A DNA stretch of 64,000 bases from positions 588 through 64,587 of the forward strand of contig JBGSZB010000011.1 in the NCBI GenBank assembly GCA_041750555.1, in the 5' to 3' direction. Origin of the DNA: Candidatus Dojkabacteria bacterium (lineage in GTDB: Bacteria > Patescibacteriota > Dojkabacteria > J137). Below are positions 1 to 64,000 of this stretch, piece after piece. The notes below the pieces were generated by a model, which made no database searches, had not been told where the DNA came from, and saw only the letters and a program-made list of their open reading frames with translations. Position numbers and translations under genes: made by a program. How positions within the stretch are numbered: position 1 is the stretch's first letter; each line of letters starts with the position of its first letter.

Positions 1-645
1 TAATCTTTTAATTCTAACTACTCTCTTACATACCTCTATTAAGTCTTTAACTTCCTTAAATGGTGTGTCTTTTCTTTTAATAATTATTTCACTAACTAAA
101 AGATTATTAATTGATCCTCTAATATCTGAATACTTTTCAAACATTTTAGATAACTCTCTTTTACCTAATGCATTTAACAAATCTGATGCCTTAACATTAA
201 GATTTACATTAAATCTCATGTCTAAATCTTCAAATTCTCTTTCAAAAGATAAACCAGCTACACTTTGAAGTTGTGTCATTGACCAACCTAAATCAGCGAG
301 CAACCCATCTATCATATTTATTTCTAAAGAGCTTAATACTGAAAAGATATTAGAAAAATTATTATTTACTAAAATTACTTCTAAACCATCTTTTTTAAAG
401 TATTTAATTTCTGAGTTATTTCCTACTTCCTCTTTAAAGTTTAATGTTTTTAACTTCTCACTAAACTTTTTAATTTGATTTAAATCTATATCTAAACAAA
501 TTAATTTACCTCTACTTAGTTTATTTATTATCTCTAAACTATGTCCTCCTTCTCCTAGTGTTGCATCTATATATATACCTTCATTTTTAAAAATTAGGTT
601 TTCAACACTTTCTTGTAATAGAACGCTTTTATGTATCACTTTCAT
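1..645 (-). CDS. rsmH: 16S rRNA (cytosine1402-N4)-methyltransferase RsmH, partial (C-terminus runs off the window)
   Basis: Reverse-complement translation begins MKVIHKSVLLQESVENL...IYIDATLGEGGHSLEI...DGLLADLGWSMTQLQ...FSFEREFEDLDMRFN, which carries the RsmH SAM-binding and GGHS signatures. It lies directly downstream of mraZ in the conserved mraZ-rsmH order. No stop codon before the window edge. Confidence 0.85.
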   Translation of the reverse strand, partial: MKVIHKSVLLQESVENLIFKNEGIYIDATLGEGGHSLEIINKLSRGKLICLDIDLNQIKKFSEKLKTLNFKEEVGNNSEIKYFKKDGLEVILVNNNFSNIFSVLSSLEINMIDGLLADLGWSMTQLQSVAGLSFEREFEDLDMRFNVNLNVKASDLLNALGKRELSKMFEKYSDIRGSINNLLVSEIIIKRKDTPFKEVKDLIEVCKRVVRIKRL

Positions 646-1078
646 TTATACTTTTTGTTAATCTTTCTCCTAAATCTGATATTTCGTTACTTAATTTATC
701 TAGTTTCTTATTCCATTTCTCTAAGTCCCATATCTCTATCCATTCTCCAACTCCTAAAAAAACTATGTCGTTATTTAATTCACTAAAGTTTTTTAATTCT
801 TCACTTATTACAAATCTACCTTGTTTATCGTATTCAATCTCTATTGCTCCACTTAAAAGATATCTTTTTGTATCTCTTACATTTAAAGATAGTAATGGAT
901 TTTTATTTATCTCTTTAATTAGTGTATCCCAACTTTTACTATCTACCATTATTAAACATCTCTCGTATCCCCTTGTTAGAATAACCTTACCTTTAATTTC
1001 TTCTCTTAGTCTTTTAGGTATAGCTACTCTATTTTTTTCACCTATTACACTTTGATATTCTCCAATAAACATATACAA
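629..1078 (-). CDS. mraZ: Transcriptional regulator MraZ
   Basis: 149 aa. The N-terminus MYMFIGEYQSVIGEKNRVAIPKRLRE is typical of MraZ, and the protein has the duplicated MraZ domain arrangement. Its stop overlaps the rsmH start, as is usual. Confidence 0.8.
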   Translation of the reverse strand: MYMFIGEYQSVIGEKNRVAIPKRLREEIKGKVILTRGYERCLIMVDSKSWDTLIKEINKNPLLSLNVRDTKRYLLSGAIEIEYDKQGRFVISEELKNFSELNNDIVFLGVGEWIEIWDLEKWNKKLDKLSNEISDLGERLTKSINESDT

Positions 1079-1232
1079 CTTTAAATTCGTAATTATAAGT
1101 TATATTATTTATTTCTTCCACCTTTCACCACTTACTACCACTATAATAAAGATATTAAAAAAAAGTGTCAAGGGTATTGTATTAAGAAAATATATATTAT
1201 CAAAGTAATAATGATTTAGGGGCTTTTGGAAA

Positions 1233-3212
1233 TTAAATCTTCCACTCAGATATATTCTTAAACCTATCTTCAATACTAGATACGTTACTTAGATTAACGT
1301 TACTTAATTGGTTATTAGAATAATAAAGGAATTTAGGGTGATAAAGAAATATTACTGGAGAATCACTTGCAATTAAATCTTGAGCTTCAAAATAATCATC
1401 TAAACGTTTATCTTTTTCTAAAACAGGATCTCTAGCTCTTGCTCTATCAAGTAAATCATCTACTTTAGCAACATTTATGGTAGAGGGATCAGTAGCACTT
1501 GTTCTATTTGGATTAGGTTTTACTGTTTGAGCTAATCCAACATATGATGAAATATTTAACTTAGGATACTCACTTTGAGAACTATGAAATAACTCATATC
1601 TATCTGGGTCTAAGAATGTATTAACACCATAAAGAATTACATCAAAAGATTTAGGAGTTAAAACCTCGTTATTTAATTCCTCTAAACTCCAACCATTTTC
1701 TGCTCCCTCAACTTGAGATTGCCCACTTTGATCTAGTCTGTCAATAATAGCTTTTATACCTACTCTTTCTAAATTCTTTTGAATAACTCTAGCAACTACA
1801 GTTCTATCATATGAATTAACATAATACAGAGAGAAACTCATAACTTCACCTGCCTCGTTAGTTCTATACTTATCTCCACCCTTAATAGTCCAACCAGCTT
1901 CAGTTAATAATTGATTAGCTCTTGATTGATTAAATGTATACCAAGATGTTTTAGAATTGTAGAAAGGGGAATAACTAGATATTGGACCTAATGCTTCTTC
2001 ACCAGCACCTAATAGTCCAGTATTAATAACTTCTTCTCTACTAATTGCACTAGAGATTGCTCTTCTAACATTTACATCACCAAAAAAAGAAGGACCTTTT
2101 AAGTTACCATCATTATCTTTCGCTAAGTTAAAGTATAATGCCCAATACTGTTTAGATAACACAGAACTTAAATTAATATCTATATTTTTGTATTTATCCA
2201 TTTCAGATTCGTATTGAATAGAAGAAGTTGCTAGGGAGTGAACTTCACCATTCTTTAGGGCATCAATAGCATCTTGTAGAGATTTATAGTATTTAAACTG
2301 TATAGTATTAATATTAGGTTTAAAAGTCTCATGATAATCTTCATTTGTAGTTAAGGAAATTGAAAAATCATCTGAAGTTAAAAACTTAAACTTTCCTGTT
2401 CCTAGTGGGAACTTGTATATAGTTGGAATTAAAGAATCAAAATTTGATGAATTAATATCTTTAATCTTATGTTCAGGCAATATCTTAATACTTAATAGTT
2501 CTAAAAGATTAGATATCTTTTCTTTATCCTTTGTAATATTACAATTAGTTAATTCAGTATTATCTTCAGGTTTTGTACAAACTCTAACAGCATAATCACT
2601 AATCTTCATCCAAGTTAATCTTTTAATTGTTCTAATATATGAATTAGTATCAGGTAAACTAGATAATAGATTAAAGGTAGCAATAACATCATCTGCATTA
2701 AAATCAGTTCCATCATGCCATTTAACACCTCTTTTTAAATCAAATTGATAATCAGCACCTTGTTGAAATAAAACAATTTCAGAAGTTAAAACAGGAACAA
2801 CTTCAGTTGAATAATTACCCTCTTTATCTTGAACTGATTCATATTTAATTAGTGGTTCATAAACTAACTCAACAATATCTTTTTCTAATTGAACATTTGA
2901 GGGTATTAATGGATTAATTCTAGATAATTTCTGAGGTCTACCAAGAGCATCTGATCCTACAACTACTGCTTCTACTAATTTGATTGTATGAAATCCTAAT
3001 ATAGCTCCATTAAAGGGTGTGAAAAATATTAATGCTAAAAGTATAAAAACTAGGGCTCCTGAAAAAAAATGAGATAAGGGAACAGATTTATTATAATAAG
3101 AGATAAATCTTCTTTTATACCTATTATCTTCCAAAAATAAATCGGGGTATTTCCAGAAAAAATCCCTAATGAAATACATTAATTTTTCAATATATTTAAA
3201 CGGATTAAGCAT
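1233..3212 (-). CDS. ABC transporter substrate-binding protein, family 5 (peptide/nickel type), N-terminally membrane-anchored
   Basis: 659 aa with an N-terminal hydrophobic anchor. The length and overall pattern resemble OppA/DppA-like solute-binding proteins. No permease or ATPase genes are adjacent, so the assignment is tentative. Confidence 0.45.
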   Translation of the reverse strand: MLNPFKYIEKLMYFIRDFFWKYPDLFLEDNRYKRRFISYYNKSVPLSHFFSGALVFILLALIFFTPFNGAILGFHTIKLVEAVVVGSDALGRPQKLSRINPLIPSNVQLEKDIVELVYEPLIKYESVQDKEGNYSTEVVPVLTSEIVLFQQGADYQFDLKRGVKWHDGTDFNADDVIATFNLLSSLPDTNSYIRTIKRLTWMKISDYAVRVCTKPEDNTELTNCNITKDKEKISNLLELLSIKILPEHKIKDINSSNFDSLIPTIYKFPLGTGKFKFLTSDDFSISLTTNEDYHETFKPNINTIQFKYYKSLQDAIDALKNGEVHSLATSSIQYESEMDKYKNIDINLSSVLSKQYWALYFNLAKDNDGNLKGPSFFGDVNVRRAISSAISREEVINTGLLGAGEEALGPISSYSPFYNSKTSWYTFNQSRANQLLTEAGWTIKGGDKYRTNEAGEVMSFSLYYVNSYDRTVVARVIQKNLERVGIKAIIDRLDQSGQSQVEGAENGWSLEELNNEVLTPKSFDVILYGVNTFLDPDRYELFHSSQSEYPKLNISSYVGLAQTVKPNPNRTSATDPSTINVAKVDDLLDRARARDPVLEKDKRLDDYFEAQDLIASDSPVIFLYHPKFLYYSNNQLSNVNLSNVSSIEDRFKNISEWKI

Positions 3213-3438
3213 TTAATACAGCTATTGCAATAGATAATACTGCAAATAGTATACCTAAAATGATAGTAGAATTATATAGTAAACCCTCTAAACCTCTTTT
3301 AGATCTATAAAATTCTCCTCCTGACATTCCACCAAATACAGTTCCTAGTCCTCCACTTCTATTTTGTAAAACAACTGCAACACATAAAAGAATAGCAACT
3401 ACTGCTAATATATATTTTAAAATGTTTACAAGATCCAT
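3205..3438 (-). CDS. secG: Preprotein translocase subunit SecG
   Basis: 77 aa, two TM segments, and the SecG signature ...VVLQNRSGGLGTVFGGMSGGEFY... Confidence 0.7.
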   Translation of the reverse strand: MDLVNILKYILAVVAILLCVAVVLQNRSGGLGTVFGGMSGGEFYRSKRGLEGLLYNSTIILGILFAVLSIAIAVLNA

Positions 3439-3490
3439 AATTTAATAATAACTAGTTGGAATTTTATCAGAATAAACCTTTATAGTAAAA

Positions 3491-3889
3491 CTATCTTGCT
3501 TTATATAACATGTCTATCCCTATAGCTACTACACTTGAGACAATTGTTAAATAAACTAAATTCAGAGTTTGCTCAGTTACTGTAACAATACCAATTAATT
3601 TAAAAATATCAGGAGTATTACCTGTAAAGGTAATTATCTCTAAGATTAAGCCAACAACTAGAAAATATATAAAACAAAAAATAGCACCTAAAAGTAATTC
3701 AGATGCATTATTTAGTGGAATCTTAAAAAATCTTAAAGTAAATGGAATTGCATAAATCATGACTCCAAATGCTAGAGCTAACATTAATTTATATATCAAT
3801 TCAGTTGGTAATAAAATACTACTACCAAATAATGTAGTAACTAAAAAAAAGACTGAAGTGTTCCTTAAAATTAAATACATTTCTTTCAT
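3491..3889 (-). CDS. Small polytopic membrane protein, function unknown
   Basis: 132 aa with about four hydrophobic segments. Overlaps ftsX by 4 bp, so probably co-transcribed. Confidence 0.4.
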   Translation of the reverse strand: MKEMYLILRNTSVFFLVTTLFGSSILLPTELIYKLMLALAFGVMIYAIPFTLRFFKIPLNNASELLLGAIFCFIYFLVVGLILEIITFTGNTPDIFKLIGIVTVTEQTLNLVYLTIVSSVVAIGIDMLYKAR

Positions 3890-4977
3890 CTTATATACCT
3901 TTTAATAGATAAAAAGCTACTAATAGAGCCAATTAAAAATCCAGTTACCGTACTTAGTAAAATTAACCCAACCCAACCTAATGTACTAACATATGGCCAA
4001 GGTAGATTACTAAAATTCTCATAAATAAATGTTGATAATACAGAGTTAGAATCTGCTACGAAAACTACAAATATAACACTCGCTATAAAAATTGATGAGA
4101 TAAAGGAACCAATTAACCCATAAAATCCACCCTCTAATATATATGGAGCTCTAATAAATGTAAGACTACCTCCAACTAATTGCATAACACCAATCTCCTC
4201 CATTTGATTGTAAAGCCTAAATTCTACAGTCATAAATGTAAAAAAGAATATAACAATAAATAATAGGGTAATAATAAATATTCCAGCAATCCTTACAGAA
4301 GTTAAAACCTCTCTTAATTGATCTAAGTTTTTATCATCAACTCTTAATTCTATTGGTGGTCTATTAGGATCTGTTTGATACTTGTATGTAAATTCTTCTA
4401 AAGATAAATCATCTTCCAAAGTTACATCTTCAGTAGTTACCTCTGTTGCGTTATCACCCTCCTCTGTTGGTGTTTCTTCTACAACCTCTGTATCACTTTC
4501 TTCTGTTTTAATAATCTTTAATAAACCCAACTCTTCATCAATACTTGATTGTATAGAATTTTTAACGCTTTCTAAATCAGATAAAGACCAAATTTGAATA
4601 TCTAAACTAGATGGTAATATCTTCTCCTCTTTTGTTTTTAAAATCTCATAAGTTTCAGGTAAAACTTTAGCTGTATAATCAGCATATTGCTCATAAGCTT
4701 GGGCTTCAGTTGTATATTCTATATCTTTAATTTTTGGATTACTCTTCCAAGTATCTCTTAATCTATCTACAACCTCTCTATCCATTCCTTCTTCAAAGAA
4801 AACTAATAAGTTACTTTTAGTTTCAATAAATTGAATATATAAATTAGAGATATATGCTAATCCTCCGAATATAATAGCAACTAAAAATGCTAATGTCATA
4901 ACACTAACAGAAGCCCAACCTACCCAGCCACTTCTTTTAATTTGTTTTAGTGAGTTCGCTAATATTCTTCTAAACAT
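3886..4977 (-). CDS. ftsX: Cell-division permease-like protein FtsX
   Basis: N-terminus MFRRILANSLKQIKRSGWVGWASVSVMTLAFLV is typical of FtsX. It has a large extracytoplasmic loop carrying an acidic E/T/D-rich insert and C-terminal TM helices, and sits immediately downstream of ftsE. Confidence 0.75.
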   Translation of the reverse strand: MFRRILANSLKQIKRSGWVGWASVSVMTLAFLVAIIFGGLAYISNLYIQFIETKSNLLVFFEEGMDREVVDRLRDTWKSNPKIKDIEYTTEAQAYEQYADYTAKVLPETYEILKTKEEKILPSSLDIQIWSLSDLESVKNSIQSSIDEELGLLKIIKTEESDTEVVEETPTEEGDNATEVTTEDVTLEDDLSLEEFTYKYQTDPNRPPIELRVDDKNLDQLREVLTSVRIAGIFIITLLFIVIFFFTFMTVEFRLYNQMEEIGVMQLVGGSLTFIRAPYILEGGFYGLIGSFISSIFIASVIFVVFVADSNSVLSTFIYENFSNLPWPYVSTLGWVGLILLSTVTGFLIGSISSFLSIKRYIR

Positions 4978-4991
4978 AATTTATTATATAA

Positions 4992-6353
4992 CTATTTCTT
5001 TAACTTTTTTATAGACTTAGAAATTAATTTAATCTCCCCTTTATCAATTATCATATCCTCATTTAATTTTTCAGGACCAGCTCTTAAAATATCACCTACA
5101 TTTTTATATCCATTAGCTTTTAAATCACTCTTAATATTTTTAGGTAAATCTAACTTATCTACACTTAACTCACCTACTTCATTTAAAAACTTTTCGTCTT
5201 CAACTTCTGCCTCATCCTTAACTTTCTTAGCATTATCCTTTTCTTTAGAAGCCTTATCATTAGATTTACTTTCATTTTCAGTTTCATTATCGTTTTCATT
5301 TTCTTTAACTACTTCATTTTTTTCTTCACCTTCATCTATTAGATCTTCAACATTTTCTATAACATCTTTTTTTGATTCAACAGGTATTTTTACTTTATCT
5401 TCTTCACTATATATCTCATCATAACTCTTATCTAATACATCAGTTATTTTTTCCTTTTTATCTGATCTTCTTAAAAATCCAAAGAATCTTCTTTTTTCAG
5501 GTTCTTTAATATCTTCAACAATCTCACTAACCTGGGTTTCTTCTGGTAAATTATCTTCTAAATCATTTATTTTAAATTTAAAACTCTTTTTCTCATTATT
5601 TTTCTTACTCTTTTTCTTTGTATCCTTTGGAGATTCTTCGTTATCTAAAACTAACTTTTCAAAGTTCTTAGATACCATTTCGTACTGTCCTTTATTATCA
5701 TCTCTAATAATCTTACCTCCCTCCATTTGAATAACTCTTTTATTTAGAGAGTTAACAATATCGGTTCCATGAGTAGACATAATTACTGTAGTACCCCAAT
5801 TATTAATTTTAGTTAAAACTTGAACAATATCCCAAGCACTTGCAGGATCTAAGTTACCTGTTGGTTCATCAGCTATTAATATCTTTGGATTATTTGAAAT
5901 AGCTCTAGCAATTGCTACTCTTTGTTGTTCTCCACCTGATAACTGTCTTGGAAACGAATTTAATCTATTAGAAAGACCTACAATATCTAAAACATAGGGA
6001 ACAGTTTCTTTAATCTCTTTAGTTGTTTTACCTGCAGCTTCCATTGCAAATGCTACATTTTCAAAAGCAGTTTTATCTGGAATTAATTTAAAATCTTGAA
6101 ATATTACACCTATCTCTCTTCTTAATTTATATACCTTTCTTCTATTAATTTTTGTTATATCAACCTCATCAAAAAATATCCTTCCGCTTGATGGAAGTTC
6201 ATCTCTAATTAACATTTTAATTACTGTAGTTTTACCACTTCCAGATGGACCTATCAAAAAAAGAAATTCTCCTTCATTAATTGTAAAGTTTACATTATCT
6301 ACTGCAGTTATATTTCCATCATACACTTTAGAAACATTATTAAACTCAACCAT
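4992..6353 (-). CDS. ftsE: Cell-division ABC ATPase FtsE, fused to a ~220-aa Lys/Glu/Asp-rich linker and a C-terminal helix-hairpin-helix (RpoA alpha-CTD-like) domain
   Basis: Residues 1-225 carry Walker [10 protein letters not shown], the ABC signature [14 protein letters not shown] and Walker [13 protein letters not shown]. The C-terminus ...[32 protein letters not shown]...[14 protein letters not shown] aligns by eye with the RpoA alpha-CTD HhH fold. Confidence 0.8.
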
Positions 6354-8379
6354 GCTTTTTTCTATAATTCTTAAAAATTTTTGTCTTAAAAGTATACTTG
6401 CTTTTTAAATTCTTTAACAGTCTAAAATTTATCCTTTTAGTTACACTCTTTTTATATTTAATTAACAGCGTTATTAAAAGAATTAATATAACTAGTATAA
6501 GTATTACTTTATACAAATCTTTATTTACATAAATATTTAAATTAATTAACCCATTACTTTCAAAGTTTTCAGATTTAATTACGTAATTTAAATTAGTATT
6601 GTTTGTATCTATTAAAAATATTCCTGGATTAATTTCTCCATTAACCTCTACCTCTGATAGTGGTGGAATTATTAAATTAGTGTCATTAATCACTTCCTCC
6701 ACATTGTAACTGTTATTTGATATTAAAATATCTTTTGGATAAAAAAAGAAATTATTTGGGTTATATATTCTTAAACCTAAATAGTTGGATACTCCAGATT
6801 GTAGAGATATATTAGAATCTATACTTAAACTCAATGTTTTTAAGTTATTTGAGCTTTCATTAACTTCACTAACTTCGTTTATGTCACTTAAAGTATTTAC
6901 ATCATTTTTTCTAAATTTAGAAATTATTGGAGAAGATATATCACTTCTTAATCCTAAAAACCCTGAGTTACTATCAAGGGACCACATTCCATAAGTTATT
7001 CTATCTCTAGAATCCTTCATAAAGTATGTTAAAAGATTAACCTCTTCTAAGAGTGGATCTAATATATATTCAGTGTTATCTAACTTAAATTCACACCAAA
7101 CATGAGGAGTAGATGTTTCATTTAATAAATATCCATAAACTATTCTAAAAGGAATATTAAATTCTTTAGCAAAGCTTCCAATTATGTAACAGTATTCAAA
7201 AGAATTAAATTTATCACTTTCACTTAACTTCTCCCATATTAAATTAACACTTTCATTACTTATAACTTCATTTAAATTAGGGCTTAATTTGTTCTTTAAG
7301 TACTCATTAACAGCTCTTAACTTCTCTAATGGGGTATTTACTACCTCTACAAACTCCAAAGCCTCTAAATAGAAGTTTTTAGATTTATCAATATTAAATT
7401 CATTGTTAAATACATTAAAACTCTCTTTTTCTATTCTGCTATTAAAATATTTAACATTATTTGTATTATTTAAATTACTCTCACTCTCTAGAATATTTGC
7501 ACCATTAGAATATATATTCATTTCAAAATTAAATTCAGTATCTGATTTAGGTATTAATACATAGTTATTTAAATACTTATCATTAAAAGCATAACTTAGT
7601 GTTGGAGAATTAAGATATTCAAATGTAAAATCTCTTTCAAATGGCAAATTAAAAAGTAAGTATGAATTTAAATTTATAATACCAATCTCATTTTCTAATA
7701 TATCCTCTTCTGTATTTTCACTAATATTTAAATCATTATTAACCCCAATCTTAAAATTTGAATAAACATTATCTATCTCTCCCCATAATATTTTTAATGC
7801 ACCATTACTAGATCCGCTTATACTATTCCCAATTGAATTGTAATCATTGGAATATACTGTTAAGTTATTACCAAAACTCACGGGATAAGTAATATTAAAT
7901 TTAAAGCTTTGTAGAGAAAAATCATTTTCATAGTATGGGAAGTAAAATTGTTTTAAAGAAAAAAACTCTTTAACTAAAGATTTAGTATCAAATTCAATAT
8001 TAAGTATTGGATCTAAATTAAATATTGATAATTTATCTTTTAAACTAATTAATAAACTAGTGGTATTACCCTCAACCTCTTTATTAAAGTTAAACTCTCC
8101 AAAAGTATTATCTACCTTTAAGTTTTCAATATCTTTAAAGGGGAATACTACTCTAACCGATTCAAATACCTTAGTATCTGTTACATTAATATAGCTGATA
8201 TTTAGTTTAAAGTTAGAATTTAAATTCTCATCAATTGTAATATCTATACTACTATCACTGTTTGCTAGTGCCTTAACTTTATTTATTTTAAAGTTTAATA
8301 ACAGTGTTATTGAAATTAATAACAGTATAGTAATTAGTAATATTTTAAATTTATTAAGCTTTATAGTTTTAAACCCCAT
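6346..8379 (-). CDS. Transglutaminase-like (Cys-His-Asp) domain surface protein with N-terminal signal/anchor and C-terminal TM plus basic tail
   Basis: 677 aa. The core EYCYIIGSFAKEFNIPFRIVYGY...TPHVWCEFKLDNTEYILDP matches the transglutaminase-like cysteine protease Cys/His/Asp arrangement. There is a hydrophobic N-terminus and a C-terminal TM followed by a K/R-rich tail. Confidence 0.5.
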   Translation of the reverse strand: MGFKTIKLNKFKILLITILLLISITLLLNFKINKVKALANSDSSIDITIDENLNSNFKLNISYINVTDTKVFESVRVVFPFKDIENLKVDNTFGEFNFNKEVEGNTTSLLISLKDKLSIFNLDPILNIEFDTKSLVKEFFSLKQFYFPYYENDFSLQSFKFNITYPVSFGNNLTVYSNDYNSIGNSISGSSNGALKILWGEIDNVYSNFKIGVNNDLNISENTEEDILENEIGIINLNSYLLFNLPFERDFTFEYLNSPTLSYAFNDKYLNNYVLIPKSDTEFNFEMNIYSNGANILESESNLNNTNNVKYFNSRIEKESFNVFNNEFNIDKSKNFYLEALEFVEVVNTPLEKLRAVNEYLKNKLSPNLNEVISNESVNLIWEKLSESDKFNSFEYCYIIGSFAKEFNIPFRIVYGYLLNETSTPHVWCEFKLDNTEYILDPLLEEVNLLTYFMKDSRDRITYGMWSLDSNSGFLGLRSDISSPIISKFRKNDVNTLSDINEVSEVNESSNNLKTLSLSIDSNISLQSGVSNYLGLRIYNPNNFFFYPKDILISNNSYNVEEVINDTNLIIPPLSEVEVNGEINPGIFLIDTNNTNLNYVIKSENFESNGLINLNIYVNKDLYKVILILVILILLITLLIKYKKSVTKRINFRLLKNLKSKYTFKTKIFKNYRKKHG

Positions 8380-8434
8380 TATATGTAATAATCCAACTAA
8401 TATATTAAAATATCCTAGATTAATAATACATTAA

Positions 8435-9298
8435 ATGCATAGTTTTAAAAAAAGTTTTGGACAAAATTTTCTAAAAGGCCATAAGTTTCAATCTTTAATG
8501 GTTGAATATCTAGATCTTAAAGAAGATGATTTAGTTATAGAGATTGGTCCTGGAGATGGCTCTCTAACTCTTCATCTATTAGAAACTAATGCATTAGTTA
8601 ACTCTATTGAAATTGATTACTCCCTTCTTCCAACATTACTTAGAAAGTTTGATCGGAATAATAACTTTAATTTAATTAATGAAGATATATTAAAATTAGA
8701 CTTTAAAGAACTTTTAAATAATACTTTTAATAAAGATAGGTTTAGTGAGTTATTAAAGGATAATAGAGGAGTTAAGATATGTGGTTCTCTTCCATACAAT
8801 ATTTCTAAAAGGATTATCTCTAGCTTATTAGATTTAAATTTATCTTTTCATATTGATAATAAATATGGAATTAAAATTGAATCTATGTGTTTTATTGTTC
8901 AAGATGAAGTTGCTAAAGAATATGTATCAAGACCCCCACAAGCTGCAAAACTCTCTGTAATTTCTTCCCTTTATTCTGATATTAAAAAGGGATTAAGTAT
9001 TCCTAAAGACTATTTTTATCCAAAACCTAAGGTTGATGGTGGGATATTAATATTTAAACCTTTAAATAATTCTGATGATTTTAATGTATTAAACATTAAA
9101 GAGATTATTAAATTAGTAAATATTGGATATATATCTCCTAGAAAAACGTTATACAACAACTTAAAATCTAGTAATAAATGGGATAGTGATAATATTTTAA
9201 AAAGTATTGAAGCTATTGGATTTATAAATACTACTAGGGCATCTGAGTTATCCCGTGATAATTGGATTAAGCTCTATTCTCTTTTAATTAATTCTTAA
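8435..9298 (+). CDS. rsmA: 16S rRNA (adenine1518/1519-N6)-dimethyltransferase RsmA/KsgA
   Basis: Contains FGQNFL...VIEIGPGDGSLT, the KsgA SAM-binding motifs. Confidence 0.85.
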   Translation: MHSFKKSFGQNFLKGHKFQSLMVEYLDLKEDDLVIEIGPGDGSLTLHLLETNALVNSIEIDYSLLPTLLRKFDRNNNFNLINEDILKLDFKELLNNTFNKDRFSELLKDNRGVKICGSLPYNISKRIISSLLDLNLSFHIDNKYGIKIESMCFIVQDEVAKEYVSRPPQAAKLSVISSLYSDIKKGLSIPKDYFYPKPKVDGGILIFKPLNNSDDFNVLNIKEIIKLVNIGYISPRKTLYNNLKSSNKWDSDNILKSIEAIGFINTTRASELSRDNWIKLYSLLINS

Positions 9299-11050
9299 AC
9301 CACCAAGTTTTAATATTGGGTTTAAATATCTTTTTAATATCTTTAACTCTTCAACTCTAAACAGCAAAGATAGTAAGTAGTAACTAAGAAGTGCTGTAAT
9401 TACACTAACAATAGTTAATATTAAAAGATTAAGCGTTGTAGATCCAAATACACCTCCATCTCCTGAAACTGGTAATGCATTGGCAATGCTATTCCATGTT
9501 TTATATAAAAAGTATAGTATTACAAACATAATAGCTCCACTGTAAAACTTAGGTAGGGTTGATTTAATTAGTTTTTTAAAGTTAAATTTATACTTTGTAT
9601 AGTGATAAATAATTAATAGTATAAAAAACTCTAGAGAATAAGTAATGCTCATAGCTAATGCTATTCCACCAATTGATGCTGAACTTGTTGGGTTAGGATT
9701 TCTATTTAGTAAATGTTCTAAACTTAACTGTATATCACTTATTGCTAAAGTATTGTTGTAACTAAATAGATTAGTAAATGCTATTGATAAAATTATTGTA
9801 AAGACTAATGATACAAGAGAAACAAGGAATGGATACATTGTGTCTTTTGCAGCGTAAAACACTCTGTAAATAAACCATCTACCACAAATAAATACATGAC
9901 CTAATGTAAACCATAATAATATCCATGCAGTTAAACTTGTATCATCAAAACCAAATCTTGTATTTGGAATTATACCAAATACTAATCTAACTATTGGCAC
10001 TCTTAAAACTATTAAAATAATTATAAAAGGTAGGGATAAAAACAATATCTCATTTAGTGTCTTAATTATTACATCTTCAGCCCTTTTGTTATCATTTTCT
10101 TCATATAACTCAGCTAATATTGTATAAGATGGAACTGAAAAGGTATAGCCAAATAGCGTTGGGATAACTAATGATAGGGAATTAGCATAAGTTAGAGCTG
10201 CAATATTTCCTGAAATTCCATAAGCTAGAAATTTATTAAATGTAAAAGCAATATGTTCACTAGCTATAGCAAATATTCTTGGTAATCCAGTTCTTAATAT
10301 CTCTAGAACATATTTATTTAATATTGCAATTACCGGTACATATCCAAGTTTTAATTTAATAACTAGGGGTATTTGTACAAATAGATGTAAGAATGATCCT
10401 ACAAATACTCCGACAACTATTGCCCATGGACTGTAATTCATTAATGGAACAAGTATAAATAACATAACTACTCTTCCAATGTTATAAAACAATGGTGCTA
10501 ATTGAGGAACTAAATATCTGTTATGAACATTTAAACCACTTGATATAAATACACTAAATCCTAATACTACTTGAGGAATTAATAGCACTCTCATCATTGA
10601 GATAATTATCTCGTAATCTGCAATATTAATTACTGTATCTGGTTCAAATAGATTTAAAAGAAATGGTAGAGTTGTATCTGCAGTAACCGCCAAAATTATT
10701 GCAACTATTGAAAATATTAATATAGATAAATTAATTATTGAACTATATACTTTTCTAAATTCAATATTACCCTCTCTCTTTTTAACTGTTATAAGTGTTG
10801 GTATAACAATTGAACCTAGAGTACCAATTAAAAATACATTTGTAAGTAATTCTGGTATAGAACTCGCAACAAGAAATTGATTCCAACCTAATTCTTTAGT
10901 ACCAAAATATGAAGCTGCTATTAAATTAAAAAATAATCCAGAAAGTTTAGTTAAAAGAGCAGGTAACATTAAAAGTAGTGCTGTTTCTAATATCTCTGTT
11001 TGTTCTCTACTAAGTAATCTTCCAACTTTTTTTATTCCTCTATTAAGCAT
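9284..11050 (-). CDS. murJ: Lipid II flippase MurJ (MviN family)
   Basis: 588 aa with about 14 TM segments. The N-terminal region ...LSREQTEILETALLLMLPALLTKLSGLFFNLIAASYFG is typical of MurJ. Confidence 0.7.
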   Translation of the reverse strand: MLNRGIKKVGRLLSREQTEILETALLLMLPALLTKLSGLFFNLIAASYFGTKELGWNQFLVASSIPELLTNVFLIGTLGSIVIPTLITVKKREGNIEFRKVYSSIINLSILIFSIVAIILAVTADTTLPFLLNLFEPDTVINIADYEIIISMMRVLLIPQVVLGFSVFISSGLNVHNRYLVPQLAPLFYNIGRVVMLFILVPLMNYSPWAIVVGVFVGSFLHLFVQIPLVIKLKLGYVPVIAILNKYVLEILRTGLPRIFAIASEHIAFTFNKFLAYGISGNIAALTYANSLSLVIPTLFGYTFSVPSYTILAELYEENDNKRAEDVIIKTLNEILFLSLPFIIILIVLRVPIVRLVFGIIPNTRFGFDDTSLTAWILLWFTLGHVFICGRWFIYRVFYAAKDTMYPFLVSLVSLVFTIILSIAFTNLFSYNNTLAISDIQLSLEHLLNRNPNPTSSASIGGIALAMSITYSLEFFILLIIYHYTKYKFNFKKLIKSTLPKFYSGAIMFVILYFLYKTWNSIANALPVSGDGGVFGSTTLNLLILTIVSVITALLSYYLLSLLFRVEELKILKRYLNPILKLGGLRIN

Positions 11051-11063
11051 ATTTATATTTTAA

Positions 11064-11639
11064 CTAGAAACTCCAAGTAAGTAACCCTATTAATAACCCA
11101 ACTATAGTTCCCATAAACAATTGTAAAAGAGTGTGTTGATGTAGTGTTCTTCTTGACCAATAAACTAGGGGTATTAATAACATTAAAAAAATTAAATATA
11201 TTGATACTTTATCAATTAAGTAAATTATACAAAATGATAAAACACTACTATGTACACTAATCTTATCTAAATATTTATTTATTAAATACATTGAACTTCC
11301 AAGTATAAATAATACAAGGGAGTTATTAAACCAATAAACTAAACCTAAATGTAGGAATAAAATAGTAGTTAAAAATGACGTAAATATCCCAAATAAATAT
11401 ACTAAATCTCTTCTAACTCTTGTTAAGTTATGAAATTTAAAAAAACTTTTTTTATCACGAGATATAAAGTATGTATAAATTACAAATGGTAATAAAACTA
11501 CAAGAATTAGTAGAAATAGTGCAGGACCAAAAAGAGTATCACTTCTAGTTAAATTACCAAATATTAAAGTGAGTGTTAAAACCAAGAATGGGTTTAACAG
11601 CACACTAATAATACTTGCTATAAAGATTTTAAGTTTCAT
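11064..11639 (-). CDS. Polytopic membrane protein, possibly a divergent PAP2-family phosphatase
   Basis: 191 aa with five to six TM helices. SRRTLHQH resembles PAP2 motif 3 (SRx5H) and SVHSS resembles motif 2, but the catalytic Asp is not evident, so this is a weak call. Confidence 0.3.
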   Translation of the reverse strand: MKLKIFIASIISVLLNPFLVLTLTLIFGNLTRSDTLFGPALFLLILVVLLPFVIYTYFISRDKKSFFKFHNLTRVRRDLVYLFGIFTSFLTTILFLHLGLVYWFNNSLVLFILGSSMYLINKYLDKISVHSSVLSFCIIYLIDKVSIYLIFLMLLIPLVYWSRRTLHQHTLLQLFMGTIVGLLIGLLTWSF

Positions 11640-11685
11640 TTAATGATTTAGTCTTAAACCATTTAAACAGATAGAGAGAATATTA

Positions 11686-13962
11686 TCAATATCTTCTATC
11701 ATTACCCCTATTACCACCTCTACTATCTCTATTAAATCCTCTATCTCTGTCATTAAATCTTGGTTTGTTATAGTCATTAGTTGAGATAGGTGCATTAGAT
11801 ATCTTTGATGTTAAAGCTTCATCTTGTTCAACACCTTTAATAGTAAAGTTAATTCTTCCATCTTCCATTTTTAATACCTTTACTCTAATTTCATCTCCTA
11901 GATTAAATACTTTCTCAAGATCATAGTTACCCATTTTTTCAAAGATTTCTGAGTTGTGTAACAATCCTGAAATATTTGGTGTTACATCAACAAATACTCC
12001 ATAAGGCATTATTTTATCAACTCTTCCAATGTATTCTTCTCCAACTTCTGCTTCTCCAACCATTCCATCAATTAATCCTACTACAAATTCTAATTGTGAT
12101 TTATTTAGAGCAGTTACCATAACTCTACCTGTATCATCAATTTTTACATCTGCAGGACTTGAGGCATATTTATGAGACTTTTCAACTATCTCTTTAATGT
12201 TTTTACCACCTGGTCCTATAAGCATTCCAATGTTTTCTGTATCTATTTGTAATTTTTTAACAACAGGTGCAGTATCAGAAACTTCTTTTCTAGGAGTATC
12301 TATTGCTTTACTCATAACTTCTAATACTTCACTTCTTCCAGTCTTTGATAATCTAAAAGCTTCTTTCAAAACATCTATCTTTACACCTCTTAATTTGTTT
12401 TCGTATTGAATAGCAGTTATTCCATTCTTAGTTCCACAAACTTTAAAGTCCATATCACCATAAAAGTCTTCTATTCCTTCAATATCTAAAATTAATTTGT
12501 AATTATCTTCGTTATTATCTTCTGTAATTAATCCAACACCTATTCCACCAACTGCTTCTTTCATTGGAACTCCTGCAGCCATTAATGCCATACTAGCGGC
12601 ACTTGTTGCAGCCATTGAAGTTGATCCATTTGATGTTGTAATCTCTGATACCACTCTAATTGTATATGGAAACTCTTCAAGACTAGGAAGCATATGTTTT
12701 AATGCATTTTCTCCAATTGCTCCATGTCCAACCTCTCTTCTTCCAGGTTTATAGTTGTATCTTCCTGCTTCACCAGATGCGAATGGAGGCATATTGTAGT
12801 GATGAAAGAAGTTCTTTGTTCGTTCTCCCAACATATCATCTAAAGTTTGTTCTTTACCAATTGAACCTAATGTTACTATTGATAATGATTGTGTTAAACC
12901 TCTTTCAAACAATGCTGATCCATGAACTATAGGTAATAGATCTATCTCTGCATTTAATTCTCTAATTTGATTTAAATCTCTTTTAGTTACTCTTTTACCA
13001 TCTTTTAAGATTCCTTCTCTTAAAACTTTTTTAGCTACATATTCAACAGCCATATCTATATCAAATTCTGAAACTACACTTTCTTCTTTATTTAGTTCAG
13101 GATTTAATTTCTCCCATAGGGCTTTTTTTATAACTTTAAGATTCTCTTGTCTATTAGTATCCTTATCTTTTTCTACGTATAGTGCTTTTTTAATATCTTC
13201 TTTAGTTTCACTCTTAATTCTCTCTAATATTTCAACACTTACTGGTAGATCTGCTTCTTTTTCAATTACGTTATTTAATTTTGCCCCAACATGTTTTACA
13301 AAGTCTAATTGAATAGCATTCATTTCTCTAATAGATTTATCAGCTTCATCTAATATTTTATCCATATCATCTTCTACAACTTCCTTCCCCCATCCTTCTA
13401 AGTTTAGTAATCTACCATCTAAACCAGATATTGCAAATTCACAAAGATAGTTATGACTATCTGCAACTTTCGGATTAATTACTACTTTTCCATCTTTATC
13501 TAAACTTGCAATTACTCCTGAACTTGGTCCATAGAATGGTAGTCCTGAAAGTAATAATGAAAGGCTAGCTCCCATTACTGATAATATTTCAGGATTATTT
13601 ACTTGATCGTAAGTTAATACAGTTATCATGACCATTACAGGCTTTCTAAAACTTTTTGGAAAAAGGGATCTAATACTATGATCTACTTGTCTAGCTTTGA
13701 TTATTGCTTCTTCTGAAGGATATCCTTCTCTTTTCTCTATTCTTCCGCCAGAAATTGCACCTCTAGCATACATTTTTTCAATGTATTCTACAGATAATGG
13801 GAAGAAATCTTGTTGTGTTTCTACATTATCTATTGATGTTGTTGCTAATACTGTTGTATTACCTAGTTGTAGCATTACAGAACCAGATGCTAAATTAGCT
13901 AATTTACCTGTGGAGATTTTTAATTCAGTTTCCCCTAACTTATATGTTTTTACATACTCCAT
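11686..13962 (-). CDS. pnp: Polyribonucleotide nucleotidyltransferase (PNPase) with an Arg/Gly-rich C-terminal tail
   Basis: 758 aa with two RNase PH domains, a KH region (IGMLIGPGGKNIKEI) and an S1 domain. The C-terminus is ...RFNDRDRGFNRDSRGGNRGNDRRY. Confidence 0.9.
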   Translation of the reverse strand: MEYVKTYKLGETELKISTGKLANLASGSVMLQLGNTTVLATTSIDNVETQQDFFPLSVEYIEKMYARGAISGGRIEKREGYPSEEAIIKARQVDHSIRSLFPKSFRKPVMVMITVLTYDQVNNPEILSVMGASLSLLLSGLPFYGPSSGVIASLDKDGKVVINPKVADSHNYLCEFAISGLDGRLLNLEGWGKEVVEDDMDKILDEADKSIREMNAIQLDFVKHVGAKLNNVIEKEADLPVSVEILERIKSETKEDIKKALYVEKDKDTNRQENLKVIKKALWEKLNPELNKEESVVSEFDIDMAVEYVAKKVLREGILKDGKRVTKRDLNQIRELNAEIDLLPIVHGSALFERGLTQSLSIVTLGSIGKEQTLDDMLGERTKNFFHHYNMPPFASGEAGRYNYKPGRREVGHGAIGENALKHMLPSLEEFPYTIRVVSEITTSNGSTSMAATSAASMALMAAGVPMKEAVGGIGVGLITEDNNEDNYKLILDIEGIEDFYGDMDFKVCGTKNGITAIQYENKLRGVKIDVLKEAFRLSKTGRSEVLEVMSKAIDTPRKEVSDTAPVVKKLQIDTENIGMLIGPGGKNIKEIVEKSHKYASSPADVKIDDTGRVMVTALNKSQLEFVVGLIDGMVGEAEVGEEYIGRVDKIMPYGVFVDVTPNISGLLHNSEIFEKMGNYDLEKVFNLGDEIRVKVLKMEDGRINFTIKGVEQDEALTSKISNAPISTNDYNKPRFNDRDRGFNRDSRGGNRGNDRRY

Positions 13963-14104
13963 ATATATGTGTATAAAAAATTAAAATTTATTAAGGATTA
14001 ATTTGAGAGAAGCAAGAATTTAACATTACTGTAATATCAAATTTTTGCATCACTCTAAAACTTTTCCTCAATTAAGTGATTATATTATATTAATATCTTT
14101 TAAT

Positions 14105-15646
14105 CTACTTTTTCTTGGTTAATCTATTCTCTACCTTGTTTTCAAAGTTTTTTAAGGATCTATGTTTTTTATCTCTTTTCTTTTCTTTTCTTTTAAGATC
14201 TCTATCAATAGAGACATATTCTCCAAATAGTTTTAATGATTTTTGTGTTAAATCATATTTATAGAAGAGTATTCCAAGTATTATCGCTATAAAGCCTAAT
14301 GCTATTCTGTTATCTCTATCGTTATCAAATAATGCAGTTTCTGGTAATTCTCCAGGACATACTCCACCTAGTGCATCTTCACATTCACCTGCAGTTACTG
14401 TTGATCCTGCTGGACAACTATCATCTGTTGTTACAAATGATTCACATGTATTACCATCACTTAAACTGGTTGTACATCTATAGCATGTTAAGTTTTGTGA
14501 TGTTGTTACAGGACATGCTCCACCAACACTTTCTTCACAAGCTGATTGAGTTGTACTTCCTGCTGGACATACACTTCCATTTACACTAAATGATTCACAT
14601 TGATCATTATCACTTAATGTATCAGTACATTTATAACAGGTTGTAGTTACACTTTGTACAGGACACGCCCCACCAACAGCTTGAGAACATACTGAATTAG
14701 TTGTATATCCACTAGGACAACTACTTCCATTAATAGTAATACTTTCACAAGTGTTTACATCATCAACTCTATCAGTACATTTATAACAGGTTACTGTATC
14801 TGTAGGTGTTGTTGGAGGGTTACTTGTATCTTGACAATTATTATTATTAGCAGGGTCTCCAATATGACTACAATAGTTTGTACCAGCTCTAGCATCTGCA
14901 TCACTTGGATAGAAATCAACTTGGGCACATCCATTAGGTAAAACACAACCACTACCACTTGAGAAAGTTACACTTGCTCCTTCATCTGCTAGGGTACATT
15001 GATCATCTCCATTTGAATCAAAACTACATTTATATATTGCACAGTAATTACAAGTGGTAGTTGCACCTCCACAAGTTACTCCATTTGCAACATTTGCTCC
15101 ACTTCCTGCGCTACATACAGGATTAGTTGGGCATGTACAACCATCAACATCACTACATGTTGATGTACAACTACTTAATGATGTTCTTGAACCGTCACCT
15201 GTTGTTCCTGATGGACATGATGTATCATATTTACAACCCTTTGAAGTATTATCTCCCGTAGCTGTATTACATCTATACTCCATTCTTTGACCAGTTGGAC
15301 ACCCTTCTCCGCAAGCACCTGAAAAGTCAACACCTTGAGGGCACTTAGTTGTCTGAGTTTCAGTAGGACATTCAGAAGTATTGTACTCGGCACAATTAAC
15401 CACACTACCTCCAGTTACAGCAACACACTTACATACATAGCCTGTTCTATAGCTACCCCCATTTATTGGATGACTTGTATATTGACACTTTCTTCCATAT
15501 GATGCTGGATCACAAGTCTCTGCACTACTATCATCTGGAGCTTGATCTTGAGTTAGTCTTACAGCTATAAATACAGCTACACCACTAAGTATTAATAATA
15601 CTATTACTAATATAATTGAAATTAATCTTTTTCTATTAGGGTTCAT
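14105..15646 (-). CDS. Cysteine-rich cell-surface protein with three ~45-aa Cys repeats and a C-terminal LPETA sorting signal (putative sortase substrate)
   Basis: 513 aa. N-terminal signal/anchor, then a Cys/Thr/Gly/Ser-rich ectodomain with three tandem repeats TCYKCTD..D.C(E)S...NGS.CP.G.TT.S.C....GGACPV. The C-terminus is LPETA, about 10 residues, a hydrophobic helix and a long K/R-rich tail. Confidence 0.6.
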   Translation of the reverse strand: MNPNRKRLISIILVIVLLILSGVAVFIAVRLTQDQAPDDSSAETCDPASYGRKCQYTSHPINGGSYRTGYVCKCVAVTGGSVVNCAEYNTSECPTETQTTKCPQGVDFSGACGEGCPTGQRMEYRCNTATGDNTSKGCKYDTSCPSGTTGDGSRTSLSSCTSTCSDVDGCTCPTNPVCSAGSGANVANGVTCGGATTTCNYCAIYKCSFDSNGDDQCTLADEGASVTFSSGSGCVLPNGCAQVDFYPSDADARAGTNYCSHIGDPANNNNCQDTSNPPTTPTDTVTCYKCTDRVDDVNTCESITINGSSCPSGYTTNSVCSQAVGGACPVQSVTTTCYKCTDTLSDNDQCESFSVNGSVCPAGSTTQSACEESVGGACPVTTSQNLTCYRCTTSLSDGNTCESFVTTDDSCPAGSTVTAGECEDALGGVCPGELPETALFDNDRDNRIALGFIAIILGILFYKYDLTQKSLKLFGEYVSIDRDLKRKEKKRDKKHRSLKNFENKVENRLTKKK

Positions 15647-17001
15647 TTCCTTTTAAATATATCTACTCTGAAGTATAAAGATAATCCTAAGAATATCAAG
15701 AGTATCCCTACAATAATTGCATCTACTCTATCATTAATAATTGCAGTACCAGGTAGTGAGCCACAATCTGCAGGACATGTAATATTAGATTCACTACTAC
15801 CACATATTCCATCTCCACAAACAACAGATGTACCACTTCCAACAACAGTATTTTGACCACAAGCATCTAATAACAAATTAACATTAGTTACTCTACTTCC
15901 AGTACTAGTAGTTAAAAACACAGTATCAATATCTCCACATTGAGATAGTGTATATCCTCCTTGAGGAGCTAATGGTAAACATCTTTGATTAGTAGTATAT
16001 GCTTGTGATAAACAAGACTCTGCACTTACATTATTTGTATTAGGTAGTAAGAAACCACATGTAGAACCAGTTTGACATAATCCAACTTCATCACTACAAG
16101 GAGCTCCACAAGCATTTAAACTTCCACAAGCACAATTAGCTCCTGGAACTGTTTTACCACTAGGACATGCTGCATTTTCACACATACCATTCCTACAGGT
16201 AACTTCAATCCCTGCTGTAGCTGCTGGTTTACAATCTGCAACTGTAGTACATTTACCACCACATACAGATCTAGAATCTACTGTTGTACCACCTCCAGTA
16301 CTACCTTGTATAGCACAACATAAATCTCCACTACTTGAACAACTTCCACTTCCAGTAACTCTACCTACTGATCCACAATTGTTAACGGTTACCCCATTAT
16401 ATGTAGACCCAGGTGTAAAACATGCCCCACTACATGAACCACCTCCACTCGTTGATGTTCCACCACAAGTTACTCCATTATTAATATTTCCACTTGTATT
16501 ACAACCACTAGGACATGTACATCCATCACTATCATTACATGTTGCTGTACAACTAGTTAATGTTGTTCTACCTGATGTACCACCTCCTGTATTAGTAGGA
16601 ACACAACAGACCTTCACCGAACCTTCCTCACAATCTGTACCAGTTAAAGAAGTTTCATTTGTATTACATGCTGATTTACACGATCCACTAAATCCACCGC
16701 AATTCGTAAGAGTACCCTGACACGAGCAAATATAATTTGAGCCTGAAAGACCACCCTTGCAAATTCCTAAGGCACCACTATCTGTAGTACATGTACCACT
16801 TCCAGGAATTTTTCCACCACAACCATTAAATGAAAGTGTAGTTGAACATATTTCAAAACCGGCTCCAGGCTCTTCATCTGCACTACTATCCGTTGGAGAT
16901 TGTTGTAAAGTAACCTGATATGCTACATAAATAGCTATACCACCTAAGATAAGGGTTGCAAATACTAAAATACCTACAATTACATTTCTTCTATTCTTCA
17001 T
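15643..17001 (-). CDS. Cysteine/glycine/threonine-rich cell-surface protein, paralog of the downstream gene, C-terminal LPGTA sorting signal
   Basis: 452 aa. Its N-terminal anchor is homologous to that of the neighbouring protein (…VTLQQSPTDSSADE vs …LTQDQAPDDSSAE). It is extremely Cys/Gly/Thr/Ser rich. C-terminus is ...SLPGTAIINDRVDAIIVGILLIFLGLSLYFRVDIFKRK. Overlaps the downstream paralog by 4 bp. Confidence 0.6.
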   Translation of the reverse strand: MKNRRNVIVGILVFATLILGGIAIYVAYQVTLQQSPTDSSADEEPGAGFEICSTTLSFNGCGGKIPGSGTCTTDSGALGICKGGLSGSNYICSCQGTLTNCGGFSGSCKSACNTNETSLTGTDCEEGSVKVCCVPTNTGGGTSGRTTLTSCTATCNDSDGCTCPSGCNTSGNINNGVTCGGTSTSGGGSCSGACFTPGSTYNGVTVNNCGSVGRVTGSGSCSSSGDLCCAIQGSTGGGTTVDSRSVCGGKCTTVADCKPAATAGIEVTCRNGMCENAACPSGKTVPGANCACGSLNACGAPCSDEVGLCQTGSTCGFLLPNTNNVSAESCLSQAYTTNQRCLPLAPQGGYTLSQCGDIDTVFLTTSTGSRVTNVNLLLDACGQNTVVGSGTSVVCGDGICGSSESNITCPADCGSLPGTAIINDRVDAIIVGILLIFLGLSLYFRVDIFKRK

Positions 17002-17036
17002 AAGTAAATATATTATTATCTATTTAAAAAGAAATA

Positions 17037-18515
17037 TCAATTTCTTTTATCTAAATATTCTTTTGATAACTTTAATAGCTCTTCCTTTTTATTTAACATT
17101 GGTTCATCAGTTACCTTATCTAGTAAATACTTTAAAATATCTGAAATAACTGGGCCTGGAGTTAAATTAAAATTACTAATTAAATCATTACCTGAAATAT
17201 CTAAATCAGTAACCTTTATAGCCATGTCACTGGCTCTAACTTCAGAAATTCTTTGAGATAGAGCATCTAACTCTTTAGGATTAAATTCACTTTTAGGATT
17301 AGATGCAGCATCAGCAATTCTTAACTTCATTAAATCATCAATAGCATCTTCACCACCAACATTTTGAATTAAACGTCTAATAGCACTATCACTCCATCCT
17401 AATTTATTTCTTTCATCATTAAATTTTTCATACTCAATATTATTGTTATTCAATACCCTCCAATCACTTGATGGATAATAGAACATATGCCATCTAACTA
17501 ACCTTACTGTATTTTCAATCTCGATATTAGAGAACTTTAAACGTTTCATAATATTACGAGTCATTTCAGCACCCATAACATCATGACCATAAAAATGTAC
17601 TCCCTTAGAGTCAATAGTCATAGTTTTAGGTTTAGCAATATCATGAAAGAGAGCCGCTAATTTAATATCATCCTCAGCACAATCTACAGTTTTAATACTA
17701 TGCTCAAAAACATCATCAACATGGAAATTGGGTTGAGTAATACCAACTCCATCTAATAGTTCAGGAATAAATATTTGAAGTATCCCACTATCTTTAAGTA
17801 ATCTTAAACCAAGAGAGGGCTGTGGAGATTTAAGTAATATTTTCATTAATTCTTCTCTAAATCTCTCAATAGAAACTAACTTTGTAACATGTAGAGTTTC
17901 TTTAATAGCATCAAAAGTTGCTTTTTCAATATTAAAATCTAATTGAGAAGCTAATCTACAAGCTCTTACACTTCTTAAACCATCTTCACTAAATCTCTCT
18001 AATGGATCTCTAACAGCTCTAATAACCTTGTTATTTAAATCTCCTAAACCATTAAAATGATCAATAACAATTTCTTCAACTGCAACATTATCTTCATCAA
18101 ATCTTTGTAAATCTAGTGCTAATGCATTTATTGTAAAGTCACGTCTTTTTAAATCATCTTCAATATCTCTACTAAATTCAACTTTTGATGGCCACCTCCC
18201 TGAAATATAGTCAGCTTCAGATCTAAATGTTGTAACTTGTACTTCAAATCTTTCTCCTAAATCATCACTTGCTACTACTGTTACAGTTCCAAATTTAGCA
18301 CCTGTTGGTATTGATTTAACAAATATATCCATAATTTCTTCTGGATATGCATTAGTTGCAATATCAAAATCACTAGGTAACTTACCTAAGAATATATCTC
18401 TAATACTTCCACCAACTAAGTATGCACTAAAGCCTCCCTTTTGTAATTGTTCAGCAACATTAATTACATATTTAGGGATATATTTTAAAAATTCTCCTTT
18501 TTCTAATTTAATCAT
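17037..18515 (-). CDS. cca: CCA-adding tRNA nucleotidyltransferase with HD domain
   Basis: Pol-beta-type NT motif GGSIRDIFLGKLPSDFDIAT, and an HD motif (FHDIAKP) in the C-terminal half. 492 aa. Confidence 0.8.
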   Translation of the reverse strand: MIKLEKGEFLKYIPKYVINVAEQLQKGGFSAYLVGGSIRDIFLGKLPSDFDIATNAYPEEIMDIFVKSIPTGAKFGTVTVVASDDLGERFEVQVTTFRSEADYISGRWPSKVEFSRDIEDDLKRRDFTINALALDLQRFDEDNVAVEEIVIDHFNGLGDLNNKVIRAVRDPLERFSEDGLRSVRACRLASQLDFNIEKATFDAIKETLHVTKLVSIERFREELMKILLKSPQPSLGLRLLKDSGILQIFIPELLDGVGITQPNFHVDDVFEHSIKTVDCAEDDIKLAALFHDIAKPKTMTIDSKGVHFYGHDVMGAEMTRNIMKRLKFSNIEIENTVRLVRWHMFYYPSSDWRVLNNNNIEYEKFNDERNKLGWSDSAIRRLIQNVGGEDAIDDLMKLRIADAASNPKSEFNPKELDALSQRISEVRASDMAIKVTDLDISGNDLISNFNLTPGPVISDILKYLLDKVTDEPMLNKKEELLKLSKEYLDKRN

Positions 18516-18557
18516 AAGGATATTTTAGTATATCTCTGTATATATTGGAAATTGAAT

Positions 18558-19085
18558 TTAAGAAGCCATTGCTTCTACTTCATCTGAGGTGTACAAATCT
18601 AGAGGGTTTGGAATATATTTTAAAAAGAGTATTCCATCTAAATGATCTACTTCGTGTTGAATAATGTGTGATAAGAAGCCATTAGCTTTAATATTTTGTT
18701 TCTTACCATTTAAATCTATGTATTCTACCTCTATTTCATTTGATCTCTCTACTTCTCCAAATAGTTCACCATAGTTAATGCTTAAACATCCTTCCCATTT
18801 AGTAGACATTTCTCTACTTTTACTTAATATTTTAGGATTAATCATTATCTCCCATATTGGGTCTAATGAATTACTTTCTTCTTCTAAGTCAAATCTTCTA
18901 CATATTGCAATTCTTAAAAGTTTTCCAACTTGAGGAGCAGATAGACCTGCAGAGTGTTCTTTTTCTTTATCTAATACTTTTAACATCTCTTCTATTAAAG
19001 TATGTATCTTTTTATCTTTAACATCTTTAACCTTTAAAGATTTTTTTTCTAATGTTGGACTCCCGTATTGTAATATCTTTAACAT
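18558..19085 (-). CDS. def: Peptide deformylase
   Basis: Motifs GLSAPQVG, EGCLS and HEVDHLDG, the three canonical PDF motifs. Confidence 0.85.
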   Translation of the reverse strand: MLKILQYGSPTLEKKSLKVKDVKDKKIHTLIEEMLKVLDKEKEHSAGLSAPQVGKLLRIAICRRFDLEEESNSLDPIWEIMINPKILSKSREMSTKWEGCLSINYGELFGEVERSNEIEVEYIDLNGKKQNIKANGFLSHIIQHEVDHLDGILFLKYIPNPLDLYTSDEVEAMAS

Positions 19086-19138
19086 ACAAATATTTAATCT
19101 ATATGGATTATATCAAAAAGAAGTAAATACGGTGTAAA

Positions 19139-19489
19139 TTACATCCTAGTTAATAGGACAACAATTACAAAAATTGCTATTGAACTTAATATACAAATTA
19201 CAAGAGATATTGGAAGTGCAGCAATTCCTAGAAAAGAGGTAATTAATATTTTTAAAGTTTTTTTATTCCTCTCAATTTTACTTTTATATTCATCTTCATT
19301 TAACCAATACTTATTCCCTTCACTTTTAATAAATGGAGTATCTTTTATCTTACTATACGTAAATTTTAATATATCACTATTAAATTCAGTAGCAGTTTCC
19401 CTACTTAGTGCACCCTTTTCTCTTAGGTAACTAATTATCATTTCAGTATTTTGTTTATCTACTATCTGTTGAGCTTCAACGTATGACAT
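19139..19489 (-). CDS. Small tail-anchored membrane protein; paralog of the 19666..20004 ORF
   Basis: 116 aa with a C-terminal TM helix. Shares an ...NKYW(L/V)N.DE(Y/F)... block and overall architecture with the 19666..20004 ORF. Confidence 0.4.
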   Translation of the reverse strand: MSYVEAQQIVDKQNTEMIISYLREKGALSRETATEFNSDILKFTYSKIKDTPFIKSEGNKYWLNEDEYKSKIERNKKTLKILITSFLGIAALPISLVICILSSIAIFVIVVLLTRM

Positions 19490-19535
19490 ATCTATATATT
19501 TTAACTAATGGATTATATCAAAAAGGAGAGTTATT

Positions 19536-19618
19536 TACTGCGGGAGGGAGTCGAACCCTCACGACCTTAAGGCCAACGGATTTTAAGTCCGTCGTGTATA
19601 CCATTCCACCACCGCAGC
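19536..19618 (-). tRNA. tRNA-Leu (anticodon TAA), class II with long variable arm; CCA not encoded
   Basis: Reverse-complement reads GCTGCGGTGGTGGAATGGTATACACGACGGACTTAAAATCCGTTGGCCTTAAGGTCGTGAGGGTTCGACTCCCTCCCGCAGTA. The 7-bp acceptor stem has a G1-U72 pair, the anticodon loop is CTTAAAA and the discriminator is A73. Confidence 0.85.
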
Positions 19619-19665
19619 AACGTTTATGAATTATACTTAAAAGTAGTTAATTAGAAAAGAGCAAA

Positions 19666-20004
19666 TTAAATAATTGATAGAGCAATTAATATTAAAGGAA
19701 TACCTAAAAATATACAGAAGAAAACAATAAAAAATATTAAGGCATAAATCCACCTTTTATCCATTCTTTTACTAAAGGAATTAAACTCATCAATATTTAC
19801 CCAATACTTGTTATTCTCAAACTTAATATATGGATAAGTATTAAAGTATAAATTATCTACAGGACTTGAATCACTTAATAAATCTAAATACTCTTTAGGT
19901 AACTCAATAGCACTCTCCTTACTTACTGCATTTTGTGAAGTTAAATAGTCTTTAACTTGTAGCCCTAACATTCTTTTAGAATATACCCTGTTACTAAACC
20001 ACAT
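19666..20004 (-). CDS. Small tail-anchored membrane protein; paralog of the 19139..19489 ORF
   Basis: 112 aa with a C-terminal TM helix and the conserved NNKYWVNIDEF block. It flanks tRNA-Leu on the side opposite its paralog. Confidence 0.4.
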   Translation of the reverse strand: MWFSNRVYSKRMLGLQVKDYLTSQNAVSKESAIELPKEYLDLLSDSSPVDNLYFNTYPYIKFENNKYWVNIDEFNSFSKRMDKRWIYALIFFIVFFCIFLGIPLILIALSII

Positions 20005-20024
20005 AAAAGTATAAATAATAAATA

Positions 20025-21083
20025 TTATTTCTCTCTAAACTTATACATTGGTAATGGCTTTTCACCCACCTCAATTCTATAACTATGAAACTTAAGTGTT
20101 GGATGATTAATTAAAATATCGTAACTACCATTTTTTAATTCACCACTGTATTCAAACTTACCATTATCTAATACTTTAAACTTAACTTCTGATTTATCAC
20201 TCTCACTAATTAAAAGAACTTCACAATTACCTACAGGATTATTACTCTTATCTACAACTATACCTTTAATAACTTTAGGAGATTTAACTATGGGAACACC
20301 TAATTTAACATTTACATCACTTTGTGATTGTTGAACCATGTCTTTTCCTTGATTACCTTCATTTACCTTAACATCATTACTCTCTTTAGATGCTTTAATC
20401 TCATGATACAAATCATTCATCTTCCCCATTAATTCTTCTCTAACACCTGGATCTGTAGTTTTTGAAAATTCAAACTTTAATTTCTCAAATTCAGATTTGT
20501 AATCTCTAGTTTCACTTAAATTACTAACTTCATTACTAGGTTGTGTTAATGGATTAGTAGGTAAACTAACTTCATTAAATATACTTTCAAATTTATCATC
20601 AAAGTTTTTAGCCCTTAATTTATCTCCTTCTAAAAAGTCTTCTGCTAAAGATTCCTCATTATCTAATCCTCCTAAATCATTTTCTGCAGTAGTATCCATA
20701 ATACTATCTAGTGCATATTTCTTTTTATTTTTTAAACTAGACACTTTTTCATACTTAGGTACTTTTTTAATATCTTCACTAGTTTTTAAAATATCTGGAG
20801 TTGCCTTTTCTTTAACCCATACATATCTTGGTGCTACTATTAAAGCTTTAATAAAGCCTCCAAACCAAGTACCGAAGTTTGGAATAATTGCCATTAAAAG
20901 ACCAACTGCTATCGCTATAAATATTAGAGGTACTTTAACTATTAAAGGTATTAGAGGAATAAAATATACACCTACACCAACTAAACAACCTATTAATATC
21001 TTACCGAATTGTTTAAGTGTAAAAGCACCAAACAATTTAAATTCTACATCTATAATGTTTTGAGGTACTGGATGTGGTTCCAT
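20025..21083 (-). CDS. Membrane protein with N-terminal TM hairpin and C-terminal carboxypeptidase-regulatory-like/Ig-like beta domain
   Basis: 352 aa. The N-terminus MEPHPVPQNIIDVEFKLFGAFTLKQF is followed by 2-3 TM helices and the C-terminus is ...GIVVDKSNNPVGNCEVLLIS...GSYDILINHPTLKFHSYRIEV. It resembles PrgI-family T4SS membrane proteins, but the match is weak. Confidence 0.35.
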   Translation of the reverse strand: MEPHPVPQNIIDVEFKLFGAFTLKQFGKILIGCLVGVGVYFIPLIPLIVKVPLIFIAIAVGLLMAIIPNFGTWFGGFIKALIVAPRYVWVKEKATPDILKTSEDIKKVPKYEKVSSLKNKKKYALDSIMDTTAENDLGGLDNEESLAEDFLEGDKLRAKNFDDKFESIFNEVSLPTNPLTQPSNEVSNLSETRDYKSEFEKLKFEFSKTTDPGVREELMGKMNDLYHEIKASKESNDVKVNEGNQGKDMVQQSQSDVNVKLGVPIVKSPKVIKGIVVDKSNNPVGNCEVLLISESDKSEVKFKVLDNGKFEYSGELKNGSYDILINHPTLKFHSYRIEVGEKPLPMYKFREK

Positions 21084-21140
21084 AAATATACTTTAACACT
21101 ATAGTTTATATTTTATATTACTTTGGGTCAATTATTGATA

Positions 21141-21896
21141 TTAATTACGTATATCTAGGTTAGAAATAACTTTTAATAATTCGTTATTTAATTTATCTCT
21201 CTTTTCTAAATCACCACATACGTAAGTTAATAAATATTTATTACCTGGGAGTTCAATTACTGAGAAATATCCAAACAGATTAATATTTCTTTTACTTGAA
21301 TTAACTCTATCTTTATTTAAAAGATTAGGATTAATTTTAACCTTATTGTATATACAAGCTACAATTGAAGAGAAGTAATGAATTAATTTAATATCAAATT
21401 TATTGTATTTACTATCATCTATTTGTGTTGCCATTTCCCCATAGTAAATAACTTGATTGAATCCCTTTATTGATTCTTGAGAAACCTTTTTTAAAGATTT
21501 TATATTAAGTTGTGTTAAAGGCTTTCTAACCCCATATGATAATAACCAATAATTTTGATCTAATAGCGCACTATTACTTAGTAATATTACTTTTTCTAAC
21601 TCAGCTAAGCCTTTAAAATTTAAAAAACTTGTTAAATGATAAGTTCCAATCCACGATTGAAACCATATACTTTTATCATTAAATCTCTTTGAAAAACCAT
21701 TTTCTAACTTTGGTATTAAACATTTATTGTATCCTAAAAAACCTCTTTTAATCCAAAAAAGATCCATATGTAATAAAAGGAATATCTTTGAGTAACTTTC
21801 AGGTAGATATCTATATTTAATATCGTATCTCCATAAAGTTTCTCTTAACTTTATGGTTAGAAAATAAATATATGATAAAAATTTTATTACTATCAT
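21141..21896 (-). CDS. Hypothetical protein
   Basis: 251-aa ORF with no recognisable motif. Confidence 0.35.
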   Translation of the reverse strand: MIVIKFLSYIYFLTIKLRETLWRYDIKYRYLPESYSKIFLLLHMDLFWIKRGFLGYNKCLIPKLENGFSKRFNDKSIWFQSWIGTYHLTSFLNFKGLAELEKVILLSNSALLDQNYWLLSYGVRKPLTQLNIKSLKKVSQESIKGFNQVIYYGEMATQIDDSKYNKFDIKLIHYFSSIVACIYNKVKINPNLLNKDRVNSSKRNINLFGYFSVIELPGNKYLLTYVCGDLEKRDKLNNELLKVISNLDIRN

Positions 21897-22159
21897 TAAA
21901 CTTTATATGGCTCTATCATAGAATATCTACTACCGTGTTCCTCTACAAACTCTGTAGTCATATCTGTACCACAATTAAACATATCTCCACCTGTATGAGT
22001 ATTTCTTAATTGAGTAACATCATAACTATCACCACTAACAGTTATTAAACATCTGGAATCTAAAAGAAGAGCATTTTGATTATTTAAAACTACAAAAGAC
22101 ACTACCCCTATTACAACTATTAATACACCTAAACCTAAGATAACTAACTTAGTATTCAT
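21896..22159 (-). CDS. Small secreted or membrane-anchored protein
   Basis: 87 aa with an N-terminal signal/anchor and two Cys. Confidence 0.3.
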   Translation of the reverse strand: MNTKLVILGLGVLIVVIGVVSFVVLNNQNALLLDSRCLITVSGDSYDVTQLRNTHTGGDMFNCGTDMTTEFVEEHGSRYSMIEPYKV

Positions 22160-22201
22160 AGACTACTATTAAAAGATATATATAATGATATATTAAAATT
22201 A

Positions 22202-22867
22202 CTATGAAGACAAAGTGAAGTCATTATCTTTAAAGCTGTAAAAGCCATTTGTAGACACAATTACATGATCAAGTAGTTTAATACCTAATATCTCACCTGC
22301 TTTTACTAAAGTTTTAGTCATCTCACAATCTTCCCTTGATGGCTCATAATCTCCAGAAGGATGGTTATGAGAGATAATAATAGCAGTTGCATTACTTTTA
22401 ATAGCAAGTTCATATACTTCTCTTGGATGAAGCATTGCTTCATTAACAGTACCAATAGATACTAACTCTTTAGAGATTAAAATATTCCTAGAGTTTAATA
22501 TGAAAACAATTAAACATTCCTTTTTAGAAGATAGGTACTCACTCATTAAAGTATAAACCTCTTTAGGAGTTAAAATCTCAGGCTTTTGTGTTAAATTTAA
22601 CCTTTTAATAAGTTCAATTGAGGAGATAATTTGAGAAGCCTTAGTTATACCAATACCCTTAATATCAGTTAAATCACTTATAGTTATAGAATTAATTCCT
22701 TTTTTAAGTATTAAATTTAAAACTTTTTTAGAAAGATTAACAACGTTTTCTCCTTTTCTACCTGTTCTAATAATTAAACTTAAAAGTTCATCATCACTTA
22801 ATTTGGATAAACCATATTTAATTAATTTTTCTCTTGGATATTCTATCCTATTTAAATCTCTTAACAT
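22202..22867 (-). CDS. radC: RadC-like JAB/MPN-domain protein (UPF0758)
   Basis: An N-terminal HhH-like region is followed by the JAMM motif HNHPSGDYEPSREDCEMT. Confidence 0.8.
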   Translation of the reverse strand: MLRDLNRIEYPREKLIKYGLSKLSDDELLSLIIRTGRKGENVVNLSKKVLNLILKKGINSITISDLTDIKGIGITKASQIISSIELIKRLNLTQKPEILTPKEVYTLMSEYLSSKKECLIVFILNSRNILISKELVSIGTVNEAMLHPREVYELAIKSNATAIIISHNHPSGDYEPSREDCEMTKTLVKAGEILGIKLLDHVIVSTNGFYSFKDNDFTLSS

Positions 22868-22945
22868 TTAAATATATTAAGTGATTTAATTTACAAAGTT
22901 ATTACAGAAAAATATTTTAAGTATATAAATATTAAAGCAATTGAA

Positions 22946-23698
22946 TTATTCAAAAAGAATAAATAAATACATAACAGCTATACCAAGAATAAAACTTAAT
23001 ATCCTTAAGATATATTTAAAACTATTACTCTCCCTATGTATTTCTGGAACTAAATTTACTAATGCAATATATATAAATTGACCAGCTGCGAATGGTATTA
23101 AAAATGTTGATACACCATCAACTAATTCGTTAAGTAAAAATGTTATTACTACACCTATCATTGCCGTTAAACCAACTAAGAGATTTGCAATTAATACCTT
23201 TTTCTTATCCCACCCGCTATATATTAAAATACCTGCATCTGCTAATTCTTGAGGTATTTCATGCAATACTACAGCAATAGTTGTAGCTACTCCAACTGCA
23301 GGACTTACAATAAAAGATGTAGCAATTGCTATTCCATCTAAAATATTATGTACACTATCTCCTACTAAATTAATTTTAGCTAATTTCTTATTATGTTTAT
23401 GAGTAGTATGATCATCTTCTAATTCATGATGATGTTGATGAATAGTTGATTCAACAATTAACATAAATATTATTCCTAAGAATAAAGAAATCATAATATC
23501 TATACTAAATCCAAATTCTTCTATAGATTCCCCTAATAAATGAAAGAATGAATCTCCAAGTAATGTACCTGCTGCAAATGAAACTAATAGAGATATTATT
23601 AAAGATTTAGAACTAATCTTTCTAAAAAATAACAGAACTCCAATTAATGATATAAGACTAACTATTAGTGAAGCTAATAAACTATTTAGTAATTCCAT
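22946..23698 (-). CDS. zupT: ZIP-family zinc transporter ZupT
   Basis: 250 aa with about eight TM helices, a His-rich loop (HQHHHELEDDHTTHKH) and the ZIP signature HEIPQELADAGIL. Confidence 0.8.
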   Translation of the reverse strand: MELLNSLLASLIVSLISLIGVLLFFRKISSKSLIISLLVSFAAGTLLGDSFFHLLGESIEEFGFSIDIMISLFLGIIFMLIVESTIHQHHHELEDDHTTHKHNKKLAKINLVGDSVHNILDGIAIATSFIVSPAVGVATTIAVVLHEIPQELADAGILIYSGWDKKKVLIANLLVGLTAMIGVVITFLLNELVDGVSTFLIPFAAGQFIYIALVNLVPEIHRESNSFKYILRILSFILGIAVMYLFILFE

Positions 23699-23714
23699 AA
23701 ATGACTATTAAAAT

Positions 23715-24218
23715 TTAAAATATTTGCTTAATTAAATGAATTGTTTGAAATTCATCTTTTGATTCGTAGACTATTTCAAATCCCATTGAAACCCAGTATT
23801 CTAATGAACCAGGAATATTCCTTTGGGTATGTAAGTATATATAACTGTATCCTTTTCTTTTTGCGAATGACTCAATTTTTTTAAACATCTTTCTTCCTAA
23901 ACCTTTTCGCCTTAAAGATTTTAGAATATAATGTCTCCACAACGAAATAGTACTATCTCCGTTAAACACTTCTGGATCTAAAAATTCATAGTTTCTATCA
24001 TATGGTCTAGCTGCAATTGTACCAACTATAGTATTTTTATCTTTTAATACTAAAAATAGTTTTTTTTCACCTATGTAGAAGTTATTAACATCATCGATAT
24101 CTTTATGCCAGACAGGATTATATTTATATCCAAAGTCAGCTTCTAAAACACCGAAAATAAAATTTCTTACTTGTGGAATATCAAATTCTTCTAATTTTAC
24201 AATTTTTAGCTTATTCAT
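23715..24218 (-). CDS. GNAT-family N-acetyltransferase
   Basis: 167 aa with the acetyl-CoA-binding motif LRRKGLGRKMFKKIESFAKRKGYSYIYL. Overlaps the upstream NAS-like gene by 8 bp. Confidence 0.6.
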   Translation of the reverse strand: MNKLKIVKLEEFDIPQVRNFIFGVLEADFGYKYNPVWHKDIDDVNNFYIGEKKLFLVLKDKNTIVGTIAARPYDRNYEFLDPEVFNGDSTISLWRHYILKSLRRKGLGRKMFKKIESFAKRKGYSYIYLHTQRNIPGSLEYWVSMGFEIVYESKDEFQTIHLIKQIF

Positions 24219-24972
24219 TTCTTAAGATAACTGCTGAATTAACTACATCATTAAAAGGATCAACTCTAAGTATTGGCTTAAAGATTTTGAATATTGAACT
24301 ACTTAAAGGCCTATATAATATTCTCCTATTACCCCAGCTAGATCTAGCAACTATATGTGTTCCCGACTTAGAGGTAGCTTTAATTCTTAAGAAAATCTTT
24401 CTTTTTGTTGAAGAATTTAAGCCTGCCAATGCTGCAACAAATACTGTATTGTAATCTTTATAGTTAAATCTTTCACCACTTGATTTAATAATTTTAATAC
24501 TACTATCTAAATCTAGCTGTTTAATTAACTTTTCGGATAGGTTAACAGCATCCTCGTCCATGTCTATAATTGTTGATTTGATATTATGATAAAGAGATAG
24601 AACAATTGCAGTCATGGGGAGTGGACCACCTCCGATAAATACAACTTCATGATTATCATGTTTAGAGCACCCCATTAAAGTAAATATTTCTAATTTTGTT
24701 AAATCAATATAATTCTTTATATAAGGGAATTTTTTAAACTCTTCTATTGAGTTATTAGAGGAAATTATTCTAAGTGACCAATATTTTTCAAGCTCATATT
24801 CTGCCTTTGCAGATAGAATCTGCAATCTTGATATTTCATACCTTGTCAGCTTAGCATCTAAAGAATACTTAACCGATTTTTCTACAAGTTGAGTAAATAA
24901 TTCGTTTACTTCAGTGCTTGGAGTAAAATCCTTCAATTCCTCAATCTTTTTATATAATTCTCTTATTGTCAT
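24211..24972 (-). CDS. Nicotianamine synthase-like (NAS/CntL-family) aminobutyryl transferase
   Basis: 253 aa. Motifs VVFIGGGPLPMTAIVLS, FVAALAGLN, RSSWGNRRILYRP and NDVVNSAVI correspond to the plant and archaeal NAS signatures VAFVGSGPLPLTSIVLA, FLAALVGM, RSAHGxRxFLYP and DDVINSVV. Confidence 0.7.
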   Translation of the reverse strand: MTIRELYKKIEELKDFTPSTEVNELFTQLVEKSVKYSLDAKLTRYEISRLQILSAKAEYELEKYWSLRIISSNNSIEEFKKFPYIKNYIDLTKLEIFTLMGCSKHDNHEVVFIGGGPLPMTAIVLSLYHNIKSTIIDMDEDAVNLSEKLIKQLDLDSSIKIIKSSGERFNYKDYNTVFVAALAGLNSSTKRKIFLRIKATSKSGTHIVARSSWGNRRILYRPLSSSIFKIFKPILRVDPFNDVVNSAVILRNE

Positions 24973-24974
24973 AT

Positions 24975-25337
24975 TTATTTACAATCTCTACATTTACCAC
25001 TTAAATTTAATTCAATATTAGAAAACGATATTTCTTTAGGCAATATTTTTTTTAACTTTTTAATATCAACATCAACTGGTATAACTTTTTCACAATTTTT
25101 ACATATAAAGTGTTGATGATAATCTCCCTCTATATTTAATTCAAATGAGGATATACCTTTTTTAATATTTACCTCTCTTAATATTCCAAGGCTTGTTAAT
25201 AGTGTTAAATTTCTATATATTGTTACTTTATCAATTTGAGGTAGTTTATTAATTACATCATTAGCAGTTAATAGAGATCTATCTTTAAATAACTTTAATA
25301 TTAAATCTCTTTTTGTTGAATGTTTCATAAAATGCAA
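24975..25337 (-). CDS. Fur-family metalloregulator (Zur/Fur-like)
   Basis: About 118-120 aa with a winged-helix N-terminus and the C-terminal structural-metal Cys pairs HQHFICKNCEKV ... CRDCK. The annotated TTG start at 25337 overlaps the operator, so the ATG at 25326-25328 (MKHST...) may be the true start. Confidence 0.7.
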   Translation of the reverse strand: MHFMKHSTKRDLILKLFKDRSLLTANDVINKLPQIDKVTIYRNLTLLTSLGILREVNIKKGISSFELNIEGDYHQHFICKNCEKVIPVDVDIKKLKKILPKEISFSNIELNLSGKCRDCK

Positions 25338-25371
25338 TTAAGTTGCGAAATTATATTGCAACTAAGTTGCA
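25333..25371. promoter_or_regulatory. Two tandem inverted-repeat operator sites TGCAA-N5-TTGCA, candidate Zur/Fur box upstream of the regulator-NAS-GNAT-zupT operon
   Basis: TGCAATTAAGTTGC (25333-25346) and TGCAACTAAGTTGCA (25357-25371) are near-identical copies with 5-bp perfect inverted arms. They sit immediately 5' of the Fur-like gene on the transcribed side. Confidence 0.45.
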
Positions 25372-25423
25372 TTGTCAAACACTAATTAAATTTAGGTGGT
25401 ATTTATAGATGTTTAATTATTGG

Positions 25424-25990
25424 TTAATTATTCTTTAATTGTTCAATAATATGTTCTGGGAAGTTATCTCTATTTAAAATATTTTTAAATGAAGATATTT
25501 TAATTAAAGCTTCATCATAACTAGTTAATAAATCATAATCTCTACCTTGTACTAAACCAAAGTAACCTCGACTTACAAGTGATAAAAACTTAGTATATAG
25601 TCTTGGCAATATTCCAATTGTAGGTCCAAATACCATCTCTTCATTTTGTGCCATTCCTAATTTATATCTCATAAATAATCTAAAAGCTTTTAAATCTGGA
25701 GTAAAGTTAGTTCCTTTTCTCATTTCAATTACTAAATGAAATATACTATTAGTGTAACTATATTTAGGATTATTTTGTATAAAGTCTTTAATTGATAATG
25801 TTTGTTGATTTAATAAAAATTCTAAATCATGAAGTTTTAATCTGTTATTAAATATTATCCTTGTAATTATCTTATTCTTTTTTAAATCTTTATCGTATTT
25901 AAAAAAAAATGTAGAGATTAAAAGTGATCTCTTGTTATTAATTTTGACGACCTTGTAATCTTTTTCTTCAGGCATAAAATTAAACTTCAA
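25424..25990 (-). CDS. Hypothetical protein
   Basis: 188-aa ORF with no recognisable motif. Confidence 0.35.
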   Translation of the reverse strand: MKFNFMPEEKDYKVVKINNKRSLLISTFFFKYDKDLKKNKIITRIIFNNRLKLHDLEFLLNQQTLSIKDFIQNNPKYSYTNSIFHLVIEMRKGTNFTPDLKAFRLFMRYKLGMAQNEEMVFGPTIGILPRLYTKFLSLVSRGYFGLVQGRDYDLLTSYDEALIKISSFKNILNRDNFPEHIIEQLKNN

Positions 25991-26034
25991 TATATTTATT
26001 ATATATCATTGTGTGTATTTATTTAAAGATATGA

Positions 26035-26325
26035 TTGAACTTTAGTACAAAAGTAATAATATATTTATATAATTATTATTTTCATTCTATGTCATACTTA
26101 AACACACTAAAGGTTATTTTAGTTATATCTATAGCAGGAATACTGTTTTCTGGTTACTTATCTTATTATGAGCTCTTTTCTGTAAATGGTTGTAGCGATG
26201 CAATAATATCTTGTGGGACAAAGAATGTAACTATTGCAAATTTACCAGCATGCGTTTATGGTTTTGTAATGTATTTAATAGTGTTTATTCTTTCACTAAC
26301 TAGTTTATTAAAGAATAGGAAGTAA
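26035..26325 (+). CDS. VKOR (vitamin K epoxide reductase)-like N-terminal fragment; truncated, possibly a pseudogene
   Basis: 96 aa. TM1 is followed by the loop Cys pair and conserved pattern ...YYELFSVNGCSDAIISCGTKNV...LPACVYGFVMYL, matching the first half of VKOR. The ORF stops before the TM4 CXXC active site, and no continuation is seen in another frame. Confidence 0.35.
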   Translation: MNFSTKVIIYLYNYYFHSMSYLNTLKVILVISIAGILFSGYLSYYELFSVNGCSDAIISCGTKNVTIANLPACVYGFVMYLIVFILSLTSLLKNRK

Positions 26326-26350
26326 TAAAGATTTTAGTCAAAATTCTTAG

Positions 26351-26668
26351 TTAGGATTCTTCTTGAACTTTTAAATACAATACGTCTAGAGTGAGACAAT
26401 GTGGTTTACCAAAAGGTTTAGGGATTTCATGGGTATATACTCCCATACTAAGAACCCCTCTTGCAATTAATTCATCAATTAATCTAAGTACTCTTCCCTC
26501 ACTTAAGAATCTATTTTTAACACACTCAACAATTAACCAACTCTTAGTAACATAGTTTAAACCAGTAGAAGATGTATATGGAATAATTACCTCATTTAAT
26601 AAAAAGGAGATATCTCTTTCAATATCACTTTCTCTTCTCTCTATATATTTATCTATAATATTAGTCAT
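26351..26668 (-). CDS. Hypothetical protein (downstream partner of the 378-aa ORF)
   Basis: 105 aa. The upstream ORF's stop overlaps this ORF's start codon in an ATGA junction. Confidence 0.35.
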   Translation of the reverse strand: MTNIIDKYIERRESDIERDISFLLNEVIIPYTSSTGLNYVTKSWLIVECVKNRFLSEGRVLRLIDELIARGVLSMGVYTHEIPKPFGKPHCLTLDVLYLKVQEES

Positions 26669-27801
26669 ACTTCACAAAATAATGGGTGTTGATAAATAAA
26701 ATTTACTAATTCTACATCAATATTTGGATTATATACCCCTGAAACATCTTTACCACTTTTTAATCTATTATAGTAATCTCTACTGTTATTCATAATATCC
26801 ATAAGTAATGATAAACATTTTATTGCTTCAAATTGATCTACAAATACAGGTATTGGTTTTACTTCATTACCTATAAAGTATCTATAAGTTACATTAGATT
26901 CATTTTCATTTACTGGTAAGTGAGCTAATAAATCAAAAATATCATTAACTTCAATTTTAATATATTGTGCTTTACCCACTTTAATATTTTTCCTTAAAGA
27001 TAATATTTTTGTAACTATAGTTAATAGTACTATCTGTAATTTTTCATATATATTAAACTCTTTTGGATTAGTAAATTTATCATCTATACATTTAGAAGTT
27101 TTATCTCTATCAAGTTCTTTAGAATGTATAAAGCTATCTAATCTAATATATATTCTTAATTCCTTACCTCCAACACATAAATGAAGTATTACAGGCATTT
27201 CTAAATGAACATCACAACCAGATAATTCTTCTAATATTGCAGATCTATCTTCTACCTTTTTTAACAAAGATCTTTCTCTTAAACCCCTACGGGCAGTTTT
27301 CCACATCTCTTTTAATTTATCTAGCGATATTTCATTAGTTATGAAACTAGTTTGTCCATTAGCATTTAAATGATTACTAAACTCATTTAATCTAAACCAT
27401 TCTTCAAAAGCTATCTCTACTAAATCAGAAACTCTGGTATCAGGATTTTGTATTAGTGGTAAATATATACTCACGAATTCTTTAAAAAACTTTTTTAATT
27501 TATCATCATAAATTGGTATATCCTTTAGGGGATATTTGTAATCACCCCTATTTTTAATTAAAAACAATACTTTATACAGATAAAGTAACATATGACCCTG
27601 TACACCTCTAAAGGATCCATATAGTTTTTCAATATCATCTTCAGTTAAAAGAGATCTCTCTATTCCTTCATCTAATTCTCTAATAGCTTCAATACTACTT
27701 AAAGATATTAGAACAGATTTATCTCTTAGTGTTTCAACGCTAGTTACCTCATCTACTCTAGAAAATAGTGAGGATTGTCTTGTATATAATAGATGTGCCA
27801 T
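26665..27801 (-). CDS. Hypothetical protein
   Basis: 378 aa, soluble, no recognisable motif. Translationally coupled to the 105-aa ORF downstream. Confidence 0.4.
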   Translation of the reverse strand: MAHLLYTRQSSLFSRVDEVTSVETLRDKSVLISLSSIEAIRELDEGIERSLLTEDDIEKLYGSFRGVQGHMLLYLYKVLFLIKNRGDYKYPLKDIPIYDDKLKKFFKEFVSIYLPLIQNPDTRVSDLVEIAFEEWFRLNEFSNHLNANGQTSFITNEISLDKLKEMWKTARRGLRERSLLKKVEDRSAILEELSGCDVHLEMPVILHLCVGGKELRIYIRLDSFIHSKELDRDKTSKCIDDKFTNPKEFNIYEKLQIVLLTIVTKILSLRKNIKVGKAQYIKIEVNDIFDLLAHLPVNENESNVTYRYFIGNEVKPIPVFVDQFEAIKCLSLLMDIMNNSRDYYNRLKSGKDVSGVYNPNIDVELVNFIYQHPLFCEV

Positions 27802-27830
27802 AAAAAAAAGAGGCTTTAAGCCTCTCTTTT
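27802..27830. terminator. Bidirectional intrinsic-terminator-like hairpin (stem AGAGGC/GCCTCT, loop TTTAA) flanked by an A-run and a T-run
   Basis: Sequence AAAAAAAAGAGGCTTTAAGCCTCTCTTTT lies between the 3' end of tRNA-Asp (minus strand) and the start codon of the 378-aa ORF. On the minus strand the hairpin is followed by U8. Confidence 0.4.
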
Positions 27831-27928
27831 AAAAGTTAATTAAATAAACAATGCTGTTCAATAGTTAAATGTAACCAAATCAAGTTAGTCCTCTTACTAG
27901 TATTTATCAAACCCTATAGGAAATTTAA

Positions 27929-28005
27929 TGGCGGGATGGAAGGGGATCGAACCCTCAACCTTTCGCGTGACAGGCGAATGCTCTAACCAGTTGAGCTACC
28001 ACCCC
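27929..28005 (-). tRNA. tRNA-Asp (anticodon GTC), CCA encoded
   Basis: Reverse-complement reads GGGGTGGTAGCTCAACTGGTTAGAGCATTCGCCTGTCACGCGAAAGGTTGAGGGTTCGATCCCCTTCCATCCCGCCA. The anticodon loop is CTGTCAC, the discriminator is G73, and a 3' CCA follows. Confidence 0.9.
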
Positions 28006-28053
28006 ATTAACTGGGTAAATGAATTTTACCAAAAAGAAGTTGTTCTTACTACA

Positions 28054-28632
28054 CTAATCTTTAAAATATCCTACATAGAAGAAATCTATATGTGATTTAA
28101 TAGCAGCTCTCCTATCAAATGTACTATCCCCTATAAATAAATAGTCAATTAATTCATAATTACTATTCTTTATTAATTTAAATCCATCTATTTCAGGTTT
28201 GGATAATAATGTTTTACCTCTATCAATAATATCTTTAAAATATTTAAATACCTCATACTTTGTAAGTAATGGTTCTACAGTCTCTCTCATATTTAATGTC
28301 CATAAATATATTTCATACTCATTATGGTGTTCTTTAATAAATCTAATTAACTCCATATTAGTTTCATATCCTTCTAAATGTTCTTTTTCAAATCCCCTTG
28401 TTATATCTTCTACCTGTTTTTTAAATTCAATTCCTACTTTTCTAGTTACTCTGTTAATATTATCTACCATAGTAAGACTGGGTTTAATATGCATACCATA
28501 ACTCTCTATTAATTTAGTAATCTGGGATTCCCATATCTCCCATGGAAGATTTAATTGTATTAAGGTTTGATCAAAATCAAATATTAATACCTTTTTAGGA
28601 TTGTATTTTAAATATTCTTCAAGTAATACCAT
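28054..28632 (-). CDS. HAD-superfamily hydrolase
   Basis: Motif I VLIFDFDQTL (DxDxT) and motif IV-like FIGDSTFDRRAA. Confidence 0.6.
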   Translation of the reverse strand: MVLLEEYLKYNPKKVLIFDFDQTLIQLNLPWEIWESQITKLIESYGMHIKPSLTMVDNINRVTRKVGIEFKKQVEDITRGFEKEHLEGYETNMELIRFIKEHHNEYEIYLWTLNMRETVEPLLTKYEVFKYFKDIIDRGKTLLSKPEIDGFKLIKNSNYELIDYLFIGDSTFDRRAAIKSHIDFFYVGYFKD

Positions 28633-28688
28633 AATTAAAGTATATCAAATATTTATTGAATATATATATCGGGGTATAATTAAAAATT

Positions 28689-28770
28689 GCTGATGTGGCG
28701 GAATTGGTATACGCGCTAGCTTGAGGTGTTAGTCCCGTAAGGGGTGCAGGTTCGAGTCCTGTCATCAGCA
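28689..28770 (+). tRNA. tRNA-Leu (anticodon GAG), class II; CCA not encoded
   Basis: GCTGATGTGGCGGAATTGGTATACGCGCTAGCTTGAGGTGTTAGTCCCGTAAGGGGTGCAGGTTCGAGTCCTGTCATCAGCA, with anticodon loop TTGAGGT, a long variable arm and A73. A TATAAT-like -10 element sits about 10 nt upstream. Confidence 0.85.
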
Positions 28771-28779
28771 AAAATCAGA

Positions 28780-30009
28780 TTAATAATATATTGAAGAATT
28801 CTTTAGGGTAATATGCAGTTCAATTAGTCCTGGGACCCACTTTCCATCCTCTAATATCCAACATAAGTCAAATTGCAATTCACAGATATCTCCTATAATT
28901 TTATTCGCAGAAGTAAGACTAGATGCATAATGATGAAAGCCATCGGCTAAAGATTCATTTAATTGGCTCCAAAATTCTTCTTTCATTTCTGGTGTAAAAT
29001 TATTTATTCTAAAAAACTCATCAAACATCTTATCAGCATCTATAGTGTAACCCTTTTCAGGATCTGCTAAATACGTTAAGTTACCAAAATAAGATGATCC
29101 ACCAACTTTAGTATACAGATTTTGTATTCTAGATATCTCTGGTACTTGTAGGTTACCTTCTATTACATGTCTAGTTTCAAAAGTATGACCGTCCAAATAA
29201 AAAATATTTTCAAATCTCTTTTCTATCATCCCAGGATCAATAGACAATCCTTTTGCTTTTTGTGCTGGTCCACTATAGTCAAAGTCTAAAAAATGAATTG
29301 AGGATATGGCACTTAATAAAAATATCTCTTCAAGTGCTCCTCTAGCTAGCGCAATAGGAATCCTATATTTTTCTACATTCGTGTTTTCATCCTTTGTTTT
29401 TGACAAGGTATAAGGTTCATCAATATCTAAATCTCCAGTTGAGGATCTGTCTCTAAAGAATTTGATTAAGGGAGGTAAATGTCTTGGATTATCTACATAA
29501 TTATTTATCATAGTTAACACCAAGTCTTGACCATCTCTTTCTAAGAAAAAGATTCCAATTCCAAGAGCACTATATGCTGGTTTAAACACTAAGGGTAATT
29601 CTATCCGACTATCTAATATTTTTTCAACAATAACTTTAATATCTAAGGCTTCTTGCTCTATTGTTTCATATAAACTTAATTTATTATTAACTGAGAAATC
29701 GTCTAAATCCTCTGGAAGTCTTTGCGACTCTTGGGATCTTTGTAAATAATCTAAATATCTTCTAAAGGTACTATCTTCATATCCTATAGGGTAAAAATAT
29801 TGTGGTTGTCTAAATGGCCCCCCTTTCATTATATGACGCCCTACATATTTATTACTTAAAAATTCATTTACAGACCTTCTTAAGTCAACTAAGTTAATTT
29901 CCCTCCTCCAATCAACAACCCTTATTCCCCTATAAATACGAATACTTTCTGCAGTATCTCTTCTAATAACAGGTAGTGTAGCTTCTAAGATATTTTTTGG
30001 CTGATTCAT
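28780..30009 (-). CDS. Hypothetical protein, possibly ATP-grasp-like
   Basis: 409 aa. The segment ELPLVFKPAYSALGIGIFFLER is loosely reminiscent of the ATP-grasp (RimK-like) K-P...G..G.G motif. Codons appear more G/C-rich than in neighbours. Its stop is 10 nt from the tRNA-Leu 3' end. Confidence 0.35.
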   Translation of the reverse strand: MNQPKNILEATLPVIRRDTAESIRIYRGIRVVDWRREINLVDLRRSVNEFLSNKYVGRHIMKGGPFRQPQYFYPIGYEDSTFRRYLDYLQRSQESQRLPEDLDDFSVNNKLSLYETIEQEALDIKVIVEKILDSRIELPLVFKPAYSALGIGIFFLERDGQDLVLTMINNYVDNPRHLPPLIKFFRDRSSTGDLDIDEPYTLSKTKDENTNVEKYRIPIALARGALEEIFLLSAISSIHFLDFDYSGPAQKAKGLSIDPGMIEKRFENIFYLDGHTFETRHVIEGNLQVPEISRIQNLYTKVGGSSYFGNLTYLADPEKGYTIDADKMFDEFFRINNFTPEMKEEFWSQLNESLADGFHHYASSLTSANKIIGDICELQFDLCWILEDGKWVPGLIELHITLKNSSIYY

Positions 30010-30173
30010 ATATAACCTTTACTACTTTATTTTATAACTATTATTTACCAATATCCAATAAAACTAAGATTTTATTAAATAGTATTTACAAGAACCTGAT
30101 TATTGAGATACCAGTTTAGAATTATTTAAGATAAAACTGTTGTAATACTTTCAACCTATTTCATTTGATGACT

Positions 30174-31307
30174 TTATCTCTCATCCTTATAACTCCCTAC
30201 AGCCTCCATTATACTTGTATAACCATCTCTCTTTAAAAGATCCACTAATCCTTTATTAATCTCTCCAATTAACTGTGGACCTTCATATATCATTCCTGTA
30301 ATTAATTCAATTAATGTTGAACCTCTTTTAATCTTTTCATAAGCATCTTCTGCATTAAATATACCACCAACACCTTTAATAATTAATTTATCACCATATT
30401 CACTATACGTTTTAGAGATAAGGGAATTACTTAAATTAACTGTTGGTTTACCACTAATACCACCCTTAATGTTTTTAGGAATATTATCTTTAATTAAAGA
30501 ATCAGAATAATCTTTATTTAAATTACCAATAGTAACTCCACTAATATATTTAAACTCTACAATAACATTTAATAATTTTTTAAAATCACTCCATTCTAAA
30601 TTAATAGGCATTTTAATAAATACAGGTTTATTAATCTTTAATGAATTAATCTTAAGTAATAATTTTTTTAATTTAATAGGAGTAGTAAATGGTTCACCTC
30701 CAAAAGTATTAGGACAAGAGATATTAATTTCATAAAAATCCCCTGTATTGTTATTTAGTAATTCTAAAAAACATAAATAGTAATCATTTATTCCATTAAA
30801 TTCTGATTTAGTTCTCTCACAATTAGTTTTAGCAATTGATATACAAACTGGGAAATCATTAACAACACCTTTTGATTTTAAAATTTTAGGAATAATATTT
30901 TTAACACCAATATTTTTTAAACCATAATATACAACTAATGCCTTTGATTTTTTAAGTCTATATAGCCTTGGGTTTGGGTTACCAATGTAACTCTCATAAG
31001 TAATTGACCCTATTGTTCCAAAACCAAACCCAACGGAGGGCAATATATTAATTAAATTAGCATCTTTATCAAACCCTGCACTAAGTCCTACAGGATTTTT
31101 AAACTTTATACCATTAATACAAAGACTCAAAATATCATTATTGTATGAAAATATAATAGAAGTTAATTTTCTAAATAATTTGTACTTACCTAAAGTTTTA
31201 CCAAAGTCCGTAATAAAGTCATGAATAACCTCTGGGTCAAATAGAAAGAAAATATGTTTTAAAAAGTTTTTGTAAAAAAATTTAATAATAGTTCTATGCA
31301 TATACAT
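30174..31307 (-). CDS. pyrD: Dihydroorotate dehydrogenase (quinone), class 2
   Basis: N-terminal extension with DPEVIHDF, the motif KFKNPVGLSAGFDKD, and the NISCPNT active-site region. 377 aa. Confidence 0.7.
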   Translation of the reverse strand: MYMHRTIIKFFYKNFLKHIFFLFDPEVIHDFITDFGKTLGKYKLFRKLTSIIFSYNNDILSLCINGIKFKNPVGLSAGFDKDANLINILPSVGFGFGTIGSITYESYIGNPNPRLYRLKKSKALVVYYGLKNIGVKNIIPKILKSKGVVNDFPVCISIAKTNCERTKSEFNGINDYYLCFLELLNNNTGDFYEINISCPNTFGGEPFTTPIKLKKLLLKINSLKINKPVFIKMPINLEWSDFKKLLNVIVEFKYISGVTIGNLNKDYSDSLIKDNIPKNIKGGISGKPTVNLSNSLISKTYSEYGDKLIIKGVGGIFNAEDAYEKIKRGSTLIELITGMIYEGPQLIGEINKGLVDLLKRDGYTSIMEAVGSYKDER

Positions 31308-31361
31308 TTTAAAAGTATTTAATTCTACTCCCTGTTTTTAAATTTTGAAATATATATGCGT

Positions 31362-33044
31362 TTAAACCAGTTCAGTTGGACTTATAGCTAATTCTACTTC
31401 ACCTGTTTTATCTGCCATACCCTCTAATGGAATAGTAAAGTAAAATGTTGATCCTTTATTCTCCTCACTCTCAAACCACATTCTACCGTGATATGTATTA
31501 ACAATAAGTTTAACAACATATAAGCCTAAACCTGTACCATTAATTTTTTTATCAGCTACATTTTTAGCTCTAAAGTTTTTAGAAAATACTTTATCTTGTT
31601 GATCCTTAGGAATACCAAAACCTGAGTCTTTAACTGAGATTATTATGTTTTTATCATCTTTAGTGTAATCAACAATAATTGGTGCGTTTTCAGGAGAATA
31701 TTTAATAGCATTTGTAATTAAATTGGTAAGAATAAGTCTAATTAAACTTGGATCAATATGTAAATTTAAATAATCACTTTTATTAAATTGTATTCTACTT
31801 ACATCAATTTTATATGATTGTGCAGCATCTGAAATAACATCTTTAATTAAATTATTTAATTCAATATCTTTAGTACTTACATATAATCTTCCAAATTCCA
31901 TTCTAGTAATATTTAATAAGCTGTCTACATATGCAATTAAACTTTTATTTGAAGCGATTACTGTATCCATAGTAACTTTACCTTCACTACTTAATTTATC
32001 ATATACTTCATCTTTAATTAATTCTAAATTCCAACTAATACTAGTCATTGGTGTTTTTAATTGATGAGCAGTAACTGATACAAAATCAGTTTTCATTTGA
32101 TCACTTTTTTTAGCTAATGTAATATCTTCTTCTGTACCAATAAACCCTATTAAATCCTTTTTACTATCAAATATTGGAGATATAACGCTTCTTGCAGTAT
32201 ATAACTCACCATTCTTTCTTTTGTTAACTAACTCTCCTTTAAAAACCTCTTTTTTTTCTTTAATAATATGCCACATCTCCTGATAAAACTCTTTAGGCAT
32301 TTGGCCTCCCCAAAGACTAGGATTTTTACCTAAAACTTCTTGTTGAGTATATCCTGTAATTCTAGTAACAGAGGGATTAGCAAAAATAATTTTACCATCT
32401 AAATCAGTAATAACTATATGGTTAAATGAACTTAGTACTGCGAGTTTAAATACATCTGAATTAGCTAAATCTATTAAACTTTTTACTTTGTATACTAAAC
32501 CTTTATTAGTTTCAATAACATTATCTAACCTCTTTTTATTAACATCACTTAGGTTTTGATATGCCTCATTTTTTATCTCTTCTAAATCTTTAGTATTTAA
32601 TGTAATAGGAGTTTCAACTTCTTTAGCAGTATGTGTTAAAAAATCACTTGTGCTGCTTCCTGCAGCTTTAGCTAAGGTAACATCTTCTTCTGTACTTAAA
32701 AACCCTATTAAAGTGCCATTAGAATCAATTAAAGGAGTAATTACTACCCTCGCATTATATATCTCACCATTCTTTCTTTTATTTATTAATTCACCTTTAA
32801 ATACTTGTCTTTTATTTTTAATTGTATCCCATAAATTTAAGTAATATTCAGAGGGCATCTGTCTTCCCCAAAGTCTTGGTGTTTGTCCAATCATTTCTTC
32901 CTTAGAATACCCTGTAATTCTCTCTGCAGATGGATTTGCAAATACAATTTTGCCATCTAGATCAGTAATTACTACATGGTTAAAAATATCGTTAACAGCT
33001 ATTTGAAATATTGAAGGATTTATATTACTACTAGAGAGATTCAT
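31362..33044 (-). CDS. Cytoplasmic sensor histidine kinase with two PAS domains
   Basis: Duplicated PAS blocks (ITDLDGKI(V/I)FANPS..ITGY...E(M/V)(I/L)G). H-box TAHQLKTPMTSI and HATPase_c motifs NLITNAIKYS, DSGFGIP, GTGLGL. No TM segments. Confidence 0.8.
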   Translation of the reverse strand: MNLSSSNINPSIFQIAVNDIFNHVVITDLDGKIVFANPSAERITGYSKEEMIGQTPRLWGRQMPSEYYLNLWDTIKNKRQVFKGELINKRKNGEIYNARVVITPLIDSNGTLIGFLSTEEDVTLAKAAGSSTSDFLTHTAKEVETPITLNTKDLEEIKNEAYQNLSDVNKKRLDNVIETNKGLVYKVKSLIDLANSDVFKLAVLSSFNHIVITDLDGKIIFANPSVTRITGYTQQEVLGKNPSLWGGQMPKEFYQEMWHIIKEKKEVFKGELVNKRKNGELYTARSVISPIFDSKKDLIGFIGTEEDITLAKKSDQMKTDFVSVTAHQLKTPMTSISWNLELIKDEVYDKLSSEGKVTMDTVIASNKSLIAYVDSLLNITRMEFGRLYVSTKDIELNNLIKDVISDAAQSYKIDVSRIQFNKSDYLNLHIDPSLIRLILTNLITNAIKYSPENAPIIVDYTKDDKNIIISVKDSGFGIPKDQQDKVFSKNFRAKNVADKKINGTGLGLYVVKLIVNTYHGRMWFESEENKGSTFYFTIPLEGMADKTGEVELAISPTELV

Positions 33045-33181
33045 ATTATATTATTAAAAATACAACTTTATTATCACATATCAAAAATTAATTTGGAACT
33101 TAATTTATTAAATTCTTTACTTATGTTTTAACAAAACCTATCATTATTTAAGCACTTTTCTTATCTTTAAAATTTAACTTA

Positions 33182-33757
33182 ATGAAACATAAAGAGAATT
33201 TAGATACTGTTTTAGTTGCATTAATATCAAGTATTTATGTAACTTTTTGTTACGTTAAATACGTTATTTTACTTCCTTCAACTATATATACTTTAATATT
33301 TTTTGTACTAATTACATTTTTAGGATTAGTTTTAATATATTTATCGTATAAAGATATATACTCCATGGAAGTACCATCTCATTTACTATACATTCTATTA
33401 GGTGTATTTGTAGCTATAAATATATTATTACTTCCCTTCGATTTTAGTTTAACTTTTGGTAATTTATACTTTTTCCCAATTAACAATCTATTTATAGGAT
33501 TAATTTGTGGAGGTATTGCTCTATTAATATATCTATTAACTAAAAGAAAAGGTTTAGGAGAAGCTGACATCTATTTATTCACATTAATGGGATTAGTGTT
33601 AGGTAGTAATAAAACAATATTAGGTTTCTATTTAACACTAATTTCAGCAAGTATTTACTCAATATATATATTAATTAAAATTAAAAAGTTTAAAGAAGTT
33701 AAAATACCCCTAATTCCATTTATCACTTATGGAATACTAGCTAGTTTAATACTTTAA
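33182..33757 (+). CDS. pilD: Prepilin peptidase (A24 family), short form without the N-terminal zinc-finger/methyltransferase domain
   Basis: 191 aa, polytopic, with Asp-containing loops (KDIYSME ... GEADIYLF) consistent with an A24 aspartyl peptidase. It is convergent with the pilin operon. Confidence 0.5.
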   Translation: MKHKENLDTVLVALISSIYVTFCYVKYVILLPSTIYTLIFFVLITFLGLVLIYLSYKDIYSMEVPSHLLYILLGVFVAINILLLPFDFSLTFGNLYFFPINNLFIGLICGGIALLIYLLTKRKGLGEADIYLFTLMGLVLGSNKTILGFYLTLISASIYSIYILIKIKKFKEVKIPLIPFITYGILASLIL

Positions 33758-33847
33758 TACCTTCATCCAATACAAAACGTTAGAAGATTATAGTAATCTT
33801 TACCGATTTTGAGATATTAAAGAGTAATTAATTAATCTTAAGAATAA

Positions 33848-33874
33848 CAAATCCCCCAATTGCTTGGGGGATTT
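33848..33874. terminator. Bidirectional Rho-independent terminator between convergent pilD and the pilin operon
   Basis: AAATCCCCCAA-TTGC-TTGGGGGATTT is a perfect 11-bp stem with a 4-nt loop, followed by a T-run on the plus strand and by GTTATTCTT on the minus strand. Confidence 0.6.
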
Positions 33875-33897
33875 TAAGTCTAATTAAAATAATGAAC

Positions 33898-34356
33898 TTA
33901 TCTTTTAACAGATATTGTTGCACTATTCTCAGCATCTGGAGATGCTACTGTTACTCTTCCATTAGATTCTGAACAAATAGTATAACCTGTATCTAATGCA
34001 GTTCCAGTTGAAGGATCTTGAGGAATTCCAACAATATATTCAGGTACCAAGTCCGTTGCTAAATTTAAATTACCTACATCTGTTCCAATAGCTGTAACTG
34101 TTGGACAAGTTGAAATTGTTCCTAAATCTCCTAATGTATTTCCATCTTCAGATGTAAATTGAGTTACAGCATTTAATATTTGTAATACATCAGAACTTCT
34201 TTGAGTATTTCTAGCATCAGCAAAGTTTTTAGCAGGATTAATTGCAATAAAAGTAATTGCAGCTAAGACAGCAATAAGACCAACTACCACTAATACCTCA
34301 ATAAGAGTGAATCCCTTCTTAACTTGATCCATAATTTTTTTTATAATATTTAACAT
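33898..34356 (-). CDS. Type IV (ComGC/PilA-like) major pilin
   Basis: Class III signal MLNIIKKIMDQVKKG|FTLIEVLVVVGLIAVLAAI with Glu+5. 152 aa. It is the last gene of the pilus operon and is followed by the terminator. Confidence 0.75.
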   Translation of the reverse strand: MLNIIKKIMDQVKKGFTLIEVLVVVGLIAVLAAITFIAINPAKNFADARNTQRSSDVLQILNAVTQFTSEDGNTLGDLGTISTCPTVTAIGTDVGNLNLATDLVPEYIVGIPQDPSTGTALDTGYTICSESNGRVTVASPDAENSATISVKR

Positions 34357-34394
34357 TTTTATTAAATCATAATTTATAAAAGATTAAAAGTTTT

Positions 34395-34814
34395 TTATAC
34401 TTCATTCCAACTTTGAATTACCATATCTGGATTTATTGTTTGAATCGTTATATCTATTCTAAAGTAATATCCTTCTTTATCTGAACTTACTTGAAATGAT
34501 CTATTAGTATTCCCACTTCCACTAATTGTTCCAATGACACAATCTCCAAAACTTAAATTTCTTGTTTCATTACCAATATATGTATCACTAATCTTTAATT
34601 CATTTAGAGCTATCTCTGCACAACTTTCTGCTAATGCTTTTGATTGTTTACCTTTTTCAATTGAAGATATTGCAACTATATTTTCAATATTAATAGATAA
34701 TGAACTATATACTACTAATAATCCTACAACTGAGATAATTATTACACTTACTAATGTAACAAAACCTCTCTTTTGTTTGTTATTTAATTTTTTATCTAAA
34801 GTATGCACTTCCAT
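34395..34814 (-). CDS. Minor pilin-like protein (ComGG/PilX-like), lacks Glu+5
   Basis: N-terminus ...NKQKRGFVTLVSVIIISVVGLLVVYSS is prepilin-like with a hydrophobic helix but without the conserved E5. Confidence 0.4.
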   Translation of the reverse strand: MEVHTLDKKLNNKQKRGFVTLVSVIIISVVGLLVVYSSLSINIENIVAISSIEKGKQSKALAESCAEIALNELKISDTYIGNETRNLSFGDCVIGTISGSGNTNRSFQVSSDKEGYYFRIDITIQTINPDMVIQSWNEV

Positions 34815-35310
34815 AAAATGTTTTTGAATAATTTAAATCTGATCTATTATCTGGATTAACATGGGTTAGAATAAATTCGTAATGGATTACTTCATTTAAA
34901 CCAGTTGGTGTTAAATTTTTAAAAGTTAAGTTACTAGCTATTACATTACTTGAGGTTAATGATATTGCAGGGTTAGCGCCTTCTGTAATTTGAATAGCTC
35001 CTGAAGTAATATTTACAACTACAGGATTTATTACTCCATTAACAAGAGATAAAGAATTAGCACTATTACCTGCTGTTGGAGAATTAATACTATCACTTGA
35101 TCTGAAATAGTTATTTAAATAATCAACTACAATAGCTCCATTTTGATTAACTTCATTAATTGTTAATGTTTTATTCTGACTCTCTACAATTGCTGTTATA
35201 AAGCCAATAAATGATAATAAAACAACACTTACTAAAGATATATATAGTAGGGATTCAATAAGAGTAAATCCTTTAATTTTCTTTTTTAAACTTATTCTAT
35301 TTTTTATCAT
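34792..35310 (-). CDS. Type IV minor pilin
   Basis: N-terminus MIKNRISLKKKIKG|FTLIESLLYISLVSVVLL. Confidence 0.6.
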   Translation of the reverse strand: MIKNRISLKKKIKGFTLIESLLYISLVSVVLLSFIGFITAIVESQNKTLTINEVNQNGAIVVDYLNNYFRSSDSINSPTAGNSANSLSLVNGVINPVVVNITSGAIQITEGANPAISLTSSNVIASNLTFKNLTPTGLNEVIHYEFILTHVNPDNRSDLNYSKTFYGSAYFR

Positions 35311-35320
35311 TTAATTTCTT

Positions 35321-36763
35321 TTATTGTTCATTTATTCTTAAAAATTCAGCTGAGTTACTAGAGAATGCAACATATGATTTATCTCTATCATAGTCATATA
35401 CAACGCCTGATGCAGTTGATGACAAATTCAGTTCTCCTCTTATGGTTAAGTCTGATGGGTCAGAAATATTAATCGTTGTAAATTCTCTTGGACCTGAGTC
35501 AAGAGCCAGGAAAGCAATAGTTCCTGTAGGGTTAATATCTATATCGTTAACATCATCATCAACATCTAGACTATCTAAAAACGTAGGAGAAAGAGGATTT
35601 GTTACATCAATAGAATATATAATTTCATCCTCACAACCTAAGTAAACCGTATTTGAATAATATGCTACAGTTAAACAATTAGAATTCCCTGGCTTGTCAT
35701 ATGATGCTACTTCGTTTGGATTAGCCTTATCACTTACATCATAAACTACCAGTTCCTCTGAATTACTCGAAGTGGAAACATACGCATAATTTCCACTTAC
35801 AACTACTTCATACATTGTTCCCCCAGAATAATTATCTGAACCAATAAATGTTGGTGCAATGTTTGGGTTATTAACTTGAACGATAAAAAATTCATCACCA
35901 CCACCTGCCGAAGATCTTACAAAATATACATAGTTTGAAGAATCAATAAAAACTCCATTTGCATCATGATTACTACTAGCATTGTAAGTAGATGACATAG
36001 TTGGGTTAGATGGACTAGATAAATTAAATATTTGTAGCTCTGAAGAATTACTACTAGATGCAATAGCTCCAAAGTTTCCATTAGGAGATACTGCAATATT
36101 TATTGGTGCAGAAGTTATCGTTTGAGAATTAGTTACACTTAAAGCTCCATCAACATCAATTGTTAAAAAATTAGGAGATCCTCCATTTCTAATAATATAT
36201 GAATAATCATTAATATATGTAATCTTAGTTCCCCCTCCATTATTTAATAAATTAAAACTATCTGCTAGGGTTGGATTTGTCCAATAATCTAAAATTACTG
36301 TTCTTAACCAATTAGTAAAATAACTAGATATTACTACACTATTATTTGCACTAAAAAACGATGGCCAAGTTACAGTTGAAGTAACTAACTTAGTTTCAGA
36401 ATCAACTGTTGAAATATCAACACTTCTAACATACTCTCCATTTAAATCAGATGATCCACTAGTTACCCAATTACTTCCTGCTAAACTTAATCCATAACTA
36501 CCATCTGTTAAGTTTGAATAATCAATATCTCTAATACTTCTAATTGCTTCTAATCCCTCTTCAGCTAAAAATATAGCCCCTGTCCTATAACTACTTAATT
36601 CTGAATTTTGAATAGATACAACTAGTCCTGAAGCTAAACCTAAACTCACTATTCCAAATAGTGAAATTGATAATATTACTTCAACTAAAGAAAATCCTTT
36701 TTTATTTCTTCTTACTTTTTTTAAGTTTAATCCTTTTAGAATTTTTAAAACTTTAATTCTCAT
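35321..36763 (-). CDS. Prepilin fused to an LVIVD-repeat beta-propeller domain (candidate pilus-tip adhesin)
   Basis: 480 aa. N-terminus ...RRNKKG|FSLVEVILSISLFGIVSLGLASG carries the class III signal with Glu+5. The C-terminal ~350 aa contain repeated ...SGNYAYVSTSSNSEELVVYDVSDKANP..., ...VYLGCEDEIIYSIDVTNPLSP..., ...IAFLALDSGPREFTTINISDPSDL... blocks matching the LVIVD repeat consensus. Confidence 0.6.
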   Translation of the reverse strand: MRIKVLKILKGLNLKKVRRNKKGFSLVEVILSISLFGIVSLGLASGLVVSIQNSELSSYRTGAIFLAEEGLEAIRSIRDIDYSNLTDGSYGLSLAGSNWVTSGSSDLNGEYVRSVDISTVDSETKLVTSTVTWPSFFSANNSVVISSYFTNWLRTVILDYWTNPTLADSFNLLNNGGGTKITYINDYSYIIRNGGSPNFLTIDVDGALSVTNSQTITSAPINIAVSPNGNFGAIASSSNSSELQIFNLSSPSNPTMSSTYNASSNHDANGVFIDSSNYVYFVRSSAGGGDEFFIVQVNNPNIAPTFIGSDNYSGGTMYEVVVSGNYAYVSTSSNSEELVVYDVSDKANPNEVASYDKPGNSNCLTVAYYSNTVYLGCEDEIIYSIDVTNPLSPTFLDSLDVDDDVNDIDINPTGTIAFLALDSGPREFTTINISDPSDLTIRGELNLSSTASGVVYDYDRDKSYVAFSSNSAEFLRINEQ

Positions 36764-36802
36764 TATTTAATATACTTATCTATTAACTCTATAAATTTTC
36801 AA

Positions 36803-37225
36803 TTAATAATCAACAATACCTAATGAATTAATTGTAATAACATCACTATTTACCTCTCCATTAACATTAATAGTTGCACTTGTATTTGGAATACCACTAA
36901 ATTTAACAAAATTAACTTCATTATTACCACTAAAGGATACTCCATCAAAAGAATATACTTGATCAAGAGTTACATCCCTTGATACATAATCATTCCCACT
37001 ATAAATTGTTACACTGTTTCCACTAAGATATACTCCCCAATTAGAATCATTTTTTTGTGATCGAGCCAAAATATTTGCACTTCTAATTGAAGTAATTGTA
37101 AGGGTTGTTGCATTCTCTACTTCAGATCTATATAGAAAGGAATTAAAAAATGGTACTGAGAATCCAGCTATTATGGAAACTAATGCAATTGATAACAATA
37201 CTTCTACTAGTGTAAATCCTTTCAT
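36803..37225 (-). CDS. Type IV minor pilin / pseudopilin
   Basis: N-terminus MKG|FTLVEVLLSIALVSIIAGFSVPFF. 140 aa. Confidence 0.65.
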   Translation of the reverse strand: MKGFTLVEVLLSIALVSIIAGFSVPFFNSFLYRSEVENATTLTITSIRSANILARSQKNDSNWGVYLSGNSVTIYSGNDYVSRDVTLDQVYSFDGVSFSGNNEVNFVKFSGIPNTSATINVNGEVNSDVITINSLGIVDY

Positions 37226-37239
37226 ATTTTATTTACTAA

Positions 37240-38391
37240 TTAATTAGTTTGAACAGTTCTACCTCTTGCTGCATCATTTATATTTCCAACTAAATTATAT
37301 ATTGGAAGAATAATAGATAGGGCTACAAATGCTACTCCTAACCATACAATAATTAGTAATATAGGTTCTATTAAAACACTTAAGTTCTTTAAAGTATTCT
37401 CATTTTTTAATTCATAAACCTCCCCTATCTTTGAAAGAGATTTACTTAGTGACCCAGATTTCTCTGAAGAAATTAATAACTGTCTAGAGTAAGGTGGTAA
37501 GACATGCCCTATATATTTATATTTATCAACAATCTGACTAAAGGTATACCCCATTTCTAATTGAGATTTCATAAACTCATAAAAAACTTTATACCTTTTA
37601 TACACAGTTGAAGATATTAATAAATCCATAGCATTTAATAATGGATAACCAGTTTGTAATAGAGAACCTAATAAAAATCCAAATCTAGCTACTTCTACTT
37701 CTGTTAACATTCTTCCTAATAGTGGAATTCTAAACATAATTTCTTGACCAATGTGTTTACTTCTTTTAAATATAAAGAGAAAAAAGTATATAATTCCAAA
37801 AACAATAAAGATTAGTGGAATAACTATACCCCCATATGCATCTAGAAAATCTCCTAAACTAATTAATGCTTTAGTAACCCCTGGTAATTCAATGTTTAAT
37901 CCTTTATACACTGATGTTATTCTAGGTAATACAAAAAGTATCATTGAAAACCCTACAATAAAGATTAGTATTAAAACTAATACAGGATACAGACTAGCTG
38001 ATCTTATCTTGTTTTTAAACTCTCTCTCCTTTTGCATTTGAGATAAAACTATTAATGTATTTTCTTTAAGTTTTCCACTTCTTTCTCCAATTTGAATTAC
38101 AGATAAAAGATGACTAGGTAAAAGGTTTACTCTTTCTATACTTTTCCAAATACTACTTCCATCTTTAATATCTTTTTCTATTGATTCAACTGTATGTTGT
38201 AAACTTTTAGAAGATGATTCTGCTTTTAATACTTGAAGAGATGAAGATATATCTAAATCTGATGAAATAATTAAACCAAAATTCTCAAAAAATATCTCTT
38301 TTTCTTTTTGAGTTAACCTTTGTTTAAATAGAAACTCTAATATTTTATTTCTCTTTTTGATAGCCATAGATTTTTCTAGAATCAACTTCAC
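37240..38391 (-). CDS. pilC: Type IV pilus / type II secretion platform protein PilC/ComGB (GspF family)
   Basis: 383 aa with two T2SSF-like repeats and three TM segments. Directly downstream of the PilB-like ATPase; the annotated start overlaps pilB, so the true start may be an internal Met. Confidence 0.8.
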   Translation of the reverse strand: MKLILEKSMAIKKRNKILEFLFKQRLTQKEKEIFFENFGLIISSDLDISSSLQVLKAESSSKSLQHTVESIEKDIKDGSSIWKSIERVNLLPSHLLSVIQIGERSGKLKENTLIVLSQMQKEREFKNKIRSASLYPVLVLILIFIVGFSMILFVLPRITSVYKGLNIELPGVTKALISLGDFLDAYGGIVIPLIFIVFGIIYFFLFIFKRSKHIGQEIMFRIPLLGRMLTEVEVARFGFLLGSLLQTGYPLLNAMDLLISSTVYKRYKVFYEFMKSQLEMGYTFSQIVDKYKYIGHVLPPYSRQLLISSEKSGSLSKSLSKIGEVYELKNENTLKNLSVLIEPILLIIVWLGVAFVALSIILPIYNLVGNINDAARGRTVQTN

Positions 38392-40021
38392 TTGGAGCTA
38401 CTCTTATTAATTCATCAATATCAATTAAACCCTCTTTTACCTTTTCTATACCATCATCAAACATAGTTCTTGCTCCATTCTTTGTAGCTAGTTCTCTAAC
38501 TTCTAAACTTGATGGATTTTTTAAAATTACATTCTTAATATCTTCAGTTATGTATATTAATTCAAATAGTCCGATTCTTCCTTTATATCCTGTGTTATTA
38601 CATGCAGAACATCCTTTACCTTTAAATAGCGTTAATTGATCTTTATTAAAATACTTTTTAGGATCTGGGAAAAACTTTTCTAATTCATTAAAGCTTGTTT
38701 CATAACTATATCTACAGGTAGAACATATTCTTCTGGATAATCTTTGAGCAATTATTAAATTTAAGGTTGAAGCGAGTAAGAATGGCTCTACCCCCATATC
38801 TAAAAGTCTAGGGATAACTGTTGCTGCATCATTTGCATGAAATGTAGATAGCATTAAGTGTCCTGTAAGGGATGCATTTATTGCTATTTCAGAAGTCTCT
38901 CTATCTCTAATTTCTCCAACTAAAATTACATCTGGATCTTGTCTAACAATTGATCTTAAACCTCTAGCAAATGTTACTTCAGTTTCTAGATTAACTTGAA
39001 TTTGATTAACTCCATCAATTTTATATTCTACTGGGTCTTCAATTGTTGTTATATTAATCTTTGGATCTTTAAGTTTTTTAATTACAGAATACAAAGTTGT
39101 AGTTTTACCACTTCCTGTAGGTCCAACAGTTAATATCATTCCAAATGGTCTGCTGGAAGCTTCTTCTAATATTTTATGATCAGCTTCTCCTAAACCTAAA
39201 TCATTTAAACTTAGAGTTCTAATGTATCTAGATAAAATTCTAATAACTACATTCTGTCCATTAATTGTAGGTGCAATTGATATTCTTAAGTCAATTCCAT
39301 TATCTCCTGTTTTAACTCTAATTGCTCCATCTTGAGATGAAAAATGATCATCTATTCTTAAATTAGAAAGTACTTTAACTCTGTTTATTAAGTTTTCAAA
39401 GATATCTCTTGAAGTACTACCAACCTCATGCATAACTCCATCTATTCTAAATCTAATATCTACAGATTCTTCTTGTGGTTCGAAATGAATATCACTTGCT
39501 TCTAAATCTAGAGCTTCTTTTAATACTTCGTTAAATATTTCAGAAGCTACTCCGTATTCTTTTCTCTCTATAGTTTGAAATTTTTTTTCAAGAGATACTT
39601 TATATATATTTAGTACTTCATTCACTACATTGTTATCAGAATATCCAACCTCAATTGTTTTACCTTTAAATACTTCTTTAGCTTTCAATTTAATATCTTC
39701 TAAATATTCTACTTTTGAAGTTGTTAATAGAAATCTTTTTGGAGTTTCTTTTACAAATACACAGTTGTATCTTCTAGCAAATTTCTCAGGTAATCTTAAA
39801 ACATCTTCATTAGATGGTTTAGATACTTCTAAGTCAATAAATCTAACATTGTTTTCTTCTGCAATAGCTTCTAATACAAGTTTTCTAGTTAATAGCTCTT
39901 TTTCAATTAATGTATTAATTATCTCTTCATTGGATCTACCTTCTAAGCCTTTTAAATCAGACTCTTCAATGTAGTTATGTTTAATTAAATACGTTATTAA
40001 GTTTTTATCACTTAGATCCAT
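38345..40021 (-). CDS. pilB: Type IV pilus assembly ATPase PilB/ComGA (GspE family)
   Basis: N-terminal GSPII-like domain. Walker A GPTGSGKTT, Asp box, Walker B ILVGEIRD, His box, and the tetracysteine motif CSTC...CSAC. Confidence 0.9.
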   Translation of the reverse strand: MDLSDKNLITYLIKHNYIEESDLKGLEGRSNEEIINTLIEKELLTRKLVLEAIAEENNVRFIDLEVSKPSNEDVLRLPEKFARRYNCVFVKETPKRFLLTTSKVEYLEDIKLKAKEVFKGKTIEVGYSDNNVVNEVLNIYKVSLEKKFQTIERKEYGVASEIFNEVLKEALDLEASDIHFEPQEESVDIRFRIDGVMHEVGSTSRDIFENLINRVKVLSNLRIDDHFSSQDGAIRVKTGDNGIDLRISIAPTINGQNVVIRILSRYIRTLSLNDLGLGEADHKILEEASSRPFGMILTVGPTGSGKTTTLYSVIKKLKDPKINITTIEDPVEYKIDGVNQIQVNLETEVTFARGLRSIVRQDPDVILVGEIRDRETSEIAINASLTGHLMLSTFHANDAATVIPRLLDMGVEPFLLASTLNLIIAQRLSRRICSTCRYSYETSFNELEKFFPDPKKYFNKDQLTLFKGKGCSACNNTGYKGRIGLFELIYITEDIKNVILKNPSSLEVRELATKNGARTMFDDGIEKVKEGLIDIDELIRVAPSEVDSRKIYGYQKEK

Positions 40022-40547
40022 TTTTACTTATTAATTCAAAAATAGTGGTTACCATTTTAGCGAGTGGAGTACTCCCTTTGTTTATATACTCAACTCCATA
40101 TGATATTGCCTTTTCTCTATCTTCTGGTTGACTTAAACTAGTTGCAACTAATATATTTAATTTTTTACCTTGTTTTTTTAATTCATCTAATACTTCAAAG
40201 CCACCCATTTCAGGCATTACAATATCTAATACAATTAAGTTGTATTTATTACTTTTTAAAAATTCTAGGGCTTCTAAACCATTAGCTGCTGTATCAACAT
40301 ATACTCCTAGACTATTAAGTTTTAATTTTAATACTCTAGATAATGCTTTTTCATCATCTACTACTAATACCCTGTATTTAAATTCTTTAGGTTTTTCAAT
40401 TACAACCTTTTCCCTAGATTCAACTGGTTTAACTTCAGGTGTTTTAACTTCAGTATCCAAAGATTCTGTTTCAACTGGTGTAACTTCTTTAGGTGGTTGA
40501 TTAGCCTTATCTCCAAATTTAGAAAATATTAATTTAGGTGGCTCCAC
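40008..40547 (-). CDS. Stand-alone response-regulator receiver (CheY-like REC) with a Pro/Glu/Lys/Val-rich N-terminal extension
   Basis: REC signature ...RVLVVDDEKALSRVLKLKL...LIVLDIVMPEMGGFEVL...LVATSL.. with no output domain. Overlaps the pilB start by 14 bp. Confidence 0.75.
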   Translation of the reverse strand: MEPPKLIFSKFGDKANQPPKEVTPVETESLDTEVKTPEVKPVESREKVVIEKPKEFKYRVLVVDDEKALSRVLKLKLNSLGVYVDTAANGLEALEFLKSNKYNLIVLDIVMPEMGGFEVLDELKKQGKKLNILVATSLSQPEDREKAISYGVEYINKGSTPLAKMVTTIFELISKNGSK

Positions 40548-40704
40548 AATTATTTAATTATATATAGTACACATCTATACTACTTAAATTTAAAATTGAT
40601 TGCAATTTTAATTTTCTTTATAAACTATAAATAATTATTGGTAATATTATTCCCTTCATTATTTCTTAATTACTAGTTAAAATAGATTAGTTATATTTTT
40701 ATAA

Positions 40705-41247
40705 ATGAACAAAAACTATTTATACATTCTAGTTACAGTATTTGTATTATCTTTTGGGGTAATAGCAATAATGCTAATCGTTGAGAATGAAAACAATAGA
40801 ATATTAAGAGTAGATAATGATTCAAAAGATGTTATTTCAATGAATGATAGTGCAGATAATACAGTAGATGATCCAGAACAAGATAACGGTAGTGATGATA
40901 TTAAAGGTGAAGAGTATGTAGATAATGGAAGTAAATATCAAGAGTTTTCTGTTAGTAAATTAATTGCAAATAAGGATAAGAAGCAAATATTGTTTTACCA
41001 TGCATCATGGTGTCCTACGTGTAAAATATTAAATGACAACTTAAATAGTAATTTAGTGAGCATCCCAAGTGATGTAGTAATATATAGAGTGGATTATGAT
41101 GATACTCAATATAATCAAATGAAAAGAGATCATGGTATAACATATCAACATACCCTAGTTTATGTTAATGAAAATGGAGAATTAATTGATAAATGGGCAG
41201 GAAGTTTAAATGTTGATGAGGTAATTGATAAATTAAATAATGTATAA
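40705..41247 (+). CDS. Membrane-anchored thioredoxin-like thiol:disulfide oxidoreductase
   Basis: N-terminal TM anchor and a Trx fold with active site WCPTC (…FYHASWCPTCKIL…). Confidence 0.6.
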   Translation: MNKNYLYILVTVFVLSFGVIAIMLIVENENNRILRVDNDSKDVISMNDSADNTVDDPEQDNGSDDIKGEEYVDNGSKYQEFSVSKLIANKDKKQILFYHASWCPTCKILNDNLNSNLVSIPSDVVIYRVDYDDTQYNQMKRDHGITYQHTLVYVNENGELIDKWAGSLNVDEVIDKLNNV

Positions 41248-41254
41248 TCAATAA

Positions 41255-41698
41255 ATGACTTTAAAGAAATCTTCACTTAAAAAATATGGTGTAATTACAA
41301 TAGTTAGTATTGGTTTACTTACGTTAATATTAGTTGTATCTCCATTTTTACAAAACCTATTAAAAGTTAATAATTCACTACCATATGATGTAGCAACTTA
41401 TGTTGAATACAAACAAGATCAGAAGTTTTTAAATGATAAGAATGTTTTATTCTTTAAAGCTAATTGGTGTGGAACTTGTCATGTAGCTGAAACTAATATA
41501 TTAAATAGTTTAAGTAGTATTCCAAAAACTCTAACTATATATTCGCTTGATTTTGAAAATAGTAAGAATAATGATTTAAAAAAGAAATATGGAGTAACTA
41601 CACAACATACATTTGTACAGGTAGATAGAAATGGTAATTTAATTAAAAAATGGGAATTAAGTTATACAGTTAATGAAATTTTAGAGCAGTTAGTTTAG
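41255..41698 (+). CDS. Membrane-anchored thioredoxin-like thiol:disulfide oxidoreductase (paralog of the upstream gene)
   Basis: N-terminal TM anchor and active site WCGTC (…[13 protein letters not shown]…). Confidence 0.6.
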
Positions 41699-42042
41699 TA
41701 TTTCTTTTGAGTTTCTTTTGCTTCCTCTACTTCAACCACTTTTACACTAGGTTTCTTAGTAGTTTTAATAGCTACTTCTACTTGAGGTAATATATCTACA
41801 TACTTTTTAGCTCTTTTGTATCCTGTCATTCTTCTAAAGAAAACTAAACCTTCAATTTTAGAAAAAATTGTATGATCTTTACCCATATCAGTATTCTTAC
41901 CTGGGTAGAATCTTGTACCTCTTTGTCTAACAATTATTTCTCCGGATTTAACAACTTGACCTCCAAATCTTTTAATACCAAGTCTTTTACCAGCTACATC
42001 TACTGTTCGTTTTGCTGATCCGGTTGAGGCTGAATGTGCCAT
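41695..42042 (-). CDS. rpmA: 50S ribosomal protein bL27, with a ~30-aa Lys/Glu-rich C-terminal extension
   Basis: [48 protein letters not shown]... Confidence 0.9.
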
Positions 42043-42045
42043 TTA

Positions 42046-42360
42046 TTAGTATTTAATAGATATTACTTTAAACTGTAACAACTCTTTTCTAAATCCTTTT
42101 GTCTTTCTATATCTAGATTTAGCTTTAAATGTTCTACTTGTTATCTTTTCTCCATTTACAACACCACTTACTTCAATATTAACTAGAGCTTTTTCAAGGT
42201 ATGGTTTACCAACTATCATATCCTTTTCATCACCAGCTGCTAATACTTTATCTAGTGATATTTTACCTGTCTCCATAATTACTTTAGGTAATTTGTATTC
42301 TTTTCCTTCTTCTAGGTTGTATTGGGATTTGCCCAACTCCACTATTGCAAACTTACTCAT
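42046..42360 (-). CDS. rplU: 50S ribosomal protein bL21
   Basis: MSKFAIVELGKSQYNLEEGKEYKLPKV...; conserved rplU-rpmA arrangement. Confidence 0.85.
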   Translation of the reverse strand: MSKFAIVELGKSQYNLEEGKEYKLPKVIMETGKISLDKVLAAGDEKDMIVGKPYLEKALVNIEVSGVVNGEKITSRTFKAKSRYRKTKGFRKELLQFKVISIKY

Positions 42361-42563
42361 ATATATTTATTTAGTACCTCGAAGGATACTATAAAATCGC
42401 TAAAATCTCAAGTAGTAACTAAGTATTTCTAGATAGTGAATTAACATGAAATTATATAAAAATTTAAAGTGTTAGAACTTTGTAAGTTAAGTGTTTTAAA
42501 ATATTATTTATTAATTAAGTTTGAGAGTAGTATAATATTAGTATTATTTAACTACTTTTAAAC

Positions 42564-42884
42564 ATGAAGAAAAAGAAAATGATTAAAACATCTAAGTTTC
42601 AAGTTGTATTACCTACTGAGGTTTTAGAAAAAAGTTATAACAAAGCCTTAGGGTTAGGTTTTAACTCTGTACAAGATATGGTTAGAGTATTTTTAGTAAG
42701 TGTTACTAAAAACAATATTGATTTATCGTTCAAGGAGGATCCACTTAGCGAGAAAATATCTCCTGAATATGAAGCTTTTTTAAATAAAAGATTAGAAGAA
42801 ACCTTAAAAGCTATTGAGGATGGGACTGCATATAGCGCAAATAGTGGAGAAGAGTTAATTAAGATTCTTGATTCCGATGATTAA
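42564..42884 (+). CDS. Putative antitoxin of the RelE/ParE-type TA pair
   Basis: 106 aa. It overlaps the downstream toxin-like ORF by 17 bp, as in classic type II TA modules. No strong family motif. Confidence 0.4.
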   Translation: MKKKKMIKTSKFQVVLPTEVLEKSYNKALGLGFNSVQDMVRVFLVSVTKNNIDLSFKEDPLSEKISPEYEAFLNKRLEETLKAIEDGTAYSANSGEELIKILDSDD

Positions 42885-43155
42885 GAAAGTTTATCTACAT
42901 AAAAAATTTAAAGAGTCATACAAGAAAAGAGGTTTTAAGGAAAACGAATACATCAAATCATTAATTTCATATGTTTCAAATTTATTAATATATAATCTTA
43001 ATGATAAAGCTTTAAGAGTACATGATTTAAAAGGGAGTATGAAAGGAAAAAAGTCCCTAAGCTTAACAGATGATATTAGAATAATATTTATTGAAACTGA
43101 AACCCAATATATATTTCTAGATATTGGGTCTCACAGTGATGTATATAATCCTTAA
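42868..43155 (+). CDS. RelE/ParE (YafQ-like) family toxin
   Basis: 95 aa. ...RVHDLKGSMKGKKSLSLTDDIRIIFIE...FLDIGSHSDVY matches the RelE/ParE consensus H.L.G...G..........R.I.... Confidence 0.55.
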   Translation: MIPMIKKVYLHKKFKESYKKRGFKENEYIKSLISYVSNLLIYNLNDKALRVHDLKGSMKGKKSLSLTDDIRIIFIETETQYIFLDIGSHSDVYNP

Positions 43156-44912
43156 AGATCTAATGATTTTTCAGAGTTTTTCTCCATTACTCTTTTACTA
43201 AAATCTTCAAGACTCATTTCACCTAAAGTTTCTCCATTTCTTAGCCTTACATTTACACTATTGTTATCTATTTCTTTTTGTCCAATAACTAAAATATATG
43301 GGACTTTCATTTCTTGTGCTTTTCTAATCCTATTTCCTAATGTTTCATTACTACTATCTATTTCAACTCTAATACCACTTTCTCTAAGTGTTTTTACAAC
43401 ATTTTCTGAATACTCTAAATGTTTTTCACTAGATATTGGTATAACATTTACTTGTACAGGAGAAAGCCATACAGGGAAACTTCCTGCAAAGTGTTCTATT
43501 AAAATCATCATAAATCTTTCAACTGATCCTAATATTGCTCTATGAAGCATTATTGGAGTTTTCATACTTCCATCACTATCTCTGTATTCCAATTCAAATC
43601 TAGATGGCATTACATAGTCAATCTGAACAGTTGATAATTGCCATTCTCTACCTAATGCATCTGTAGCCATTAAATCCATTTTAGGTGCATAGAATGCTGC
43701 TTCACCAACTCCATCATAGTACTCAATATCATTTCTTTTCATAATATCTATAGCCCAATTTTCTACTTTATCCCAAATTTGTGGATCACCTAAATACTTT
43801 TCAGGAGTTTTTGGATCTCTTGTAGATAATCTATACCTATACTTAAATCCAAATGTAGATAATATTTTTTTAGTCATTTGTAGTGCTCTATCAATTTCTG
43901 CATCTACCTGATCTTCTCTACAAAACACATGGCAATCATCTTGAGAAAACGATCTAACTCTAGCTAGTCCACTTAATTCTCCAGGTTTCTCATCTCTGTA
44001 AAGCATAGCGAAATCAGTGTATCTTATTGGTAAATCTTTATAGCTTCTTGGTTTACTTGCATATATTTGTGTATGTTGAGGACAGTTCATTGGTTTCAAA
44101 TACATCTCATCTTCAGTATGGTGAGAATGTAGTCTAAACATATCTTCATGATACTTATCGTAATGGCCAGATTTTTTAAATAATTCTGCTTTTGCAACTT
44201 GTGGTGTCCAAACTTGTTCATATCCTTCTCTAGTTTGCAACTCTTCTACATAACCTTGTAATAATCTTCTAAGCAATGCTCCTTTTGGTGTATAAAGTGG
44301 AAATCCAGAACCTACTAAATCAGAGAAAGTAAATAAATCCATATCTCTACCAATTTTTCTATGATCTCTTTTCTTAGCCTCCTCAAGCATTAATAAATAG
44401 CTATCTAATTCCTCTTGAGAACTAAATGCTACACCATATACTCTAGTTAGCATCTCCCTTTTCTCATCCCCTCTCCAGTAAGCTCCTGAAATACTCATTA
44501 ATTTAAATGCCCTAATTTCAGAAGTACTATTTACATGGGGACCCTTACATAAATCATAATATTCTTCACCTGTATAAAAGAAAGTAATAGTTTTATCCTC
44601 ACTAACAAATTGTTCTAACCATTCTAATTTAAAAGAATTATTCTTTAATAACTCACGAGCTTCTTCAATACTCACTTCTCTTTTAGTTATTGGTAAATCC
44701 TTATCAATAATCTCTTGCATCTTTTTTTCAATCTTTGGAAAATCCTCTTCAGTTAGTTTAATATTCCATAAAGAATCATTTGAAAAACTATCCTCTGTTA
44801 TATGTGCTACAGCTAATTTAACATCCTCTCCATAAAGCTCTTTAATAGCTTGAGCAAATACATGTTCTGCTGAATGCATTATTTTGTATTTATTTGATTT
44901 ATCTTTATCCAT
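43152..44912 (-). CDS. thrS: Threonyl-tRNA synthetase, lacking the N-terminal TGS domain
   Basis: 586 aa. It starts at the N2/editing-domain HSAEHV motif and has the class II core (RDHRKIGRDMDLF...) and anticodon-binding domain. Confidence 0.9.
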   Translation of the reverse strand: MDKDKSNKYKIMHSAEHVFAQAIKELYGEDVKLAVAHITEDSFSNDSLWNIKLTEEDFPKIEKKMQEIIDKDLPITKREVSIEEARELLKNNSFKLEWLEQFVSEDKTITFFYTGEEYYDLCKGPHVNSTSEIRAFKLMSISGAYWRGDEKREMLTRVYGVAFSSQEELDSYLLMLEEAKKRDHRKIGRDMDLFTFSDLVGSGFPLYTPKGALLRRLLQGYVEELQTREGYEQVWTPQVAKAELFKKSGHYDKYHEDMFRLHSHHTEDEMYLKPMNCPQHTQIYASKPRSYKDLPIRYTDFAMLYRDEKPGELSGLARVRSFSQDDCHVFCREDQVDAEIDRALQMTKKILSTFGFKYRYRLSTRDPKTPEKYLGDPQIWDKVENWAIDIMKRNDIEYYDGVGEAAFYAPKMDLMATDALGREWQLSTVQIDYVMPSRFELEYRDSDGSMKTPIMLHRAILGSVERFMMILIEHFAGSFPVWLSPVQVNVIPISSEKHLEYSENVVKTLRESGIRVEIDSSNETLGNRIRKAQEMKVPYILVIGQKEIDNNSVNVRLRNGETLGEMSLEDFSKRVMEKNSEKSLDL

Positions 44913-45275
44913 TTTAAAAATTTAATTACTAATTATTCTATTGATTATATGCCAATATGGCAAAGTTATGAAGATATTCCCCTTTAAGGGGTTGTAGTTG
45001 TAGTATTTGTTAACTTAATTACTTTGTGTGTTAACATATCCTGATTATATTACAAATATCTTAAATTTTAAATTAATATTATTAGCTTACAAATACTTAA
45101 ACAACTTGCAACAACTGGGGTAGAAACTTTTAGTGATAATCCTAAAATTAAAGAGGCATTTGCTAGATGGCTTAATGAGTTAGAAGATAGCGAATATGGC
45201 TTAGTTGAACTAAATGGTTTTATTCAATCATTAAACAATAGAAAAGTTGTTACGAATGAAGATATATCATTATTT

Positions 45276-45656
45276 TTGCATTTAGTAGGACATAGGATAC
45301 TGGGTTTAGCTAAACTAGATCCAGAATATTCCACCGATAGATTTGATGAATATGAAGTTTTACTAAGAGTTATTGAAAACATGGAAAGATCAAGGATTAC
45401 TTCAGTAGAACACACTAAAGAATTAATTTCATTATTTAGTTTAAGAATGAGAATTATCTTTGAAATCTACTATAATCCAGATAACCAGGAGTTAAATGCT
45501 AAATTAATAGCTTTGCATAGTTTATTAACTAATTTCTTGTTAGAGGCTGATGAGGATACTAAAAGTAAAGGTATCTATGTACAAGCAGCAAGAATATATG
45601 AGGCCATTAATATTATATTTGAAATGATGAATTCAAAGAGTTCAAAATATAGTTAA
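45276..45656 (+). CDS. Hypothetical protein; the in-frame open reading extends upstream to ~45083 without a canonical start
   Basis: 126 aa from a TTG start. Upstream in-frame translation (LQILKQLATTGVETFSDNPKIKEAFARWLNELEDSEYGLVELNGFIQSLNNRK...) looks protein-like, but no ATG/GTG/TTG is present before 45276. Confidence 0.3.
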   Translation: MHLVGHRILGLAKLDPEYSTDRFDEYEVLLRVIENMERSRITSVEHTKELISLFSLRMRIIFEIYYNPDNQELNAKLIALHSLLTNFLLEADEDTKSKGIYVQAARIYEAINIIFEMMNSKSSKYS

Positions 45657-45666
45657 TAGATTATTT

Positions 45667-46026
45667 ATGAACAATAATCCTAAGAAATGGGGGGAAGAAG
45701 ATCATTATTTGTCTGATAAAGAATTTAAGCAATCACATGATGATTTGATTGATCTTTTGGATCGCTACATAGAGGGGGATCCAAGTATTTCACCTACCGA
45801 AGCTTTATTAGCACAAATTAGAACAATTTCGATTTATCATCTTAGTCAACAACATATTTCAGAAACAGTAGGAGGAGATGTTACAAAATACTATAGATAT
45901 CTTACAGATATATCCAAAGTTCTTGAGAACCTAATCAGGAAGCTTGAGAATGAGCTTTCTAGAGAAACTCTTGATAGTATGATTAAATATTTAAGATTCC
46001 AAGGTTTTGTAATTTTTGGAAGTTAG
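45667..46026 (+). CDS. Hypothetical protein
   Basis: 119 aa. Codon usage (ctt, gag, cgc) is less AT-biased than in neighbours. Confidence 0.3.
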   Translation: MNNNPKKWGEEDHYLSDKEFKQSHDDLIDLLDRYIEGDPSISPTEALLAQIRTISIYHLSQQHISETVGGDVTKYYRYLTDISKVLENLIRKLENELSRETLDSMIKYLRFQGFVIFGS

Positions 46027-46078
46027 ATTTCTTACATATATATTTTCTGTGTATAATAAAGTTATTTAAAATTTAAAT

Positions 46079-47878
46079 ATGTGCGGTCTAGTTGGATTTA
46101 GTGGAGTTAGGGATAGTAAAACACTTAGATCAATGGCAGATCTAATTAAACATAGAGGACCAGATGACGCTGCTTACTTAGAGAATAATAACTTCTCAAT
46201 AGGATTTAGAAGACTTGCAATAATAGACTTAAGTAAAAATATATATCCAATTACAAATGAAGATGAAAGTATAAAAGTATTTTTAAATGGAGAGATATAT
46301 AACTATAAAGAATTAAAGAGTGAATTAATTAAACTGGGACATAGATTTAAAACAGAATCAGATACAGAAACAATAGCTCATGGATATGAAGAATGGGGAG
46401 TAGAAGTTTTTAAAAAACTAAGAGGCATGTTTGGAATAGCAATATATGACTCACGTAAAGATATATTAATATTATCTCGTGATAGATTAGGTATAAAGCC
46501 AATATATTATGCTCAAGTTGATAATAGAATTGTCTTTGGATCTGAAATTAAACCACTAATTAAATTATTTAATATAAATAGAGAAGCCGATGACTTAGAA
46601 GTTGAAAAGTTTTTAAGATATAGGGTACATGATAATAGTGATAATACATTTTTTAAAAATGTTAAAAAGTTACATCAAGGAAGTTACATGATAATAAATC
46701 CTAATGCTAGTTTTAAAATTAAAAGCTATTGGGAACCTAAGTTTAATTCTAAATTTGAATCTACTAAAAGCGATTTAGAATACTCAGAAGAGTTTAAAAA
46801 TATATTTACAGAAGCTATAGATTTACACTTAGTAGGAGATGTTCCTGTAGGAGTAACGCTATCTGGAGGATTAGATTCAAGTGGTATTACATCAATTGCT
46901 ACAAAGTTATACAAAGAGAAACATTCTAATCAACCCTTTTTTGCTTTTTCAGCAATACACCCTGGAGAAAGCATTAATGAAGAGGAATATATTGATGAAG
47001 TTGTAAAATTTACTAATGCAGATTCAATTAAAATTATTCCTAAAGTAAATACTTTTTGGGAAGACTTTGATAATTGGTTAAACTTTCAAGAAGAACCTGT
47101 AATTAGTGGAGCACCATATGCATACTATGTAGTAATGAGAGAAGCTAGAAAAAAAGTTACAGTTTTATTAAGTGGACAAGGTGGAGATGAATTATTAGCC
47201 GGATACATTCCATATTTTCAAACATATATTAAATCTGCTCTTGATAATGGTAAATACTTAGAAATACTTAGAGAAACAATAGCCGGTAGAGATTTATACT
47301 CTAAATATTTCTTTGATAAATTAGTTGGTAATTTAAAATTAAAAAGTAATATTCCAATTCAAAGTATCGTTAAAAAAAATAGTGAATTAAAAATGAATTT
47401 TAAAAACTTTAGAAACTTAAACGAAAGACTATTTGAAGATGTAACATCCCTTACAACACCTTCACTTTTAAGATACGAAGATAAAAATTCAATGGCTAAT
47501 TCATTAGAATCTAGAGTACCATTCTTTGATCATAAAGTTGTTGAATATATATTTAATTTACCAATTGATCAAAAAATTAAACATGGGTGGAATAGATATA
47601 TTTATAGGAATGCTGTTAAAGGTTTAATTCCTGATAAAAATCGTTTAAGAAGATCAAAGGTTGGATTTACTAACCCTGAATGGGAATGGATTGAAAGAAA
47701 AAAGGATAAATTTATAGAGATATTTGAATCAGATAGTTTTAAATCTAGAAAGTATTGGGATGCAAATTTAGCTTTAAGTGAGTTTATTGAATGTTTAAAA
47801 AACAAAAGAGGTGGGGATATTATGTTCTTCTGGAGGTTATTTATAACTGAGATGTGGCTTAGAAAGTTTGTAGATTGA
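46079..47878 (+). CDS. asnB: Asparagine synthetase (glutamine-hydrolysing)
   Basis: Starts MCGLVGF (N-terminal nucleophile Cys2). The PP-loop SGGLDSS is in the synthetase domain. Confidence 0.85.
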   Translation: MCGLVGFSGVRDSKTLRSMADLIKHRGPDDAAYLENNNFSIGFRRLAIIDLSKNIYPITNEDESIKVFLNGEIYNYKELKSELIKLGHRFKTESDTETIAHGYEEWGVEVFKKLRGMFGIAIYDSRKDILILSRDRLGIKPIYYAQVDNRIVFGSEIKPLIKLFNINREADDLEVEKFLRYRVHDNSDNTFFKNVKKLHQGSYMIINPNASFKIKSYWEPKFNSKFESTKSDLEYSEEFKNIFTEAIDLHLVGDVPVGVTLSGGLDSSGITSIATKLYKEKHSNQPFFAFSAIHPGESINEEEYIDEVVKFTNADSIKIIPKVNTFWEDFDNWLNFQEEPVISGAPYAYYVVMREARKKVTVLLSGQGGDELLAGYIPYFQTYIKSALDNGKYLEILRETIAGRDLYSKYFFDKLVGNLKLKSNIPIQSIVKKNSELKMNFKNFRNLNERLFEDVTSLTTPSLLRYEDKNSMANSLESRVPFFDHKVVEYIFNLPIDQKIKHGWNRYIYRNAVKGLIPDKNRLRRSKVGFTNPEWEWIERKKDKFIEIFESDSFKSRKYWDANLALSEFIECLKNKRGGDIMFFWRLFITEMWLRKFVD

Positions 47879-47933
47879 TTAAAATATTAAACTCTGTAAA
47901 ATATTTAAGTAAATTATTAATTATAAATATTAT

Positions 47934-48743
47934 ATGAAAATAGTAGCTACTATAAGTCTAATAGTTTTAACAGTTGCACTTATTGGATTAGGACTTCTTA
48001 GCTTTTTAAATTATACAAGTGTTAATGGATTAAAAAACGATTTAAATAATTACGCACTTAAAGATGAAGGGGTTTCAGATTCACTATTAATTAATACTGA
48101 ATACAACGATACTTACTTTGCTAGTTGTGGTAATAGTATTCTTCACAAAACACAAAGTTTTATTAAAAACTACACAGGAGATGATTTAATAGGGGATGAT
48201 TGGTTTATATCAGCAGATGGTAATGAAATTTTAAATAATCAATTAAAACAATCTTCCCTAGAACCATTTGATGCTAGTTGGACTACTTCAAAAAAATATT
48301 TTGCAGGAGATTTTTCAATAGAGGTAGATTTTAGTAAATTAGATACTCCAGTTAAAACTGATGGTGTTGATACGATATTTTTTGTTAAAGGTATTACTAA
48401 AGATTTAGATTTCTTTAACTTTATCTTAGGTAAAAACTTTAGGGGTATTCATTTATCAATAGGTGGAACTAACAATATTGATTCAGGAGATGCTTTTGTA
48501 TCTAGTGGACCATTGTTTTACTCTAGTTTTGAAGATTTAAAGATAAAAATGACTAGAATCTATTCAACTATTACTGTATTTGTTGATGATGGAACAGGCT
48601 TTAGAGAAGTTCTTAAAAAAACTGAAACTACAACTGATCCTGTATCATTAGGTATTGGTAATCAAAACTTTAGTGTAGAAGACTTCAATGTAACTAGCTA
48701 TGTAAATGGTGTAAAGATTATTGGGTGTGAGAAATTAGATTAA
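47934..48743 (+). CDS. Hypothetical membrane-anchored/secreted protein
   Basis: 269 aa with an N-terminal TM or signal; no motif recognised. Confidence 0.35.
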   Translation: MKIVATISLIVLTVALIGLGLLSFLNYTSVNGLKNDLNNYALKDEGVSDSLLINTEYNDTYFASCGNSILHKTQSFIKNYTGDDLIGDDWFISADGNEILNNQLKQSSLEPFDASWTTSKKYFAGDFSIEVDFSKLDTPVKTDGVDTIFFVKGITKDLDFFNFILGKNFRGIHLSIGGTNNIDSGDAFVSSGPLFYSSFEDLKIKMTRIYSTITVFVDDGTGFREVLKKTETTTDPVSLGIGNQNFSVEDFNVTSYVNGVKIIGCEKLD

Positions 48744-48767
48744 GAATTAATTACTTATTCTAAATAA

Positions 48768-50009
48768 TTAAACAATATCTTTTAATTCAACTATCTTAAA
48801 TTCTTTAGAATCTCTTCTTTTTAATTCAATACCACCCTTTTCAATTGATCTAACACTTACAACTAACCTTATTGGTAGTCCTATTAAATCACTATCATTT
48901 AATTTTTCTCCAATTGAAACATCTACTCTATCATCAAATAGAACTTCAATATTGTTATCACTTAAATATTTATATACCTCTTCAGCTTTAGCTGTAACAT
49001 TACTATCTTCAGGATTTAAATTTATTAAATGATATTTATATGGAGCTACACTTTCAGGCCAAATAATACCTTTATCATCTGAAAACTTTTCTACAATTAC
49101 ACCCATAACTCTAGTAATCCCTATTCCATATGATCCAAGAATTACTGGTTTAGAATTACCTTCATTATCAGTAAAGTATAAATCTAACTGTTCAGATTTA
49201 GTTGACCCAAAACTAAATATATTACCGACTTCTGCAGTTTTAACCTTTTCTAGTGTATCTCTATTTAATCCTAATTGATTAACTACTTCAGTAGTATATA
49301 CTTCTTCATTAATTGCAATTTGTTTCTCTCTATCTAAATAAACAATATCCTCTCCTGCATCTGTTATTGTTTGAAATTCATGACTAAATTGTGTAAATGC
49401 TCCACCTGATGCAAATGTAAAGAATGTATCATCTCCTAATCCTAATCTTTTAAAAGAATTTAAATATGCATCTTTAGTTTTGTTATAGAATTCTTCATGA
49501 GCTTCGTTACTCAAACTAAAAGAATACATATCATTCATTACAAACTCTCTACCTCTCATTATTCCACTTTTAGCTCTTAATTCATTTCTTAACTTAGTTT
49601 GGAATTGATAAACATATACAGGTAGATCTTTATAGCTTTTAATAAATGATCTCATCATGTCAGTTATTGGTTCTTCATGACTCCATCCAAAACCTACCTC
49701 TGTATCATTCTTTAATTTTGATTTAAACCATACATCTACATTTTCATCATTCCATCTATCTGTTTTCTCCCAAAGCTCTTTTCTTTGAAGAGATGTCATT
49801 ATAAATTCAAGACCACCAACTTTATTCATCTCTTCTCTTACAATTTGTTTAATTTTTTCAATTACTCTTAATCCTAATGGTAAATATGCATATACTCCTG
49901 CCATCTCTTTATTTACAAACCCTGCTTTAATTAACAATTGTGCATTCTTTGAAACCTCATCTGATGGAATATCTTTTCTAGTTTTTGAAAATAGTTTTGA
50001 ATATCTCAT
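48768..50009 (-). CDS. proS: Prolyl-tRNA synthetase (compact form without the insertion editing domain)
   Basis: N-terminus MRYSKLFSKTRKDIPSDEVSKNAQLLIKAGFV...GVYAYLPLGLRV is typical of ProRS. Class II motifs are present. 413 aa. Confidence 0.8.
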   Translation of the reverse strand: MRYSKLFSKTRKDIPSDEVSKNAQLLIKAGFVNKEMAGVYAYLPLGLRVIEKIKQIVREEMNKVGGLEFIMTSLQRKELWEKTDRWNDENVDVWFKSKLKNDTEVGFGWSHEEPITDMMRSFIKSYKDLPVYVYQFQTKLRNELRAKSGIMRGREFVMNDMYSFSLSNEAHEEFYNKTKDAYLNSFKRLGLGDDTFFTFASGGAFTQFSHEFQTITDAGEDIVYLDREKQIAINEEVYTTEVVNQLGLNRDTLEKVKTAEVGNIFSFGSTKSEQLDLYFTDNEGNSKPVILGSYGIGITRVMGVIVEKFSDDKGIIWPESVAPYKYHLINLNPEDSNVTAKAEEVYKYLSDNNIEVLFDDRVDVSIGEKLNDSDLIGLPIRLVVSVRSIEKGGIELKRRDSKEFKIVELKDIV

Positions 50010-50066
50010 AAATTTATTTATTAATGTCTTGATTTTATAATGATTTAATAAATATATCTAGGAGAA

Positions 50067-51149
50067 TTATGCTTCTCTTCCCCTAGCATCACCATTGCGT
50101 GTTTTAAAGAAAGCTTGGAGAAATGGATCATCTGTCAATAAAGGATTTCCTATAGCAGAATATTCTCCTAAGTAATAAGTATCATCACCATAAGTATATA
50201 GAAAATAAAATGTATATAATCCATCTGAATTAATTCTATATCTTATGGTAAAACTATCTTTGCTGTCTCTTATATAATTTTCCAAAAGATAGCGACTTAG
50301 ATTAGGGAATTGATAAGCTGTTAAATCCATCATCCTTACTAAGAACTCTCTATATGTATCTTCATATCCTGGATTAGTTTCAATCTCGCCAGAATCATTG
50401 ACTAGAGCCCTAAAATCCTCAGCTTTTAAAATTCTACCCCTTGGATTATTAGTGTTGTATCTTTTTAAATAATACTGTGGATAAGACATCTGATCATAAA
50501 AAAACTTTACTTGGAGAATAACATTTAGTCCCTGATATTCATTAAACTCAGGTTGTTCAATTGTATAGTTAATCATAGTTCTCCTTTCTAGAAAGAAATA
50601 TACATTAATGTTATCGTTATTAAAGACTAACTGCATAAATTCTGTATATACATTCTTAACCTTGTCATAGATATAAAAACTTAATTTATGATTCATAATT
50701 CCCATTGATTCTGATACAAAATCAATAATTTTTACTTCACAATTCTCATTAAGGTGATCTCCCAATATTTCAATTATTTGGGGGTTACTTTTACTAATTA
50801 GATTTAAAAATCCCTGTGTATTCATTTGATCAAGGAATCTTGAGTTTAATGCCGTTCTCATAACTTCCTCTGTGATTCCAGATTGGACAACATTATCTAA
50901 CGGAGAACTAATTAGATTGCCTTCAGAGAAGTTAAGAATTGGGGTTGGAGTGGGGTTAAATACAGCATAAAACAAGCTTATTTCATTGTTAGTCAAAGGA
51001 TTATCAAAATCAATACCGCAGTTGCTTGGCTCAGATTGGTTAGTCTTTGCAACGTTATATAAACTACCACCTGCATTAGTAGTAATTCCAGAACCTCCAA
51101 TTAAACTGGCTACCATAACTCCTCTTGTTAATGCCTTTTTAAAGCCCAT
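50067..51149 (-). CDS. Hypothetical secreted protein
   Basis: 360 aa with an N-terminal signal-like segment; no motif recognised. Confidence 0.35.
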   Translation of the reverse strand: MGFKKALTRGVMVASLIGGSGITTNAGGSLYNVAKTNQSEPSNCGIDFDNPLTNNEISLFYAVFNPTPTPILNFSEGNLISSPLDNVVQSGITEEVMRTALNSRFLDQMNTQGFLNLISKSNPQIIEILGDHLNENCEVKIIDFVSESMGIMNHKLSFYIYDKVKNVYTEFMQLVFNNDNINVYFFLERRTMINYTIEQPEFNEYQGLNVILQVKFFYDQMSYPQYYLKRYNTNNPRGRILKAEDFRALVNDSGEIETNPGYEDTYREFLVRMMDLTAYQFPNLSRYLLENYIRDSKDSFTIRYRINSDGLYTFYFLYTYGDDTYYLGEYSAIGNPLLTDDPFLQAFFKTRNGDARGREA

Positions 51150-51254
51150 CTGTCACTAAAGATAACTAACAGATTATATCATTGATATATATAATCTCAC
51201 TATCTTTTAAACTTGTAGTAAAATGAACTTTGCAACTAACTATTAATTATATTT

Positions 51255-52517
51255 ATGAAGAATTTAACTTACTTTATAGTTGGAGGACATGGAGGACAAG
51301 CTTTTGTTAATTTATGGCTTAACGATAAATTTAATCATAACTTAGTATTTAATGTTGTAGATTGGGGAGGACATAGTGGGTTAATGGGAAGAATACTACT
51401 AGATGAGCATTTTAACTACTTACCTATTGGAGATTTAAGAAACAATTTAGCTATTATCTCAAGACTTAGATTCAATTCTAATGGTATTAATTTAGAGAAT
51501 TTATTACAAGAACAGGTTTCAAATTTAGATGAAATTGATTTAAAAATAAATGAGATATTTGCTCTACTTTCAGAGATAAATGATGAAAAAATAAATTTAG
51601 ATATCTCTAAAATATATAAGTTTACTGATATATATAGAAAAAGATATAAAAGAGCTGATAACAGAATTAAATATAAATTTGATGAAGGGAAAAGGGTAAA
51701 ACTAAAGCATAAGATCGGTAATATCTTTTTAACAGCTATAGCTTACTCAATAGATAGCGATAATGGGTTTAAACTACTTAACGATAAGCTACAAGAATTA
51801 AATTTATTACCAAATAATATAAATATTAGTTTTATTGAAGATAAAAGATATATCCAAAAAGTTGTTAAAACCAGATTTGGACAATTAGAAACATTAGCTG
51901 ATGGAGAAGACATGATAGATGAATTACAAATCCCTATAGATCTAGAAAGCTTTAGTATAATTGACCCACTAACTAATTTACCAATTGTTAGTAAAAACTC
52001 TGATATTGTTAAATTAATAGAAAATAGTGATTTAATATTAATACCCCCTGGAAGTGAATCTAACTCGTATCCATGGATATTCTTTTACGCTAGTGAGTTA
52101 AAAACTAAAGAGATAATTAGAATATCAAATATATGGGTAGAATCTAAATCATATGGAGTTGGACATGAAATAGCCTTACTTGATAAATACAAAATATATC
52201 CTAAATTCTTTATAGCTAAAATTGATGAAAAAGATAAAAAGAAATATTTAAAAGCTTTAGGAAGGTATGGATTAGAGAATAAAAAATTACAAAGTAGTAA
52301 TATAGAAGATATTAAAAATCAAATAACATTCTTTAATCCTAATTGTGATATTAATAAACTAGAGAACAATTTAAAGATAAATATGGATGTCTTATACTTT
52401 AATGGTCAATCAATTAAAAATAGATTACCTAGAGATGTAAGTGTTTTAGAACAAGGATTTAGACATGATAGAGAGCAAATTAATAATGTAATATCTACCC
52501 TTTATTCAAATAACTAA
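51255..52517 (+). CDS. CofD/YvcK (UPF0052) family protein
   Basis: ...YFIVGGHGGQAFVNL...FNVVDWGGHSGLMGRILLDEHFNYLPIGDLRNNLAII... parallels the YvcK/CofD N-terminal motifs (GGGTG...DDGGSSG.LR...PGD.RN.L). Confidence 0.5.
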   Translation: MKNLTYFIVGGHGGQAFVNLWLNDKFNHNLVFNVVDWGGHSGLMGRILLDEHFNYLPIGDLRNNLAIISRLRFNSNGINLENLLQEQVSNLDEIDLKINEIFALLSEINDEKINLDISKIYKFTDIYRKRYKRADNRIKYKFDEGKRVKLKHKIGNIFLTAIAYSIDSDNGFKLLNDKLQELNLLPNNINISFIEDKRYIQKVVKTRFGQLETLADGEDMIDELQIPIDLESFSIIDPLTNLPIVSKNSDIVKLIENSDLILIPPGSESNSYPWIFFYASELKTKEIIRISNIWVESKSYGVGHEIALLDKYKIYPKFFIAKIDEKDKKKYLKALGRYGLENKKLQSSNIEDIKNQITFFNPNCDINKLENNLKINMDVLYFNGQSIKNRLPRDVSVLEQGFRHDREQINNVISTLYSNN

Positions 52518-52521
52518 ACAT

Positions 52522-53502
52522 ATGGTAGATATTAGTAAAAAAATTAAAAGAGATAACTATACAAAAGATCATTCTGAGGGACTTTTTCATGAAATAGCAA
52601 TTACAGTTATAGGAATATTAATAGATTTAACACCTATAATTCTTATATCATTCTCTATCTCACTTTTAAGTTTAAATATTATTACACTTAATACTTTTGT
52701 AATTTTAATAATCCCTTTAATACTTTTAACCCTCTACTTTGTTTACTTAATCTTTATTAAATTCTATAAATTTAAAATTAATGAATTTAAGCTAAAAGAT
52801 AAAAGAATTAATGAGAATACAACTATAGTATTTATTTCAGACTTACATACAGGAAATGGTTTTTATGAAACTAATAAATTTAGATTAAAAAGAATTATCA
52901 ATATATTAAATACACTAAATTACGATCTTTTAATAATTGGAGGAGATATTTTTAATTTTAAACCCGATATTAACTTAATAACACAATTAAAAGATATTAA
53001 GGGTAGTAAACTCACTGTATTAGGTAATCATGATCATAAATTTAAATTTCATAATATAAAATTAAATGGATTTAAAAGTGTTGATAAATTAATTAATGAA
53101 GTTATTCCTGTATTACATAACGAAGGTAAATATTTAAATAATATACATATAATAGGTATTGATGATATGTGGGAGAGGGATTTTAATATAAAAGAAATTA
53201 ATAAAAAATTAATTGAGAAAGACTTTAATATTTTAATTTCACATAACCCAGATATTATTGACCATATACAGTTAGAGAGTCCAATTGATTTAATATTATC
53301 AGGGCATTTACATTCAGGACAGATTAATATTAATAAATTAAGCCTACCAATGCCTACACGTTATCAATGGTTAAGAAGAGGGTTATACAAGGTTGGTAAT
53401 AGAACTAAGTTACTACTAAGTCAGGGTATTGGTGTTAGTAGAAGTAGATTAAGAATCAATACAGATAATGAAATTTGTGTTATTAGGTTAATTAAAGGTT
53501 AA
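52522..53502 (+). CDS. Membrane-anchored metallophosphoesterase (calcineurin-like)
   Basis: N-terminal TM helices, then IVFISDLHTGNG, IIGGDIF, GNHDH and GHLHSG motifs. Confidence 0.7.
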   Translation: MVDISKKIKRDNYTKDHSEGLFHEIAITVIGILIDLTPIILISFSISLLSLNIITLNTFVILIIPLILLTLYFVYLIFIKFYKFKINEFKLKDKRINENTTIVFISDLHTGNGFYETNKFRLKRIINILNTLNYDLLIIGGDIFNFKPDINLITQLKDIKGSKLTVLGNHDHKFKFHNIKLNGFKSVDKLINEVIPVLHNEGKYLNNIHIIGIDDMWERDFNIKEINKKLIEKDFNILISHNPDIIDHIQLESPIDLILSGHLHSGQININKLSLPMPTRYQWLRRGLYKVGNRTKLLLSQGIGVSRSRLRINTDNEICVIRLIKG

Positions 53503-53858
53503 GATTCTTCTTGAAAATTTTGTATACTCAAGCCTAAAAGCTTATGACCTACTATGTGTGTAGTTACTTCCTCACCATTTTCATTTATATGATTTACTAT
53601 AAATCCACTTTGAATAGGCTTAATTGATCTTACATTATTTATCTCTCCTGTCTTAGCAATATTAAAATAATATGATAAAGAAATGGTATCTTCAAAAACT
53701 ACCTCTTGATTAATCTCCCATCCATTTTTATTGCAAATACCTATTACATTATTAGTTACAGTTGTATCATAATCTTCGGTATCAATTTCAATGATATCTC
53801 CTCCTGATGTAATGTTAGATATTTCTAACTTAAGATCTGCTAATCTATTATTGCTCAT
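53499..53858 (-). CDS. Hypothetical protein
   Basis: 119-aa ORF; no motif recognised. Confidence 0.3.
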   Translation of the reverse strand: MSNNRLADLKLEISNITSGGDIIEIDTEDYDTTVTNNVIGICNKNGWEINQEVVFEDTISLSYYFNIAKTGEINNVRSIKPIQSGFIVNHINENGEEVTTHIVGHKLLGLSIQNFQEES

Positions 53859-53911
53859 AAAGAATATTTAATTATTTGATTATACCCCCATAACCCTAAT
53901 TACGTATATTA

Positions 53912-55048
53912 ATGTTAAAATCCAGTATGAAGAAGATATTAAATTTACAAAACCCTGTAATTGGATTATCCCCTATGGATGGAGTAAGTGATTTTAGTTT
54001 TAGAGAGATAACTAAAAAATATGGTAATCCAGATATTATCTACACAGAATTTGTAAATGTAATGGGGTTATGTATAGCAGGATTTAACACATTAAAAGAA
54101 TTAGACTTTAGTGAAAATCAAAGACCAATAATTGCACAAATATATGGTAATAACCCTGAATACTTTTATCACGCAGCTAAAGTAATAGTTGCATTAGGAT
54201 TTGATGGAGTAGATATAAATATGGGGTGTCCTGCAAAAACTGTAACACAAAGTGGAAGTGGAGCTGCATTAATTAAAAACCCAACACTCGCTATTGAAAT
54301 AATAGATGCTGTAAAAAAGGGAGTAAGAGACTTTGTTGATAATGGAGAATTAAGTGGATTAAGTAGTAAAACATTAAAAGCAGTAAATTTAAAAATTAAA
54401 AGCAATTTTAAACAACTTGAGAAATTAAAAATTAGTGATACTAAGTTAAGTAGTGGACAATTAAATATCTATGCAGGAGAAGATGGTTCTAAATTTCAAA
54501 GAGTTTTAATACCTGTGTCTGTAAAAACTAGAATTGGATATGATAAGCCTGTAACTGAAGATTGGATATCAACACTTGATAGTGCTAATCCAGATTGGAT
54601 AGCAGTACATGGTAGAACATTAAAACAGATGTATAGTGGGACTTCTGATAGAAATGAATTAATTAAAGCAGTTAATTCAACATCAAAAGCTGTATTAATT
54701 AATGGTGATATTAAAAACTATACTGACGCATTAAATGTTATTAAAGAAACTAACGCTTATGGAGTTTTAATTGGAAGAGCGTCCCTAGGTAATCCATGGA
54801 TATTTAATAGGGAATACAATGAGGATTTAGTTACATTTGAAGAGAGAGTAAAAGTTATGATTGAACACACTAAACTATTTGTTAAACATAACCCAGATGA
54901 AAGAGCTTTCTTTCAAATGAGAAAACACTTTGGTTGGTATATGAAAGGATTTGATGGTGCTAAAGAATTAAGAGAAAAACTATTTAGATGTAGTAGTTTA
55001 GAAGAGGTTAAAACCATTGTTAATGATTTTAAAAATATTGATATTTAA
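53912..55048 (+). CDS. dus: tRNA-dihydrouridine synthase
   Basis: N-terminus ...NPVIGLSPMDGVSDFSFREI... with a TIM-barrel Dus signature; the catalytic Cys region is present (NMGCPAK). Confidence 0.8.
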   Translation: MLKSSMKKILNLQNPVIGLSPMDGVSDFSFREITKKYGNPDIIYTEFVNVMGLCIAGFNTLKELDFSENQRPIIAQIYGNNPEYFYHAAKVIVALGFDGVDINMGCPAKTVTQSGSGAALIKNPTLAIEIIDAVKKGVRDFVDNGELSGLSSKTLKAVNLKIKSNFKQLEKLKISDTKLSSGQLNIYAGEDGSKFQRVLIPVSVKTRIGYDKPVTEDWISTLDSANPDWIAVHGRTLKQMYSGTSDRNELIKAVNSTSKAVLINGDIKNYTDALNVIKETNAYGVLIGRASLGNPWIFNREYNEDLVTFEERVKVMIEHTKLFVKHNPDERAFFQMRKHFGWYMKGFDGAKELREKLFRCSSLEEVKTIVNDFKNIDI

Positions 55049-56400
55049 CCAACACTACCCTTCATACTCATTTTAATTAAATCATTCATTTCCATTGCAT
55101 ATTCTAGAGGTAATTCTTTAGTAATTGGTTCAATAAAGCCTGAAACTATTAACCCATTAGCTTCTTCCTCATTTAAACCTCTAGATAATAGATAGTGTAA
55201 TTGTTTTTGTGATACTCTACTCACTGAAGCTTCATGTTCAATTTTAGAAAATTTTTCATAAACTTCATTGTATGGATAAGTATCTGTTTGAGAAATATTA
55301 TCTAATATTAGTGCATCACAAGAGATTTTAGCTCTAGCATATTTAGCATTCTTTGTAACTTTAACTAATCCCCTGTAACTCGTTCTACCACCATTTTTAC
55401 ATATAGATTTTGTTTTAATAATGCCACTAGTATTTTTCCCTATATGTATTAATTTCCCACCACTATCTAAATGTTGATTTTTATCAGCTAACGACATAGA
55501 TAATATTTCTCCTTTTGAATTATTACCCACTAATACAACACTTGGATACTTCATTGTAGATTTAGATCCAATATTACAATCAATCCATTCTATCTTTGCA
55601 TTATCGTAAGCTAAACCTCTTTGTGTTACCAAGTTATATACATTTCTACTCCAATTTTGAACTGTAGTATATCTAATACTACTGTTTTTTAATGCAATTA
55701 ACTCTATTACTCCAGAATGAAGTATACTTTTAGAATATATTGGAGAACTACACCCTTCAATGTAACTAACACTGCTTCCCTCTTCAGTAATAATTAATGT
55801 TCTTTCAAATTGTCCTAAAGCTTTAGTTTTAATATAGAAGTATGCTTGTAATGGAATATCTAATTTAACGTTTTTAGGTATATATACAAAACTTCCTCCA
55901 CTCCAAAATGCTGTATTTAATGCAGCATATTTATTATCACTAAAGGGTATACTTTTACCAAAATATTTTTTAAATATTTCAGGATAAAGTTTTAATCCAC
56001 TATCAGTATCAGTAAAAATTACACCTCTACTCTCCCATTTTTCTTTAATTTTTCCATATACAACATTTGAATCAAATTGAGTTTCTACACCTGCTAAAAA
56101 CTTTCTTTCAGCTTCAGGTATTTTTAATTCTTCAAATGTCTTTTTAATATCATCTGGTACTTCATCCCAATTATTCTTTTTTAAATCTTCTGGTAATACA
56201 AAGTACTCTATTTCATTTTCATTTAATCCTGATAAATCCACTCCCCAGTTAGGGACACTTCGAGAGAAGTAGTGATCTAATGCTTTTAAACGTAAATCCA
56301 ACATCCATTCAGGTTCTTCTTTGTATACCGATATGGCAGTAACAGTTTCTATATTTAATTTAGGGTTTTTTAATATCCTTATGGCTTCAGTTTTAGTCAT
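55045..56400 (-). CDS. sufB: Fe-S cluster assembly protein SufB
   Basis: ...ISVYKEEPEWMLDLRLKALDHYF... and the C-terminal beta-helix region are typical of SufB. 451 aa. No sufC or sufS is adjacent. Confidence 0.75.
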   Translation of the reverse strand: MTKTEAIRILKNPKLNIETVTAISVYKEEPEWMLDLRLKALDHYFSRSVPNWGVDLSGLNENEIEYFVLPEDLKKNNWDEVPDDIKKTFEELKIPEAERKFLAGVETQFDSNVVYGKIKEKWESRGVIFTDTDSGLKLYPEIFKKYFGKSIPFSDNKYAALNTAFWSGGSFVYIPKNVKLDIPLQAYFYIKTKALGQFERTLIITEEGSSVSYIEGCSSPIYSKSILHSGVIELIALKNSSIRYTTVQNWSRNVYNLVTQRGLAYDNAKIEWIDCNIGSKSTMKYPSVVLVGNNSKGEILSMSLADKNQHLDSGGKLIHIGKNTSGIIKTKSICKNGGRTSYRGLVKVTKNAKYARAKISCDALILDNISQTDTYPYNEVYEKFSKIEHEASVSRVSQKQLHYLLSRGLNEEEANGLIVSGFIEPITKELPLEYAMEMNDLIKMSMKGSVG

Positions 56401-56593
56401 AAGGTAATTTTAACATCTTCGTCAGCAGATACTTAACTCTCAACAAAAGTATACATACTGTATAGACTATATAAGTACAAAGGAAAAAACTCTAAAAAGA
56501 AAAAGCTAGGATAATCTTATAACACTTAGTTACAAGGTACCTAGCTATCGTGATTAAAATAATTATACCATATCTTTTTTATTGATTAGTAAT

Positions 56594-57631
56594 TTAATCA
56601 AAATCACTTGGTAATTCTGTAGTAAATGTTTTAATGGAATTATCTAAAAGTTTTAATTTAATAGATTTAGCATGTAACATCATTCTTTTAAAAGTAGATT
56701 CAGAATAAATAATGTCCCCTAATATTGGGAATCCAGATTCTGATAAATGAACTCTAATTTGATGAGTTCTACCAGTTTTAGGTTCAACCCTTAAAAGAGA
56801 GAACTTAGTATTTTTATATATTCTATTTAACCTTTCGTATTCCCAATATCTAACAAAAGAAACATTAGTAATAGAGATATCTCCCTTTTGATCATTAGTA
56901 CTTACATATTTTCTTTTTAATGAATCTCCCATTCTTTTAATATATGAAATTATTTCAATAGAATCTTTATGCTTTTTATTTAAATACTCCTTAAAGTCTC
57001 CAATAACTACTGCATAGTATATTTTACTAATTTCTCTTTTAACAAATTGACTACTTAATGCTTCATGAGCTTTTAAATTTTTAGAAAATACTATTACTCC
57101 TGAAGTTTCTTTATCTAATCTATGTACTGCTCTAATTTTTACATTCTCTCGTTTTTTAGAGAAGTAATATGCTAATCCATTAATTAATGTATCATCCATA
57201 TGTTTATACACAGGATGAACAACTACTCCAGCCTTTTTATCAATAACTATTATGTCATTATCCTCATATATTATTCTTAGAGGTAACTTAGTTGCTTTAA
57301 TAGTTTTTAAATCTAAGTCATCTATATCGAAGTTAGTATTAGGAAAAGCTTTAAAATTATTCTTAACATCTTTATTACTAGCAAGTTTAGATCTATTACT
57401 GTCATTATTGGAATTAAGAGTAGATGTATTAGCATTATCTTGCTTTAACAGTATTTCAATAACATCTCCATTTCTAACCCTATAGTTAGATAACTTAATT
57501 TCATTATTTACTAAAACTCTTTGGTTAATTACAATCTTTTTAGCACTTGATCTGGTTAATGTGGGATTAATTGTAAGGATGTATAAATCTAATCTTGTAG
57601 GTATTTCTAAATTTTCAACTTTGTATTTCAT
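56594..57631 (-). CDS. rluD: 23S rRNA pseudouridine synthase, RluA family (RluD-like) with N-terminal S4 domain
   Basis: S4-like N-terminus, the catalytic motif HRLDKETSGVIVFSKN, and a low-complexity Asn/Ser insert. Confidence 0.8.
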   Translation of the reverse strand: MKYKVENLEIPTRLDLYILTINPTLTRSSAKKIVINQRVLVNNEIKLSNYRVRNGDVIEILLKQDNANTSTLNSNNDSNRSKLASNKDVKNNFKAFPNTNFDIDDLDLKTIKATKLPLRIIYEDNDIIVIDKKAGVVVHPVYKHMDDTLINGLAYYFSKKRENVKIRAVHRLDKETSGVIVFSKNLKAHEALSSQFVKREISKIYYAVVIGDFKEYLNKKHKDSIEIISYIKRMGDSLKRKYVSTNDQKGDISITNVSFVRYWEYERLNRIYKNTKFSLLRVEPKTGRTHQIRVHLSESGFPILGDIIYSESTFKRMMLHAKSIKLKLLDNSIKTFTTELPSDFD

Positions 57632-57680
57632 TTAATAAAGTAGTATATAATTAAGTGTATTTTAACTTATTAAAACGCTT

Positions 57681-58439
57681 ATGAACATTATTATCTCAGG
57701 TTGGCCTGGGGCTGGTAGTTCAACACTATCTATGATTTTATCTAATAAATTAAATTATAGGTTACTTAGAGGTAGTGAGTCTTTTAGATATTTAGGAGAA
57801 AAATTAGGTTACTCTGATTTAGGAAAAGATAGAGTTTTAGTAGATACAATGTTAGAAAACTATTGGGGAGCTATTTATGATAAATATATAGATTATTGTA
57901 TTTTAAATAGAGATAATTTAGTAATAGAGAGTGATATAGGGGCTTTTAGAGTAGATATGGGAAAAACTCACATATCAATATTCTTAGCTCCATCAATTGA
58001 AGAGAGAAAGGATAGGTTAATTAATGATGGAAGAGAAAAGGATGTAGAAGAGTTAATTAATAGAGAAAAACAATTACAACAAAGTTATTTAAAACTACAT
58101 AATATTGATTGGTTAGATTTAAATGAAGTTAAAAAACATTACGATATTATTATTACAAATTCTAAGACCTCAATCTCTCAAGAATTAGATTTAGTCTATG
58201 AACTATTGTTTAAAAAGAATTCTATAACACCTGATCAATACAAGATCTTTATGGATAATTCTAAATTAGATGAAGAAAGTTATTGGAGTAATGGTAAAAA
58301 GTATTATTTAAGCCTTATTGAAAAGAATAATTTACTCACAACTGGAGCTGAAGTATTAAAAGAATGTATTGAATTATTCCCTTTAGAGATAAGTCATATG
58401 CCGAGGCAATTACGATCAATTATTGAAGATGTTACTTAA
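57681..58439 (+). CDS. P-loop kinase, probable archaeal-type (type 2) cytidylate kinase with a C-terminal extension
   Basis: MNIIISGWPGAGSSTLS (P-loop) ... IFLAPSIEERKDRL parallels archaeal CMP kinase (ISGPPGSGKTT ... VFLDASPEVRAERI). Confidence 0.45.
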   Translation: MNIIISGWPGAGSSTLSMILSNKLNYRLLRGSESFRYLGEKLGYSDLGKDRVLVDTMLENYWGAIYDKYIDYCILNRDNLVIESDIGAFRVDMGKTHISIFLAPSIEERKDRLINDGREKDVEELINREKQLQQSYLKLHNIDWLDLNEVKKHYDIIITNSKTSISQELDLVYELLFKKNSITPDQYKIFMDNSKLDEESYWSNGKKYYLSLIEKNNLLTTGAEVLKECIELFPLEISHMPRQLRSIIEDVT

Positions 58440-58473
58440 AGGTGATAATATATCTCCACTAATCAATTTCTAA

Positions 58474-58929
58474 ATGAAAAAGAAAAAAAAGAGTAAGATT
58501 TCTAAAATATTACTTCCAGTGTTTCTTCTTTTCATATTACTTTTCTCCCTTTTATTCATTAAAGCTATTAGAATTGATGTTAATTCAGAAGTTGAGTTAG
58601 AAGATATTAATGATAACTTTGTTAATTTAGAGAGTTATAAGTTACTGGATTTAGAGCAATTAGGAGAAGGTAAAAACGTTATACTCTTTAGTGCTAATTG
58701 GTGTGGATCATGTTTAAATATTAAAGCTACTCTTAATAAATTATCAAGTGAATATCTTGATACTAGATTCTTTATCCTAAATTTAGATTCTAATAGAGAT
58801 ATAGCGGGTAATTATGGGATTGGTGTTGTACCTGCCCTTATTACTAAATATGGTAAGGATGTAGAGATATTTAATGAAGTTAGACCTGAACAAATTGAAG
58901 AGATTGTTTTAAACTTTAGTTACTTATAA
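58474..58929 (+). CDS. Membrane-anchored thioredoxin-like thiol:disulfide oxidoreductase
   Basis: N-terminal TM anchor and active site WCGSC (…LFSANWCGSCLNIK…). Confidence 0.55.
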   Translation: MKKKKKSKISKILLPVFLLFILLFSLLFIKAIRIDVNSEVELEDINDNFVNLESYKLLDLEQLGEGKNVILFSANWCGSCLNIKATLNKLSSEYLDTRFFILNLDSNRDIAGNYGIGVVPALITKYGKDVEIFNEVRPEQIEEIVLNFSYL

Positions 58930-58988
58930 ATTATTTCCTAACCCTAAGTTTTTAATTTTAATATAATGTTTAATAACTATATTAAAAT

Positions 58989-59636
58989 ATGTATCTAATT
59001 TTACTAATTTCAATCCTATTAATATTTATCCAATTAACTATTGCCCTTTATGCATGGAGTTTAAAACCCTCTATTGTTAGGAAATATAAAAATATCATAA
59101 GTAGTCAATTAGATCCCTCCCTTGTATTAGAGAAATATAGTAAGAAATTTAAAAATATAACAATTAGAGTTAATAACGCTCTTGATGATGTAGCTTTTAG
59201 TGAAAAGGGTTATGTAATGTTTAGACAGAAATCGTTGTATAAAAAGGATTTATATACTAACTTTATGTCACTTTATTATCTATATTTATCTCAGAATAGA
59301 TACTATAGGTTATCTAAAATTAATTATTTACCTAATTTATTATTTCCACTTCAAATTATTACTCTTATTGCGGGATTAGTTACAACTTTTGAATTAATTA
59401 ATCCATTTATTATCTTAACCTTTGTTATTCAGATATTTTTATTACTTTTATCTTTAGTTAATTTTTATACTTTAAATAGCTTTTTAAATAAGTTACATAA
59501 AGATGCAACTAAGATATTAGAGTTAGATGATTTAGAAGAGGAACGAGCTAAGTCGTTAAAAAGTGATTTGAGTTATAGAGTATTTGAATACCCCTACGAA
59601 ATTATTTGGAGAGTAATACAGTTTATTAAGCCTTAA
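58989..59636 (+). CDS. Hypothetical membrane protein
   Basis: 215 aa with several TM helices. Confidence 0.35.
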   Translation: MYLILLISILLIFIQLTIALYAWSLKPSIVRKYKNIISSQLDPSLVLEKYSKKFKNITIRVNNALDDVAFSEKGYVMFRQKSLYKKDLYTNFMSLYYLYLSQNRYYRLSKINYLPNLLFPLQIITLIAGLVTTFELINPFIILTFVIQIFLLLLSLVNFYTLNSFLNKLHKDATKILELDDLEEERAKSLKSDLSYRVFEYPYEIIWRVIQFIKP

Positions 59637-59639
59637 ATT

Positions 59640-60024
59640 TAGTCCATTCAATAAGCCGGATTCTGTTACTATTTCTAGTATGAGAATTATTTATCTAAGC
59701 CCTAATTATATTAGGTTGCTCCAGCTAGGGGTTACAAGCATTCTATTATTACTAATAGAACCGGTGGTCTCTTACACTTATTCCTCTAATTCCAATTGGT
59801 TGATAGAGGACACCTTTTCACCATTGCACTTACAATGTAAGTAAGCTGTAATATTTCTGTTGCCCTTTTATCCCTAAGATTACTCCCAGCCAGTCATTAA
59901 TATTGCTATTAATTACGTGGTAGCTATTTCGTTTTTAAAAGATCTAAAGTACGAAACCAAAACGGAGTCCGGACTTTCCTCTATATTAATTTCTTAATAC
60001 AGCAATTCTCTTGAATGGACTCTC
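59640..60024 (-). ncRNA. rnpB: RNase P RNA (bacterial type A), ~385 nt
   Basis: Minus-strand sequence contains GAGGAAAGUCCGGACUC (P4 5' strand; plus 59965-59981), GGUGAAAAGGUG (plus 59817-59837), GUAAGAGACCACCGG (plus 59758-59775) and ACAGAAUCCGGCUUAU (P4 3' strand; plus 59651-59666). A P1 helix pairs 60011-60021 with 59641-59651. The interval is ORF-free and GC-elevated. The ends are approximate. Confidence 0.75.
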
Positions 60025-60090
60025 TAATTATATCATTTTATATATGTTATTAGTAGTTGATAACGATTGCATAGATGATATAATGCCCGA

Positions 60091-60606
60091 ATGCTTGAAG
60101 AAAATAACGACAGACTTTTAAACCACTTGTCAGATAAAATCACAGGAATAATTGGATCAATAAATACTGTATTAATAGGGACAGATCCATTAACCGGAGT
60201 AAATTTTGTTCTTGCATGGGTTGAAAAAGAATATATTGAATCTCATGAAAAACAGCTTATCCTAAAAACTTTTAAAGTAATACAACACATTATTCTTAAC
60301 TTTTTCCCTGAATCAATAAATAATATTGACGAAAGTATAGATCAATCAATGGATCAACTTTATGGAAAAGAATTAAGTATTGACGATAGAGATCTACTTA
60401 AAGAATTAATTTTTTATGCATTTTGTTACTTTAAAGATCGTTACTATAGAGTCTTCTATCCTGATACAGAATATGTAACAACTGACAAACTTAGAAAAGG
60501 TGATCGTTTAATTACACTATTCGTTGGTTCTCAGATTTTAAAGGATCTTAATACTATGTTAAATTTCGGTATAGATCCACTTAATCCTAGTAATGGTAAA
60601 AAATAG
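60091..60606 (+). CDS. Hypothetical protein (first gene of a two-gene module)
   Basis: 171 aa. Leu/Asp/Arg codon choice (ctt, gac, cgt) is atypical for this window. Overlaps the downstream ORF by 14 bp. Confidence 0.3.
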   Translation: MLEENNDRLLNHLSDKITGIIGSINTVLIGTDPLTGVNFVLAWVEKEYIESHEKQLILKTFKVIQHIILNFFPESINNIDESIDQSMDQLYGKELSIDDRDLLKELIFYAFCYFKDRYYRVFYPDTEYVTTDKLRKGDRLITLFVGSQILKDLNTMLNFGIDPLNPSNGKK

Positions 60607-60913
60607 GGATCTTGCTAACTATATAACAGAGAGCGTATCAGCTACAAGGGTTCTGAAATTATTCAAGGATAGATTTTGGGGCTCAAGAATGCCTGAAAAA
60701 AAGATTAGATATTATTCTGTTACAGAGGAGCTTAATAGAAGTATTTTGATAGAAAAAGTTCAACAAATTATGATAGAAATTGGATATGGAGATTTTAATA
60801 ATGGATACAATGCAAGTATACTAATTGCATGTGTTACATTCTTAGAAAATAAGTATATATACAAAGAAGACGCAGTTATTTCAAAAGAACTTGCTTTTAT
60901 ACAAGAAAATTAA
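60593..60913 (+). CDS. Hypothetical protein (second gene of the module)
   Basis: 106 aa; no motif recognised. Confidence 0.3.
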   Translation: MVKNRDLANYITESVSATRVLKLFKDRFWGSRMPEKKIRYYSVTEELNRSILIEKVQQIMIEIGYGDFNNGYNASILIACVTFLENKYIYKEDAVISKELAFIQEN

Positions 60914-63290
60914 TTACCTTATTCTTAACAAATATAGTTTTTTTAATATTACCCTCTAAATATTTACTAACATTTTTATCACCTCTAGCTAATTTACTTA
61001 CCTCTTCTTCTGTAGAATCTAGTGGAACACTCACTACTCCTCTAACTTTTCCATTAACTTGAATGGCCATAGATACATTATCTAAAATTAATTTAGAATC
61101 ATCTACTATTGGCCAACTTTGTGTATGTATAGAATAAGCATTTCCCATTAAACTCCATAATTCTTCAGTAATGTATGGTGCAAATGGAGCTAGAATTATT
61201 AAAAATTTAGACCATACCTCTTTAGATATACTTTCCTCACGAGTTATGAAGTTAATAAACTCCATAAACTTAGCAATAGCAGTATTAAAGCTCAAGTGCT
61301 CTATATCGCTTTCTACCTTTTTAATTAATTTATTAATCTCAATATCTTGTGTATTTGAATTAATATCACGAACCTTCTCATTTAAATCCCATACTCTACT
61401 TAAAAATCTAAACACACCATTCTCAGCTCTATCATTCCAAGCTTTAGCGTCTTCTAATGGTCCCATAAACATTTCATATATTCTTAATGTGTCTGCACCA
61501 TATTTATCAATTTCATCATTAGGATTTAATACATTACCCCATCTTTTACTCATCTTTCTATTATCACTTCCTAATATTGTTCCCATATGTCTCATCTTAA
61601 AGAAAGGTTCATCAAAGTTAATTAAACCTTGATCATAGAAGAACTTAGTAAAAAATCTTGAATACAATAAATGTAGGACTGTATGTTCTTGACCTATCAT
61701 GTATAAATCTGTGGGAAGCCAGAAGTTTAAGGTTTCACTATCAAATATCTTTGTATCATCATTAACATTAAAATATCTTAAAAAATACCAACTACTATCT
61801 ACAAATGTATCCATTGTATCTACTTCATAATGCCAACCTTTACCATATTTATCCTCAGCTCTTTTTTTAAATTCTTCACTTCTCTCAATTGGAGATTCAC
61901 CTGTTGGTTTAAAGTCTACATCTTCTGGTAAAACTAATGGTAAATCAGATTCATCAATTGGATGTGCATTACCCTCTGGATCATAAACTATTGGGATTGG
62001 ACAACCCCAGTATCTTTGTCTACTTAATAGCCAATCTCTTAATTTAAAATTAACTTCACTACTACCTAGATTATTATTCTTTAACCACTCCTGCATTTTA
62101 TTAATTGCCTCTTTTGAAGTTAACCCGCTATATTCTCCTGAGTTAATTAAAGTACCATAGTCAGTATACATTTCACTTTCAACATCTCCTTTAATAACTT
62201 CAATAATCTCAATATTATGTTTTTTTGCAAATTCCATATCTCTTTCATCGTGAGCTGGGACTGCCATAATAGCTCCACTACCATAGTTACTTAAAACATA
62301 ATCAGCAACATATATTGGTATTTCTTCGTTATTAAATGGATTAATAGCTAATAATCCCTCAACTTTAATACCACTTTTCTCTTTAGATGTTTGTCTATCT
62401 AATTCACTTTTATGTTTAGTATCGTTAATATATCCCTTAACCTCTTCAATGTTTAATATGCTACTATCCTCAAGAATTGGATGTTCAGGGGCAATTACCA
62501 TGAATGTAGCTCCAAATATGGTATCTATTCTTGTGGTAAACACCTCTAAATATTTATCTAATTCACTTTCACTTTTTAACTTAAATTTTAACTTTGTACC
62601 TTCACTTCTTCCTATCCAATTTCTTTGCATTGATTTAGTACTTTCTGGCCAATCAACTTTATCTAAATCTTTATACAATCTTTCATTAAAATCAGTAATT
62701 TTAAAAAACCATTGATCCATATCTTTTTGAACCACTTCACTATCACATCTTTCACATTTACCATTAATAACTTGTTCATTAGCTAAAACAGTTTCATCCT
62801 TAGGACACCAATTAACAGGTGCATTCTTTTTATATGCTAATCCAGCTTTAAATAGTTGTAAAAAGATCCATTGAGTCCATTTATAGTAACGAGGTTCATG
62901 GCTTCCCACTTCCATATCCCAATCAACACTTATTCCAATATTATTTATCTGTTCAATAAATGTTTTAATTGCAGTATCAGTGTTTTCCCTTGGTGCAATA
63001 CCTGTTTTAATAGCATAGTTTTCAGCAGGTAATCCAAAAGCATCCCACCCCATAGGTAGAGTAACTGATCTTCCTTTATGTCTATAGTATCTAGCTACAA
63101 TATCATTAGCTACCATTCCTTCTACATGACCAACATAAAGTCCTGCTCCAGATGGATATGGATATGAATAAAGTGAATAGAATTTACCATTAGGATTATT
63201 AGAAACTCCCGTTTTATATATCTTATCCTTGAGCCACTTCTCCTGCCACTTCTTTTCAAAGTTTAGGGGATTGTATGAAACATTAGACAT
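60897..63290 (-). CDS. leuS: Leucyl-tRNA synthetase
   Basis: 797 aa. HIGH-region PYPSGAGLYVGH, KMSKS as KMSKRWGN, and a conserved LeuRS N-terminus (...LPMGWDAFGLPAEN...). Confidence 0.9.
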   Translation of the reverse strand: MSNVSYNPLNFEKKWQEKWLKDKIYKTGVSNNPNGKFYSLYSYPYPSGAGLYVGHVEGMVANDIVARYYRHKGRSVTLPMGWDAFGLPAENYAIKTGIAPRENTDTAIKTFIEQINNIGISVDWDMEVGSHEPRYYKWTQWIFLQLFKAGLAYKKNAPVNWCPKDETVLANEQVINGKCERCDSEVVQKDMDQWFFKITDFNERLYKDLDKVDWPESTKSMQRNWIGRSEGTKLKFKLKSESELDKYLEVFTTRIDTIFGATFMVIAPEHPILEDSSILNIEEVKGYINDTKHKSELDRQTSKEKSGIKVEGLLAINPFNNEEIPIYVADYVLSNYGSGAIMAVPAHDERDMEFAKKHNIEIIEVIKGDVESEMYTDYGTLINSGEYSGLTSKEAINKMQEWLKNNNLGSSEVNFKLRDWLLSRQRYWGCPIPIVYDPEGNAHPIDESDLPLVLPEDVDFKPTGESPIERSEEFKKRAEDKYGKGWHYEVDTMDTFVDSSWYFLRYFNVNDDTKIFDSETLNFWLPTDLYMIGQEHTVLHLLYSRFFTKFFYDQGLINFDEPFFKMRHMGTILGSDNRKMSKRWGNVLNPNDEIDKYGADTLRIYEMFMGPLEDAKAWNDRAENGVFRFLSRVWDLNEKVRDINSNTQDIEINKLIKKVESDIEHLSFNTAIAKFMEFINFITREESISKEVWSKFLIILAPFAPYITEELWSLMGNAYSIHTQSWPIVDDSKLILDNVSMAIQVNGKVRGVVSVPLDSTEEEVSKLARGDKNVSKYLEGNIKKTIFVKNKVINFLV

Positions 63291-63380
63291 AAGATATTAA
63301 TTAAAAAGTTAATACCCTGATTTTATAATATTTTTAAGAAATTTACTTAGTTTTTTAAAAATATTTCGTATAATCCATAT

Positions 63381-63836
63381 ATGTTTAATAAATTAATTAA
63401 TATCTTTTTAAAATTATTTACTTTTTTAAGTATATTTATACTCTTAAATATATTTTTAAATATTAATTTACAAACTTTTAAAGGTAATATTGTATTCTCT
63501 CAAAGTATCTCTACAGGACTTAATATTTCAAAAGAAGAATTAGATAAAGGGGTTACAAATAGTGGTCATAGTTTAGAAGGTTTTAAAAAATCTAGTCTTA
63601 ATCAAGAAAATATATTAAATACTTTTAAATGGAGTGCAACTAATTATGTCGAAAAAGATATATTATCAAATATATATACTGTTCAATTAGGAGATACATT
63701 ATGGGAAATTAGTGAAGCATTTTATGGATCTGGATTTAATTGGGTAAATATATTAGATAAAAATATTAATTCTATAGGTTTTTTATATGATGGTACTCAA
63801 GCTTTAATAGTTGAGGGTCAAATACTAAACTTATGA
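63381..63836 (+). CDS. LysM-domain protein (peptidoglycan-binding), N-terminally anchored
   Basis: N-terminal TM or signal and a C-terminal LysM motif YTVQLGDTLWEISEAFYGSGFNWVNILDKN. Confidence 0.55.
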   Translation: MFNKLINIFLKLFTFLSIFILLNIFLNINLQTFKGNIVFSQSISTGLNISKEELDKGVTNSGHSLEGFKKSSLNQENILNTFKWSATNYVEKDILSNIYTVQLGDTLWEISEAFYGSGFNWVNILDKNINSIGFLYDGTQALIVEGQILNL

Positions 63837-64000
63837 TTCTTGAATAGCAGAAACCCCCATATATCTCATTGATAAATTAATATGTTGGGTCATCATATGA
63901 GATAAGGCATCTTCCATTTTATCCTCATTTTCTATTAATACTCTGTAAAGTGCTTTTAAATCTTCAAATTCCCCCTCCTTACCTTGTTGTAAATAATAGT
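63830..64000 (-). CDS. Partial CDS (C-terminal end only), unknown product
   Basis: Minus-strand frame reads ...YYLQQGKEGEFEDLKALYRVLIENEDKMEDALSHMMTQHINLSMRYMGVSAIQES*. It runs off the window and cannot be identified. Confidence 0.25.

Follow-up and report, generated by a model that had tools for sequence, protein, structure and literature searches.

The window, that is, the whole stretch of 64,000 nucleotides of Candidatus Dojkabacteria DNA analysed here, carries at 4992..6353 on the reverse strand one unbroken ATG-start open reading frame of 453 amino acids, which encodes the ATPase FtsE followed by a long C-terminal tail. Competing open reading frames of at least 50 amino acids were absent from the other frames over this interval, and the DNA around ftsE has a GC content of about 26%. 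The start of the gene is overlapped by 8 nt by the end of a transglutaminase-core gene, and ftsX follows downstream (Table 1). The gene order in the window is PNPase, a 191-aa membrane protein, MurJ, KsgA (on the opposite strand), the transglutaminase-core protein, FtsE and FtsX, continued beyond FtsX by a 132-aa membrane protein, SecG, an SBP_bac_5 protein and MraZ. These labels were taken from the list of open reading frames and their Pfam matches, with names given by comparison with the locus of P0004, a homologue of 59% identity. The P0004 locus shares the gene order of the window and continues after MraZ with RsmH and an FtsI-type PBP. The clade of P0083/P0120 has a different neighbourhood, which consists of GatCAB, the long FtsE, FtsX and an M23 peptidase. 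The order ftsE-ftsX was also seen in the relatives' loci L081-L085. An orthologue of the transglutaminase-core protein is encoded immediately upstream of ftsE in L081 (E 4e-42), and L083 has one close by (E 2e-30); this conserved neighbour is a candidate hydrolase partner of FtsEX. For the control of a cell-wall hydrolase, the gene context offers this protein or, in the P0083/P0120 clade, the M23 peptidase. Neither rpoA nor ftsZ was present in the window or in the relatives' loci examined. A scan for sigma-70 promoters was uninformative in this AT-rich DNA and returned fewer matches than shuffled sequences.

Table 1 Features of the ftsE locus, with coordinates in the window and residue numbers of the encoded protein
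Feature	Position	Strand	Basis
ftsX, membrane partner of FtsE, 363 aa, 14 nt downstream of ftsE	3886..4977	-	Pfam FtsX and FtsX_ECD; NCBIfam FtsX models, E 5e-33
Alpha-CTD / Rad51-N-type (HhH)2 four-helix domain, residues 397-453 (from about 390)	4995..5165	-	HMM, PDB profile search, hhalign, AF2
Disordered, net-acidic, K/E/D/N-rich linker, residues about 240-375, holding motifs A and B	5229..5636	-	AF2 pLDDT, composition
Motif B, residues 286-300, basic-flanked amphipathic helix motif	5454..5498	-	Alignment columns, pattern versus shuffle, helical moment
Motif A, residues 253-262	5568..5597	-	Consensus K-K-x-[FIY]-K-[VLI]-[KNS]-[LIM] in the family alignment
FtsE ABC ATPase domain, residues 1-225	5679..6353	-	TIGR02673, PF00005, AF2 pLDDT >90
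Transglutaminase-core membrane protein, 677 aa, upstream of ftsE	6346..8379	-	PF01841, 26 bits (cutoff 23)

The N-terminal half of the protein matched TIGR02673, the NCBIfam equivalog model for FtsE, with 270.3 bits against a curated cutoff of 264.85. The match extended over positions 1-213 of the 214 positions of the model (residues 1-213 of the ORF). ABC_tran (PF00005, Pfam) was detected in the 453-aa ORF with an E-value of 2.6e-36. The ATPase motifs are all present, namely Walker A (GPSGSGKT), the Q-loop (Q86), the signature (LSGGEQQR), Walker B (ILIADEPT) and the H-loop (STHG), and their positions are invariant across 103 homologues. Because the equivalog match, the catalytic motifs and the adjoining ftsX coincide, the N-terminal half is securely assigned, as far as sequence criteria go, as a bona fide FtsE of an FtsEX pair. 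With 453 amino acids the protein is twice as long as a canonical FtsE and falls outside the single-domain range of about 220-230 amino acids; the tail beyond the ATPase comprises 228 amino acids. An AF2 model of the full-length protein, based on 103 aligned homologues, had pLDDT values above 90 for residues 1-225, below 50 over residues 241-374 and again above 90 from about residue 390. The model depicts a protein of two folded ends joined by a disordered spacer. An earlier interpretation, made from the letters of the DNA without database searches (the sequence-only reading), had described an ABC ATPase extended by a low-complexity linker and a terminal segment; the ORF is as described, and the terminal segment is present.

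The C-terminal folded end was difficult to place from a single sequence. The query segment alone matched PF03118 (RNA_pol_A_CTD) with an E-value of 0.039 and 14.1 bits, below the Pfam cutoff of 23.8; SAM_1 and the N-terminus of RadA were matched weakly as well. Neither the tail domain alone nor its alignment found a homologue in word-indexed searches. The family was reached only via the full-length protein and an exhaustive profile search, which recovered 650 representatives at E<=1e-3. A family HMM recognised the domain in the ORF of the window (E 4e-23), where it is the sole copy. The family profile, made from 66 non-redundant members, was searched against all PDB sequences. The best single match was the N-terminal domain of RAD51C (8gj9, E 3.4e-8), and the Thermus alpha-CTD (1doq) was found with an E-value of 2.3e-6, together with many RpoA chains from plastids, Bacillus and other sources (2e-5 to 1e-3) and NusA AR2 (4.5e-4). 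In a Pfam scan of the same 66 members PF03118 was the commonest family (41 members at E<=1, best 4.2e-8), besides RAD51D_N (PF21794) in 29 and HHH_5 in 11 members.

Profile-to-profile comparison and modelling led to the same superfamily. With hhalign, the family profile was aligned to an alpha-CTD-type alignment with 96.8% probability and an E-value of 2.3e-10 over 54 columns; the target alignment consisted of the E. coli alpha-CTD, the Thermus alpha-CTD and the PF03118 repeats of protein P0124. The AF2 model of the domain, obtained from the family alignment, has four helices and a pLDDT of 86. Foldseek matched it to RpoA CTDs of plastids, Thermus, Synechococcus, Bacillus and E. coli in the PDB, with TM scores of 0.75-0.85 and rmsd values of 1.2-1.6 A, and also to RAD51C N-domains, the E-values being weak, as expected for 60 residues. 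Weak matches to SAM domains appeared in the Foldseek search as well as in Pfam. On the strength of the profile matches and the predicted structure, the terminal domain is homologous to the alpha-CTD / Rad51-N (HhH)2 family at the level of fold and superfamily. At this level the resemblance to the helix-hairpin-helix (HhH) of the alpha-CTD that had been noticed by eye was right. The profile search of the C-terminal residues, which had been proposed as a check, points to an alpha-CTD/HhH_5-type domain, sub-threshold for the query alone and clear for the family profile.

In the wider family there are also unrelated proteins in which PF03118 is repeated 3-12 times in tandem, in some cases together with Sigma70_r4 or topoisomerase VI-B modules. 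Judging from these architectures, domains of the alpha-CTD type are evidently mobile, and FtsE represents one of several recruitments. A further group of short, domain-only entries of 97-160 aa contains upstream linker sequence, and they are probably incomplete calls of the FtsE gene.

The E. coli alpha-CTD was aligned to the family HMM and 102 members were tabulated. The residues R265, N268, G296, K298 and S299 of the E. coli domain form its DNA-contact determinant. At the position of R265 the family has most often Glu (37 members), Lys (18) or Ser (11), and never Arg. The position of G296 is occupied by Asp in 76 of 102 members and never by Gly, that of K298 by Glu or Asp in 74 and that of S299 by Glu or Asp in 99. 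The first hairpin has Gly in 95 of 102 members (A274 column), the second lacks it at the G296 column in all 102; the sequence G296-K-K-S of the second hairpin in the alpha-CTD usually reads D-P-E-E. The positions of T285-E286-V287, the activator-contact '287' region of the E. coli domain, show a near-invariant G-P-[ED]. The domain core has a median net charge of -4 across the family. The query domain is atypically basic, with a net charge of +5 including its KKLKK end, and the query (IDKGE) and its two closest relatives read I-D-K-G/K-E. A small clade, that of P0106/P0118 (clade IV), has kept the canonical G-I-S-K-K hairpin. According to this alignment, the surface that contacts DNA and activators in the alpha-CTD is conserved in the family but charge-inverted, that is, mostly acidic.

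These substitutions bear on the earlier proposal that the domain tethers FtsEX to DNA or to another HhH-binding partner. As a DNA tether, the HhH domain would bind chromosomal DNA and couple FtsEX, and with it septum hydrolysis, to the position or segregation of the nucleoid. Non-specific DNA binders are indeed common in the superfamily (alpha-CTD, HHH_5, Hel308 domain 5, the N-terminal domain of RadA/Rad51), and the linker contains polybasic runs. Weak support comes from a DNA overlay assay that detected the canonical FtsE of Neisseria meningitidis (PMC2885667). The replaced R265, the D-P-E-E hairpin without Gly and the negative median charge of the domain all argue against this function, however, and the net-acidic linker would repel DNA. 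Because the DNA-contact residues of the alpha-CTD are replaced, mostly by acidic ones, docking to a protein is favoured over a DNA tether, and of the two kinds of partner proposed earlier, DNA has become the less likely one. In view of the basic charge of the query domain and the G-I-S-K-K hairpin retained in clade IV, some members may bind DNA; as an explanation for the tail in general we regard it as unlikely.

The linker between the two folded ends (residues 226-396, 171 aa) contains 34 Glu, 32 Lys, 18 Asp and 15 Asn residues, is 51% charged and has a net charge of -16. The low-complexity composition in K, E, D and N noted previously is correct, the length of about 170 residues being shorter than the '~190 aa' then given. 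Nor is the linker featureless, since two conserved motifs lie inside it; outside motifs A and B, column conservation is low. Motif A lies about 30 residues after the ATPase and consists in the query of a basic run followed by alternating hydrophobic and basic residues, a strand-like arrangement that is reflected in a strand-periodicity moment of 0.40 versus a helical moment of 0.19. Its occupancy is 1.0 in 103 sequences, with K255 conserved in 85, an aromatic or aliphatic residue (F/I/Y) at 258 in 92 and K259 in 78 of the 103. All four clades have motif A, even the clade that lacks the terminal domain, and a similar element, R-V-K-L-[DN]-L-T-G-K-K, ends the extra post-domain tail of one clade.

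Motif B has the pattern KKGFFxxLFxRKK and occurs in the family as KGFFTNIFGG, RGLFAKFFGG or GIFSRLKR, for example. Hydrophobic residues at 290, 293, 294 and 297 (i, i+3, i+4, i+7) are flanked by Lys and Arg, the helical moment is 0.49, and position 294 is Phe in 75 of 103 sequences. A HeliQuest-style discriminant for lipid binding was swamped by the lysine runs and was replaced by a test of the pattern against shuffled sequences. An acid-free, basic-flanked [FILM]xx[FILMV]F occurred in 54 of 103 linkers, compared with 1.6 expected from shuffles, and was located 48-90 residues past the ATPase (median 56). The motif strongly resembles the membrane-targeting sequence of E. coli MinD, KKGFLKRLFGG. 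On the basis of this physicochemical resemblance, motif B is a putative membrane-targeting helix of the MinD-MTS type. It is placed internally, about 60 residues after the ATPase, and not at the C-terminus as the helices of the MinD/FtsA type are. Motif B is followed by an acidic, disordered stretch of about 100 residues, which leads to the terminal domain.

The motifs could alternatively serve within the protein. The terminal domain or motif A might dock on the FtsE dimer, or the tails might dimerise in a SAM-like manner, and thereby gate ATP hydrolysis, much as the C-terminal regulatory domains do in other ABC ATPases such as MalK and MetN. Such an intramolecular regulator would be in line with motif A being the most universally conserved element of the tail and lying near the ATPase, with the weak SAM-domain match of the fold, and with the presence in one chain of an acidic head and two basic motifs that could pair. 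Known rigid regulatory domains offer no parallel to a disordered spacer of about 130-170 residues, however, and the AF2 full-length model contains no confident structure for motifs A and B. We regard a regulatory role of this kind as unlikely.

The distribution of the tail was followed in two collections. A genome scan with the full-length protein returned 80 FtsE loci from species-representative genomes, mostly with canonical FtsE of other taxa, which served as controls; in 62 of the loci the ORF was recovered and the length after the ATPase domain was measured. In 55 of the 62 loci FtsE ends 0-6 residues after this domain, which agrees with the canonical length of about 225 aa assumed by the sequence-only reading. 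The short-ended proteins include those of Saccharibacteria, Parcubacteria/Paceibacterota, Liptonbacteria, Azambacteria, Kaiserbacteria, Taylorbacteria and many Firmicutes. Long tails, of 186 and 287 aa, were found only in two Candidatus Dojkabacteria, and the tail-domain HMM matched only these two loci among the 62. When the whole protein was compared with a collection of 5.8 billion proteins, its 120 best homologues were mostly 400-520 aa long, and a local iterated HMM detected the terminal domain in 106 of them; PF03118 had been precomputed on 3 of the 120. Source names, few of which are given among the 120, are Dojkabacteria, with one record labelled Doudnabacteria. The extension is thus carried by orthologous FtsE proteins in related genomes, and the tail, on present sequence data, is specific to FtsE of the Dojkabacteria type within the CPR/Patescibacteria. 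The description as an unusual fusion holds for bacteria at large and fails within the lineage, where the fusion is the norm.

Within the family, the P0083/P0120 clade has the terminal domain and an extra tail after it. Since both this clade and the P0004-type proteins carry the domain despite their different synteny, the fusion predates the split of the two. A P0061-like clade with proteins of 305-347 aa has kept motifs A and B and the neighbouring ftsX, and the terminal domain is absent; the P0061-like gene is complete on a 31-kb contig with ftsX next to it. This clade, to judge from its sequences, either lost the domain or never had it, which implies that the terminal domain is dispensable for core FtsE function.

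The absence of the domain from one clade, the wide variation of the linker in length and sequence, and a GC content of 26% would also be expected if the tail were a largely neutral low-complexity expansion of an AT-rich, reduced genome with a functionless relic domain at its end. This explanation is very improbable, as clades of different synteny share the domain with 20-77% identity and a confidently predicted fold, and motifs A and B stand out as conserved within a rapidly changing sequence. An artefact of assembly, frameshift or gene calling that joined ftsE to a separate small gene, to which A-runs in the linker DNA (where indels are common) and the domain-only database entries might point, was rejected: the ORF is single with no competing frame, the short entries include linker sequence and are likely truncated calls, and the same in-frame architecture is shared by 106 homologues found in assemblies of NCBI, JGI, ENA and Logan, some on contigs of more than 1 Mb. 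The concern raised earlier that a frameshift might have fused two genes is removed by these many independent assemblies. A repeat artefact is likewise unsupported, as tandem-repeat analysis of the linker DNA found trivial hexamer repeats only.

We propose that the tail is a membrane-pinned flexible tether which ends in a putative protein-docking module, and assign to this reading a probability of roughly 0.5. FtsE of this ultrasmall bacterium would work together with FtsX as in other bacteria and would have acquired, in addition, a lineage-specific cytoplasmic tail. Motif B would lie on the inner leaflet of the membrane in the manner of the MinD and FtsA targeting helices. The acidic spacer would act as a flexible tether that allows the terminal domain to search a radius of tens of nanometres, and the conserved acidic face of this head (G-P-E, D-P-E-E) may capture a basic cytoplasmic partner. 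FtsEX would in this way gain a ZipA-like arm composed of an anchor, a flexible linker and a binding head. In E. coli, FtsE is linked to the Z-ring through its binding to the conserved tail of FtsZ, and FtsX interacts with FtsA; a hydrolase, or the activator of one, is recruited by the complex (PMC7343993). Because FtsEX of E. coli must couple to the FtsZ tail and to FtsA, components of the Z-ring are prime candidate partners and, by analogy, the most plausible targets of the arm. The tether reading may be taken a step further: FtsEX of Dojkabacteria might itself tether the cytokinetic ring to the membrane or serve as its adaptor, pinned by the MinD-like helix, with the charge-inverted head binding a basic part of FtsZ, of FtsA or of some other protein of the divisome. 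A re-purposed RNA-polymerase-type domain would then have taken over a role of the ZipA or SepF type. We consider this extension speculative and rather improbable.

Full-text literature searches on FtsE together with helix-hairpin-helix domains, on C-terminal extensions of FtsE, on FtsE or FtsEX in CPR/Patescibacteria and on cell division in Dojkabacteria yielded no account of this architecture. The fusion is visible in databases through PF03118 annotations, apparently without having been discussed. The find is a real FtsE with an accessory arm, in other words a known protein with a new appendage. As a conserved switch, FtsEX links the Z-ring in the cytoplasm to wall hydrolysis outside the membrane, and it is only for a few model species that the connections of FtsE with cytoplasmic partners are understood. 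The division machineries of CPR bacteria are minimal and poorly understood, and the group has almost no cultured members. A conserved, lineage-wide arm on FtsE offers a concrete handle on how Dojkabacteria organise division, and in the head of this arm an interaction domain of the RNA-polymerase type appears to have been put to use in an entirely unrelated machine. Both short motifs are of a size that allows direct testing. The relevance of these observations lies mainly with specialists in cell division and CPR bacteria.

Compared with canonical FtsE of E. coli, S. pneumoniae and M. tuberculosis, the protein has the full equivalog match, the ATPase motifs and an adjoining ftsX with an FtsX_ECD domain, and its neighbourhood is likewise one of cell wall and division genes (MurJ and MraZ here, RsmH and FtsI in relatives). 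What sets it apart from these proteins is the tail, with its two conserved linear motifs, a disordered acidic spacer of about 130 residues and the folded domain at the end. With the alpha-CTD of RpoA (PF03118) the terminal domain shares the (HhH)2 four-helix fold, homology at the profile level and the attachment through a flexible linker. Unlike the alpha-CTD, the domain sits on FtsE and not on RpoA, the query scores below the Pfam cutoff, and the R265, N268, G296, K298, S299 determinant is not conserved. The linker of FtsE is about ten times longer than the interdomain linker of the RNA polymerase alpha subunit. The N-terminal domains of RAD51C and RAD51D (PF21794) offer a second parallel, as the second hairpin lacks Gly and is acidic in the FtsE tail as in RAD51C. 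These domains and the HhH domains of archaeal RadA and Hel308 are, like the present one, accessory helical domains on a P-loop ATPase. In RAD51C, RAD51D and RadA they are N-terminal and packed on the RecA-fold core, whereas in FtsE the domain is C-terminal to an ABC ATPase and connected by a long disordered linker, and the FtsE locus has no recombination context.

ZipA resembles the proposed arm in its membrane attachment, its long, flexible, charged linker and its small globular cytoplasmic head at the division site. This is a functional analogy only, since the FtsE tail has no sequence homology to ZipA. Motif B shares the basic-flanked i, i+3, i+4, i+7 hydrophobic pattern with the targeting helices of FtsA and MinD, and departs from them by its internal position. 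An extra domain C-terminal to the nucleotide-binding domain is also known from the ABC ATPases MalK, MetN and ModC. Their TOBE and ACT-like domains directly follow the ATPase and dimerise beneath it, whereas the terminal domain of the Dojkabacteria FtsE has a different fold and is set off by a disordered spacer.

The long FtsE homologues of the sister clade carry an additional charged tail of 30-95 residues beyond the helix-hairpin-helix-like domain (database homologues P0083, P0104, P0113 and P0120; related-contig loci L084, 6001-7278, and L085, 6001-7290). At the end of this tail stands a conserved element, R-V-K-L-[DN]-L-T-G-K-K, whose sequence suggests that motif A, the basic strand-like motif of the linker, occurs here a second time. 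The FtsX encoded in the window possesses an acidic, T/E/D-rich low-complexity insertion within its extracellular domain (residues ~150-195; EESDTEVVEETPTEEGDNATEVTTEDVTLEDDLSLEE).

The search with the tail-domain profile, built from the terminal alpha-CTD-like domains of long FtsE homologues, also retrieved unrelated proteins encoded outside the window, which are made of 3-12 tandem alpha-CTD-like (PF03118) repeats (P0124, P0125, P0128, P0133, P0136 and P0143). In some of them the repeats are joined to Sigma70_r4, HARE-HTH or a topoisomerase VI-B ATPase. The repeats retain the canonical helix of the R265/N268 type (E. coli alpha-CTD numbering of DNA-contact residues), e.g. LSVRIANNL.

Further features of the window are listed in the table. 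The nicotianamine-synthase-like gene and its neighbours may constitute a cluster for metallophore synthesis and uptake, which, if true, would be unexpected for a reduced CPR genome. The pilin-like protein of the type IV pilus set contains an N-methylation motif and an LVIVD repeat. Four sizeable ORFs (513, 452, 378 and 409 aa) had no Pfam match at E<=1e-5.

Features of the window besides ftsE
Feature	Position	Strand	Remarks
FtsX	3886..4977	-	
Transglutaminase-core (papain-like) protein, 677 aa	6346..8379	-	membrane segments at N- and C-terminus
Four ORFs without Pfam match	14105..17001, 26665..27801, 28780..30009	-	
tRNA Leu-TAA	19535..19619		
Nicotianamine-synthase-like gene with adjoining GNAT acetyltransferase and ZIP metal transporter	22946..24972	-	PF03059, 163 bits
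tRNA Asp-GTC	27929..28005		
tRNA Leu-GAG	28688..28771		
Type IV pilus gene set	35321..40021	-	pilin-like protein, PilC-type T2SSF protein, PilB-type T2SSE ATPase
RNase P RNA, class A	59636..60022	-	112.5 bits

The stop of the transglutaminase-core gene overlaps the start of ftsE by 8 nt, and orthologues of its product accompany ftsEX in related contigs. In the sister clade (L084, L085), an M23 peptidase follows ftsX instead of this neighbour. If RipC and CwlO, which are NlpC/P60 partners, are taken as a guide, the transglutaminase-core protein may be the FtsEX-controlled cell-wall hydrolase of this lineage.

Follow-up and report, generated by a model that had tools for sequence, protein, structure and literature searches.

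A conserved tandem pair of cysteine-rich, predicted exported proteins with candidate sortase-sorting cassettes in a Patescibacteria genome

Patescibacteria live attached to other microbes, but type IV pili aside, little is understood of the molecules on their surface. In the window analyzed here, a 64-kb stretch of DNA from a low-GC member of the Patescibacteria (candidate phyla radiation, CPR), an initial annotation had singled out two adjacent genes as paralogous cysteine-rich surface proteins bearing sortase signals. What these proteins are, how they would be held at the cell surface, and what they may do there are the questions raised by this locus.

A cysteine-rich gene pair in a conserved genomic slot

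The pair and its upstream region comprise:

14105..15646, minus strand: gene B, a 513-aa Cys-rich predicted surface protein with a long-tail anchor (open reading frame, 44 Cys)
15643..17001, minus strand: gene A, a 452-aa Cys-rich predicted surface protein with a short-tail anchor (open reading frame, 44 Cys)
17012..17040, minus strand: promoter-like site TTGATA-17-AATAAT just upstream of A (weak, consensus match only)

Both overlapping open reading frames were found on the minus strand with the lengths first reported for them. They are co-directional and share 4 nt where A stops and B starts, and they probably form a co-transcribed, translationally coupled pair. The upstream promoter-like site is to be read only as a consensus match, because the regional count of such sites was below the shuffle expectation. 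Cys, Gly, Thr, and Ser dominate the ectodomains, as initially described: A contains 15.7% Gly, 11.9% Thr, 11.3% Ser, and 9.7% Cys, and B contains 11.7% Thr, 10.3% Ser, 9.2% Gly, and 8.6% Cys. In the remaining 53 genes of the window, the mean Cys content is 0.50% and the highest 3.3%, so the enrichment in A and B is far beyond chance. The N-terminal ~197 aa of A and B are homologous (34% identity, E 2e-6, BLASTP), bearing out their description as paralogs. They are real, conserved Cys-rich tandem paralogs that are predicted to be exported.

The family is restricted to Patescibacteria (271 cluster representatives of 1.84 billion) and had no match in Pfam or NCBIfam; genomes carrying relatives of A and B are labeled Saccharibacteria or Patescibacteria. 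A protein identical to A (P0008) is present in NCBI; an ortholog of A (P0009) is 66-76% identical, and an ortholog of B (P0001) is 73-77% identical. Compared with the orthologs on an 88.8-kb contig, dN/dS was 0.36 for A and 0.25 for B; both genes are real and under constraint. Horizontal transfer of the pair was considered and rejected on codon usage, as GC3 is native (0.10-0.115 in the pair, 0.146 +/- 0.032 in the rest of the window's genes) and so is the use of Cys codons (TGT 40-41, TGC 3-4).

A and B occupy a slot in the conserved order def, CCA-adding enzyme, the family gene or genes, PNPase, a PAP2-like membrane protein, and MurJ, which is kept across loci of 27-39% GC. The slot contains one gene, an A+B pair (the window and loci L012 and L021), or a five-gene expansion (locus L028), and a metagenome scan with alignment A1 returned only 4 loci. 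The presence of MurJ near the pair, identified by Pfam scan, indicates a peptidoglycan route. An episymbiont setting is plausible, since the organism is a Patescibacteria/CPR bacterium.

Predicted export signals, variable tips, and disulfide-rich modules

From the N terminus toward the membrane anchor, the following segments were distinguished:

16867..17001, minus strand: A residues 1-45, predicted N-terminal export signal (sequence; motif recurs in relatives)
15518..15646, minus strand: B residues 1-43, predicted N-terminal export signal containing TQDQAPDDSSA (sequence; recurs in relatives)
16552..16866, minus strand: A residues 46-150, hypervariable segment (comparison with the L012 ortholog)
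15182..15517, minus strand: B residues 44-155, variable segment (comparison with the L012 ortholog)
16447..16566, minus strand: A residues 146-185, module common to A and B, RTTLTSCTATCNDSDGCTCPSGC...NNGVTCGG (BLASTP of A against B)
14795..15181, minus strand: B residues 156-284, Cys-rich middle region in which the module also present in A is located, RTSLSSCTSTCSDVDGCTCP...NGVTCGG (BLASTP of A against B)
15835..16275, minus strand: A residues 243-389, core disulfide-rich domain of 147 aa with 12 conserved Cys (alignment, AF2)
14645..14794, minus strand: B residues 285-334, repeat 1, CYKCT module with 6 Cys
14492..14644, minus strand: B residues 335-385, repeat 2, CYKCT module with 6 Cys
14342..14491, minus strand: B residues 386-435, repeat 3, CYRCT module with 6 Cys

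The predicted signal of A combines a basic n-region, a hydrophobic helix of ~23 aa, and a conserved QQSPTDSSA segment. Read from sequence, a small-x-Ala pattern is conserved ~12 residues after the helix and recurs in relatives; in QQSPTDSSA it marks a likely signal peptidase site. With ~23 aa, however, the hydrophobic segment exceeds the usual length in signal peptides that are cleaved, which is a point against a sortase model. A full-length AF2 model of A built from 9 sequences was unusable (overall pLDDT 41.8); residues 2-33 were modeled in it as a helix.

Divergence from the L012 orthologs is concentrated directly behind the signals, with indels in both proteins: pN was 0.51, pS 0.59, and dN/dS ~0.73 for A46-150, and pN was 0.35 and dN/dS ~0.46 for B44-155, against a pN of 0.05-0.08 for the core domain, repeats, and anchor. 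As pairwise dN/dS never exceeded 1, these values point to relaxed or diversifying tips and do not demonstrate positive selection. They would form the wall-distal end of the mature proteins. The module shared by A and B is conserved in proteins P0003, P0009, and P0010.

The core domain of A is the most widespread and best conserved module of the family, with 92 copies in the retrieved proteins and a pN of 0.06 in the ortholog comparison; in alignment A3, which contains 45 sequences, Cys is invariant in 15 columns. An AF2 model from a 45-sequence alignment reached a pLDDT of 89.1 and a pTM of 0.75, and neither sequence nor fold matched a PDB entry. Judged by this model, the 147-aa core is a confidently predicted new disulfide-rich domain. 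In relatives it is paired with PA14, GLEYA, Laminin_G_3, DUF11, or dockerin domains. B instead carries three repeats, originally described as ~45 aa long with eight or more Cys each; the number holds, but each is 50 aa with six Cys spaced C-x2-C-x9-C-x9-C-x9/10-C-x7-C, and the third continues directly into the LPETA motif. Pairwise amino acid identity among them is 44-56%, TRF called no tandem repeat on the DNA, and a nucleotide identity of only 50-65% marks them as old duplications. The core domain differs from the CYxCT repeat (hhalign gave a probability of 1% between the two). Searches of Pfam, NCBIfam, and PDB linked the ectodomains of A and B, including the repeat unit, to none of the known families; a well-known domain family behind the repeat would have counted against the initial annotation.

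The same annotation likened the ectodomains to eukaryotic EGF, granulin, or keratin-associated modules, for which horizontal transfer would be the explanation. This comparison drew on impressions of composition and Cys spacing, and the best fold matches of the core domain are indeed eukaryotic IGFBP N-domains, though non-significant ones. No Pfam, NCBIfam, or PDB sequence match accompanies the likeness, GC3 and Cys codon use are native, and the titled loci all belong to Patescibacteria or an uncultured bacterium, so that a eukaryotic origin is highly improbable and effectively refuted.

Alternatively, the pair may be mainly structural and, instead of acting as a specific adhesin, give the cell stiffness or protection as a coat or S-layer-like envelope layer cross-linked by disulfides. 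The extreme Cys density and even Cys count (44 each) would suit such a coat, as would a syntenic, housekeeping-like site near MurJ, the PAP2-like protein, FtsEX, and a transglutaminase-like protein, and the Kustd1514 S-layer model was weakly matched by 3 relatives (E 1e-4). However, A and B themselves matched no S-layer or SLH model, fast-evolving distal segments and a slot gene number that varies between lineages are more typical of interaction surfaces, and relatives contain lectin or adhesin domains. We consider a mainly structural coat unlikely.

The C-terminal cassette and the mode of anchoring

Each protein ends in a cassette, of one of two classes:

15646..15756, minus strand: A residues 416-452, LPGTA-IINDRVDA-TM-RVDIFKRK, short-tail class (sequence, conservation)
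14108..14347, minus strand: B residues 434-513, LPETA-LFDNDRDNR-TM followed by a 51-aa K/E-rich tail, long-tail class (sequence, conservation)

The pentapeptide (LPGTA at A416, LPETA at B434) is followed by an acidic linker of 8-9 residues and a hydrophobic, membrane-spanning helix (IIVGILLIFLGLSLYF in A, IALGFIAIILGILFY in B). The tail of A, RVDIFKRK, has a net charge of +3; that of B is long, K/E-rich, and net positive, carries a conserved motif, and terminates in ...RSLKNFENKVENRLTKKK. The cassette of A has a pN of 0.047 in the ortholog comparison, and the consensus [LI]PxT[AGS]-[IL]x[DS]DxxD-TM is found in all full-length homologs and in 61 retrieved relatives. Within those 61 proteins, Pro is present in 61/61 and Thr in 58/61, position 5 is Ala in 39, Gly in 10, Ser in 8, and Asn in 4, and the acidic linker is conserved, so the LPxTA motif, whose loss from orthologs was to count against the initial reading, is retained. 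The variants seen most often among family members are LPDTA and LPNTA, and one A-like ortholog carries the canonical LPDTG. Some small relatives consist of a signal, a Pro/Thr-rich stalk, and the cassette, with nothing else; Gram-positive sortase substrates typically have such a Pro/Thr-rich stretch ahead of the motif as their wall-spanning region.

The description of both C termini as classical sorting signals holds for A, with its short basic tail, but not for B, whose 51-residue K/E-rich tail includes a conserved cytoplasmic motif. Long tails are common in the family: 41/61 cassette proteins have a cytoplasmic tail of at least 25 aa (median 36 aa), and a [FY]E.[KR][FVIL] motif lies near the C terminus in 25 of these 41. 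The tail of B is moderately conserved between orthologs. Such conservation counts against sortase processing, because one would expect less of it in a segment that a sortase cuts off and the cell discards. Neither A nor B matched PF00746 (Gram_pos_anchor) or TIGR01167 (LPXTG_anchor) at E <= 1, and TIGR01167 was matched by 1/92 relatives (E 1.7e-4).

As the initial annotation had noted, the window has no visible sortase gene. Pfam scans of about 40 ORFs in the 64-kb window found none, and a TLxTC-type regex and phmmer with Staphylococcus aureus SrtA, both applied to all six-frame ORFs of the window and the fetched loci, gave spurious matches only. None was found in 28 fetched related loci or in Pfam scans of the neighborhoods of 10 family members. 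Cell wall linkage of A and B is therefore inferred. The 191-aa membrane protein encoded between PNPase and MurJ was also weighed as a sorting enzyme in disguise, but was rejected as a sortase: by eye, its KxxxxxxxH..SRxxxxxH pattern suggests a phosphatase of the PAP2/BcrC type, and it had no Pfam match. More than half of CPR genomes encode a sortase family, alongside a CPR-enriched MdbA-like oxidoreductase, although sortases are patchy outside Microgenomates (PMC6744442).

The long tails, their recurrent motif, the moderate conservation of the B tail, the lack of a sortase in any examined locus, and the unmatched LPXTG-anchor HMMs would all fit A and B being permanent type I membrane proteins, in which LPxTA and the acidic linker form an uncleaved juxtamembrane element, the TM helix is the anchor, and the long tail contacts a cytoplasmic partner that serves localization, signaling, or assembly. 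Against this, the pentapeptide fits sortase specificity at each position, including LPDTG and other LPxTG variants, the 8-aa basic tail of A and many relatives is a textbook sorting signal, and stalk-only relatives place their Pro/Thr-rich stretch immediately before the motif. Permanent membrane anchoring is in our view rather unlikely.

We favor, as moderately probable, the interpretation that this low-GC member of the Patescibacteria (CPR) exports A and B as modular, disulfide-rich surface proteins with sortase-type anchoring. The N-terminal signal (basic n-region, ~23-aa helix, QxQAPxxSxA segment) would direct Sec export, after which the 44 Cys of each protein would be oxidized outside the membrane, perhaps by membrane-anchored thioredoxin-like oxidoreductases. 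Candidates are encoded in the window:

40705..41698, plus strand: two adjacent membrane-anchored thioredoxin-fold genes with WCPTC and WCGTC (Pfam Thioredoxin; TM and CxxC by sequence)
58474..58929, plus strand: third membrane-anchored thioredoxin-fold gene, with WCGSC

These three may be disulfide oxidoreductases acting on A and B, which have 22 putative disulfides per protein; neither VKOR nor DsbB was found in the window. The C-terminal cassette, defined as [LI]PxT[AGS], acidic linker, TM helix, and charged tail, would then retain the protein in the membrane until a sortase, most like class D in its LPXTA specificity, cuts after Thr and attaches the protein to peptidoglycan. The C terminus would thus be wall-proximal and the fast-evolving segment after the signal an exposed tip, with the 147-aa 12-Cys core of A and the three 50-aa CYxCT repeats of B as a rigid stalk or binding platform. 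Most likely, the proteins would serve this host-dependent bacterium in attachment or recognition at its cell surface.

A more speculative extension, which we think improbable, is a two-class sorting signal specific to Patescibacteria, in which proteins with short tails (A) pass to the wall on release, the tail of the long-tail class (B) engages a cytoplasmic partner, and recurrent pairs of one gene from each class in a single conserved slot build a two-component, disulfide-rigid host-binding structure, with the 147-aa 12-Cys core domain being a new fold. If so, the leftover B-type peptide would serve localized secretion, retention, or signaling, and the hypervariable tips would set which host cell the episymbiont binds. 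The partner would be engaged through an amphipathic juxtamembrane segment and a terminal K/R-x-F-E-x-K-F/V motif of the B-type tail.

Relation to known systems and meaning for Patescibacteria

Giardia variant-specific surface proteins, which have ~10% Cys, a variable distal N terminus, and a conserved TM anchor with a short cytoplasmic motif, resemble A and B by analogy only, in Cys content, variable N-terminal part, conserved C-terminal TM anchor, and conserved cytoplasmic motif; unlike A and B, they are eukaryotic, unrelated in sequence, and lack an LPxT motif. Closer in sorting signal are the class D sortase substrates of Bacillus, as LPXTA, LPNTA, and LPDTA are class D motifs (PMC8225981, PMC3208642). 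BasH and BasI of B. anthracis (LPNTA) and YfkN (LPDTA) and YhcR (LPDTS) of B. subtilis share with A and B the LPxTA/S pentapeptide, hydrophobic helix, and charged tail, and also have an N-terminal export signal, as is predicted for A and B. In contrast, the A/B family has a conserved acidic linker, [IL]x[DS]DxxD, a long conserved cytoplasmic tail in two thirds of its members, unrelated and extremely Cys-rich ectodomains, a source organism among the Patescibacteria, and no sortase in the examined loci.

Within the CPR, 'Ca. Peribacter riflensis' (Peregrinibacteria) encodes clustered, signal-bearing exported proteins of ~7% Cys, for which a role in attachment was proposed, with strain variation and a sortase in the genome (PMC4736985). 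Like A and B, these are clustered, signal-bearing, very Cys-rich CPR proteins that are predicted to be extracellular; compared by description, they differ in being about 1,655 aa long and weakly similar to Myxococcus Cys-rich repeats. The Myxococcus-type acidic repeats (TIGR02232, NF033662, PF13948 DUF4215) are likewise short, disulfide-rich, and extracellular, but A and B matched none of these models at E <= 1, and the core domain and CYxCT repeat are modules distinct from them. Repeats of this type stand beside the core domain in 3-5 of 92 relatives, and by its sequence the segment VCGDGICGSSESNITCPADC just before LPGTA in A looks like a degenerate copy. In Actinomyces and Corynebacterium, MdbA/VKOR oxidative folding goes together with surface assembly by sortases, and the exported sortase substrates need disulfides formed outside the membrane by a membrane-anchored thioredoxin-fold enzyme (cited in PMC6744442), and a CPR-enriched family of MdbA-like, membrane-bound thiol-disulfide oxidoreductases has been described (PMC6744442). 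The window parallels these systems in encoding three membrane-anchored thioredoxin-fold enzymes with CxxC; it differs in containing no VKOR or DsbB and in a Cys load of A and B far above that of pilins, and the enzymes are candidate partners of A and B. The earlier remark that such proteins are unusual in bacteria thus needs qualifying, as Cys-rich exported proteins, the oxidoreductase, and sortases have been published for CPR (PMC4736985, PMC6744442).

The A/B family is new and uncharacterized, but of an already known kind and not a new system; nothing is overturned, since earlier work on CPR had described exported proteins rich in Cys as well as sortases and disulfide enzymes acting outside the cytoplasm. 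That a sortase-like signal should carry a long, conserved cytoplasmic tail poses a small puzzle about sorting in Patescibacteria. The recognizable anchor cassette is usable to list the displayed surface proteome of Patescibacteria genomes, and slot content that differs between lineages, together with fast-evolving exposed tips, offers a handle on surface biology. For cultivated systems of the Saccharibacteria type, members of the family are candidates for proteins of host recognition or of the envelope.

Composition and modules of the gene pair

Two overlapping minus-strand genes, A and B, lie exactly at the coordinates, and have the lengths, given in the initial annotation:
15643-17001, minus strand: A, open reading frame of 452 aa
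14105-15646, minus strand: B, open reading frame of 513 aa
The ATG of B overlaps the stop codon of A (4 nt), and both belong to a co-directional string encoding peptide deformylase, CCA-adding enzyme, A, B, PNPase, a 191-aa membrane protein and MurJ. Each protein contains 44 Cys (9.7% of A, 8.6% of B), against a mean of 0.50% and a maximum of 3.3% in the other 53 genes of the window, and Gly, Thr and Ser are the remaining dominant residues, so the claimed dominance of these four was borne out. GC content is 36-37% in A and B and 24-31% in the window; with a GC3 of 0.10-0.115, no higher than the window mean (0.146 +/- 0.032), and with TGT (40-41) far outnumbering TGC (3-4) among their Cys codons, the two genes owe their raised GC to amino-acid composition, not to foreign origin.

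Both N-termini comprise a basic stretch, a hydrophobic helix of ~23 residues and a conserved polar segment (TLQQSPTDSSA in A, LTQDQAPDDSSA in B). The homology proposed for them holds over the first ~197 residues (34% identity, E 2e-6), including the module RT(T/S)L(T/S)SCT(A/S)TC(N/S)D(S/V)DGCTCP...NGVTCGG. As described initially, B has three tandem repeats, though each is 50 residues long with 6 Cys (C-x2-C-x9-C-x9-C-x9/10-C-x7-C) rather than ~45 residues with eight or more; pairwise identity is 44-56%, or 36-50% without the shared Cys. This CYxCT repeat occurs in one to at least six or seven copies per protein in a modular family that also includes a 12-Cys core domain of ~147 aa (A243-389; 92 copies among retrieved proteins) and, as a third building block, the module common to A and B. 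A-type and B-type modules are joined in a single relative (P0003), and some relatives add Myxococcus-type Cys repeats, PA14, GLEYA, Laminin_G_3, DUF11 or dockerin domains. An AF2 model of full-length A was not usable (pLDDT 41.8), whereas the core domain, modelled from a 45-sequence alignment, gave a small beta-rich fold with two short helices (pLDDT 89.1, pTM 0.75).

The C-terminal cassette and its proposed processing

The C-terminal cassette is the strongest result of the analysis. A ends in LPGTA-IINDRVDA-IIVGILLIFLGLSLYF-RVDIFKRK, the textbook tripartite form of a classical sorting signal; B ends in LPETA-LFDNDRDNR-IALGFIAIILGILFY followed by 51 K/E-rich residues ending RSLKNFENKVENRLTKKK, and in this tail departs from the classical signal ascribed to both. 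The cassette is kept in every full-length homologue and was found in 61 non-redundant proteins among 157 retrieved, so that LPxTA conservation, whose absence from orthologues had been named as grounds for refutation, stands. Position 1 is L in 44 and I in 15, position 2 is P in all 61, position 4 is T in 58 of 61, and position 5 is A (39), G (10), S (8) or N (4). Downstream follow [IL]-[FIV]-[DS]-D-x-x-D, a TM helix and a tail starting with K/R. Canonical LPDTG occurs in the A-like orthologue of one locus (L021), and one relative matched TIGR01167. Three small proteins (P0130, P0138 and P0150) comprise only an N-terminal signal, a Pro/Thr-rich stretch and the cassette; signal, Pro/Thr-rich stretch and anchor together form the wall-spanning stalk layout of Gram-positive sortase substrates. 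The two commonest pentapeptides, LPDTA and LPNTA, are also those carried by class D sortase substrates of Bacillus, YfkN and BasH/BasI, the class D consensus being LPXTA (PMC8225981, PMC3208642).

Tails fall into two classes, short (~8 aa, as in A) and long (as in B; median 36 aa, maximum 62 aa), and a [FY]E.[KR][FVIL] motif recurs close to the C-terminus of 25 long tails. Such a conserved cytoplasmic tail is unexpected because sortase would discard that segment, and it is the main unexplained feature of these proteins. It is also the main support for an alternative in which A and B are type I membrane proteins that are not cleaved and whose tail works in the cytoplasm; long-tail proteins, at least, might stay membrane-anchored. 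We consider this alternative unlikely and sortase anchoring the better reading.

As the initial annotation stated, no sortase gene is visible in the window: none was detected among its six-frame ORFs by a TLxTC-type regex or by phmmer with SrtA, or by Pfam scanning of about 40 ORFs, and none was present in any of 28 related loci. A sortase family is reported in more than half of CPR genomes, near-universally in Microgenomates and patchily elsewhere (PMC6744442), and a gene elsewhere in the source genome is plausible. MurJ in the gene string shows that there is a lipid II pathway. The window also encodes three small thioredoxin-fold proteins:
40705-41247, plus strand: N-terminal TM helix, WCPTC
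41255-41698, plus strand: N-terminal TM helix, WCGTC
58474-58929, plus strand: N-terminal TM helix, WCGSC
They agree with what has been described for an MdbA-like oxidoreductase family enriched in CPR (PMC6744442), are likely extracytoplasmic thiol-disulfide oxidoreductases of this type and may act on A and B. The window showed neither VKOR nor DsbB. At locus L023 (10001-11203), the gene for P0130 (signal, PTKVPPTKV repeats, LPSTA, no Cys) directly precedes a DsbD_TM/CcdA-type membrane-protein gene.

Relatives, genomic slot and surrounding genes

Word-indexed searches of 5.8 billion proteins returned only 7 and 6 matches; an exhaustive HMM search with the family profile over 1.84 billion cluster representatives returned 271 at E <= 1e-3, 103 at E <= 1e-10 and 33 at E <= 1e-30. 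The relatives' genomes are labelled uncultured Candidatus Saccharibacteria bacterium, Patescibacteria group bacterium or uncultured bacterium, and three are closed chromosomes of 1.11-1.19 Mb. Neither A nor B matched Pfam or NCBIfam at E <= 1, and A, B, the core-domain profile and the repeat profile had no match among PDB sequences. An origin of the ectodomains as eukaryote-like modules (EGF-, granulin- or keratin-type, the resemblance suggested initially) gained by transfer is effectively refuted, given these negative searches and the native GC3 and Cys codon use.

The core domain also occurs without the anchor, in P0012-P0018 and about 40 other relatives, some ending in a conserved segment of ~45 aa (…EFYDEYTIPxGxTxFTxxAQIHHxxLGWF), others in dockerin-like DxNxDGxIxxxD motifs or …QCRPCVGxxCxxWEAW, so that the domain is displayed or tethered in more than one manner.

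Loci of 27% to 39% GC share the slot that separates the CCA-adding enzyme gene from that of PNPase. It holds one gene in P0003, P0011 and L013, an A-like gene with a short tail and then a B-like gene with a long tail in the window, L012 and L021, and a five-gene expansion in L028 (including cassette proteins of 413, 1072 and 869 aa). In the latter (8760-17319) the 1072- and 869-aa proteins bear six or seven CYxCT repeats. Tandem cassette sets occur in other lineages (L028 8760-17319; L009/L010/L017 ~8700-12300; L007 1-2879), usually with a short- or medium-tail gene 5' of one or two long-tail genes.

Compared with the L012 orthologues, dN/dS is 0.36 for A and 0.25 for B versus 0.09-0.15 for housekeeping neighbours. 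pN is low in the core domain (0.06), B repeats (0.08) and A anchor (0.05), and high in the post-signal regions A46-150 (0.51, dN/dS ~0.73) and B44-155 (0.35, dN/dS ~0.46), both with indels; as the anchor is C-terminal, these would be the outermost parts. Of paralog expansion and positive selection, which the initial annotation proposed to look for, the former was found in the five-gene slot, but the latter was not demonstrated, since no region exceeded a dN/dS of 1 in this single pairwise comparison. Proteins so rich in Cys might mainly form a structural coat, a role compatible with anchored, variable-tipped proteins, which we regard as somewhat less likely still than the uncleaved form.

Within the conserved envelope gene string, 6346-8379 (minus strand) encodes a membrane-anchored protein of 677 aa that has a transglutaminase core and is the fastest-diverging neighbour (55% identity to its L012 orthologue); its L003 homologue (17708-19501) ends in a sorting-signal-like ILPNTS plus TM helix, absent from the window copy. 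The conserved 191-aa multi-pass protein between PNPase and MurJ (11064-11639, minus strand) has no Pfam match, and PAP2/BcrC-like motifs seen by eye (…KISVHSS…, SRRTLHQH) make it a possible undecaprenyl-pyrophosphate phosphatase. At 20025-21083 (minus strand) a PrgI-family protein is encoded whose C-terminal domain is CarboxypepD_reg-like; in relatives L003 and L004 its gene lies near that of a ~1,900-aa protein, and it may belong to a type IV secretion or conjugation-like apparatus. A type IV pilus cluster (33182-40547) comprises a prepilin peptidase (33182-33757, plus strand), at least four N_methyl pilin-like genes (33898-37225, minus strand), larger genes (35321-40021) and, in its region, a response-regulator receiver gene (40008-40547). 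A nicotianamine-synthase-like gene (24211-24972, minus strand; PF03059, E 1e-47) adjoins a GNAT acetyltransferase (23715-24218, minus strand) and a ZIP metal transporter (22946-23698, minus strand); 22946-24972 may be a metallophore or metal-uptake module, unusual for a reduced Patescibacteria genome, and L012 has FUR and ZIP at this position. As far as about 40.5 kb the minus strand carries nearly all genes and GC skew is strongly negative; beyond that point gene orientation is mixed and skew stays around zero, apart from a single positive 2-kb bin (46-48 kb), a pattern that may reflect a replication-related switch or simply coding-strand bias. No rRNA was found in the window; its RNA genes are:
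59636-60022, minus strand: RNase P RNA, bacterial class A (112 bits)
19536-19618, minus strand: tRNA
27932-28005, minus strand: tRNA
28689-28770, plus strand: tRNA

Interpretation and known systems

A and B are very probably real, secreted, C-terminally anchored Cys-rich surface proteins. With fair but lesser confidence, we propose the whole chain: an exported, disulfide-rigid pair whose anchor would be an LPxTA cassette typical of the lineage (probably a sortase signal of class-D-like type) and whose variable exposed tips would suit interaction with other cells. Very Cys-rich exported CPR proteins with a proposed attachment role are already known in Peribacteria (PMC4736985), as is CPR enrichment of sortase and the MdbA-like oxidoreductase (PMC6744442), and so are LPXTA and LPXTG sorting signals; the novelty is modest. 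It consists of a family that lacks annotation, is restricted to Patescibacteria and includes a confidently modelled domain whose fold was not recognised; of an extended cassette in which an acidic linker follows the pentapeptide and tails come in two classes; and of a conserved, expandable genomic slot with hypervariable tips.

What the first reader, a model, noticed from the sequence alone, without database searches (positions are those of the whole stretch)
22946..25371. Fur/Zur-regulated nicotianamine-synthase-like + GNAT + ZupT operon: candidate novel zinc-metallophore system
Four genes are packed on one strand with overlapping or very short junctions. These are a Fur-family regulator, a protein with clear nicotianamine synthase family motifs (GGGPLPMTAIVLS, FVAALAGLN, RSSWGNRRILYRP, NDVVNSAVI), a GNAT acetyltransferase and a ZIP transporter with a His-rich loop. 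Known bacterial NAS-like enzymes (CntL of the staphylopine, pseudopaline and yersinopine systems) partner with an opine dehydrogenase (CntM) and dedicated ABC/MFS transporters. Archaeal NAS acts alone to make thermonicotianamine. A NAS-GNAT-ZupT combination under a Fur/Zur-type regulator has not, as far as I know, been characterised. It could produce an N-acylated nicotianamine-like chelator coupled to ZIP-mediated zinc uptake. It is also unexpected in a genome that otherwise looks biosynthetically minimal.
Basis: partly seen in the sequence, partly recalled or inferred. Interest (0 to 1): 0.75.

Follow-up and report, generated by a model that had tools for sequence, protein, structure and literature searches.

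The report
Zinc-regulated nicotianamine synthase–acetyltransferase operon
A tiny-genome (Patescibacteria) bacterium has a nicotianamine-synthase gene and a dedicated acetyltransferase gene sitting between the regulator and transporter genes of a common zinc-starvation operon, and the same enzyme pair recurs, sometimes fused into one protein, in other bacteria and in methanogenic archaea, which points to an uncharacterised acetylated metal-binding molecule.

Summary
Four tightly packed minus-strand genes encode a Fur-family regulator, a nicotianamine synthase (NAS; PF03059, E 1.4e-47), a GNAT acetyltransferase and a ZIP transporter. They sit behind a consensus promoter whose spacer holds a perfect 7-1-7 palindrome.

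Comparative work adds three points.
- The palindrome is a conserved operator. Elsewhere it precedes Fur-ZIP and Fur-ZnuACB operons, so the regulator behaves as a Zur. This operon looks like a Zur-ZIP unit with NAS-GNAT inserted.
- The GNAT belongs to a small subfamily tied to NAS. It is adjacent in 18 of 80 independently retrieved NAS loci and fused to NAS in at least 8 protein clusters. In Methanobacteriaceae it lies next to the ortholog of the crystallised archaeal enzyme MtNAS.
- No CntM opine dehydrogenase and no dedicated chelate transporter is present.

The most likely function is zinc-starvation-induced synthesis of an N-acylated nicotianamine-like chelator, while ZIP imports zinc ions separately. 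The product, the acyl donor and the site of action (inside or outside the cell) are inferred, not shown.

I rate it a new variant of a known kind, of moderately high interest.

The parts
25373..25378 (-). -35 hexamer TTGACA of the operon promoter
   Evidence: TTGACA-17-TATAAT, 12 of 12 matches, the only perfect site in 22100-26100. The same TTGAC-N2-3-TGCAAC arrangement is seen in related loci.
25357..25371 (.). Operator 1: perfect 7-1-7 palindrome TGCAACTtAGTTGCA, filling the promoter spacer
   Evidence: TGC[AG]AC-N3-GT[CT]GCA occurs 14 times in 939 kb of fetched loci, always just upstream of a NAS or Fur-NAS operon. With the -35 hexamer attached it is found in at least 120 metagenome stretches.
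25350..25355 (-). -10 hexamer TATAAT
25333..25347 (.). Operator 2: imperfect copy (2 mismatches), downstream of the -10 hexamer and over the expected transcription start
   Evidence: The same two-copy layout is seen in L001 and L020.
24975..25328 (-). Fur-family repressor, inferred Zur (117 aa from the ATG at 25328; an upstream TTG at 25337 is possible)
   Evidence: PF01475, E 1.7e-18. It has two CxxC motifs at residues 76 and 113. Sequence alone cannot separate Fur, Zur and PerR. Zur is inferred from the genes that the shared operator precedes elsewhere.
24211..24972 (-). Nicotianamine synthase family enzyme (253 aa), MtNAS-like rather than CntL-like
   Evidence: PF03059, 162.8 bits. The CntL equivalog scores 35 bits against a cut-off of 350. 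Against PDB sequences, MtNAS scores E 6e-19 and CntL E 0.02. The AF2 model has pLDDT 93.3 and matches MtNAS at TM 0.85-0.86 and CntL at 0.69-0.75 apart from one poorly superposed chain. E62 and Y88 align with MtNAS E81 and Y107 and are invariant in 29 homologs.
23715..24218 (-). NAS-associated GNAT N-acyltransferase (167 aa); its start overlaps the NAS stop by 8 nt
   Evidence: PF00583, E 3e-13. The AF2 model has pLDDT 93.8 and a GNAT fold. The R103-x-x-G106-x-G108 CoA motif is invariant. The subfamily is small, with 97 representatives at E<=1e-10 among 1.84e9, and is adjacent or fused to NAS.
22946..23698 (-). ZIP-family divalent-metal importer (250 aa) with a His-rich loop
   Evidence: PF02535, E 1.2e-47. 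Motifs HNILDG (117) and HEIPQE (146) are present. ZIP directly follows Fur behind the same operator in 20 of 81 metagenome matches.

Best explanation
This is a zinc-starvation operon of a Patescibacteria bacterium.

Regulation: a Zur-type Fur-family repressor binds two copies of TGCAACTnAGTTGCA that overlap its own consensus promoter. It releases them when zinc is scarce, which switches on all four genes.

Biosynthesis: the NAS enzyme uses S-adenosylmethionine to join 3-amino-3-carboxypropyl units into a nicotianamine- or thermonicotianamine-like polyaminocarboxylate. The dedicated GNAT then acylates a free amine of that molecule, most plausibly acetylating the terminal alpha-amine. This takes the place of the opine-forming CntM step in staphylopine-type pathways. 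It would also stop further chain growth.

Uptake: the ZIP protein imports Zn2+ ions independently of the chelator. It belongs to the Zur-ZIP unit within which the NAS-GNAT pair lies.

Site of action: no exporter or chelate importer is linked here, and the partner genes elsewhere are cytosolic (COG0523 GTPases, an unknown soluble family). I therefore lean slightly (about 55:45) towards a cell-associated zinc-buffering or hand-off role rather than a classical secreted zincophore.

Shown: gene families, fold, conserved catalytic residues, the conserved operator and what it precedes elsewhere, and NAS-GNAT linkage and fusion.

Inferred: repression by zinc, the product's structure, the acyl donor, the order of the steps and the location of action.
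For: Genes and families:
- Families and junctions.
- NAS is MtNAS-like and keeps the catalytic Glu and Tyr.
- No opine dehydrogenase appears among the neighbours recurring in 2 or more of 32 related loci, nor in any window ORF of 250 aa or more.

NAS-GNAT coupling:
- All four contigs carrying close GNAT homologs are Fur-NAS-GNAT.
- 18 of 80 independently retrieved NAS loci carry this GNAT subfamily within 1.5 kb, across Patescibacteria, actinomycetes, alphaproteobacteria, Nostoc and Methanobacteriaceae.
- At least 8 representatives of different 50%-identity clusters are NAS::GNAT fusions, always in that order.
- The subfamily has only 97 members at E<=1e-10 among 1.84e9 representatives.

Regulation:
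- The promoter is 12/12, with the palindrome in its spacer.
- All 14 operator hits in 939 kb lie upstream of NAS operons; my own estimate of the chance expectation is about 0.2.
- The promoter-plus-operator pattern has at least 120 metagenome matches. Downstream lie Fur (62 of 81), Fur-ZIP (20), ZIP alone (4) and Fur-ZnuA-ZnuC-ZnuB; a Pfam census of 85 downstream proteins gives ZnuA 21, ABC_tran 17 and ABC-3 9.
- COG0523 is next to NAS in about 10 loci and Fur in 13 of 32.

One cassette within a Zur-ZIP unit: L149 is a plain Fur-ZIP operon whose proteins are 59% and 46% identical to the window's. L001, at 63% and 54%, carries NAS::GNAT between the two genes.
Against: - No product has been detected and nothing here shows chemistry. 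The GNAT fold gives no substrate: its top structural matches are uncharacterised GNATs, followed by assorted amine acetyltransferases.
- Acetylating a coordinating amine would remove a metal ligand, which is not obviously useful.
- Metal specificity is indirect. The regulator cannot be typed from sequence and the COG0523 neighbours cannot be sub-typed. ZnuA-family proteins include manganese binders. The Francisella homolog sits beside a NikA-like binding protein, and methanogen loci carry CbiM-, ECF- and FeoB-type genes.
- A secreted role is plausible. All characterised bacterial NAS-like products are secreted (my knowledge), the 54%-identical Francisella NAS is flanked by an MFS transporter and an Opp/Nik-type ABC importer, and YibE/F membrane proteins recur near NAS.
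- Co-transcription is inferred from spacing only.
Confidence: 0.55

Rival explanations
1. It is a classical secreted zincophore. The N-acyl nicotianamine-like molecule is exported, captures zinc outside the cell and is re-imported, or hands zinc to ZIP at the surface, using transporters encoded elsewhere. Candidates are a YibE/F-type membrane protein or the orphan SBP_bac_5 binding protein at 1233-3212.
For: The Francisella homolog (54% identity) lies between an MFS transporter and an Opp/Nik-type ABC importer, with Fur and COG0523 nearby. YibE/F membrane proteins lie within 2 kb of NAS in about 12 of 80 loci, including Fur-NAS-GNAT-YibE/F-ZIP in L070. The window has an SBP_bac_5 gene. All characterised bacterial NAS-like products are secreted metallophores (my knowledge; reviewed in PMC7438024).
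Against: There is no exporter or chelate importer in or beside this operon. The SBP_bac_5 gene is 20 kb away, next to FtsE/X-like genes, and has no operator. The other recurrent partners, COG0523 and the ~190-aa family, are soluble proteins. To my knowledge ZIP proteins transport ions, not chelates.
Confidence: 0.35
2. The GNAT is a protective enzyme rather than a tailoring enzyme. It acetylates a toxic side product of NAS chemistry, such as free azetidine-2-carboxylate, or it transiently inactivates the chelator inside the producer. The functional molecule would then be the non-acetylated NAS product.
For: N-acetyltransferases are frequent neighbours of bacterial azetidine-2-carboxylate synthases, including Patescibacteria clades, and were proposed there to detoxify that compound (PMC11794875). 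The GNAT's weak sequence and fold matches include resistance-type amino-acid acetyltransferases (PAT/BAR, ArsN, tabtoxin resistance protein). One member of the subfamily is fused to an AstE/AspA-type N-acyl-amino-acid deacylase, which is compatible with an acetylation/deacetylation cycle.
Against: Repeated end-to-end NAS::GNAT fusions and conservation of the pair from bacteria to methanogens are more typical of consecutive pathway steps. MtNAS-type enzymes are not known to release azetidine-2-carboxylate (my knowledge). About 60 of the 80 NAS loci show no GNAT of this subfamily within the 6-kb flanks.
Confidence: 0.15
3. The operon responds to, and the chelator serves, a metal other than zinc, such as nickel, cobalt, iron or manganese.
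For: The regulator scores equally against Fur, Zur, PerR and Nur structures. ZupT-type ZIPs are broad-range (my knowledge). PF01297 includes manganese binders. The Francisella binding protein is closest to NikA-type models. Methanogen NAS loci sit among CbiM-, ECF- and FeoB-type genes.
Against: The shared operator precedes ZnuA/ZnuC/ZnuB-type and ZIP importers, and COG0523 genes recur next to NAS. This combination characterises Zur regulons (PMC2770081, abstract only, as listed). No iron-uptake or peroxide-defence genes were seen behind the operator.
Confidence: 0.15

Closest known systems
Cnt opine-metallophore systems (staphylopine, pseudopaline, yersinopine, bacillopaline: CntK/L/M with CntABCDF or CntO/I and an exporter)
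   Same: A NAS-family aminobutyrate transferase acts under Zur-type control during zinc limitation. The free amine left by the NAS-like step is further modified. Accessory acetyltransferases were already noted in a minority of Cnt clusters (PMC7438024).
   Different: The enzyme here is not a CntL: 35 bits against a cut-off of 350, and PDB sequence E 0.02 against 6e-19 for MtNAS. There is no CntM opine dehydrogenase, no CntK and no linked chelate ABC importer or exporter. A dedicated GNAT takes the position of CntM.
Archaeal thermonicotianamine synthase MtNAS (PDB 3FPE and related entries)
   Same: It is the closest solved relative by sequence and by fold, and the catalytic Glu and Tyr are conserved. 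Orthologs of MtNAS in Methanobacteriaceae have the same GNAT subfamily next to them.
   Different: Identity is only about 25%. In methanogens the GNAT is divergently transcribed and the surrounding genes are CbiM-, ECF- and FeoB-type rather than Zur and ZIP. To my knowledge thermonicotianamine has been described as the product of NAS alone, and the GNAT has not been considered.
Plant and fungal nicotianamine pathway (NAS, then NAAT and DMAS in grasses)
   Same: It belongs to the same Pfam family. The terminal amine of the NAS product is the point of further elaboration, and nicotianamine acts mainly as an intracellular or internal metal ligand (my knowledge; PMC10248798).
   Different: Tailoring would be by acylation, not by transamination and reduction. 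The context is a prokaryotic operon with a metal-sensing repressor. Whether an azetidine ring is formed is unknown.
Zur regulons (Zur with ZnuABC, ZupT/ZIP and COG0523) and Bacillus-type 7-1-7 Fur-family boxes
   Same: An autoregulated Fur-family repressor has a 7-1-7 palindrome overlapping the promoter, and the targets are ZnuACB-type and ZIP importers. COG0523 genes lie nearby.
   Different: The box sequence TGCAACTnAGTTGCA differs from the published Fur, PerR and Zur boxes that I know of. A NAS-GNAT pair is an unusual, minority member of the regulon: 0 of 81 sampled operator sites in metagenomes carried it.

Membership tests
Nicotianamine synthase family (PF03059) | Full-length match to the family profile above the curated cut-off | tested here: met
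   162.8 bits against a cut-off of 27.1; residues 2-251 match profile positions 11-270 of 276.
Nicotianamine synthase family (PF03059) | Catalytic Glu and Tyr of MtNAS (E81, Y107) conserved | tested here: met
   E62 and Y88 align with E81 and Y107 in an ungapped stretch (E81 is identified through the E81Q entries listed). Both are invariant in 29 homologs. The role of Y107 is from my recollection of Dreyfus et al. 2009, which I could not read.
Nicotianamine synthase family (PF03059) | NAS fold (N-terminal helical domain plus a Rossmann-like SAM-binding domain) | tested here: met
   The AF2 model has pLDDT 93.3. Its top PDB matches are MtNAS at TM 0.85-0.86 and E 1e-16.
Nicotianamine synthase family (PF03059) | SAM-dependent aminocarboxypropyl transfer that gives a nicotianamine-like product | not testable with these tools
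   This needs an enzyme assay with LC-MS.
CntL / Cnt opine-metallophore system | CntL equivalog-level similarity | tested here: not met
   NF033601 scores 35.1 bits against a cut-off of 350. CntL chains score E 0.02 by sequence and 14-15% identity with TM 0.69-0.75 by fold, leaving out one poorly superposed chain at TM 0.51.
CntL / Cnt opine-metallophore system | Opine dehydrogenase CntM encoded with the NAS-like gene | tested here: not met
   No such family appears in the operon or its neighbours, in any window ORF of 250 aa or more, or among the neighbours recurring in 2 or more of 32 related loci.
CntL / Cnt opine-metallophore system | Dedicated exporter and Opp/Nik-type chelate importer in the cluster | tested here: not met
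   ZIP is the only transporter in the operon. An orphan SBP_bac_5 gene lies 20 kb away without an operator. Such transporters are present in the Francisella relative.
GNAT acyl-CoA N-acyltransferase superfamily | Profile match, GNAT fold and the R/Q-x-x-G-x-G/A CoA-binding motif | tested here: met
   PF00583 scores 50.5 bits against a cut-off of 20.7. The model has pLDDT 93.8 and matches GNAT structures at TM about 0.8. R103, G106 and G108 are invariant.
GNAT acyl-CoA N-acyltransferase superfamily | Identity of the acyl donor and acceptor | tested here: inconclusive
   No NCBIfam equivalog is reached; the best score is 25 bits against a cut-off of 250. The nearest structures are uncharacterised or chemically diverse.
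ZIP (ZupT-type) metal importer | Profile match, HNxxDG and HExPxE metal-site motifs, and a His-rich cytoplasmic loop | tested here: met
   PF02535 scores 163 bits. HNILDG is at 117, HEIPQE at 146 and the loop reads HQHHHELEDDHTTHKH. The ZupT equivalog is not reached: 80.5 bits against a cut-off of 252.
Zur (zinc-sensing Fur-family repressor) | Fur-family fold with a structural Cys4 site | tested here: met
   PF01475 scores 67 bits. CxxC motifs are at residues 76 and 113.
Zur (zinc-sensing Fur-family repressor) | Palindromic operator overlapping the promoters of zinc-uptake genes | tested here: met
   The 7-1-7 palindrome lies in the promoter spacer. The same promoter-operator precedes Fur-ZIP and Fur-ZnuACB operons in metagenomes and NAS operons in 12 further loci. 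Assignment of the operator to this particular protein rests on autoregulatory position only.
Zur (zinc-sensing Fur-family repressor) | Sequence-level assignment to Zur rather than Fur, PerR or Nur | tested here: inconclusive
   All NCBIfam equivalogs fall far below their cut-offs. Fur, Nur, Zur and PerR structures all score E 1e-10 to 1e-5.
Zur (zinc-sensing Fur-family repressor) | Zinc-dependent DNA binding and repression | not testable with these tools
   This needs EMSA or footprinting with and without zinc, or expression data.

The most novel reading that the evidence does not exclude
NAS and this GNAT subfamily form an ancient two-enzyme pathway, shared by Patescibacteria, other bacteria and Methanobacteriaceae, whose true end product is an N-acylated nicotianamine-type ligand. 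Thermonicotianamine, as described for MtNAS alone, would then be an intermediate. In Patescibacteria the molecule would act as a Zur-controlled intracellular zinc buffer or hand-off ligand working with ZIP and COG0523 proteins, rather than as a secreted metallophore. That would be a third way of capping the NAS product, beside opine formation (CntM) and transamination (NAAT).
Probability: 0.3. Interest if true: 0.8.

Novelty: new variant of a known kind. Interest (0 to 1): 0.62.

Why it matters
- **Field:** nicotianamine-type chelators are central to metal nutrition in plants and to zinc piracy by pathogens. Only two ways of elaborating the NAS product are characterised, opine formation and transamination. 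A dedicated, often fused, acyltransferase partner that reaches into the methanogen lineage of the crystallised enzyme suggests an unrecognised class of N-acyl nicotianamine-like molecules. It also suggests that the archaeal pathway, as currently described, may be incomplete.
- **Patescibacteria:** these organisms are thought to make very little for themselves. A zinc-regulated small-molecule pathway, together with a defined Zur operator (TGCAACTnAGTTGCA), gives a concrete and testable handle on their metal economy.
- **Testability:** both points can be checked directly with two recombinant enzymes and one EMSA.

Tried and rejected
- **Typing the regulator from sequence.** NCBIfam equivalogs and PDB relatives do not discriminate Fur, Zur, PerR and Nur. 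I used regulon content instead.
- **Sub-typing the COG0523 neighbours.** The CobW, ZigA and PRK11537 (GTPase) models score alike and all fall below their cut-offs.
- **Reading the GNAT substrate from its structure.** The fold is generic, and the top hits are uncharacterised structural-genomics GNATs.
- **The 188-aa ORF upstream (25424-25990).** I tested whether it belongs to the recurrent ~190-aa NAS-linked family. It does not: there is no similarity and no Pfam or NCBIfam hit.
- **The ~190-aa family as a disguised GNAT.** I rejected this: hhalign probability is 0.3% and there is no PDB hit.
- **More operator copies in the window.** Only the two at the promoter are convincing. The two 3-mismatch hits are at chance level, since 17 of 100 shuffles give at least 4 matches.
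- **Locating the window's own contig.** The NAS protein is listed from a 69,641-bp NCBI contig, but it has no name or record in the look-up tables. Taxonomy therefore came from LeuRS relatives.
- **Key papers.** Dreyfus et al. 2009 and Laffont & Arnoux 2020 are not held, so I cannot exclude that the latter mentions the GNAT neighbour.
- **Predicting the fusion protein's structure.** I did not do this, because no coordinates or inter-domain confidence are returned, so it could not show whether the two active sites face each other.
- **Chance adjacency of an unrelated GNAT.** I rejected this because of the fusions and the cross-domain conservation.


Full report
**1. Observation**

Four ORFs lie head to tail on the minus strand:
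- a Fur-family gene at 24975-25337, where the ATG at 25328 gives 117 aa;
- NAS at 24211-24972 (253 aa);
- GNAT at 23715-24218 (167 aa);
- ZIP at 22946-23698 (250 aa).

The junctions are a 2-nt gap, an 8-nt overlap and a 16-nt gap. Pfam places the four proteins well above the curated cut-offs: FUR 1.7e-18, NAS 1.4e-47, Acetyltransf_1 3e-13 and Zip 1.2e-47.

The genome is bacterial (class A RNase P) with about 27% GC. The nearest named relatives of its LeuRS are Candidatus Dojkabacteria at 56-62% identity, so it is a Patescibacteria (CPR) genome. Type IV pilus genes are also present in the window.

**2. The NAS enzyme**

It is a true NAS-family protein and is closer to the archaeal thermonicotianamine synthase than to CntL.
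- Against PDB sequences, MtNAS scores E 6e-19 and CntL E 0.02.
- The CntL equivalog model scores 35 bits against a cut-off of 350.
- An AlphaFold model (pLDDT 93.3) superposes on MtNAS at TM 0.85-0.86. On CntL chains it reaches 0.69-0.75, apart from one poorly superposed chain at 0.51.
- MtNAS E81 and Y107 align with E62 and Y88 in an ungapped stretch, and both are invariant in 29 homologs.

**3. The GNAT is a dedicated partner of NAS**

- A word-indexed search found only five close relatives. The three I looked up lie on four contigs, and each contig reads Fur-NAS-GNAT with overlapping junctions. One of them, L083, continues into ZIP exactly as the window does.
- One NAS homolog, P0005, is a 418-aa NAS::GNAT fusion. 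Its contig reads cobW, Fur, NAS::GNAT, ZIP.
- An exhaustive HMMER search of 1.84 billion representatives found only 97 proteins at E<=1e-10. The long hits P0073, P0075, P0076, P0079, P0097, P0101 and P0157 are also NAS::GNAT fusions by Pfam.
- Among 80 NAS loci fetched from species-representative genomes without reference to their neighbours, subfamily HMMs find this GNAT within 1.5 kb of NAS in 18. These include Patescibacteria, actinomycetes, alphaproteobacteria, a Nostoc fusion and five Methanobacteriaceae-type loci.
- In the methanogen loci the NAS is the MtNAS ortholog (E 4e-94 to 3FPE). The GNAT shares the diagnostic motifs of the window protein.
- The GNAT model is confident (pLDDT 93.8), but its nearest solved structures are uncharacterised GNATs followed by assorted amine acetyltransferases. 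The substrate therefore cannot be read from the fold.

**4. Regulation**

The only 12/12 sigma-70 consensus site in the region is TTGACA-17-TATAAT at 25378-25350. Its spacer is filled by the perfect palindrome TGCAACTtAGTTGCA (25357-25371), and a 2-mismatch copy lies at 25333-25347.

The palindrome is phylogenetically conserved. TGC[AG]AC-N3-GT[CT]GCA occurs 14 times in 939 kb of fetched loci. All 14 are immediately upstream of NAS or Fur-NAS operons, usually between a TTGAC and a TATAAT-like hexamer. My own estimate of the chance expectation is about 0.2.

In the 81 matches held:
- the first downstream gene is the Fur-family gene in 62;
- Fur-ZIP occurs in 20 and ZIP alone in 4;
- a frequent arrangement is Fur followed by proteins of about 310, 250 and 265 aa;
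- a Pfam census of 85 downstream proteins gives ZnuA 21, ABC_tran 17 and ABC-3 9.

By regulon content the repressor therefore behaves as a Zur, although its sequence alone does not separate it from Fur, PerR or Nur. COG0523 genes next to NAS in about 10 loci fit this reading. The link between a subset of COG0523 proteins and zinc is made in PMC2770081, of which I saw only the abstract.

**5. Architecture**

None of the 81 sampled operator sites carries NAS. The window's regulator and ZIP are 59% and 46% identical to those of a plain Fur-ZIP operon with a 16-nt spacer (L149). They are 63% and 54% identical to those of L001, where NAS::GNAT lies between the two genes. The simplest reading is that NAS-GNAT is an accessory cassette inside a widespread Zur-ZIP unit. 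ZIP is therefore not a specific partner of the chelator. The ZIP protein has the HNxxDG and HExPxE metal-site motifs and a His-rich loop.

**6. What is absent**

No opine dehydrogenase appears in the operon, in any of the 33 window ORFs of 250 aa or more, or among the neighbours recurring in 2 or more of 32 related loci. No exporter or chelate importer is linked. An orphan SBP_bac_5 gene at 1233-3212 sits beside FtsE/X-like genes and has no operator. By contrast, the 54%-identical Francisella NAS is flanked by an MFS transporter and an Opp/Nik-type ABC importer.

**7. Mechanism (inference)**

Under zinc limitation Zur leaves the operator. NAS builds a nicotianamine- or thermonicotianamine-like polyaminocarboxylate from SAM. 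The GNAT acylates a free amine, most plausibly the terminal alpha-amine. That is the same position that CntM and NAAT modify in the known pathways (my knowledge). ZIP imports Zn2+ ions.

The location of action is unresolved. The cytosolic partners and the lack of transporters favour a cell-associated buffer or hand-off ligand. The Francisella context and the recurrent YibE/F membrane proteins favour secretion. The rivals are a protective rather than tailoring GNAT (compare the acetyltransferases next to azetidine-2-carboxylate synthases, PMC11794875) and a metal other than zinc.

**8. Literature**

- The CntM-anchored survey of zincophore clusters noted accessory acetyltransferases in a few Cnt clusters, but its text has no hit for GNAT, Francisella or Patescibacteria and mentions ZIP only once, for ZupT (PMC7438024).
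- Searches for acetylated nicotianamine returned nothing.
- No listed paper links nicotianamine with Patescibacteria, and the single paper holding both 'nicotianamine synthase' and 'Francisella' is about interspecies sensing.
- Searches on NAS with Zur or COG0523 and on nicotianamine-like compounds with N-acetyltransferases listed no paper whose title or abstract describes this pairing.
- NAS phylogeny papers do not mention it.
- Dreyfus 2009 and Laffont & Arnoux 2020 could not be read, so prior mention cannot be excluded.

**9. Verdict**

This is a new variant of a known kind of system: a NAS-based metal-ligand pathway under Zur control. Its new feature is a dedicated, frequently fused GNAT that also accompanies the archaeal enzyme. 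The chemistry is untested.

Noticed in passing
L004 7633-8160, L027 7679-8275, L021 6809-7372 and 16 further loci (none in the window): A soluble family of about 175-210 aa has no Pfam, NCBIfam or PDB match and carries invariant His and Cys residues (HC...C). It follows NAS or NAS-cobW in 19 of 80 genome loci, including Nanohaloarchaea and a Methanosarcinales MAG. It is nearly mutually exclusive with the GNAT (they co-occur only in L032) and is not a GNAT by profile comparison. It may be an alternative partner of NAS.
   Followed up: partly
L070 7297-8496, L008 7190-8323 and about 10 further NAS loci: YibE/F-like membrane proteins (PF07907, function unknown) recur within 2 kb of NAS. In L070 one sits inside the operon, which reads Fur-NAS-GNAT-YibE/F-ZIP. 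They also follow some operator-driven Fur operons in metagenomes. They are candidates for transporting the NAS product.
   Followed up: partly
L096 6617-10250; L099 2771-6370 (minus strand); L159 9678-12874: The same Zur-like promoter-operator precedes, without a Fur gene, a three-gene set: a ParA/NUBPL-like P-loop NTPase, an Orn/DAP-decarboxylase-like PLP enzyme and a PALP::rhodanese fusion. This may be another zinc-regulated small-molecule or cofactor pathway.
   Followed up: partly
P0080, P0170, P0180 (metagenomic proteins): The same GNAT subfamily also occurs fused to an AstE/AspA-type N-acyl-amino-acid deacylase (P0080) and, with the GNAT at the N-terminus, to class I SAM methyltransferase domains (P0170, P0180).
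   Followed up: no
L002 (Francisella hispaniensis, JACTTU010000003.1) 1346-9443: A NAS 54% identical to the window's lies between an MFS transporter and an Opp/Nik-type ABC importer, with a Fur-family gene and a COG0523 gene nearby and no CntM or GNAT in the stretch held. It looks like an uncharacterised CntM-less metallophore locus in a culturable genus.
   Followed up: partly
window 1233-3212 and 3886-6353: An orphan SBP_bac_5 solute-binding protein (the family of the Opp, Nik and Cnt binding proteins) sits next to FtsX-like and ABC ATPase genes rather than an Opp-type permease set. There is no operator nearby.
   Followed up: partly
window 25424-25990 and 26665-27801 (minus strand): The ORFs directly upstream of the operon (188 aa and 378 aa) have no Pfam match. 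The 188-aa ORF also has no NCBIfam match and is unrelated to the ~190-aa NAS-linked family despite its similar size and position.
   Followed up: partly
L004 = OZ246419.1 (810,692 bp): The same contig is labelled 'uncultured Gammaproteobacteria' in the genome collection and 'Patescibacteria group bacterium' in the NCBI protein record of P0031. Several of the low-GC 'Gammaproteobacteria' MAG labels among the NAS loci may therefore be misassigned.
   Followed up: no
L078 569-5001 and 6664-9745 (Methanobacterium sp.): Here the MtNAS ortholog and its GNAT neighbour sit among a large His-rich surface protein, a CbiM-like membrane protein, an ECF-type ATPase and FeoB. This suggests a nickel, cobalt or iron context in methanogens rather than a zinc one. 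These identifications come from reading the translations, not from family scans.
   Followed up: no
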